Assembly (NCBI GenBank): GCA_964503725.1
Contig: CAZDAV010000002.1
Location: 1 to 28,622, forward strand
Direction: 5' to 3'
From: an uncultured Steroidobacteraceae bacterium
GTDB taxonomy: Bacteria; Chloroflexota; Limnocylindria; QHBO01
DNA: 28,622 nucleotides
Positions 1 through 28,622 of the stretch are shown here, piece by piece. The position numbers and the translations under genes were made by a program. The notes beneath the pieces were generated by a model, which had not been told where the DNA came from, ran no database searches, and saw only the letters and a program-made list of their open reading frames with translations. Numbering within the stretch: the stretch's first letter is position 1; every line of letters begins with the position of its first letter.

Positions 1-1
1 C

Positions 2-997
2 CGCACCATGATCGTCTGCGACCTGGTCAGGGCGGGGCTGGTGCTGCTGGTGCCGGTGGCCATCAACGTGCACATCGGCTTCGTGTATGCGATCGCCCTG
101 GCGGTCGCCACGGTTGGCCTCCTCTTCCGGCCGGCCAAGACCGCCATCGTGCCGCTCATCGTGGACGAGGAGCGGCTGGTCACCGCCAACTCGGCCTCGA
201 GCGTGAACGAGACGCTGGCCGATCTGCTGGGGTACCCCGTGGCCGCGGTCATCGTGGCGGGGCTGGCCGGGCTCATCGGCGCCGCCTTCGTGCTCGACTC
301 GGCGACGTACATCGTGAGCGCCATCCTGATCTGGGGCATGGTCGTCCCACGACAGGACCTGGAGACCGAGAAGTTCAGCGTGCGGGCCATCTGGCGCGAG
401 ATGGCGGAGGGCTGGCGCTTCCTGACCCACCAGGCCGAGCTGCTGGCCAACACCGTGGTCAGCACCGTGGCGCAGCTCGCCTTCGGGGCCGAGATCGTGT
501 GCTCCCTCATCTACGCGCAGCGCGTGCTGGACCAATCCTTCCTGCCCTTCCCGGAGAACTACGGCTGGCTGATGGCCTCGCTGGGGCTCGGCAGCGTCGT
601 GGGCGGAGTGGCGATCGGCTGGCTCGCAACGGATGTCCCCAAGGGCCCGATGACGATCGTGGGCTTCGTCAGCCTGGGAGCCTCCATGATCGCCGCCGGG
701 CTGACCAGGAGCCCGCAGGTGGCGATTGCCCTTTTCTTCGCGATCGGGGTGGCCAACATGCTGTATCTCGTGCCCACCATCACGCTGTTCCAGGAGCGGA
801 CGCCGCAGCGGCTGTTCGGGCGGGTGGTGTCGAGCAGGCAGGCGTTGACGTTCGGGGCGATGGCGCTGTCGATGGGCCTCGCCGGCTGGCTGGCTGGTCT
901 GATCGGGGCCGCGGAGGTGCTGATGCTGGGTGGCGGGCTGATCGCGGTGGCAGGACTGGGCGGGCTGCTGGTGCCCGCCATGCGCGGGGCCCGATAA
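2..997 (+). CDS. MFS transporter, 5'-truncated by the window edge
   Basis: The frame is open from base 2. 'RTMIVCDLVR' matches the MFS loop 2-3 region; there are many hydrophobic helices and a C-half motif 'QERTPQRLFGRV'. Confidence 0.88.
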   Translation, partial: RTMIVCDLVRAGLVLLVPVAINVHIGFVYAIALAVATVGLLFRPAKTAIVPLIVDEERLVTANSASSVNETLADLLGYPVAAVIVAGLAGLIGAAFVLDSATYIVSAILIWGMVVPRQDLETEKFSVRAIWREMAEGWRFLTHQAELLANTVVSTVAQLAFGAEIVCSLIYAQRVLDQSFLPFPENYGWLMASLGLGSVVGGVAIGWLATDVPKGPMTIVGFVSLGASMIAAGLTRSPQVAIALFFAIGVANMLYLVPTITLFQERTPQRLFGRVVSSRQALTFGAMALSMGLAGWLAGLIGAAEVLMLGGGLIAVAGLGGLLVPAMRGAR

Positions 998-1000
998 CAT

Positions 1001-1009
1001 TGCTACCCT
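1001..1009 (+). promoter_or_regulatory. Putative extended -10 (TGcTACCCT) for the 1052 gene
   Basis: TG-n-TANNNT just after the MFS stop; SD-like GGGAGAG precedes ATG 1052. Confidence 0.4.
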
Positions 1010-1016
1010 TCGCCCC

Positions 1017-1039
1017 GCCGCCGGACCGGCGGCTTTCTT
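1017..1039 (+). terminator. Intrinsic terminator-like hairpin
   Basis: GCCGCCG-gac-CGGCGGC (7-bp stem) followed by TTTCTT, about 20 nt after the MFS stop. Confidence 0.55.
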
Positions 1040-1051
1040 GATGGGAGAGAC

Positions 1052-1423
1052 ATGACCGATCAGCGGCGTGGCACGGAGGCGGGAGGCCGTGGCGAGGCGC
1101 CGACCGCCGGATACCGCGGCGCGCTGCCGCCGCGGAGTGACAGCATCGGGCGGATCTGGGTGGCCGTGGTGGTGCTCATCTTCGTGCTGATGTTCGCCCT
1201 CTCGTTCGCCGGCTTCCCGACCAGCCTCTCTCCGACGCCGAGCCCCATCCCATCGCCGAGTGCGACGCCGGTTCCCAGTGGCGGGGAGTCCGGGTCGCCA
1301 AGCGGGTCGCCATCGGCTGCTGAGTCAGCCTCCGAGTCCGGTTCGGCGAGCGCAACTGCGTCTGAGAGCGCATCGGGATCGGCTTCGGCATCAGTTACCG
1401 CGAGTCCGACGCCGGCGCCCTAG
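1052..1423 (+). CDS. Single-pass membrane protein with a Ser/Ala/Pro-rich low-complexity tail
   Basis: SD GGGAGAG; TM segment IWVAVVVLIFVLMFALSFAGF; tail 'SPTPSPIPSPSATP...SESGSASATASESASGSASAS'. Confidence 0.8.
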   Translation: MTDQRRGTEAGGRGEAPTAGYRGALPPRSDSIGRIWVAVVVLIFVLMFALSFAGFPTSLSPTPSPIPSPSATPVPSGGESGSPSGSPSAAESASESGSASATASESASGSASASVTASPTPAP

Positions 1424-1481
1424 GCCGCAGTGGGGACGGGGCGCGAGGGTGAGCGAGTGTGCGGGTAGCTCGCCAGACGAA

Positions 1482-2750
1482 TTAGCCGGTCTTGCGCTCG
1501 GGGAACGACATGATCGGCAGTGGCACTTCAGCCGCGCCTCCGAGGGTGCCCGCACTGTAGTCCGGATAGGGAGCCGGTGCTGCGTCGACGTTGCGGTAGA
1601 TCAGGAACCAACCTGCCGGCAGCTCGGCCTGCTGCCACTCAGCGAGCCCCCCCACCGGCTGGAACGATGCGGCGAAGACGCTGCTTCGGGTGCGATTGGT
1701 CAGGTCCAGCGCCTCCATCTGCCAATCGCCCATGGCAGAGTCGGCGCCGTAGCCTAGGACGAGCGGGCCATGCGCACCGGCGATCAGCTGCAGCGGATCG
1801 AAGACGTATCCCGTCCCGCCCAGCGGCTGGCGGTCTCCCGTGCGCAGGTCAATGGCAAATCCATCGCACAACGGTTCGCCGCACGAGCTCGATCCGATCA
1901 GCAGGTCGCCCGCCACTCCCACGATCTGGTCGTCGAAGGCGAAACTCGGCCAATCTCTCAGGGGACCACCACCTGCGGGGACGGCGACTAGGTCACAGCC
2001 GCTCGGTCGGCAGCTCGCAAGCGCGATCCAGCGCCCATCGGTTGAGACCGCGAGGCGCGGGTAGAGGCTGAGCCCGGAAACGGGGGCGTACGGCGTGGCC
2101 GCGTCCGGCGCGAGGTCCGCGACGGTGATGATTGGGCGCGCTTCACCGCCGGCGGTGGGCACCGCCTCCACGGCAACGAACACGCCGTCGGTCCGGTCCA
2201 GCGTGACGGCATACGCGCTGGTCCCCGACGGATCGAGGGCCAACGCCGCAATGAACGCCGTCGTGGTCAGCAGCTCCATGTCGGCGCCGCTCGCGACCGA
2301 CACGACATGCAGGATCGCCTGGTGGCCATCATCGGCGACGTACAGCATGCGCCCGCCCGCCGGGCCCGTCGGCTGGGGTTGCAGCGGCAGGTTGACGGGC
2401 CCAATCCCGGGGTGGTGCAGGTCAATCGTCTTGGCGACGCGTCCATCGAGCGTCCCGACGCGCAGATGATTCAGGGATAGATCGACTGCTGCCATCGGCT
2501 GTTCTAGGGTCCAGAAGCCGAGCGTGGCGAAGTCGAGCTGCGCTGGCACGGTCGCCGGCGAGGGCGCGATCATGGGCCACGTGGAGGGCGCAGGAGACAC
2601 TGTCGGCGATGGGCTCGCAGCCGAGGGGACTGCGCTGTGTTCTGAGATCGCCGATGGGGGTGTGGCGTTGCATGCGCTGACGGCCAGTACAAGCGCCACT
2701 CCGGCAGTCGCCGCGGCGAACCGCTGGATAGTCCCTCCCCGGTCAACCAC
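1482..2750 (-). CDS. Exported lipoprotein, Ser/Pro linker plus probable beta-propeller-like domain
   Basis: Signal peptide with lipobox-like AVSA-C; P/S/A-rich linker; 'IAALALDPSG' and 'RLAVSTDGRWIAL' resemble propeller blades; -10 TAGGCT 6 nt before the GTG. Confidence 0.75.
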   Translation of the reverse strand: MVDRGGTIQRFAAATAGVALVLAVSACNATPPSAISEHSAVPSAASPSPTVSPAPSTWPMIAPSPATVPAQLDFATLGFWTLEQPMAAVDLSLNHLRVGTLDGRVAKTIDLHHPGIGPVNLPLQPQPTGPAGGRMLYVADDGHQAILHVVSVASGADMELLTTTAFIAALALDPSGTSAYAVTLDRTDGVFVAVEAVPTAGGEARPIITVADLAPDAATPYAPVSGLSLYPRLAVSTDGRWIALASCRPSGCDLVAVPAGGGPLRDWPSFAFDDQIVGVAGDLLIGSSSCGEPLCDGFAIDLRTGDRQPLGGTGYVFDPLQLIAGAHGPLVLGYGADSAMGDWQMEALDLTNRTRSSVFAASFQPVGGLAEWQQAELPAGWFLIYRNVDAAPAPYPDYSAGTLGGAAEVPLPIMSFPERKTG

Positions 2751-2756
2751 AGGTCC

Positions 2757-2766
2757 AGCCTACTCT
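2757..2766. promoter_or_regulatory. Overlapping divergent -10 hexamers (TAGGCT on minus, TACTCT on plus)
   Basis: The minus hexamer 2762-2757 lies 6 nt before GTG 2750 (leaderless geometry). The plus hexamer 2761-2766 lies 7 nt before the start of the structured RNA. Confidence 0.5.
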
Positions 2767-2773
2767 TCGCCCT

Positions 2774-2950
2774 GCGGCCTGACTATGACTGGCGTCTGAT
2801 CGCTTGTATGTGTGAGGAGCCACAGTCTTTCGGGCCGGAGACAGTATCTCGGGTGGCTGCGTCGCGGGTCACGTAGATGACCCTGCGTTGGTGCTTCTGC
2901 TCCGACCCGACGACTGAAACCGTCGCGCGATCAGACTTCCCTCGCAGGCC
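2774..2950 (+). ncRNA. Structured ncRNA, candidate 6S RNA
   Basis: GGCCTG(2776-81)/CAGGCC(2945-50) closing stem; perfect 10-bp GTCTGATCGC(2794-2803)/GCGATCAGAC(2927-36); unpaired 5' bubble 2804-2815; GGAGC/GCTCC inner stem; 3'-bubble hairpin CGACG/CGTCG; about 177 nt. The 6S identity is inferred from architecture, not from a covariance-model search. Confidence 0.55.
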
Positions 2951-3014
2951 AGTGCTCTGGATGCACGCATACCGAGGCGCCTCTGGGCCGGAATGTAGGC
3001 CCTAAAGGCATCGG

Positions 3015-3023
3015 TGATATCCT
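3015..3023 (+). promoter_or_regulatory. Putative extended -10 (TGaTATCCT) for the ytxH-like/pcm unit
   Basis: TG-n-TANNNT about 40 nt upstream of ATG 3063; GAGG at 3049-3052. Confidence 0.4.
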
Positions 3024-3062
3024 TGGGACCTCGATTCCTGAATCTCACGAGGCTTTGCATTC

Positions 3063-3323
3063 ATGTTCAGTCGCGTTCGCATCGCGATCCGCTTCTTCTT
3101 CATGGGGCTGGCGGTCGGCGTGCTGCTCGCGCCTCGCTCCGGTCGAGAGACGCGGCGCCTGGTGCGCGAGCGGGCCGATCGGCTCCTCAATGATCTCCTC
3201 GACGCCGCCACCTTGGGCGCCTTCGACTCCGGGCCGGCGTCTGACGAGGACTCGGACGCTCCCGCCGCCAGGACCGGAAACGGGCGCACGCGCAGCCGGG
3301 CTGCGGCTCCCGCCAAGGCCTAG
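3063..3323 (+). CDS. YtxH-like protein
   Basis: 'FFFMGLAVGVLLAPRSGRETRRLVRE' matches the YtxH signature (hydrophobic helix, LLAPxSGxETR). Confidence 0.85.
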   Translation: MFSRVRIAIRFFFMGLAVGVLLAPRSGRETRRLVRERADRLLNDLLDAATLGAFDSGPASDEDSDAPAARTGNGRTRSRAAAPAKA

Positions 3324-3350
3324 CGTCCCGACCTCCTCGCGGAGTTGCGG

Positions 3351-4031
3351 ATGGATTGGCTCCGCCTCCGCCGTCGTCCCCGCGATGAGCCGATGGACCT
3401 GGCGCGATCGCGCATGGTCCGCGACCAGATTGCTTCCCGCGGACTGGACGATCCCGATCTGCTCCGCGCCTTCCTGGCCGTGCCGCGGCACCTGTTCGTC
3501 GAGTCAGACGGCGCCTATGCCGATGAGGCCCTGCCACTCCCCGCCGGACAGACGATCTCCCAGCCGTACATCGTCGCCCTGATGACCGATGCCGCGCGTC
3601 CCGCTGCCGGCTGGACCGGGGCGAAAGTGCTCGAGGTAGGCACCGGGAGTGGCTACCAGGCTGCCATCCTGGCCGAGCTGGGGGCATCCGTGGTCAGCGT
3701 CGAGCGCCACGCGGAGCTGTCCGAGCGTGCGGCGAAGCTGCTCGCTGACGCTGGCTATGACAGCGTTCGGCTGGTGGTCGGCGACGGCACCCGAGGCTGG
3801 CCTGCCGGCGCGCCGTACGACGCGGTGATCGTGACCGCGGCCGGCCCATCGGTCCCGCAGCCGCTGCTCGAGCAGCTGGCGCCCGACGGCGGGAAGCTGG
3901 TGATGCCGGTCGGCACCCGGGTGCACCAGGAGCTCACCGTGGTGGAGCGCCAGGGCTCGGAGCTGGTCAGCTCACGTCGGGACCCGGTGGTCTTCGTGCC
4001 CCTCATCGGCGAATACGGCTTCGGGGAGTAG
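3351..4031 (+). CDS. pcm: Protein-L-isoaspartate O-methyltransferase
   Basis: Motifs 'AFLAVPRHLFV', 'GQTISQPYIVALM', 'VLEVGTGSGYQAAILA', 'APYDAVIVTAA' and 'VVFVPL'. GGAG SD 6 nt before ATG 3351 (the ORF track starts at TTG 3345). Confidence 0.96.
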   Translation: MDWLRLRRRPRDEPMDLARSRMVRDQIASRGLDDPDLLRAFLAVPRHLFVESDGAYADEALPLPAGQTISQPYIVALMTDAARPAAGWTGAKVLEVGTGSGYQAAILAELGASVVSVERHAELSERAAKLLADAGYDSVRLVVGDGTRGWPAGAPYDAVIVTAAGPSVPQPLLEQLAPDGGKLVMPVGTRVHQELTVVERQGSELVSSRRDPVVFVPLIGEYGFGE

Positions 4032-4048
4032 CGCCGCTTCGTCGGGAT

Positions 4049-4186
4049 ACCACGCATAGTTGTTCATCAGCACGTGGGAGCCGCGATTCGAGGGGATTCG
4101 AGCGCATTCGCGCTGCCCGCACCACGCCATGTGGTGCCAGGACACGCCGAGGGGCTCATATGTGCTGTTGAACCACGATACGTGGT
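4049..4186. repeat. Three ACCAC-N5-GTGGT palindromes plus three 10-bp ATTCG tandem units
   Basis: ACCACgcataGTTGT (4049-63), GCACCACgccatGTGGTGC (4119-37), ACCACGataCGTGGT (4172-86); ccgcgATTCG/aggggATTCG/agcgcATTCG (4081-4110). Confidence 0.6.
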
Positions 4187-4204
4187 AACCGCACAGATGG
4201 CTCG

Positions 4205-5491
4205 CTAGAGCGGCGGCACCTCGAGGGCGCCGCGTCCGGCCGGTTGGACACCTGCCGGGGCGCGGCCCGAGGTGCGTGGCAGGGGCAGCGCACCGGCGCG
4301 GACAAGCTCCTCGCCGTAGATCTCCTCGTATCGGCGCACCATGGCGTCCAGGCTGAAGCGGGCCTCGACCGTGGCGCGGCCCGCCTCACCGAGCTGACGC
4401 CGCAGCTCGGGCGAGCAGGCGAGCCGGATGCTGGCCTCGGCTAGCGCGGCGGCGTCCGCGGGCGGGACGAGGAGGCCGTCGAGGCCATCGGTCAGGACCT
4501 CGGGGATGCCGCCGACCGCGGACGCCACCACCGGACGACGGCGGGCCATCGCCTCGAGGATGGAGATGCCCTGCGCCTCACGCAGGGAGGGAAGGACGGC
4601 GACGTCGATCTCGCCGGTGATGGCGGCCACGTCCTCGCGGCGACCGGTGAAGACGATGCGTTCGGGCGCGGGCGCCGGCAGCGCGGCCGCCTGGGCGCGC
4701 AGCTCCGCGTCGAGCGAGCCTTCGCCCACGATCACCATCCACGTCTCCGGCGCGCCGCGCAGGATGGCGGGCATCGCCTCGATCAGGTATCTGTGCCCCT
4801 TCTCCGGCTCGAGCCGCGCCACCACGCCCAGCAACGGGGCGCCATGCGGGATGCCGAACTCGTGGCGCAGCGCGCGGGCGGTGAGCGGCAGGTCGAATCG
4901 GGCCAGGTCGACACCGTTCGGAACGACCGTGAAGGCCGCTCCGCCGCGGCCCTCGGCGCGGACCTTGGCCGCAATCGAGGCGGACGGGACGATCAGACGG
5001 TCCATCACCGGGGTCAGCGCGGCCAGGGTGGCCACGTCCGTCGCCGAGCGGACGCGCGACGAGTGCACCGTGGCCATGACCACCGGCGTGCCGGCCGCCA
5101 CGGCCGCCCGCGCCCCGATCACCTCGGCGCGGTACATGTGGGCGTGCAGCAGGTCGATCTCCTCCCGGCGCAGGTACGAGGCCAGCTCGCGGACGGCGGC
5201 CTTGTCATCTGCCTCGACGATCACCTCAACCTCAATGCCCAGGCGCCGCAGCCGTTGCACGGCACTGCCGCTCGAGAGGGAGAGGGCACGGATCTCGTAG
5301 GCGGATCGGTCCAGGCGCAGGAGGAGGCCCGAGTAGCTCTCCTGCGCCCCGCCGTTCCCCCCGGTGGCGAGGAGCTGCAGGATTCTCGGCCGCGGATGGC
5401 TCTTGGACCGATGGATGCGCCGATGCCTCCGATACGGCGCCGACGCGATGGCGCCCTCGTGGTCGGGTGAAGGGGCTGGGCCGCGGGTCAT
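4205..5491 (-). CDS. GT4 (GT-B) glycosyltransferase
   Basis: Motifs 'GGAQES', 'DLLHAH', 'VVPNGVD', 'VARLEPEKGH' and 'EAQGISILEAMA'. Start re-called to ATG 5491 because the ORF-track TTG 5527 is the -35 box of the promoter. Confidence 0.93.
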   Translation of the reverse strand: MTRGPAPSPDHEGAIASAPYRRHRRIHRSKSHPRPRILQLLATGGNGGAQESYSGLLLRLDRSAYEIRALSLSSGSAVQRLRRLGIEVEVIVEADDKAAVRELASYLRREEIDLLHAHMYRAEVIGARAAVAAGTPVVMATVHSSRVRSATDVATLAALTPVMDRLIVPSASIAAKVRAEGRGGAAFTVVPNGVDLARFDLPLTARALRHEFGIPHGAPLLGVVARLEPEKGHRYLIEAMPAILRGAPETWMVIVGEGSLDAELRAQAAALPAPAPERIVFTGRREDVAAITGEIDVAVLPSLREAQGISILEAMARRRPVVASAVGGIPEVLTDGLDGLLVPPADAAALAEASIRLACSPELRRQLGEAGRATVEARFSLDAMVRRYEEIYGEELVRAGALPLPRTSGRAPAGVQPAGRGALEVPPL

Positions 5492-5498
5492 GTGGCCG

Positions 5499-5527
5499 AT
5501 CCTAGGTGTGGCCGCTCTGTTCGTCAA
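5499..5527 (-). promoter_or_regulatory. Sigma70-type promoter, leaderless transcript
   Basis: TTGACG (5527-22), 17 nt, TAGGAT (5504-5499), 7 nt, ATG 5491; no SD. Confidence 0.75.
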
Positions 5528-5537
5528 AGCGGACCAG

Positions 5538-6437
5538 TCAGCGACACTCAGCCGTCCCAGCGTCGACGAGCGTGCTGCCGGCGGCGGGGACGAAGCGCCA
5601 CTGGTAGCCGGCGTCCTGGAGGGTGAGCATCAACAGCCCGAAGGCGTCGCTGGCGTGCCGTTCGGTAGCCGCGTGGCCAGGGCGGAACTGCTGGTACAGG
5701 CTCCGCCCACCGGTGCCGACCACGAAGGAGCGCATCCCGTCGATGGGGCCGAAGCGCTCGTAGTCGTGGTCGTGCCCGGCAAGCACGAGGTCGGCGCCGG
5801 AGGCGGCGAGGACGTCCCAGATCGGGTCCATGAAGTCGTGGTCGCCGTGGCGCCCAGAGGACCAGCGCGGGTGGTGCCAGTAGGCGAGCGTACAGGCGGC
5901 GGGGTGCGCGGCGAGGTCCGCTTCGAGCCAGGTCACCTGCGCCGAGCCGGCGGCGCAGCCCACGAACTCGCAGTTCGAGTCGAGCACCACCACGTGCCAC
6001 GTCCCCAGCTCATACGAGTACCAGCCGGCGCCCGGCGTGCCGGCCACGGCTCCGAAATACGAGAAGTAGCCCGCTGCATCTGTTGTCTGGTAGTCGTGGT
6101 TGCCGGGAGCGGGGCGGATGCGCTCGAGCATCGGGCCCCAGGCAGGATCGAAGCAGTTCGCGAAATCCGAGGACGACCCGTCCGGGTAGGCGAGATCCCC
6201 AAGCAGGGCAATCGTGCCGGGCAAGGCGGCGGCCAGCGAGGCGACCGCCTCGTCGTAGTCGCCGTCGCACGAGCCGGTGTCGCCAACCGCCAGGAGCACG
6301 GTGGCGCCCGGATCCACGCTGGGCAGCGGCAGCGGGGCTGGCAGCTCCGCCCCCAGGCGCGTCGCCATAACGACCGCCACGCCAAGCGCCACCGACAGGA
6401 GGAGGACAAGGCGGTGCGGACGGTTGGCGGGCGGCAT
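5538..6437 (-). CDS. Exported or membrane-anchored metallophosphoesterase (calcineurin-like / purple acid phosphatase-like)
   Basis: Motifs 'VGD', 'LGDLAY', 'PGNHDY', 'WHHP' and 'AGHDH'; N-terminal hydrophobic anchor. Confidence 0.92.
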   Translation of the reverse strand: MPPANRPHRLVLLLSVALGVAVVMATRLGAELPAPLPLPSVDPGATVLLAVGDTGSCDGDYDEAVASLAAALPGTIALLGDLAYPDGSSSDFANCFDPAWGPMLERIRPAPGNHDYQTTDAAGYFSYFGAVAGTPGAGWYSYELGTWHVVVLDSNCEFVGCAAGSAQVTWLEADLAAHPAACTLAYWHHPRWSSGRHGDHDFMDPIWDVLAASGADLVLAGHDHDYERFGPIDGMRSFVVGTGGRSLYQQFRPGHAATERHASDAFGLLMLTLQDAGYQWRFVPAAGSTLVDAGTAECR

Positions 6438-6444
6438 CGGGGTC

Positions 6445-6451
6445 TACCCTA
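6445..6451. promoter_or_regulatory. Bidirectional -10 between divergent leaderless genes
   Basis: Only 20 bp separate the two starts. TACCCT (6445-50) lies 7 nt before ATG 6458; TAGGGT (minus, 6451-46) lies 8 nt before ATG 6437. Confidence 0.6.
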
Positions 6452-6457
6452 GCGCCG

Positions 6458-8038
6458 ATGAATCCGCCCCTGCGGGAGGACCCGCCCGGCCCACGCTGGA
6501 TCCTGCACCCCGCGCTGATCGCCGCGGCCTGGGTGCTGGAGGTGGCGCTGGCCAACAAGATTGAACCGGCTGGGTTCTTGCGCTCCCTGGTCGTGGCAGT
6601 GGTGGTCGCTGTGGCGCTGACCCTGATCTGTTGGACAGTCACGCGAGACCGGTGGCTGGGCGGGCTCTTCGCCACTGCCCTGGTCGTCGCCAGCATCAGC
6701 CTGCTGCCCATCTACTTTGCCTGGGAAGGGCTGCGGGCGACAGTCGGCCCCAGCGTGACCGTGGTCGTCCTCGCGCTGGCCTTCGCCCTCGCCGTAGCGT
6801 TGCCGGGGGTCCAGCTCATCCGGGCGCGACGCGGGCGGCGCCTGCTGCGCAAGCCGGCGACATCGGTCCTGAATCAGCTTGCGACCGTGCTGGTGGTGGT
6901 CGTGATCGTCCTCTACGCCGGGCCCGACATGCCGACCACCATCTCCAATGCCCTGCGCTCGCCCGAGCCGGTCGAGGTTGCGCCGACCGTCGCGGAGCTG
7001 CCGGATATCTACCTCATCCTGGTGGACGGCTACCCGCGCGCAGACGTCCTGGAGCGCATCTTCGACATCGACAACGCGCCGTTCATCGAGGAGCTGGCGA
7101 GCCGCGGCTTCGACGTGGCGGAGCAGAGCCACTCGAACTACGTCTTCACCCAGCTGACGCTCGCCTCCATGTTCCAGATGCGGCACCTGGACGAGGTGCC
7201 GGCGATCGAGCCGCTGATCGGTATGACCGGAGGGCACGTGAATCCGCTGCGCGACGCGCTCGTTCAGGGCGAGGCGTTCACCGCGCTGCACGCCGCCGGC
7301 TACCAGGTCGTGGCGACGAACCCCGGCTACGAGGCGGTGGTGCTGCGCGGCGTGGCGGATCGGATCCTGGACCACGGCGAGATGAACGACCTGGAGCGTG
7401 ACGTCCTGAAGCGCACCTGGCTGCTGGATCCGCTGGGGTGGCTGATGCCGGGGATCTTCACCTTCCCGCAGCACGACCGCATCCTCAACCAGTTCGACGA
7501 CCTGGAGGCGCTGGCGACGGAGACCCGCGACGCGCCGATCTTCGCCTGGGTCCACATCCCGGCCCCGCACCTGCCGCTGGTGATCGACGCCGATGGCGGG
7601 CCGCTGACCCTCGATCCGCGCCTGTTCGACCCGCCGACGGTGGAGGGATTCGGGTTTACCGATGCCGAGCTGGCGGCCGCCTATGCCGACGAGCTGTCCT
7701 ACCTGAACCGGCGCCTGCTGACGGCGGTGGGGCTGCTGCAGTCGTCCAACCGGCGTCCCGATCCGGTGATCATCGTCATGTCCGACCACGGCTACTACTA
7801 CTACGACCCGACCGATCTCCAGGCACGCTTCGGCAACTTCTTCGCGGCTGTCACGCCCCAATTGCCGGGCCTCCTGGCCGATGCGACGACCCCGGTCAAC
7901 CTGATGCCGATCCTGCTGAACGGCTACCTGGGGACCGATTTCCCCGCCTCGCCGGACCGCTACTTCACCTCGCCCGGCGTCCGTGCACTGCTGGAGCTGA
8001 CCGAGGTGCCGGACCCCGAAGTTACCGGGGTACCCTAG
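6458..8038 (+). CDS. Membrane protein with an alkaline-phosphatase-superfamily (LtaS/sulfatase-like) domain
   Basis: About five N-terminal TM helices, then 'PDIYLILVDGY', 'SNYVFTQLTLASM' (Thr nucleophile position), 'HIPAPHLP' and 'IIVMSDHG'. Confidence 0.82.
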   Translation: MNPPLREDPPGPRWILHPALIAAAWVLEVALANKIEPAGFLRSLVVAVVVAVALTLICWTVTRDRWLGGLFATALVVASISLLPIYFAWEGLRATVGPSVTVVVLALAFALAVALPGVQLIRARRGRRLLRKPATSVLNQLATVLVVVVIVLYAGPDMPTTISNALRSPEPVEVAPTVAELPDIYLILVDGYPRADVLERIFDIDNAPFIEELASRGFDVAEQSHSNYVFTQLTLASMFQMRHLDEVPAIEPLIGMTGGHVNPLRDALVQGEAFTALHAAGYQVVATNPGYEAVVLRGVADRILDHGEMNDLERDVLKRTWLLDPLGWLMPGIFTFPQHDRILNQFDDLEALATETRDAPIFAWVHIPAPHLPLVIDADGGPLTLDPRLFDPPTVEGFGFTDAELAAAYADELSYLNRRLLTAVGLLQSSNRRPDPVIIVMSDHGYYYYDPTDLQARFGNFFAAVTPQLPGLLADATTPVNLMPILLNGYLGTDFPASPDRYFTSPGVRALLELTEVPDPEVTGVP

Positions 8039-8040
8039 GT

Positions 8041-8199
8041 CTCGGGCGCGTCCTGTTCGTGCTGTTGCTGCTCGTGCTGCTGATCGGTGGCGGCATGAAG
8101 CTGGCCGGCATGCAGATCCCGATCCTGGACCACCCCCTGGGCGGACCGTTCAGCCAGCCGCGGATCGATGTGGTCGAGCCGGACCTGCCTCTGCCGTAA
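8041..8199 (+). CDS. Small membrane protein, start uncertain
   Basis: Frame LGRVLFVLLLLVLLIGGGMKLAGMQIPILDHPLGGPFSQPRIDVVEPDLPLP with coding-like GC3. Possible starts are GTG 8059 or ATG 8095. Confidence 0.5.
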   Translation, partial: LGRVLFVLLLLVLLIGGGMKLAGMQIPILDHPLGGPFSQPRIDVVEPDLPLP

Positions 8200-9262
8200 C
8201 GGCTGCGTAGAGCCCCTGGAGGCCCGTGACCTGCGCCTCCCATGTGACGTCGCGAACCGCCGCTCGAGCGGTCGATCTCGATAGTGGACGGGCCACGGCG
8301 CGAGCAATCGCATCGGCGAGCTCGGCGACGGAGGGATCAGGCGGGACGATCTCTGCCGTCGTGGGATCAACCCACTCCCGATTTGCTGGCAGGTCATTGA
8401 CCACGAGCAGTAGACCCGCCGCCAGCGCCTCGAGAAGCGAGGCGCTCGTCGCATCGCTCACCGGGACCGAGACGGCGACGCGCGCGGTTGCCAGCAGGTC
8501 GTGCACGGCGACGCCCTCGAGTTGGCCGACAAACTCAACAGATGGCACACCGTTCGCGATCTTGCGCACGAGAGCGGATGCTGCGCCGTCGCCTGCGACG
8601 ATGAGCCGCCAGCCGTTCATTGGCGCTGGGTGAGACCGGCCAGCCTCGAGGAATGCTGAAACAACGAGATCGACGCGAGTATCTCTGTCGAGGCGCCGGG
8701 TCGAGACGACGACTTGCCTCGGCGCGCGATCGACGGTCAGCAACGCGGCCGGCGGTCCAAAGACAAACCGATGAGTCGGCGTGCCGGGGGCAAGTCGCGT
8801 CGCGATGTCGAGCAGGTCGCGGCTGTCCCCCGTTATCGCGGCTGCACGCCGAAGTGCGAATCGAGCCAAGCTGCGGCGGATGGACGATCGCCGCGCGGTC
8901 ACCAGAAGGTCCGTGCCCCAGGCGGTCTGGATCAGTGGCGGCCTGGCACGACGTGGGGCCAAGCCGATCGCGATCGCGATCGCACTGATCAGACCGAAGC
9001 TCGACAGATAGTGGGCGTGCACCAGCCGCGGTGAACGGCTACGGATGATCCGCCTCAGGCGTGGGATGGCGACGAGATACCGGAGCGCCTTGGGGCGGCC
9101 CCCACCGCCCAGCCGATGGGTGGCGATGCCCGCGATCGGCTGGCCACCGAACGTGGCGACCTCCACACGGACGCCCCGATCGCCCAAGGTCGTGGCCAGT
9201 CGACGAATGTGCGTGCTCCCCAGGTCGCCCACGAGCAGGATGTCGACCGAGCTGTTCGTCAT
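8150..9262 (-). CDS. GT4 glycosyltransferase
   Basis: Motifs 'STHIRR', 'LVHAHYLSSFG', 'TAWGTDLL' and 'DATSASLLEALAAG'. Start ATG 9262 overlaps the upstream stop (ATGA). Confidence 0.9.
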   Translation of the reverse strand: MTNSSVDILLVGDLGSTHIRRLATTLGDRGVRVEVATFGGQPIAGIATHRLGGGGRPKALRYLVAIPRLRRIIRSRSPRLVHAHYLSSFGLISAIAIAIGLAPRRARPPLIQTAWGTDLLVTARRSSIRRSLARFALRRAAAITGDSRDLLDIATRLAPGTPTHRFVFGPPAALLTVDRAPRQVVVSTRRLDRDTRVDLVVSAFLEAGRSHPAPMNGWRLIVAGDGAASALVRKIANGVPSVEFVGQLEGVAVHDLLATARVAVSVPVSDATSASLLEALAAGLLLVVNDLPANREWVDPTTAEIVPPDPSVAELADAIARAVARPLSRSTARAAVRDVTWEAQVTGLQGLYAAVTAEAGPARPHRSAAG

Positions 9263-10695
9263 CCGGGTTTTGTCAAGACCGCCGCGATATGCGAGCGCAT
9301 CAACGGAACCGCACGCAGCAGGCGATACCTCAAAGGCCCCCCGGCGAGGCGAGTGCGGGCAATGGGAGGCAGCAGAGTCAACGAACGCCAGACCATCGGC
9401 CAACCGGGGAACAGATTCGCAAGTTCCCGCGGGAGCACCGGCCTTAATGTCGAATTCCGAGGGCTGGGGATGCGGAGGTCGTAGACGAGAAGATGTCCAC
9501 CCGGGCGCAGAATCCGACGTATCTCGCCGGCAATCAGCTCCCGGAGCGAGAGATCCAAGACCGAGGAGAGCAACGTCATTGCCACGATCGCGTCTGCTGC
9601 ACGGTCGGGCAGTGGCACCTCATCGGCTGGGGCAACGTGGAATTCTCCCCACGGAACTTCCGCAGACGCCTGAGCAATTCGTGCGGGCATGAGGTCCACG
9701 CCGAGATATCTAGACGGTCGGATGCCAGCACGGTCAAGAGTGGTAGCCACGTTGCCATCCCCGCAACCGAGGTCAACGACAACAGCCGATCCGAGCGGTC
9801 GCAGCGCCTCCACGAGCCACTGATCCCGTTCGGCCGCGACGATCGACATCCCGGGTTCACGCCCAGACCAACGAGCGTCATACCCAGAATCCGCGTAGCC
9901 CGCGTAAGCCTTCCGAATCCGATCAAGCTCGACCGCTCGCCCCGACTCGGCCAGCCTGTCGACGCGATCGTCGCCTGCTGTTGTGCGTGTGACTGCCAAT
10001 ATGAAGCGAAGAAGCGGCTGAACGTTCGAGAGGAGATCCGCCAGCCAGGGCGGGACACGACTGGCGATGCTGAGGCTCAGGGCGTGTCGCTCGTACGTCG
10101 TGGTCCCGGTTGTGCCGAACAGCCGGGCCAGCTCCGTTTCATCAATTGCAACGACGTGTGGATTCTTGTCCCCGACGATTCGGAAGTCGTAGGAAAGGAT
10201 GCAGCCGTTCGGACGCACAACTCTCACAACCTCGCGCGCCACCTGCGCCCTTACCTCGTCGTCCACGATCGAAGAGAGCACCGTGATCAACATGGCTGCG
10301 TCGAAGGCGTCATCTGGAAATGGCAGGTCGGCTGCGTTCCCGAGCACGAACGAGACGCCGGGAGTCTGCATTCGCGCGGTCGCGAGATCGCCGTTCAGGA
10401 GGTCCAGGCCCACGAGATTCTCCGGGGCGAACCCTTCCCGGATGAGATCCGCCAGGTCGCTGCCGCGGCCGCACCCAACGTCAAGTACCCGCTGTGATGG
10501 ACGCGGCCCCAGGGAGTCGAGCGCTTCGACGATCCTTGCTCGGCGATGGGCATGTTGGCGACCCAGGGCAGCGTCCACTCGTTTGTAGTATCGGTGCAGT
10601 CGCCGGTCGGTCGACCGTCGCGCGTATTCCTTGCGGACGCGTTCCGCGTCGAGGTCCGTCCTTTCGCTGAGGGTAGGATCGACTCCTTCGGCCAT
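9259..10695 (-). CDS. Tandem two-domain class I SAM-dependent methyltransferase
   Basis: Two motif-I copies ('VLDVGCGRG' and 'VVDLGCGDG'), each followed by a 'LP(F/L)PD', 'T(V/L)LSS' and 'R(V/I)(V/L)RPxG...YD' core. Start taken as ATG 10695 (ORF track 10725). Confidence 0.88.
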   Translation of the reverse strand: MAEGVDPTLSERTDLDAERVRKEYARRSTDRRLHRYYKRVDAALGRQHAHRRARIVEALDSLGPRPSQRVLDVGCGRGSDLADLIREGFAPENLVGLDLLNGDLATARMQTPGVSFVLGNAADLPFPDDAFDAAMLITVLSSIVDDEVRAQVAREVVRVVRPNGCILSYDFRIVGDKNPHVVAIDETELARLFGTTGTTTYERHALSLSIASRVPPWLADLLSNVQPLLRFILAVTRTTAGDDRVDRLAESGRAVELDRIRKAYAGYADSGYDARWSGREPGMSIVAAERDQWLVEALRPLGSAVVVDLGCGDGNVATTLDRAGIRPSRYLGVDLMPARIAQASAEVPWGEFHVAPADEVPLPDRAADAIVAMTLLSSVLDLSLRELIAGEIRRILRPGGHLLVYDLRIPSPRNSTLRPVLPRELANLFPGWPMVWRSLTLLPPIARTRLAGGPLRYRLLRAVPLMRSHIAAVLTKPG

Positions 10696-10699
10696 CGAA

Positions 10700-12193
10700 T
10701 CAACGTCTCGCTCGATGCTGAACATATCTGACCACTTCCCCTAGGGTACCCTCCGCACTGAGCGCCAGGAGGACGACCACTCCCAGCATCAGCCGGATCG
10801 CAGCCGGTGCACCGCCGGGCGGAAGAGTCGCGACAAGCGTCACGAGCATCACGAGACCCAACGTGAGAGACAGGCGCGCCCATCGAATTGGCAGGACCAG
10901 ATGTCTCGATCCGAGGGCGTACACGACAAACGCGGCTATCAACGGACTCATGAGGAGCGCGGCCGCGGTGCCCACTGCACCCCATCTGCTGGCGAGCACG
11001 GCATTCGCGGCCACCGAGGTTGCCACACCGACCGTTGACGCGATCCCGAGATCACTCATCCGCCTGGCGAGCGCACTCGGGAGCGACGTGACGAGGTAAA
11101 GGGCGGCAGCGAGGGCACCGATGAGTGATACGCCGACAGCGGGCAACGCGGCGCCATACGCCGATCCCCCGACCGTTCCAAGAACCTCCGGCGCCAGCAG
11201 GGCGAGGAACGCCACAGCGGCAGCGACGCCGATCAGAATGCGGCGCGCCTCGAGCGCCAGTCGAGCGAGCGCGTCCGGGCTCGAGCCCCCGGCGAAGGCA
11301 TGGGGCTGCCATGCGAGCTGGAATCCGACAACCACGAGCCCTGCGACTGATGCGATCCTCAGTGCGACCGCCAGGTATGCAACCTCCTGCGGCCCGTCGT
11401 TGGCCAGCAGAATCGCCCGGTTTGCGAACTCGCCAGCCCAAACCACCGCGACGGCTGGGGCAAGGGGTAGCCCAAGGCGCAGCAAGGACCGAAGCGCCTG
11501 CCGATCTGGAGCACCCCCGAGCTGATCCCTCACCAGCCAGAGGCCGATAGCCCCCGCTACAAAGAGACTGACAGCCAGACTCGCCACAACGGCTGTGACG
11601 CCGTCATCCCAAGCGAGTAACAACCAGATGGCGAGGCCGGCGTTCAGCAGGAGAGTCCCGGCGCTGACTGCCGCGAAAAGGCCAGGCCGTCCCGCGGCGC
11701 GTAGTGTCGTGAGCGCTATGTGGTGATAGGTCCCGAACACCGTCAAGAGCCCGACGGTAGCCACGGCAGGTCCATACGATTCTGTCGCGAAGAGGATGCC
11801 GCTCAAGGTCCCCGAGAAGAGCATGAGACCAACGCCGAAGGGCACGGTAATGCCACCGGCAAGCGCGCACCACGTCACCAGCAGGCGACGACGCTCGGGA
11901 GCACCGGCGGCATCAAAGAACAATCGCATGGCCGCGACGTCCATCCCCACCAGAAGGCCGGAGATCGCAGCGCTCCCAAGCGTGGACAGGACGTCCACGC
12001 GGCCGTACTCCGCCGGACTGAGCAGCCTCGTCAGAATCGGCAACATCACGAGGCCGATGCCCTTGCCCAGGATGGAGCCGAGGGCATACACGAACGAGTC
12101 GCGGCTTAGCCGCGCGAACCCCGGCGCCCTCGATTCCTGGTCGGCCCTTCTCGCGGCGTCGGCTGTTGCCGCGAGCGTTGGCTCATCGGTCAT
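10700..12193 (-). CDS. Wzx-like oligosaccharide flippase (MOP superfamily)
   Basis: 'RDSFVYALGSILGKGIGLVMLPILTRLLSPAEYG' followed by a long run of hydrophobic helices. Confidence 0.92.
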   Translation of the reverse strand: MTDEPTLAATADAARRADQESRAPGFARLSRDSFVYALGSILGKGIGLVMLPILTRLLSPAEYGRVDVLSTLGSAAISGLLVGMDVAAMRLFFDAAGAPERRRLLVTWCALAGGITVPFGVGLMLFSGTLSGILFATESYGPAVATVGLLTVFGTYHHIALTTLRAAGRPGLFAAVSAGTLLLNAGLAIWLLLAWDDGVTAVVASLAVSLFVAGAIGLWLVRDQLGGAPDRQALRSLLRLGLPLAPAVAVVWAGEFANRAILLANDGPQEVAYLAVALRIASVAGLVVVGFQLAWQPHAFAGGSSPDALARLALEARRILIGVAAAVAFLALLAPEVLGTVGGSAYGAALPAVGVSLIGALAAALYLVTSLPSALARRMSDLGIASTVGVATSVAANAVLASRWGAVGTAAALLMSPLIAAFVVYALGSRHLVLPIRWARLSLTLGLVMLVTLVATLPPGGAPAAIRLMLGVVVLLALSAEGTLGEVVRYVQHRARR

Positions 12194-12277
12194 CGCACGC
12201 AATCATGAGCGACCAACTCCTTGGAAGACTTCCTTTGCGCTCATTCGATGACGAGAGCATTGCAGTACGCTCCCGCG

Positions 12278-13102
12278 ATGGCGACGCCGCATGTATCCGT
12301 CACCATCATCGTCGCCACATACGAACGCCCCGCGTGGCTCGCGATTGCCCTGCGGTCGATCCAGTTGAGCGCCGAGTTCGCCACACTGCGCCGCATTACG
12401 ACTCGGATTCTGGTCGTGGACGACGGTTCGCCATCGTCAGAGACCAGGGACGTCGCCGCCTCGCTCGGGGTCGACTACCTGAGGAATGATGAGAACGATG
12501 GCCGAAATAACCCATCCGCTGCACGACTCATCGGGCTCAACGCAGTCGACACCACCTACTACGCATTCTTCGACGACGACGACGTCATGCTGCCACGATG
12601 GGTAGCAGCCCACGTTGAAGCCATCGCAGAGGGCTATGACATAGCGTATTCGGCCTACTGGCTGACGAACGCGGAGCTCGTCCCGCAGCGCCGAATCGTT
12701 CCGTACCGGGTGAGGCTCGGCGACATGCTCTCCGATCACAACCCCGTCAACGACCACTGCCTCGTCGCAACGGACGCCGCTCGGGACGTGTGGAATGTGG
12801 ATCTTGAGAAGGCGATGATGTTCGGCGGTTGGCTCGAACTCGCCTATCGCGGGGCCCGGTTTGTCCGGATCTCGGAGCCAACCTACCTGTATCGCCGACA
12901 CAGTCGCAACATGAGCGATGAGGTGGACCCACGGTTCCTGGAGATCCGAGAACGCCTCGTCCAGGACTACCGCGCCCGGGTCATGACGCGGGACGGCCGT
13001 ATCCCGGGGCCATCGCTGCAACTCAGGACGCGGCGACGAATCGCTCCCGTTGCCCGCGCCGTTCTCCGAGCCAGCCGCGCCATGAGATCGCGTCTTGCTT
13101 AG
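12278..13102 (+). CDS. GT2 glycosyltransferase
   Basis: Motifs 'IIVATYER', 'VVDDGS' and 'FFDDDD'. TACGCT lies 6 nt before ATG 12278 (ORF track starts at 12221). Confidence 0.88.
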   Translation: MATPHVSVTIIVATYERPAWLAIALRSIQLSAEFATLRRITTRILVVDDGSPSSETRDVAASLGVDYLRNDENDGRNNPSAARLIGLNAVDTTYYAFFDDDDVMLPRWVAAHVEAIAEGYDIAYSAYWLTNAELVPQRRIVPYRVRLGDMLSDHNPVNDHCLVATDAARDVWNVDLEKAMMFGGWLELAYRGARFVRISEPTYLYRRHSRNMSDEVDPRFLEIRERLVQDYRARVMTRDGRIPGPSLQLRTRRRIAPVARAVLRASRAMRSRLA

Positions 13103-13165
13103 GCCTCAACGTCCCCTGTTTGGGACGAGCAGCGCGGAACGAATTCGTGCAATGGACAACACGCA

Positions 13166-13960
13166 TTGACCCGCCCTGTTGACGTGCTGGTCCGCACTGC
13201 CGGGATCCTGCGGCAGCTCGGGATCAGATGTGGGTTCAGGTATCTATTCGTTGAGCGATCAGTCCGGGCATTGGACCGATTGCTTAGGCGTGAGCCCGCC
13301 AGAACTCCATATCAATTGCGCCCAACTGGTGCCGACCTTCCGCTTTGGTTGCGGGCGAACACAAGTGACCGACAAGTCTTCTCTCAGGTATTCGTCGAGC
13401 GGGAGTACGCCTGTCTCGACAATGTCGCACATCCGCAGCTCATCATCGATTGCGGAGCCAACGTCGGGTACACGTCGGCGTTCTTCCTGTCGCGATTCCC
13501 GAGTGCGCACCTGGTTGCCGTCGAGCCGGATCCGGGGAACTTCGCCATGCTCCAAAAGAATCTTGGCGGTTATGGCACCAGAGTGACTGCAGTACGAACG
13601 GCGGTATGGTCACATGCGGTCGGACTCAAGCTGTCACGCGGCGCCGATGATGACCGGGACTGGGCTGTCCAAGTGCGGCCGCTGCGCGATAACGAAGCCC
13701 CAGACCTCATCGCGACCGATATCGGACATCTACTGGAATCATCGGGGTTCGACCGCATCGATATTTTGAAGATCGATGTGGAGCATGCAGAGGTCGAGAT
13801 ATTCGGCCGAGGTTTTGAATCTTGGTTGGATCGGGTAGATCACATCGCGATTGAGTTACATGGCGAGGATGCGCACGACGCCTTCTTTGGCGCGCTCGAC
13901 CCCGCCGAATTCACCTTCTCGCACTATGGCGAACTCACGATCGCGAGCCGGTCCCATTGA
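13166..13960 (+). CDS. FkbM-family methyltransferase
   Basis: Motifs 'SDRQVFSQVF', 'IIDCGANVG', 'AVEPDPGNF' and 'IDILKIDVEHAE'. Confidence 0.92.
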   Translation: MTRPVDVLVRTAGILRQLGIRCGFRYLFVERSVRALDRLLRREPARTPYQLRPTGADLPLWLRANTSDRQVFSQVFVEREYACLDNVAHPQLIIDCGANVGYTSAFFLSRFPSAHLVAVEPDPGNFAMLQKNLGGYGTRVTAVRTAVWSHAVGLKLSRGADDDRDWAVQVRPLRDNEAPDLIATDIGHLLESSGFDRIDILKIDVEHAEVEIFGRGFESWLDRVDHIAIELHGEDAHDAFFGALDPAEFTFSHYGELTIASRSH

Positions 13961-15003
13961 GCAACCGAGTTGAGACCTCAGCAGCGGCCCAACCTGCACC
14001 GCCACTAACGGTCAGCCTGCTCGTCGCCGTCCGTAACGAGGCGAAAGCCCTCGACGCTTGCCTCCGCTCGATCGAGGCTCAGGACTATCCCCGTGCGCTC
14101 ATCGAGGTCATCGTCGCGGATGGTCAATCGACCGATGACTCGGCTCGAGTTGCCGGGGAGATATGCGCTCGGCATGAGACATGGCGCGTGCTCGAGAACC
14201 CGGGCCGTGTCCAATCCGCTGGTTGGAACCTGGGAGTAGCTCGCGCGAGTGGCGGCATTGTCGGCATCGTGAGCGCCCATGCAGAGTTGGATCGCTCATA
14301 CGTTACACACGCCGTGGAGACCCTTCGGCGAACTGGTGCCGAAATGGTCGGCGGCCACTTCACGCCGGTCGGGGTGGGCGTTGTCGGAGAAGCCGTGGCT
14401 GCCGCCCTCAGCTCCCCATTCGGAACTGGAGGGGCGGCATTTCGGCTGGGCCGCATAGAGCGAGAAGTTGATACCGTCTTCATGGGCGTGTGCTGGGTAG
14501 AGACGTATCGACGGTTCCCATTCGACGAGCGGTTCGTACGAAATCAAGACGACGAGCACAGCTATCGCCTTCGCGATGCGGGCGGCCGAATCGTCATGAA
14601 CCCGCTGATTCGGAGCTTCTACAAGAATCGAGCGACTCTGGGCTCCCTCGCATCCCAGTACTACCAGTACGGCTTCTGGAAGGTGCGGGTGCTGAGGCTT
14701 CACCCGAGACAGGTTCAGGTGCGCCAGCTGGCGCCGGCACTGCTCGTGGGGGCGTTCCTGATCGCCGGTGCTAGCTCTCTCATCTGGGACTCAGCCCGCT
14801 TCGGGCTCGCAGCCGTCGCCGTGTCTTACCTCGCGGCAGACCTTTTCGCCAGCCTGAAGTTGAGGCAGACAGTGCCAGGAAGGTCGCTCGCAGTGCTTCC
14901 ACTCGTATTCGCGACACTGCATGTCAGCTATGGGGTGGGAATGATCGTCGGTGTCGTGGCGGCGGTTGGCACCGCGTCACGTTCGTACCGTCCGATCGAG
15001 TAA
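13957..15003 (+). CDS. GT2 glycosyltransferase, ExoA-like
   Basis: Motifs 'VAVRNE', 'VADGQSTD', 'QSAGWNLG', 'FVRNQDDE' and 'QYYQYGFW'; C-terminal TM helices. Confidence 0.92.
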   Translation: MSNRVETSAAAQPAPPLTVSLLVAVRNEAKALDACLRSIEAQDYPRALIEVIVADGQSTDDSARVAGEICARHETWRVLENPGRVQSAGWNLGVARASGGIVGIVSAHAELDRSYVTHAVETLRRTGAEMVGGHFTPVGVGVVGEAVAAALSSPFGTGGAAFRLGRIEREVDTVFMGVCWVETYRRFPFDERFVRNQDDEHSYRLRDAGGRIVMNPLIRSFYKNRATLGSLASQYYQYGFWKVRVLRLHPRQVQVRQLAPALLVGAFLIAGASSLIWDSARFGLAAVAVSYLAADLFASLKLRQTVPGRSLAVLPLVFATLHVSYGVGMIVGVVAAVGTASRSYRPIE

Positions 15004-15085
15004 CAGGTCCTGCGTGAAGCTCGCCGCGGCGCTGCACCGCCGCACCGGTCGAATTTCAGCGGACGAGTCCCATACCGGAGTACCG

Positions 15086-15115
15086 TTGACCCGCCGCACC
15101 GTCGCCGGGTAGCCT
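15086..15115 (+). promoter_or_regulatory. Sigma70-type promoter for the aminotransferase/pglCF/ligase operon
   Basis: TTGACC, 18 nt, TAGCCT. Confidence 0.6.
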
Positions 15116-15145
15116 GCCGCCCCAAGTCAAGCGAGGGCACACAGG

Positions 15146-16315
15146 ATCAGCTCCGAACCGATCCCATTCCATCGCCCGTCGATCGGCGATCGCGAGGTTG
15201 CGGCCGCCGGCGAGGTGCTGCGTTCCGGCTGGCTCACCACTGGCCCGCGGACACATGCCTTCGAAAGCGCCTTCGCGGAGCGTCTTGGCGTTCGACACGC
15301 TCTGGCCGTCAATTCGGCCACCGCCGCGCTGCACCTGGCGCTCGATGCGCTCGGGGTAGCCCCCGGCGACGAGGTGATCGTGCCGACATTCACCTTCACC
15401 GCATGTGGCGAGGTCTGCGCGTACCTGGGTGCTCGAGTTGTCCTGGCCGATGTCGGCGACGACCGCCTGATCAATCCTGCGACGCTCGGCTCTGTCCTGA
15501 CGAAGCGGACGAAGGTTGTCATGCCCGTGCACTACGCGGGGCAGGCGGTCGATACGGGGCCGCTGCGCGCCACGGCTGGGCCCGAGGTCCGTGTCCTCGA
15601 GGACGCCGCTCATGCGCTGCCCGCCGATGTCGGGGGAGTTCCGGCTGGCCGGCTCGGAGATGCGGCCGCGTTCAGCTTCTATGCCACCAAGACGATGACC
15701 ACCGGTGGCGAGGGCGGGATGCTCGTGACGGACGACGACGCCATCGCCGATCGCGCCAGGCGAATGCGCCTGCACGGTATCGACGCGGACGCCTGGAACC
15801 GATATGGCGCGGGCGGCAGCTGGTTCTACGAGGTCACCGAGGCCGGGTTCAAGTACAACCTCACCGACCTGGCGGCTGCCATTGGGCTGGTCCAGCTCGC
15901 TCGACTGGACGAGATGGCCGACAGGCGAGCGGCCATCGCCAATGCGTACGACGCCGCGCTGGGCGAATCCACCCTGGTGGAGCTTCCGCCTCGACGCGAG
16001 CGCGACCGCCATTCGTGGCACCTGTACGCCATTGGCCTGCGTCTCGATGGGTTGTCGGCCGAGCGTGCCCGCGTGGTCGAACTGCTCGCCGATGCCGGAA
16101 TCGGGTCGGCCGTGCACTTCATTCCCCTCCACCTCCATCCGTACTACCAGCGCACCTACGGCTACCGGCCCGGAGACTTCCCGGTGGCCGAGGCGATCTA
16201 TGCGCGGACCTTGTCGCTGCCGATCTGGCCCGACATGACCGCCGAGCAGGTGCAACGCGTGGCCAGCACGCTGCTGACGATCCTGGATGATGCCCGCCGG
16301 CCGGTCGAGGTCTGA
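15146..16315 (+). CDS. DegT/DnrJ/EryC1/StrS PLP-dependent sugar aminotransferase (PglE-like)
   Basis: Motifs 'IPFHRPSIG', 'AVNSATAALH', 'EDAAHA' and 'FSFYATKTMTTGGEGG' (PLP Lys). The family N-terminus lies upstream of the first canonical start (GTG 15215); an ATC at 15146 has GAGG 9 nt upstream. Confidence 0.93.
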   Translation: MSSEPIPFHRPSIGDREVAAAGEVLRSGWLTTGPRTHAFESAFAERLGVRHALAVNSATAALHLALDALGVAPGDEVIVPTFTFTACGEVCAYLGARVVLADVGDDRLINPATLGSVLTKRTKVVMPVHYAGQAVDTGPLRATAGPEVRVLEDAAHALPADVGGVPAGRLGDAAAFSFYATKTMTTGGEGGMLVTDDDAIADRARRMRLHGIDADAWNRYGAGGSWFYEVTEAGFKYNLTDLAAAIGLVQLARLDEMADRRAAIANAYDAALGESTLVELPPRRERDRHSWHLYAIGLRLDGLSAERARVVELLADAGIGSAVHFIPLHLHPYYQRTYGYRPGDFPVAEAIYARTLSLPIWPDMTAEQVQRVASTLLTILDDARRPVEV

Positions 16316-16319
16316 TCGA

Positions 16320-18800
16320 TTGCACACCTGGCAGGCCGTCCTGAAGCGCGGGGTTGATCTGCTGCTGGGCACAATGGCCATCGTGCTGCTCCTGCCACTT
16401 GGTCTGGTCATCGCGCTGGCGGTGGTGGCCGACTCGTCGGGTGCGGCCATCTATGGAGCGCAGCGGGTCGGTCGCGGGGGCCGCCTGTTCACGATGTACA
16501 AGTTCCGTTCGATGGCCCAGGGAGCCGACCGCGCCGGCCCGGGCGTGACCGGTGCATACGACTACCGCGTCACGCGGGTCGGCACCTTCCTGCGTCGCAC
16601 GAAGCTGGACGAGCTGCCGCAGCTCCTGAACGTTCTCAAGGGAGACATGTCGCTGGTGGGTCCTCGGCCCGAGGCCCCGGCGTACGTCGAGCTGTGGACA
16701 CCCAAGGAGCGCGAGGTGCTCCGGGTCCGCCCCGGCGTGACTGGTCCCGCGCAGATCGCCTACGTCGACGAAGAGGAGCTTCTGGTTGGACCGGACCCCG
16801 ATGTCGCGTACGAGTCGGACCTGCTGCATGCGAAGCTGGCAATGGACCTGGAATATGTGCGCGGCTACGCAGTCCGGCGCGACCTGCTCATCCTATGGCG
16901 CACTGTCGCTCGCATCCTGTCGTCGTCTGGGCGGCGCTCAAACCGCCCCCGGCGGCGCTACACGTTGATGGAGCGACTGCGCGGCACGTCATTGAGATGG
17001 CTGCTGCTGGATGCCGTGCTGGCCGGCCTGGCAGCCAGCCTGGCGGTGGGGCTCCGGATCGACCGCAACAACATCCTGGCGGCGGTCGCGACCTACTGGG
17101 TCTTCGTGCCGCTCGCGATGGCGATCCGCCCGGCGGGGCTCCTGTTGTCGGGCGCATACCTTCGGGTGTGGCGCTACCCCACCATCAGCGACGCGGCCCT
17201 GATTGTTTCGTCTCTGGCCGCCGGATCACTGGCCATGATGCTGGCGGTCTTCTTCGTCCTCCAGCCGTCCGGTTTCCCAAGCACGGCCGGCTTCCCGCGC
17301 AGCGCAATCGTGATCGAGTTCGTCCTGTCGCTGCTGCTGCTTGGCGGCGTCCGCGTCGCATCCCGCGTGCGGCAGGAGGGCCTCGACGTGGTGCCGACCT
17401 TCGTCGGAGGACCGCCCAAGCCGGTGTTGATCTACGGAGCAGGCGAGGCGGGCGCAATGCTGGTCCGCGAGATGCTTCGGAACCGGGCCCTCCGGCTCGA
17501 CCCCGTGGCTTTCCTGGACGATGACATCGCCAAGCGCGGCCAGCGCATCTACGGCGTCGAGGTGGTCGGCACCGGGTTGGACCTGCCGCAGGTGGTCGCG
17601 GACCGCGATGTTGCCGAGGTCATCATCGCCATGCCGCGCGCGGCCGGCCCCGAGGTGCGCAGGGTGGTGACCCTGTGCGAGGCGGCGGCGGTGCCGGTGC
17701 GCACGCTGCCCGGAGTCCAGGAGCTCCTGGATGACACCGTCGCCGTCAGCAAGGTCCGCGACGTTCGCCTCGAGGACCTGCTTCGGCGCGACCCGGTCCC
17801 CATCCCGGATGAACCACTCCGGCAATGGCTCAAGGGGCAGACCGTCCTGGTGACGGGGGCCGGCGGAAGCATCGGCTCGGAGGTGTGCCGCCAGGTAGCG
17901 GACCTCGGAGCGAGCAAGGTCGTGCTGTTCGAGCAGTCGGAAACGCCGCTCTTCAACATCGAGCAGCTGCTCCGTCGCCGTCATCCGGAGATCGATGTGG
18001 TGACCGCCCTGGCCGACGTCGCAGACGAGCAGACCGTTGATCGAGTGCTCGCAAGACACCGCCCCGGGATCCTCGTTCACGCGGCGGCGCACAAGCATGT
18101 GCCGATGTCAGAAGCGCACGTCGCGCAGGCGGTCCTGACCAATGTCCGCGGGACCCGGATCGTCGTGGAGGCAGCGGCCCGAGCGGGAGTCGGGACGCTC
18201 GTGTTCGTGAGCACGGACAAGGCTGTGGACGCGTCCTCGGTGATGGGAGCAACCAAGCGACTCGGCGAGGAGATCGTTCGCCAGGTGGCCACGGACGCAC
18301 CAGGCCGATTCGTGATCGTCCGATTCGGAAACGTGCTGGGTTCCCAGGGCAGCGTGGTCGAGATCTTCCGACAGCAGATTGCCGATGGCGGTCCAATCAC
18401 GGTGACGCACCCGGAGATGACCAGGTACTTCATGCTCATCCCCGAAGCCGTCCGGCTCATCCTGCTCGCCGGCGCGGTGGGCAGCACCAGCTCGGTCTAC
18501 GTCCTGGAGATGGGCGACCCGATCCGGATCGTTGACCTGGCACGGGACATGATTCGCCTGGTTGCGACGCCCGGCCAGGAGGTCCAGATCGTGCATACCG
18601 GCCTCCGGCCGGGAGAGAAGATGGAGGAGTCGCTCTTCTCCACCGACGAGGTGCCCGGACCGACCTCCTACGGCGGCCTGATCCTCGCCCAGCGCGGCCC
18701 GCAACCCAAACGAGACGCGATTGCGGCGGCCTGCGAACTCGAACGCGTCGCTCTGATCGGGGACGAGGACGGTCTGCGCGCACTCCTGGTCCATGCCTGA
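16320..18800 (+). CDS. Fusion of a monotopic phosphoglycosyl transferase (PglC-like) and a membrane NDP-sugar 4,6-dehydratase (PglF/CapD-like)
   Basis: N-half 'YKFRSM', '[24 protein letters not shown]'; C-half 'TGAGGSIGS', 'AAHKHVP', 'STDKAV', 'MGATK', 'VRFGNVLGS', 'GLRPGEK'. Start TTG 16320 has GAGGT upstream (ORF track 16287). Confidence 0.94.
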
Positions 18801-21063
18801 GGACCGGTCAACTCGGGAGTCTCTCCCGAGGATGTTGCTTGCGGCGCTGCTGCTCTTCTTTGTGCTGCTTGGTGGTACGGAGGCTGGGCGCCTGATCCCC
18901 GGCCTGCGCACCGCCGCGGCCCTCATGGCGGGCGCCCTGATCGCCGCCTGTGTCTGGCGAAGCAGCCGTTACTCCGACCGAACGGACAGGCTGATGGTGC
19001 TGGCCCTGGTCGCGTTCGTGGTCACCTGCGCCATGTCGCAGTTCCCGCGCTTCTCGTTCGACGCGGCCACCACCGCGCTGGCGCTCTGCGCCGCCTTCCT
19101 GGTCGCGCGTGAAGTCGTCAGCACCGAGGCGGCTCGCCAGCTGCTGATCACGGTGCTGGGACTGTGCGGCCTGGTTCTGGCAGTCGCATTCGCCGTCATG
19201 TGGGGCCTGGTCTGGGTTCGATGGCTGTCGATCCCCGGTGCGGGCCTCCCGCCGCTCGAACTGATCCTCCCGGTCGGCCCATACCGGCACTACCACGTCG
19301 TCGGCATGACGGTCTCGCTGCTACTGCCTGCGTTGATCGCCATGGGCGCTCGGCGCGGATTCGTCCGGCCAGCTGCCTACCTCGGGATCGTCGCGACCGT
19401 CGCCGTCATCGTCTTGAGCGGATCCCGCACGGTCTGGCTGGCGACCGTGGTGGGTCTCTCGCTTCCACTCCTCGCGCGGAGGGCCGGCTCGCTGCGCAGA
19501 GTCCCCGCGCCGGCCTACGCCGTCCTGGCGGTCGCGGCGGTCCTGCTCCTGGTCTCCGGAGCGGCCAACCCCATCCTCGACCGCCTGGCGGGCACATCAA
19601 CGCTCCAGCTGCGGGGCGAGATCTGGACGGCGACGCTGGAACGATGGCTGGCGCACCCACTCTTTGGATCGGGGCCTGGCTCGTTCTCCGCCACCCTGAC
19701 GCTGGGCGACTTCTTCGCACGTTTCCCGAACGTGGGGCGCCATGCGGACAACGCGGTCATTCAGCTCCTGGCCGAGGGTGGACTCCTGGGGATTGCCGGG
19801 CTGGGCTTGCTGGTGGCGGGGATCCTCGCTGGGATGCGTCGCCGACCCACGCTCCCCTGGGCACCGGCGGCTGGGGTTCTCATCTTCGTGTTCAGCTCAT
19901 TCACCGACAATCCCTCGGATACGACCAGCCTCGTCGTCATTGCGCTCGCCTGGGCTGTCCTTGCCGTTGCGCCCAGGGAGGACGCCCGGAGCGTCGAGGA
20001 CGCCGGTCATGGGCGGCGCACCGTCCGCTACGCAGCGTTGGCCAGCGGAGTCGTGATGGCGGTCGCCTGCGGGCTGACCCTCCTTGCCGGGTGGTCCTTT
20101 GATCAGGCGACCGCGGCTGCACGACGAGGGGATGATGCCGAGGTGGTGGAGCGTCTCGCAGGTGCCGTCGCGTTGGACCCATCCTTCGCCCTCTATCGAA
20201 GGGAGCACGGTGTCTGGCTGATGTCGGAGGGAGATCCCGACGGTGCCCGGCGAGAGCTGGAGATCGCCTTCGCCATGAATCCGGCGGACGCGACCGCGGC
20301 GCGCGCCCTGGCACTCCTCGCGACAGCCGACAGCCGCGTCGCGGCTGCGATTGCCTGGGCGGAACAGGCGGTTCGTCTGCGGGCGACCCATGCCGAGAAT
20401 CGCCTCACCCTCGCCTATGTCGCGGGCCGCGGCGGCGAGGGCGACCTTGCGAAGGACGCCTTGATCGACGTCCTGCGAAATGAGCCCTGGATCGCGGCGG
20501 CACCGGATTGGACGACGCTCTTCCCTGTTGGCGATCAACTCAATGAGCTGCTTGCCGGAGCCCAGAGCAGCGCGGCTTCTGAGCCGGGTGGGAGTCGCCT
20601 GCAACTTGCTGATGCCTGGCTGGCCGCCTCGATTGGGATTCCTGCGCCCGACGGGATCCCCCAGGACGCGGTTGCGTCGGCCGCCATCATCGAGTGTCGC
20701 CTGACGCAGGCGCAGGCTGCCATCGAGGCCATGACGGCGGCCGAGGCGGTCTCGAGCGATGGGCTGCTGGCACGAGTGCTTGTCGCACGGGCATCGGGCT
20801 CAACATCCCTCGGTGACGTGATCGCACTCGCCGGCCTCAGGTGGCCGCTGCTGGGCGTCCTGGCCACTCAGCCGATACGAGGCGCCTCGCCGTTTGCCGA
20901 CCCGGCCACCGATATCGCTCTGTATCGCCGCTTGCCGATGCCCGCCCCCGACCTTGGCCCCATCCTGCCGACCGGCGACTCGGGCCTGAGCGCTTGGCTG
21001 CGCGAGCCCGCTGTCGCGGCGGACCGCGGGGCACCCAACAGTGGGTTGGCTACCTGCCGGTAG
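18793..21063 (+). CDS. O-antigen ligase / O-OTase family (Wzy_C) protein with a long helical C-terminal extension
   Basis: Motifs 'LSGSRTVWL', 'RGEIW', 'HPLFGSGPGSF' and 'HADNAVIQLLAEGG'; TPR-like segments 'AVALDPSFALY', 'AMNPAD' and 'AVRLRATH'; 8-bp overlap with the upstream gene. Confidence 0.88.
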   Translation: MPEDRSTRESLPRMLLAALLLFFVLLGGTEAGRLIPGLRTAAALMAGALIAACVWRSSRYSDRTDRLMVLALVAFVVTCAMSQFPRFSFDAATTALALCAAFLVAREVVSTEAARQLLITVLGLCGLVLAVAFAVMWGLVWVRWLSIPGAGLPPLELILPVGPYRHYHVVGMTVSLLLPALIAMGARRGFVRPAAYLGIVATVAVIVLSGSRTVWLATVVGLSLPLLARRAGSLRRVPAPAYAVLAVAAVLLLVSGAANPILDRLAGTSTLQLRGEIWTATLERWLAHPLFGSGPGSFSATLTLGDFFARFPNVGRHADNAVIQLLAEGGLLGIAGLGLLVAGILAGMRRRPTLPWAPAAGVLIFVFSSFTDNPSDTTSLVVIALAWAVLAVAPREDARSVEDAGHGRRTVRYAALASGVVMAVACGLTLLAGWSFDQATAAARRGDDAEVVERLAGAVALDPSFALYRREHGVWLMSEGDPDGARRELEIAFAMNPADATAARALALLATADSRVAAAIAWAEQAVRLRATHAENRLTLAYVAGRGGEGDLAKDALIDVLRNEPWIAAAPDWTTLFPVGDQLNELLAGAQSSAASEPGGSRLQLADAWLAASIGIPAPDGIPQDAVASAAIIECRLTQAQAAIEAMTAAEAVSSDGLLARVLVARASGSTSLGDVIALAGLRWPLLGVLATQPIRGASPFADPATDIALYRRLPMPAPDLGPILPTGDSGLSAWLREPAVAADRGAPNSGLATCR

Positions 21064-21075
21064 GACGGCGCGAGG

Positions 21076-22050
21076 TCACGCTCCGGCGGGCTCGACCGCC
21101 CCACGGCGTGCTCTGTTGGAGATCCACCTCGCCATGCGCCTCATCCAGGGGTGCTTGAGCGCGAAATAGGCGCCAAACGCGAAGGCGATGCCGCCGATGA
21201 CGTCGATCACGTAGTGATGCCCAAGGTAGATGACGGAAAACCAGATCGCCGCGCTCCACGCCAGCAGGACGAGAGACGCGCGGGGCCAGCGCTCCCGCAC
21301 GAACAGGTACGCCAGCAGGGGATACGCCGAATGCAGGGAGGGGAACGCGGCAACTGGGTTGCCGGACATGCTGCCGTACAGCCAGGTCGTGACCGGCGCG
21401 AATTGCAGCTGGGTAAAGGTCGAGCGAGCGATGTCCTCGACCGCAAGTGACTCCCCGAACGCGCCGGCGAAGCGCGGCGGGGCGACCGGGATGACCAGAT
21501 AGCAGAGAAACGCCGCAAACGACATGAGCATCAGCGCCATCAGGTACCGATAGAAGAGGCCGCGCTGCAACACCCAGAAGGCGAACGCGACGACCAGCGG
21601 CAATGCGAAGTGCGCGACATAGAGGAAGGTCGTGACCAGGTCCAGCGCATTGACGCTGCCCGGCGTATGGAACGCGGCCTGAAGGTCCTCCGCGGGGATG
21701 CGGCCGAAGAAGAGGAATCGCTCCAGGGCGATCACATCATTGGAGTGCACCGCCATGCCCAGCTCGTCCGCCATGCCGCGCATCGACTCCCACGCCAGGA
21801 ATATCGCGACAAACGGCAGCCAATCCCTCAGGAAGAGTCGGGTCCGGCCAAGGACCACGGCGATGACCAGCGCGAACACGATGAACAGGTCGGGGCTCAT
21901 GTACGCCCCGCGCACCACCATGACGACCAGCACCAGCGCGACATAGCCGACCAGCAGCGACACCATCGCGCGACTGAGCCGGCGCCGGTCGTCATGGTGG
22001 ACGACCGGCTGGTCGACGATGGCGGGGCGCGTGCTGGCAGCCGTTGTCAC
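21076..22050 (-). CDS. Aur1/inositol-phosphorylceramide-synthase-like PAP2 membrane protein, copy 1
   Basis: Motifs 'RDWLPF', 'PVAPPR', 'AAFPSLH' and 'YLGHHYVID'. Start GTG 22050 chosen by comparison with copy 2 (ORF track 22086). Confidence 0.87.
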   Translation of the reverse strand: MTTAASTRPAIVDQPVVHHDDRRRLSRAMVSLLVGYVALVLVVMVVRGAYMSPDLFIVFALVIAVVLGRTRLFLRDWLPFVAIFLAWESMRGMADELGMAVHSNDVIALERFLFFGRIPAEDLQAAFHTPGSVNALDLVTTFLYVAHFALPLVVAFAFWVLQRGLFYRYLMALMLMSFAAFLCYLVIPVAPPRFAGAFGESLAVEDIARSTFTQLQFAPVTTWLYGSMSGNPVAAFPSLHSAYPLLAYLFVRERWPRASLVLLAWSAAIWFSVIYLGHHYVIDVIGGIAFAFGAYFALKHPWMRRMARWISNRARRGAVEPAGA

Positions 22051-22166
22051 GGGGTCGCTCGCGCGTCGCGCGCTGGCCCGATGCACATCAGGTCGCGCTC
22101 AACAGAGTTGTCCGGGATCAATCGATCGACCGCTCCTTCACCCTGCCTGATCGGTCGGGGCAGCCG

Positions 22167-22195
22167 ATAGTACCTGCGGGGTACCAATCGGCCAA
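22167..22195 (-). promoter_or_regulatory. Putative sigma70 promoter for PAP2 copy 1
   Basis: TTGGCC, 17 nt, TACTAT on the minus strand. Confidence 0.5.
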
Positions 22196-22260
22196 GCCCC
22201 TGCGGTGCTGGTCGTGCAGTTACCGTTGACCGGATGCATCAGAGCTCATTGAGGTCCAAC

Positions 22261-22288
22261 CCGCCGTGTACCGCACCGCCGTGTACCG
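22261..22288. repeat. 13-bp direct repeat CCGCCGTGTACCG x2 (15-bp period)
   Basis: Exact copies at 22261-73 and 22276-88. Confidence 0.85.
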
Positions 22289-22336
22289 GACCAGGGCGAC
22301 TCCATCGCTGCCGGCGTCGAGCACCAGGTCGTACTG

Positions 22337-22365
22337 TTGACTCGACGCATCGGCCTCCCTAACGT
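22337..22365 (+). promoter_or_regulatory. Sigma70-type promoter, leaderless transcript
   Basis: TTGACT, 17 nt, TAACGT, 8 nt, GTG 22374. Confidence 0.7.
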
Positions 22366-22373
22366 CCCGCTTC

Positions 22374-23342
22374 GTGAGTGAAAGTGCCCTGACGACATCG
22401 CCGTCGACGGTCCCAGTGCCCGAAGACGCTCAGCACGGCCGGTCGTTGAATCGGTTCACGACGGTGCTGCTCATCGGCTACCTGGGATTCATCGTGGCCT
22501 TCATGGTCCTGAAGCGCGCCGCCGTCACCGCGGACGTCTTCGTGGTCTTCGTCAGCGTCATCGCCATCATGCTCGGGCGCGGCAAGGCGTTCGTCCGCGA
22601 CTGGGCCCCGTTCCTGCTCATCTTCCTGGCCTGGGAGGCCATGCGCGGCGTCGCACATCAGTTCGGCGCCGAGGTGCAGTCCGACGCGGTCATCGCCGTC
22701 GAGCGCTTCATCAGCCTGGGCATCGTGCCGCCCGTCGAGCTGCAGCGCTTGCTGCACACGCCCGGCGTGGTCGGCCCACTCGAGGTGGTGACGGCCGTCA
22801 TTTATGCGGCGCACTTCCTGCTGCCGCTTGCCGTTGCCTTCGTGCTCTGGCTCAAGCGGCGCTCGGCCTACTACCCCTACGTGATCGCCCTGATGCTCAT
22901 GTCCTTCGCGCAGTTCTTCACTGCCATCGTGCTCCCGGTCGCGCCGCCCCGCTATGCCGGCCTGTACGGCGAGGCGCTGAACGTCGTCGATCTCGGCTCA
23001 GTGGTTGCGCAGCAGACCGGCATCGGCGTCCTGAGCTGGGCGTACCACAACATGATCGGCAACCCGGTGGCCGCCTTCCCGTCGCTGCATGCGGCCTACC
23101 CGATCCTGGCCTACCTCTTCCTGCGCGACCACTGGCCGCGAGCCGCGTGGCTCATGCTGGCCTACACCGCCGCGGTCTGGTTCTCGATCATGTACCTGGG
23201 TCACCACTACCTGGTCGACGCGCTGGGCGGGTTGGTCTACGCCGTGGCTGCCTATCTCGTCGTGCGATCGGCGATTTCAGGGCGCCTCGGGCAATGGTGG
23301 AACGCGCGGCGGCGAAGGGCGAGCCAGCCCGGACGCGTTTAG
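22374..23342 (+). CDS. Aur1/IPC-synthase-like PAP2 membrane protein, copy 2
   Basis: Motifs 'RDWAPF', 'PVAPPR', 'AAFPSLH' and 'YLGHHYLVD'; collinear with copy 1. Confidence 0.9.
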   Translation: MSESALTTSPSTVPVPEDAQHGRSLNRFTTVLLIGYLGFIVAFMVLKRAAVTADVFVVFVSVIAIMLGRGKAFVRDWAPFLLIFLAWEAMRGVAHQFGAEVQSDAVIAVERFISLGIVPPVELQRLLHTPGVVGPLEVVTAVIYAAHFLLPLAVAFVLWLKRRSAYYPYVIALMLMSFAQFFTAIVLPVAPPRYAGLYGEALNVVDLGSVVAQQTGIGVLSWAYHNMIGNPVAAFPSLHAAYPILAYLFLRDHWPRAAWLMLAYTAAVWFSIMYLGHHYLVDALGGLVYAVAAYLVVRSAISGRLGQWWNARRRRASQPGRV

Positions 23343-23379
23343 CATCGACGGGTGGACCTCCCAACGGGCGGACACCACG

Positions 23380-24243
23380 ATGGCTGACGCTCGTCGCCTG
23401 GCCCGGCTGGTGGCCATAGCCGTCGTCGTTGGGATCGGCATCGTCAACCTGTACTGGGCCGTCACGGCCTGGACGCTCTCCGATGCGCAGGCCTACTGGG
23501 ACGCCGCCCAACGCCTGCGGGGCGGGGCCGATCTGTACCCTGTGGTGGCGAACGTGGATGCGTCGGAGGTGTACCGATACGCCCCGTGGTTCGCCTGGCT
23601 GGCCGTGCCGTTCACCTTCCTGCCGGAGCAGGTCGCGGGGGCGCTCTGGTCGGCGATCCTGCTCGCGGCGAGCGGGGCGGCCCTGGTGCCGATGATCCGG
23701 GCGCGGGCCTGGCTGCTGGTCGCCTTCTTCGCCCCGATCCTGGTTGGCATCAGCGCCGTCGGCAACGTGCAGGCGCTGATGATCGCCGCGCTGGTGTGGG
23801 GCGTGGAGCGGCGCAGCGGGCCGCTCTGGATCGCGCTGGCCGCTTCCCTGAAGATCTTCCCGATCCTGCTGGTGGCGGTCTACCTGGGTCGGCGGGAGTG
23901 GGTGCGTGCCGCGCTCACCGTCGTCGTCACGGTCTTGCTATGGGCGCCGGCACTGCTCTACGACCTGCGTGGCTACGCGACCGATCCCGGCCACGCCGGC
24001 TCGCTCTTCGCCATTCCGTGGCTATGGGTGGCGGTGCTTGCGGCCGGGCTGGTGGCGACACGCTGGCTGGCGCGCTCAGCGTACGGCTGGCTCGCGGCGG
24101 CGACCACCGTGGTGGTGGCGCTCCCGCGCCTCTTCGTCTACGACGTCACCTACCTGATGGTGGGGCTGCCCGACCGGCCCCGCACACCCCGAGCGGCGGA
24201 CCGAGCCGTGGATCACGGGGGCGCCCCGCTGCGGAGGACGTAG
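23380..24243 (+). CDS. GT87 (PimE/AftC-like, DUF2029) GT-C glycosyltransferase
   Basis: Motifs 'SDAQAYWDAAQRL', 'YRYAPWFA', 'GNVQ' and 'ASLKIFP'. Start re-called to ATG 23380; the ORF-track start 23089 overlaps the PAP2 gene. Confidence 0.87.
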   Translation: MADARRLARLVAIAVVVGIGIVNLYWAVTAWTLSDAQAYWDAAQRLRGGADLYPVVANVDASEVYRYAPWFAWLAVPFTFLPEQVAGALWSAILLAASGAALVPMIRARAWLLVAFFAPILVGISAVGNVQALMIAALVWGVERRSGPLWIALAASLKIFPILLVAVYLGRREWVRAALTVVVTVLLWAPALLYDLRGYATDPGHAGSLFAIPWLWVAVLAAGLVATRWLARSAYGWLAAATTVVVALPRLFVYDVTYLMVGLPDRPRTPRAADRAVDHGGAPLRRT

Positions 24244-25718
24244 ATCGGCCACCCGGCAATCGTGGCTGCCAGCTCGTAGCGCTCGGCCACGAAGGCGCGC
24301 AGCGGATCGAGCAGGTCGAGATCGCGCCCGTCAGTCAGGATGGGCCGGTCGATGAGCAGCGGCAGGAAGCCCGGCTGCCCGGGTCCGTTCGAGCCAGCAT
24401 CCACCACCACCGCCGGGGGGGCGGCAACCAGCGCGCGAGCCACGTCCGTCACCATGGCGGCGGTCGAGTAGCCAGGCGTGCTCAGCGCATAGAAGTAGGA
24501 GAAGCGGGTCGCCGGCGCGCGGTCGGCCAGGTCGAAGAGCGCCGGCTCGTTGCCCCAGACGAGCATCGTGCCGGCGGGAAGGTCGTCGAGCCGCTCCGAC
24601 ACGGCCTGCATCCGCGCCGATTGGTCGGCCAGCGGAGCGATCTGCATCGCGGCCGAGATCACGCCGGCCACAACCGATACCAGCATGGTGACGATCAACG
24701 GCAGGACGATTGTGACCCGTCGTCCCGACCGGCCAACATGTACCAGCGACTCCCCCACTCGACGGAGCCCCAGGCCGGCCAGGATTCCGAGCGGCACTGC
24801 CAGCGGGATGGCGTAGTGAGCGTAGAAGCGGCCCTGCGCAACGAAGAGCACCAGTGACCCGGCGATCCACGCCAGGCAAGCCAGCATCACGCCACGAATC
24901 GGCTGGGGAGCCTTTGCCAGGGATGCCGCGCCGACGAGTGCCGGCGCCAATAGAAAGAGCGAAGTGAGGACGGCCCAGGACGCGACCGGCGCTGCGAGCG
25001 TGGCGCCGTACTCGCCGCTCGAGGCCCGGTACGCTCCAGAGTAGGTGACGATAGCGTCGAACGCCGCCGGCAGCGTCCCTGTCACCGCCAGCCAGAACCC
25101 GACGACGGCCAGCGAGGCGAAGAGGCCGAGCGCCAGGGCCCCGGTGCCCCCCAGTCGTGTGCCGCGGGGTCTCAGGGAACGGGCAAGGACAAGCACGCCC
25201 AGGGCCCCGGCCAGCAGCTGGAGGGAAAAGAGAAGCGACATGGCCACCAGCGCGCCGATCGAGACCAGGCGAAAGCCCGACGCCGGTGCCACAACGAGCA
25301 CGAGCGCCCCAGCCAGGAGGAGCGTCGCCGGCGGTTCGGTGAGCCCGCCGCCAAGCGCGAGCAGGTAGTGGCCTGCCAGTACCACTACGCCGGCCGCGCC
25401 CAGGGCACGCGGCCACCCGGCCACGCCCAGGCGCCCAAGCACAGCCGCCACCGCAACGCCCAGGCTCGCCGTGGTCGCGAGTGACAGCAGCCAGTCCGCC
25501 GGCCACGGCCCGAGCCAGCCAAGGAGCACCTGCCCGGCGGCTGATGCCAGGTAGATGCCCGGCGGCTTGTGGTCCCAAGCGCCGACGTACGGTGCAACGC
25601 CGTCCAGGAGGCGGCCGCCAACATGGCTGAAGACGGCCGCATCAAACGACGGACCGACCAGCAGACCGGGGGCCAGGAGGACTCCCGACAGCACCACGAG
25701 CGCGATGACGAGGATCAC
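24213..25718 (-). CDS. GT-C transferase (ArnT/PMT_2-like), paralog A
   Basis: 'SFDAAVF...WDHKPPGIY' first-loop motif, 'LTEP', many TM helices, soluble C-terminal domain. Confidence 0.82.
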   Translation of the reverse strand: MILVIALVVLSGVLLAPGLLVGPSFDAAVFSHVGGRLLDGVAPYVGAWDHKPPGIYLASAAGQVLLGWLGPWPADWLLSLATTASLGVAVAAVLGRLGVAGWPRALGAAGVVVLAGHYLLALGGGLTEPPATLLLAGALVLVVAPASGFRLVSIGALVAMSLLFSLQLLAGALGVLVLARSLRPRGTRLGGTGALALGLFASLAVVGFWLAVTGTLPAAFDAIVTYSGAYRASSGEYGATLAAPVASWAVLTSLFLLAPALVGAASLAKAPQPIRGVMLACLAWIAGSLVLFVAQGRFYAHYAIPLAVPLGILAGLGLRRVGESLVHVGRSGRRVTIVLPLIVTMLVSVVAGVISAAMQIAPLADQSARMQAVSERLDDLPAGTMLVWGNEPALFDLADRAPATRFSYFYALSTPGYSTAAMVTDVARALVAAPPAVVVDAGSNGPGQPGFLPLLIDRPILTDGRDLDLLDPLRAFVAERYELAATIAGWPIYVLRSGAPP

Positions 25719-25776
25719 AGGCCCCGATTGTGGGCCACACGAAAACCTGGCGCGGTCGCCGTGGGTTGCGCTCCAG

Positions 25777-27309
25777 CTACCTCTCGCTGCGAGCGTCGAG
25801 GCTGGCCACCGTGCCGCTGTCGTTGCGGAGCACGTAGACCGGCCAGCCGGCCACCGTGGCCGTCAACTGGTAGTGCTCGGCGACGAAGGCGCGGAGCGGG
25901 TCGAGCAGGTCGAGGTTGCGGCCATCGGTGAGGACCGGGCGCGCGATCAGGAGCGGCAGGAAGCCGGGGGCACCGGGCGAATCCGACCCCGCGTCAACCA
26001 CGACAGCCGGAGGGTTGGCGGCGAGCTCCTGCGCCATTTCACTGACCATGGCAGCGGTGCTATACCCGGGTGTGGTGAGCGGGTAGAAGTAGATGTAGTC
26101 GGTCGCGGGGGCCCGCCCGGACTCGTCGTACAGGCGCGGTTCCTTGCCCCACACCAGCATCGTGCCGGCGGGGAGATCGCGCAGTCGTGCCGAGACGGCC
26201 TCGACCCGCTCGAAGCGGGAGGAGGCCGAGACCATCTGCATCGTGGTCGACCAGACGCCGGCCTGGACCGATACGACCAGCGCAGCGGCCAGCGGCACTG
26301 CGATGAGAAGGCGCCGCCCGGACCAGCGAACCTCGCGCAGCCACTCGCCGATCCGCTCGAGCCCGAGGCCCGCCAGGATGCCGATCGGGACAGCGAGAGG
26401 AATGGCGTAGTGAGCGTAGAAGCGGCCCTGCATGACGAAGAGCACCACCGAGCCGCCGATCCACAGCAGGGAGACGATCGCCACGCTGCGGCGCGGCTGC
26501 GAGGCAGTGCCGGCCGAAATGGCGCCGATCGCCGCCGGGATGATGAGGTAGGCCATCAGGAGGACGGTTCCAAGCGCCGCTCCCGCCCCGAGCTTCGCGC
26601 CGTAGCCGGCGCTGGCTGCCACGTACGCGGCGGAATAGGTGATGACCGCGTCGACCGCGGCCGGCAGAGCGCCCATGACACCCAGCCACGCGGCGGTGGC
26701 GGCGATCGGCATGACCGCGCCCGCGACGAGGAATGCGGCACGTTGGGGGCGAGACCGTGCGGGCTGAAGGGTGAGCGCCAGGATCATCACGAGCGCGGCC
26801 GCGGGAAGCAGCTGGATCGAGACGAGCAGCGCCATCCCCAGCAGGCCACCCACCGCGCCCAGGCTGGCATAGCCGGAGCGTCGCAGGGCGAGCGCGAGGG
26901 AAGTCGCGACCAGGGCCGTGGCAACCGGCTCGGTCAGCCCGCCGCCGAGCGCAAGCAGGTAGTCACCGGCGAGGAACACGACGCCGAGCGCGCCGAGCGC
27001 ACGTGGCCAGCCGGTTACGCCGAGGCGGCGGAGCACCGACGCCACGGCGACCCCCAGGCCGGCTGTAGCGCCGAGTGACAGGAGCCAGTCCGCGGTCCAT
27101 GGGCCGAGCCAGCCAAGGGCAGCCTGTACAGCGGCTGACATGAGGTAGATGCCCGGTGGCTTGTGGTCCCAGGCGGCGAGATAAGGAGCCGAGCCGTCGA
27201 GGATATGGCCGCCAACCTGGTTGAAGACCGCGGCATCGAGCGACGGCCCGACGACCAGCCCGGGAGCGAGCATTGCGGCTGCGAAGAGAACCAGGATGAG
27301 TCCAAGCAT
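25777..27309 (-). CDS. GT-C transferase (ArnT/PMT_2-like), paralog B
   Basis: 'SLDAAVF...WDHKPPGIY'; collinear with paralog A, with long identical peptides such as 'QGRFYAHYAIPLAVP'. Confidence 0.82.
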   Translation of the reverse strand: MLGLILVLFAAAMLAPGLVVGPSLDAAVFNQVGGHILDGSAPYLAAWDHKPPGIYLMSAAVQAALGWLGPWTADWLLSLGATAGLGVAVASVLRRLGVTGWPRALGALGVVFLAGDYLLALGGGLTEPVATALVATSLALALRRSGYASLGAVGGLLGMALLVSIQLLPAAALVMILALTLQPARSRPQRAAFLVAGAVMPIAATAAWLGVMGALPAAVDAVITYSAAYVAASAGYGAKLGAGAALGTVLLMAYLIIPAAIGAISAGTASQPRRSVAIVSLLWIGGSVVLFVMQGRFYAHYAIPLAVPIGILAGLGLERIGEWLREVRWSGRRLLIAVPLAAALVVSVQAGVWSTTMQMVSASSRFERVEAVSARLRDLPAGTMLVWGKEPRLYDESGRAPATDYIYFYPLTTPGYSTAAMVSEMAQELAANPPAVVVDAGSDSPGAPGFLPLLIARPVLTDGRNLDLLDPLRAFVAEHYQLTATVAGWPVYVLRNDSGTVASLDARSER

Positions 27310-27446
27310 TGGTGCCTGGAATTCTACGCGGCACCCACAGCGCGGTCGTTGGCACTAATGGGTCAAGGAGTTTGGCGCCGCCGCGTCGTCGACGCCCTTC
27401 GGGCAGCGGGTCCTATGCTCGACGGCTCAAGGCACGTACTCCGGTA

Positions 27447-28322
27447 CTACGCCTGAGCGCGGCTCGGGTTCGCCGGGTCAACCCTCGTCGGGCGCCTGGC
27501 GAGGCCGATCAGCAGGAAACCGATCTCGTAGCTGAGCAGGCGGGGGAGCGCCGCGATCATCGCCAGCGACGCGGCCAGCCAGGCGAAGCGGCCGCGCGCC
27601 GCGACCCATGCCAGCCCGATCAGCGCGAGGGCCACCGCCAGGTACAGCAGAACCGCCACCGAGGTCAGGCTCATCTGCCCCGGTCCGGGGCTGGTGGAGT
27701 AGCCCGACAGGTCGAACAGGAAGGCCGGCAGCACGAGCGACGCCGAGATGAGGAGCGCCCAGCCGGCGCGGACCCACTCGCCTCGCCCGGCGTAGACCAG
27801 CGCCAGCAGCAGCGGGACCGCCTTGAGCGACGCGCCGACCGCGATCCAGATCGGCCCGGACCGCCGCTCGACGCCCCACATCAGCATCAGAACGAGGGCC
27901 GGCTGCACGTTACCGAAGACGGCGCCCTGCAGCTGGAGCGGCGCGAAGACGGAGAAGGCCGCCCAACCGGCTGGACCGCGGCGCAGCAGCGGGGCAGTCG
28001 ACAGCAGCGCTGCCGCGACCATCAGGCCCACCCAGCCGGCGGTCACGGCGTCCCGCGGCAGCAGGCTGAGTGGCGCCCAGGCGTAGGCGAACCAGGGGGC
28101 ATATCGGTACAGCTCGGTGTCGTTGGCCGCGCCACCGGCATACAGCGGCAGGCCGGCGCGCAGGCGATCGGCCGCACCAAGGTATGCCGCCACGTCGGCG
28201 CCGAGGCCACGACTCAGCGCGTAGGTGCCGAGCGCGTATGCGACCAGGGCGAAGAGCACCGCCGCCATCCCGAACGCGATCCACGACAGCGGTGTCCGTG
28301 GAACCCAGGGCGATCGGCGCAT
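27447..28322 (-). CDS. GT87 GT-C glycosyltransferase
   Basis: Motifs 'ADVAAYLGAADRL', 'YRYAPWFA', 'GNVQP', 'ERRSGPIWIA' and 'SLKAVP'. Start 28322 preferred because ATG 28358 collides with the divergent gene's start. Confidence 0.87.
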   Translation of the reverse strand: MRRSPWVPRTPLSWIAFGMAAVLFALVAYALGTYALSRGLGADVAAYLGAADRLRAGLPLYAGGAANDTELYRYAPWFAYAWAPLSLLPRDAVTAGWVGLMVAAALLSTAPLLRRGPAGWAAFSVFAPLQLQGAVFGNVQPALVLMLMWGVERRSGPIWIAVGASLKAVPLLLALVYAGRGEWVRAGWALLISASLVLPAFLFDLSGYSTSPGPGQMSLTSVAVLLYLAVALALIGLAWVAARGRFAWLAASLAMIAALPRLLSYEIGFLLIGLARRPTRVDPANPSRAQA

Positions 28323-28332
28323 ACCGCGGCAG

Positions 28333-28350
28333 ACGATACTCTGCGAGGTG
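28333..28350. promoter_or_regulatory. Overlapping divergent -10 hexamers plus SD
   Basis: TATCGT (minus, 28338-33) and TACTCT (plus, 28337-42) share a TA; GAGGTG (28345-50) lies 6 nt before ATG 28357. Confidence 0.45.
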
Positions 28351-28356
28351 CCGAAC

Positions 28357-28622
28357 ATGACCGCTGCCTCCGCTCCCCGGACCTCGCGTCATGGCCGATG
28401 GGCCGAGCGCCTGGCGATCGGGCTCCTCTTCGCTTTCGCCCTGGCGAGCCTGTGGATCCAGGCGCGGAGCTGACGCTTCGAGGACGTGGGGGCCTACTGG
28501 GAGGCGGCGTTTCGGCTCCGCGACGGACTGCCGTTATACGGCGGCCCATCCGATCCGGACAGCTACCGCCGCCTGGCTCGCGTGGCGCCAATCGCCATTT
28601 GTGTGGGTCGCTACCTCGGTCG
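28357..28622 (+). pseudogene. Disrupted GT87 gene, running off the window end
   Basis: In-frame TGA at 28471-73, after which the same frame continues 'RFEDVGAYWEAAFRLRDGLPLY' (the GT87 motif) and then appears to jump to a much later segment. Confidence 0.75.

Follow-up and report, generated by a model that had tools for sequence, protein, structure and literature searches.

To our knowledge, only one bacterial homolog of Aur1 has a genetically proven function, namely BT_1522 of Bacteroides thetaiotaomicron. This protein is a phosphoinositol dihydroceramide synthase (model NF052609) whose gene shares an operon with those of MIPS, PIP synthase and PIP phosphatase, and which requires serine palmitoyltransferase (SPT) (Heaver et al., 2022; PMC9246714). 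Aur1 itself, the catalytic subunit of the Saccharomyces cerevisiae IPC synthase (PDB 9ivc, 9vj3 and 9vj4), and its paralog Ipt1 have the PAP2_3 domain in common with two proteins described here. Another system for comparison is the mycobacterial and corynebacterial PIM-LM-LAM pathway, with the GT4 enzymes PimA and PimB', PimE and other GT87 members, and the GT-C enzymes MptA/B; we know of no Aur1-like enzyme that participates in it. Also relevant are the GT83/GT39-like glycosyltransferases of the GT-C_A type (ArnT, RgtA-C, PMT_2) and the glycerol-phosphate transferases of the GacH/LtaS type that serve Gram-positive wall polysaccharides.

Here, we analyzed a DNA stretch of 28,622 nucleotides (hereafter, the window) from the metagenome-assembled genome of an uncultured, Limnocylindria-like soil/freshwater member of Chloroflexota, the phylum that the original prediction had supposed. 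As predicted, the window contains two divergent PAP2_3 paralogs, papA (21076..22086, minus strand; 336 aa) and papB (22374..23342, plus strand; 322 aa with 8 predicted helices), both of which have the PSLH and GHHYxxD motifs (the latter being GHHYVID in papA). The gene for a short GT87-type GT-C glycosyltransferase, GT87a (23380..24243, plus strand; 287 aa), starts 37 bp downstream of papB. It is followed by two WDHKPPG-type GT-C paralogs (paralog 1, 24213..25718, minus strand, 501 aa; paralog 2, 25777..27309, minus strand, 510 aa), which are 61% identical to each other, by the short GT87-type glycosyltransferase GT87b (27447..28358, minus strand; up to 303 aa) and, at the contig end, by a broken or misassembled third GT87 gene, GT87c (28357..28622, plus strand). 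The pair of GT-C genes had been foreseen correctly, while two of the three GT87 genes that had been claimed are intact and the third is a fragment. The claimed order, with three GT87 genes ahead of both GT-C genes, turned out to be wrong, the observed one being interleaved (PAP2, PAP2, GT87, GT-C, GT-C, GT87, GT87 fragment). No unrelated gene lies in between, as had been stated and as was confirmed by GC3 frame analysis, in which the frames called for the PAP2_3, GT87 and GT-C genes were the true ones.

The papA and papB proteins are Aur1-fold PAP2_3 enzymes. They scored 89 and 101.5 bits, respectively, on the Pfam PAP2_3 model (PF14378; gathering cut-off 27 bits), covering positions 2-189 of 190, and are 48% identical to each other. 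Their best solved structural match is Aur1, with 23-24% identity and near-identical PxAPP(R/W)Y, AFPSLH and YLxHHYxVD motifs; a phmmer search with papB reached Aur1 at E 8.8e-10. With the AlphaFold2 model of papB (pLDDT 83), Foldseek placed Aur1 at the top (9ivc/9vj4, E 1.5e-7, TM 0.55-0.63), the best match thereafter being LpxE (E 1.6e-3), and a profile of the PAP2_3 alignment (A2) matched Aur1 at E 2e-16 as against 7e-5 for Bacillus subtilis PgpB. For both proteins, the resemblance to Aur1 clearly exceeds that to PAP2 phosphatases. They share with Aur1 about 8 helices, the absence of the C3 Arg and the H-H-D triad: H239, H278 and D282 (papB numbering) are invariant in 31 aligned sequences and align with Aur1 H255, H294 and D298, which are essential in vitro (PMC13133130). 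These three residues of papB are predicted to face outward, on the basis of its predicted helices and a charge distribution read by hand. The differences from Aur1 are an Arg in place of the Trp of PPWY, the lack of a known Kei1-like partner, and a location in a glycan-assembly island instead of with lipid genes, in a genus where the ceramide pathway was not found.

PAP2 hydrolases and transferases are hard to separate by sequence alone. The main rival explanation is that papA and papB are phosphatases of polyprenyl-diphosphate (or another lipid phosphate), which would recycle the carrier on the outer face after transfer of a diphosphate-linked glycan by the Wzy_C ligase/polymerase; we regard this as unlikely. 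The PAP2 superfamily has such C55-PP phosphatases (PgpB, BcrC and LpxT), and R193 in the APPRY motif, the sole candidate for the C1 Arg, is nearly invariant in the clade (Trp in Aur1 and in Dormibacterota homologs) and could bind an extra phosphate. However, the canonical C1 motif KxxxxxxRP was not found in the PAP2_3 alignment, in which no Lys occurs 7 residues ahead of the PPR/PPW position. Moreover, the C3 Arg (SRxxxxxHxxxD in B. subtilis PgpB), which in PAP2 phosphatases holds the phosphomonoester, is replaced by Ile/Val at the aligned site in the papA/papB family and by Thr in Aur1. It also counts against a phosphatase that papA and papB reached just 16-20 bits on the undecaprenyl-diphosphate phosphatase model NF008813 (cut-off 229), that Aur1 matches far better than any phosphatase, and that BacA/UppP is already present in the host genome (and in 20 of its 21 relatives).

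With a length of about 290 aa, the GT87 proteins of the window are short, and they cover the Pfam model only in part. On PF09594 (cut-off 25 bits), GT87a scored 35 bits over model positions 1-145 of 237, and GT87b was borderline with 23.4 bits, or 27.1 bits with the neighbouring stretches included. Orthologs of GT87a with 65-74% identity occur in L001, L002 and G005, and the GT87b ortholog in L001 is 79% identical. The start of GT87b may be the Met at 28322. GT87c has an in-frame TGA at 28471-28473 and is 74% identical to residues 40-119 of its L001 ortholog; beyond nt 28569, the similarity jumps to residues 279-299 of that ortholog in a different frame. A sequence search against the solved PimE gave no match for the GT87 proteins of the window. 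The GT87 copy number reaches 18 in Limnocylindria-like genomes.

For the WDHKPPG proteins of the window, no Pfam or NCBIfam family was found even at E 10, while five of ten remote relatives match PMT_2 at 23-39 bits; the family comprises about 400 clusters (50% identity level, E <= 1e-30). The AlphaFold model of paralog 2 (pLDDT 87) has a GT-C fold with a small C-terminal alpha/beta domain. Foldseek ranked ArnT first (5ezm, E 6e-6, TM 0.57), followed by STT3, AglB, AftA and RgtA-C, with ArnT, STT3, AglB and AftA topping the fold search at probability 1.00 and a TM of 0.61-0.62 to RgtB. The Asp of the WDHKPPG motif (D48), located in the first outer loop, does not vary among the 34 sequences of alignment A1. 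The modelled fold and this residue place the WDHKPPG proteins among the ArnT/PMT/STT3-like GT-C_A glycosyltransferases. With ArnT, RgtA-C and PMT_2 they share the fold and the invariant Asp of the first outer loop, but they differ in the small C-terminal domain and in their coupling to GT87, which is present in 26 of 29 WDHKPPG loci.

The best explanation for the region of 21.1-28.6 kb is that it forms the variable core of an island for glycan assembly at the cell envelope. The backbone of the island consists of short GT87 enzymes and the Pfam-less, ArnT/STT3-like WDHKPPG GT-C module, which here adjoins a Wzx flippase, a PglC-PglF starter and a Wzy_C-TPR ligase-like protein. The last of these (18793..21063, plus strand) is a Wzy_C membrane protein (64 bits in Pfam) with a TPR tail, similar to O-antigen ligases or O-oligosaccharyltransferases, and gave weak matches to TfpM and to the oligosaccharyltransferase PDB 9rmk. 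The Wzx-type polysaccharide cluster (8150..18800), recognized by Pfam matches and a GC dip (down to 0.61 at 12-14 kb), contains genes for a GT4, a double methyltransferase, the flippase, two GT2, FkbM, the PglC-PglF fusion and a PglE-like aminotransferase (15215-16315, plus strand). The conserved left flank of the island (4205..8038), which according to Pfam encodes a GT4, a metallophosphoesterase and a sulfatase-domain enzyme, is syntenic in G003, G005 and L008. In the closest relative (G003/L001), the sulfatase gene is directly followed by WDHKPPG and PAP2_3 genes, the Wzx-type cluster being missing there. The best solved relatives of the left-flank GT4 are PimB' (PDB 3oka, E 1.2e-23) and PimA (E 2.5e-20). 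The sulfatase-domain enzyme, which sequence leaves unclassified, has an LtaS/EptA-like architecture with about 5 N-terminal TM segments and recurs among these islands; LtaS- and EptA-type enzymes carry out phospho-head-group transfer. We infer that the island enzymes act on the outer face of the membrane, their donors being sugars on polyprenyl-phosphate and glycans on polyprenyl-diphosphate.

We reconstructed a PAP2_3 tree of 88 homologs and scored GT87, WDHKPPG and Wzy_C as neighbour genes. All 19 copies adjoining such genes (<=6 kb) were within one clade of 24 (support 99/98), whereas none of the 64 copies outside this clade had any of them in 6 kb, and in 500 label shuffles the observed degree of clustering was never reached. 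Clustering of PAP2_3 with glycan genes is above chance, and the expected conservation of the PAP2_3/GT-C neighbourhood was borne out in about 20 related loci. On the other hand, only 7 of the 29 WDHKPPG loci have PAP2_3. In G008, which belongs to the same genus and is 99% complete, there are GT87a and GT87b orthologs and two Wzy_C-TPR genes, and PAP2_3 was not found; further same-genus genomes with GT87 clusters lack it as well. Thus, unlike GT87, MIPS and the WDHKPPG/GT87 module, PAP2_3 is an optional component. Since the dependence runs from the PAP2_3 clade to the glycan module and not vice versa, the acceptor would most likely be the glycan or its lipid-linked intermediate.

The neighbourhood of Wzy_C also bears on a phosphatase role. 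The papA gene is convergent with the Wzy_C-TPR gene at a gap of 12 bp, members of its subclade lie beside Wzy_C-TPR in L039 and L042, and Wzy_C adjoins PAP2_3 in L003, L004, L011, L039, L042, L043 and L046. This position of papA and several relatives directly beside Wzy_C, whose reaction frees polyprenyl-diphosphate, counts against a transferase and fits a phosphatase, and an optional, island-linked extra phosphatase would explain the patchy distribution. However, at least seven long loci pair PAP2_3 with GT-Cs only: Wzy_C was not found within 10 kb at L001, L002, L037, L044, L045, L047 and L053, so that a local source of polyprenyl-diphosphate is not evident there. Because GT-Cs using polyprenyl-phosphate sugars free the monophosphate, no phosphatase is needed at these loci, which disfavors such a role; G008, moreover, retains its Wzy_C-TPR genes without PAP2_3. 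A very unlikely alternative is that papA and papB transfer a whole glycan-phosphate from a polyprenyl-diphosphate- or PI-linked glycan to the cell wall or a different acceptor, as a PAP2 counterpart of LCP ligases. It would keep to the chemistry of Aur1 (a phosphodiester or diphosphate donor with the lipid leaving) and would account for both the Wzy_C and GT-C adjacency and the reliance on the glycan module, but no precedent is known in the PAP2 superfamily.

The original prediction was that papA and papB make a PIM/GIPC-like phospholipid anchor by moving inositol-phosphate from PI onto a non-glycerol lipid (a long-chain diol or ceramide-like), with glycosylation by the GT87 and WDHKPPG enzymes as the next step. 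The Aur1-like fold with its H-H-D triad, the Chloroflexota host, the island-flank GT4 related to PimB' and PimA, the membership of PimE in GT87 and a paralog pair that recalls yeast Aur1 and Ipt1 all agree with this idea, as do PI synthesis genes in the genome. The gene directly upstream of MIPS (C56/C245) is PIP-synthase-like, reaching 149 bits on NF045883 against a cut-off of 170, an arrangement also seen in three same-genus genomes (L013-L015), and MIPS is present in 18 of 21 relatives; a PIP phosphatase was not identified when the genome was examined for PI synthesis. From its gene content, the genome probably makes PI, as the prediction had assumed. PI genes, a flanking PimB'/PimA-like GT4, many GT87 and further GT-Cs are features in common with the PIM-LM-LAM pathway, although the GT87 enzymes here are short with a partial model match, the second GT-C family is Pfam-less and the phylum is Chloroflexota.

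Nevertheless, the anchor proposal did not hold up well, and we consider it improbable. NF052609 aligns along nearly all of papA, but the scores (77.1 bits for papA and 44 for papB) are far under the equivalog cut-off of 480, and, unlike in the BT_1522 operon, no PI-synthesis gene was found up to 10 kb away from any of the 88 PAP2_3 copies. SPT, required in the Bacteroides system, was not found in four same-genus genomes (one 98% complete). The single alpha-oxoamine synthase in these four genomes is of the Kbl/BioF type, scoring at Kbl/BioF cut-offs and far below those of three SPT models (348, 295 and 235 against 640, 500 and 670), which makes ceramide unlikely; for diol lipids, no synthesis genes are known. 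Moreover, one would expect an anchor-making enzyme to occur as widely as those extending the anchor, and PAP2_3 is lacking from most WDHKPPG/GT87 loci. This asymmetry of linkage argues against a new anchor lipid, a negative result that is valuable in itself.

We tentatively favor, with somewhat less than even confidence, the reading that papA and papB are optional outer-face phospho-head-group transferases acting on a surface glycan or on the lipid that carries it. As phosphodiester head-group transferases, they would use H278 to attack the phosphate of the donor lipid, with the lipid alcohol leaving, and H239 would then help an acceptor hydroxyl to take the phospho-alcohol. PI, for which the genome has genes, is a candidate donor and the only one with a precedent that we know of. 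It counts against this reading that PI genes are near-universal in the class and were not found near any PAP2_3 copy, while PAP2_3 is patchy, so that the clade shows no particular tie to inositol. The step would be an optional tailoring or attachment and not the founding step of a lipid anchor, with an acceptor other than ceramide. It would resemble that of yeast Ipt1, which acts on mannosyl-IPC and illustrates that acceptors bearing a sugar are within reach of the family, or that of GacH, which adds glycerol-phosphate to a wall polysaccharide. The proposed logic is the same as for GacH and LtaS, i.e., an outer-face phospho-alcohol passing from a membrane phospholipid to a glycan, and a sulfatase-domain enzyme of the same architecture recurs in the islands; however, GacH and LtaS are sulfatase-type enzymes with a Thr nucleophile, and the PAP2 enzymes papA and papB, with a His nucleophile, are unrelated to them in fold and chemistry.

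Limnocylindria-like Chloroflexota, abundant inhabitants of soil and fresh water, are uncultured, and their envelopes are essentially undescribed. Near-universal PI synthesis, GT87 expansions and an unnamed GT-C family together resemble actinobacterial lipoglycan synthesis. It is conceivable, if rather doubtful, that these monoderm-type Chloroflexota recruited an Aur1-type PAP2 clade to furnish a surface glycan, made by GT87 together with a previously unclassified GT-C family, with phospho-inositol, a different phospho-alcohol or an entire phospho-glycan. If true, envelope glycans would have a third, PAP2-based route to phosphodiester decoration or anchoring, beside the LtaS/GacH-type and LCP-type routes. 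Both papA and papB are amenable to direct expression and assay. With Bacteroides sphingolipid synthesis as the one proven function of bacterial Aur1-like enzymes, a glycan-linked clade in an organism that probably lacks ceramide would widen the known roles of this family.

The metagenome-assembled genome is 1.37 Mb in size and 75% complete, and the window is one of its complete contigs (C2, 28.6 kb). Long spurious ORFs are common here because the GC content is approximately 68%; reading frames were set by third-position GC and then checked with Pfam. The two Aur1-like genes papA (21076-22086, minus strand) and papB (22374-23342, plus strand) are followed by GT87a (23380-24243, plus), two paralogs of the WDHKPPG family (24213-25718 and 25777-27309, both minus) and GT87b (27447-28358, minus). 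As originally noted, the PSLH, GHHYxxD and WDHKPPG motifs are present in the window proteins and no unrelated gene lies between papA and the contig end. With regard to the three GT87 genes proposed, GT87a and GT87b are intact, but the third (GT87c, 28357 to the contig end, plus strand) is only a fragment. It shows 74% identity to residues 40-119 of the ortholog in the closest relative, contains an in-frame TGA at 28471 and, beyond nucleotide 28569, changes frame and resumes with sequence equivalent to residues 279-299 of that ortholog. Because of this stop codon and the combined frame change and residue jump, GT87c must be a pseudogene, or else the contig end was misassembled.

Both papA and papB matched Pfam PAP2_3 from end to end (89 and 101.5 bits). 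A profile of 31 homologs detected yeast Aur1 at E 2e-16 and Bacillus subtilis PgpB at only E 7e-5. Likewise, the best solved match of the predicted papB structure (mean pLDDT 83) was Aur1 (E 1.5e-7, TM 0.55-0.63), with LpxE, PgpB and SMSr far behind. Predicted helices and charge distribution suggest that the catalytic loops of papB face outward. Residues H239, H278 and D282 of papB are invariant, and their counterparts in the Aur1 alignment (H255, H294 and D298) are each essential for in vitro IPC synthesis (PMC13133130). The two paralogs fall in separate subclades of the PAP2_3 tree: papA-type copies are convergent with Wzy_C-TPR genes in the window and two related loci (L039 and L042), and papB-type copies are flanked by WDHKPPG and GT87 genes in three (L001, L038 and L039).

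The WDHKPPG proteins of the window matched no Pfam or NCBIfam family in searches to E 10. Their predicted structure (pLDDT 87) has a GT-C fold resembling ArnT, STT3, AglB, AftA and rhizobial RgtA-C. The Asp of the motif is invariant in the 34 sequences compared. At a threshold of E <= 1e-30 the family had 399 representatives when searched against a library clustered at 50% identity, and some remote members match PMT_2. The ortholog is split between two frames in the closest relative (G003:C4:682389-683880) and contains a TAG in another genome (G004:C27:10478-11968); long-read assembly may have introduced these breaks, or the gene may be decaying within a variable island. GT87 was found in all 21 relatives (1-18 matches per genome), and runs of 5-10 GT87 genes are common in the class (e.g. 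G014, G011:C9:78-98 kb and G018:C35). Solved relatives of GT87a and of a sulfatase-domain protein of the left flank were sought by sequence, and none was found.

The left flank also holds a metallophosphoesterase and a GT4 gene (4205-5527, minus strand), whose best solved relatives include PimB' (3oka, E 1.2e-23) and PimA (2gej, 4n9w) and for which an NCBIfam search gave no specific assignment. The sulfatase-domain protein has approximately five N-terminal membrane segments, an architecture similar to that of LtaS and EptA. Upstream of papA lies a Wzx-type polysaccharide cluster (8150-18800) containing a GT4, a double methyltransferase, a flippase, two GT2 genes, FkbM, a PglE-like aminotransferase and a PglC-PglF fusion. 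The aminotransferase, of DegT/PglE type (15215-16315, plus strand; 378 bits), is located upstream of the fusion; a 464-residue ORF on the opposite strand (15056-16450, minus) had no Pfam match and was rejected as an antisense artefact. In the closest relative (G003, L001/L029; 87% protein identity), this 13-kb Wzx cluster is missing and the sulfatase gene is followed at once by WDHKPPG, a pair of PAP2_3 genes and several consecutive GT87 genes. Beyond the conserved flank, on its right side, the island varies between genomes of the genus, and GC dips to 0.61 at 12-14 kb of the window. The Wzx cluster looks like an insertion or swap in a hypervariable island behind a conserved MFS-PCMT-GT4-metallophosphoesterase flank. 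Three related islands (L020-L022) encode 667-676-residue proteins with a weak spermine-synthase domain, as well as HTTM-domain proteins, an ABC-2 exporter and a UDP-glucose dehydrogenase/epimerase pair.

The linkage recurs elsewhere: in many related loci PAP2_3 is adjacent to Wzy_C-TPR, to GT-C genes (GT87, WDHKPPG or PMT_2 type) or to both. Tree analysis of 88 PAP2_3 homologs placed all 19 linked copies within one clade of 24 (support 99/98), none of 500 label shuffles was as clustered as the observed distribution, and the Dormibacterota, other Chloroflexota and Patescibacteria/Actinomycetota clades had no linked copies. The neighbourhoods of clades lacking GT-C linkage were uninformative (DNA polymerase III, RecG, two-component systems, VIT and FakA). 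In two closely related Dormibacterota loci only (L005 9872-11826, and L006), the PAP2_3 gene is followed by lgt (prolipoprotein diacylglyceryl transferase) and overlaps its start.

The dependence between PAP2_3 and the glycan module runs one way. Among 29 WDHKPPG loci (genes with at least 38% identity to the window WDHKPPG), GT87 was present within 10 kb in 26 and PAP2_3 in only seven. Strong PAP2_3 matches occurred in 4 of 13 genus genomes, and the congeneric genome G008 (99% complete), which has GT87a and GT87b orthologs and two Wzy_C-TPR genes, yielded neither PAP2_3 nor WDHKPPG. The proposal that papA and papB make the anchor of a PIM/GIPC-like phosphoglycolipid is therefore not supported, since an anchor-making enzyme would be expected in no fewer genomes than the enzymes that extend its product.

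Taxonomy and lipid-precursor genes bear on the anchor proposal in both directions. The Chloroflexota placement was confirmed, the nearest records being Chloroflexota labelled 'Chloroflexia' or Candidatus Limnocylindria. Nine Chloroflexota-type islands with at most 70% identity (L008, L041, L043, L046, L068, L115, L116, L125 and L131) come from MAGs labelled Gemmatimonadales, Steroidobacteraceae or Zixibacteria; this probably reflects mis-binning, and transfer is possible. Probable inositol-lipid genes exist elsewhere in this genome (C56:1-1358 and C245:1204-1629): a CDP-alcohol transferase on C56, which matched the PIP-synthase model at full length (149 bits, cut-off 170), lies directly upstream of MIPS on the same strand, with MIPS split over the ends of C56 and C245. 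The same pair is present in three same-genus genomes (L013-L015), and MIPS in 18 of 21 relatives. A Pfam NAD_binding_5 search of the genome gave no match, which is not evidence of absence: the C. glutamicum sequence used as a control went undetected by this model too. Against the proposal, none of the 88 PAP2_3 copies has a PIP-synthase or MIPS gene within 10 kb. Ceramide appears unlikely in the genus, because the sole alpha-oxoamine synthase in four genus genomes scored at Kbl/BioF cut-offs and far under all three SPT models. In addition, papA and papB (77 and 44 bits) are far below the curated cut-off (480) for the Bacteroides phosphoinositol-dihydroceramide synthase.

The main rival explanation is that papA and papB are phosphatases. 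The gene for the TPR-tailed Wzy_C protein stops 12 bp short of papA, the Wzy_C reaction releases polyprenyl-diphosphate that such a phosphatase could act on, and R193 is nearly invariant in the clade. On the other hand, basic residues of the phosphatase type are missing. PAP2 phosphatases are generally defined by motifs C1, C2 and C3, and alignment to B. subtilis PgpB was the test made: the C3 Arg position is Ile/Val in the papA/papB family and Thr in Aur1, and the C1 Lys was looked for in the PAP2_3 alignment and not found. The undecaprenyl-diphosphate phosphatase model gave a very low score, and nearly all these genomes already have BacA. Moreover, in at least seven long loci the only PAP2_3 neighbours are GT-Cs; when a GT-C takes its sugar from polyprenyl-phosphate, the lipid is released as the monophosphate. 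Related islands contain small GT2 genes of polyprenyl-phosphate-sugar synthase type, and this genome has two at other sites. For these reasons we favour head-group transferase over phosphatase activity. In this reading papA and papB would move a head group in two steps, as Aur1 does, from a putative donor to a putative acceptor, either the glycan or its lipid-linked intermediate, and the step would be an optional one of tailoring or attachment.

All parts of this system are members of known superfamilies. Literature searched on PAP2_3 was unrelated, and that on GT87 in Chloroflexi and on Limnocylindria yielded nothing about envelope glycans. In the literature searched, the WDHKPPG family, the close linkage of that family to short GT87 enzymes and the recruitment of an Aur1-like clade to glycan islands of an organism that probably lacks ceramide appear undescribed. 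The expanded GT87 set and the near-universal PI genes together suggest PIM/LM-like lipoglycans that do not depend on PAP2_3, and it may be speculated that PAP2_3-type enzymes could cap lipoarabinomannan with phospho-inositol.
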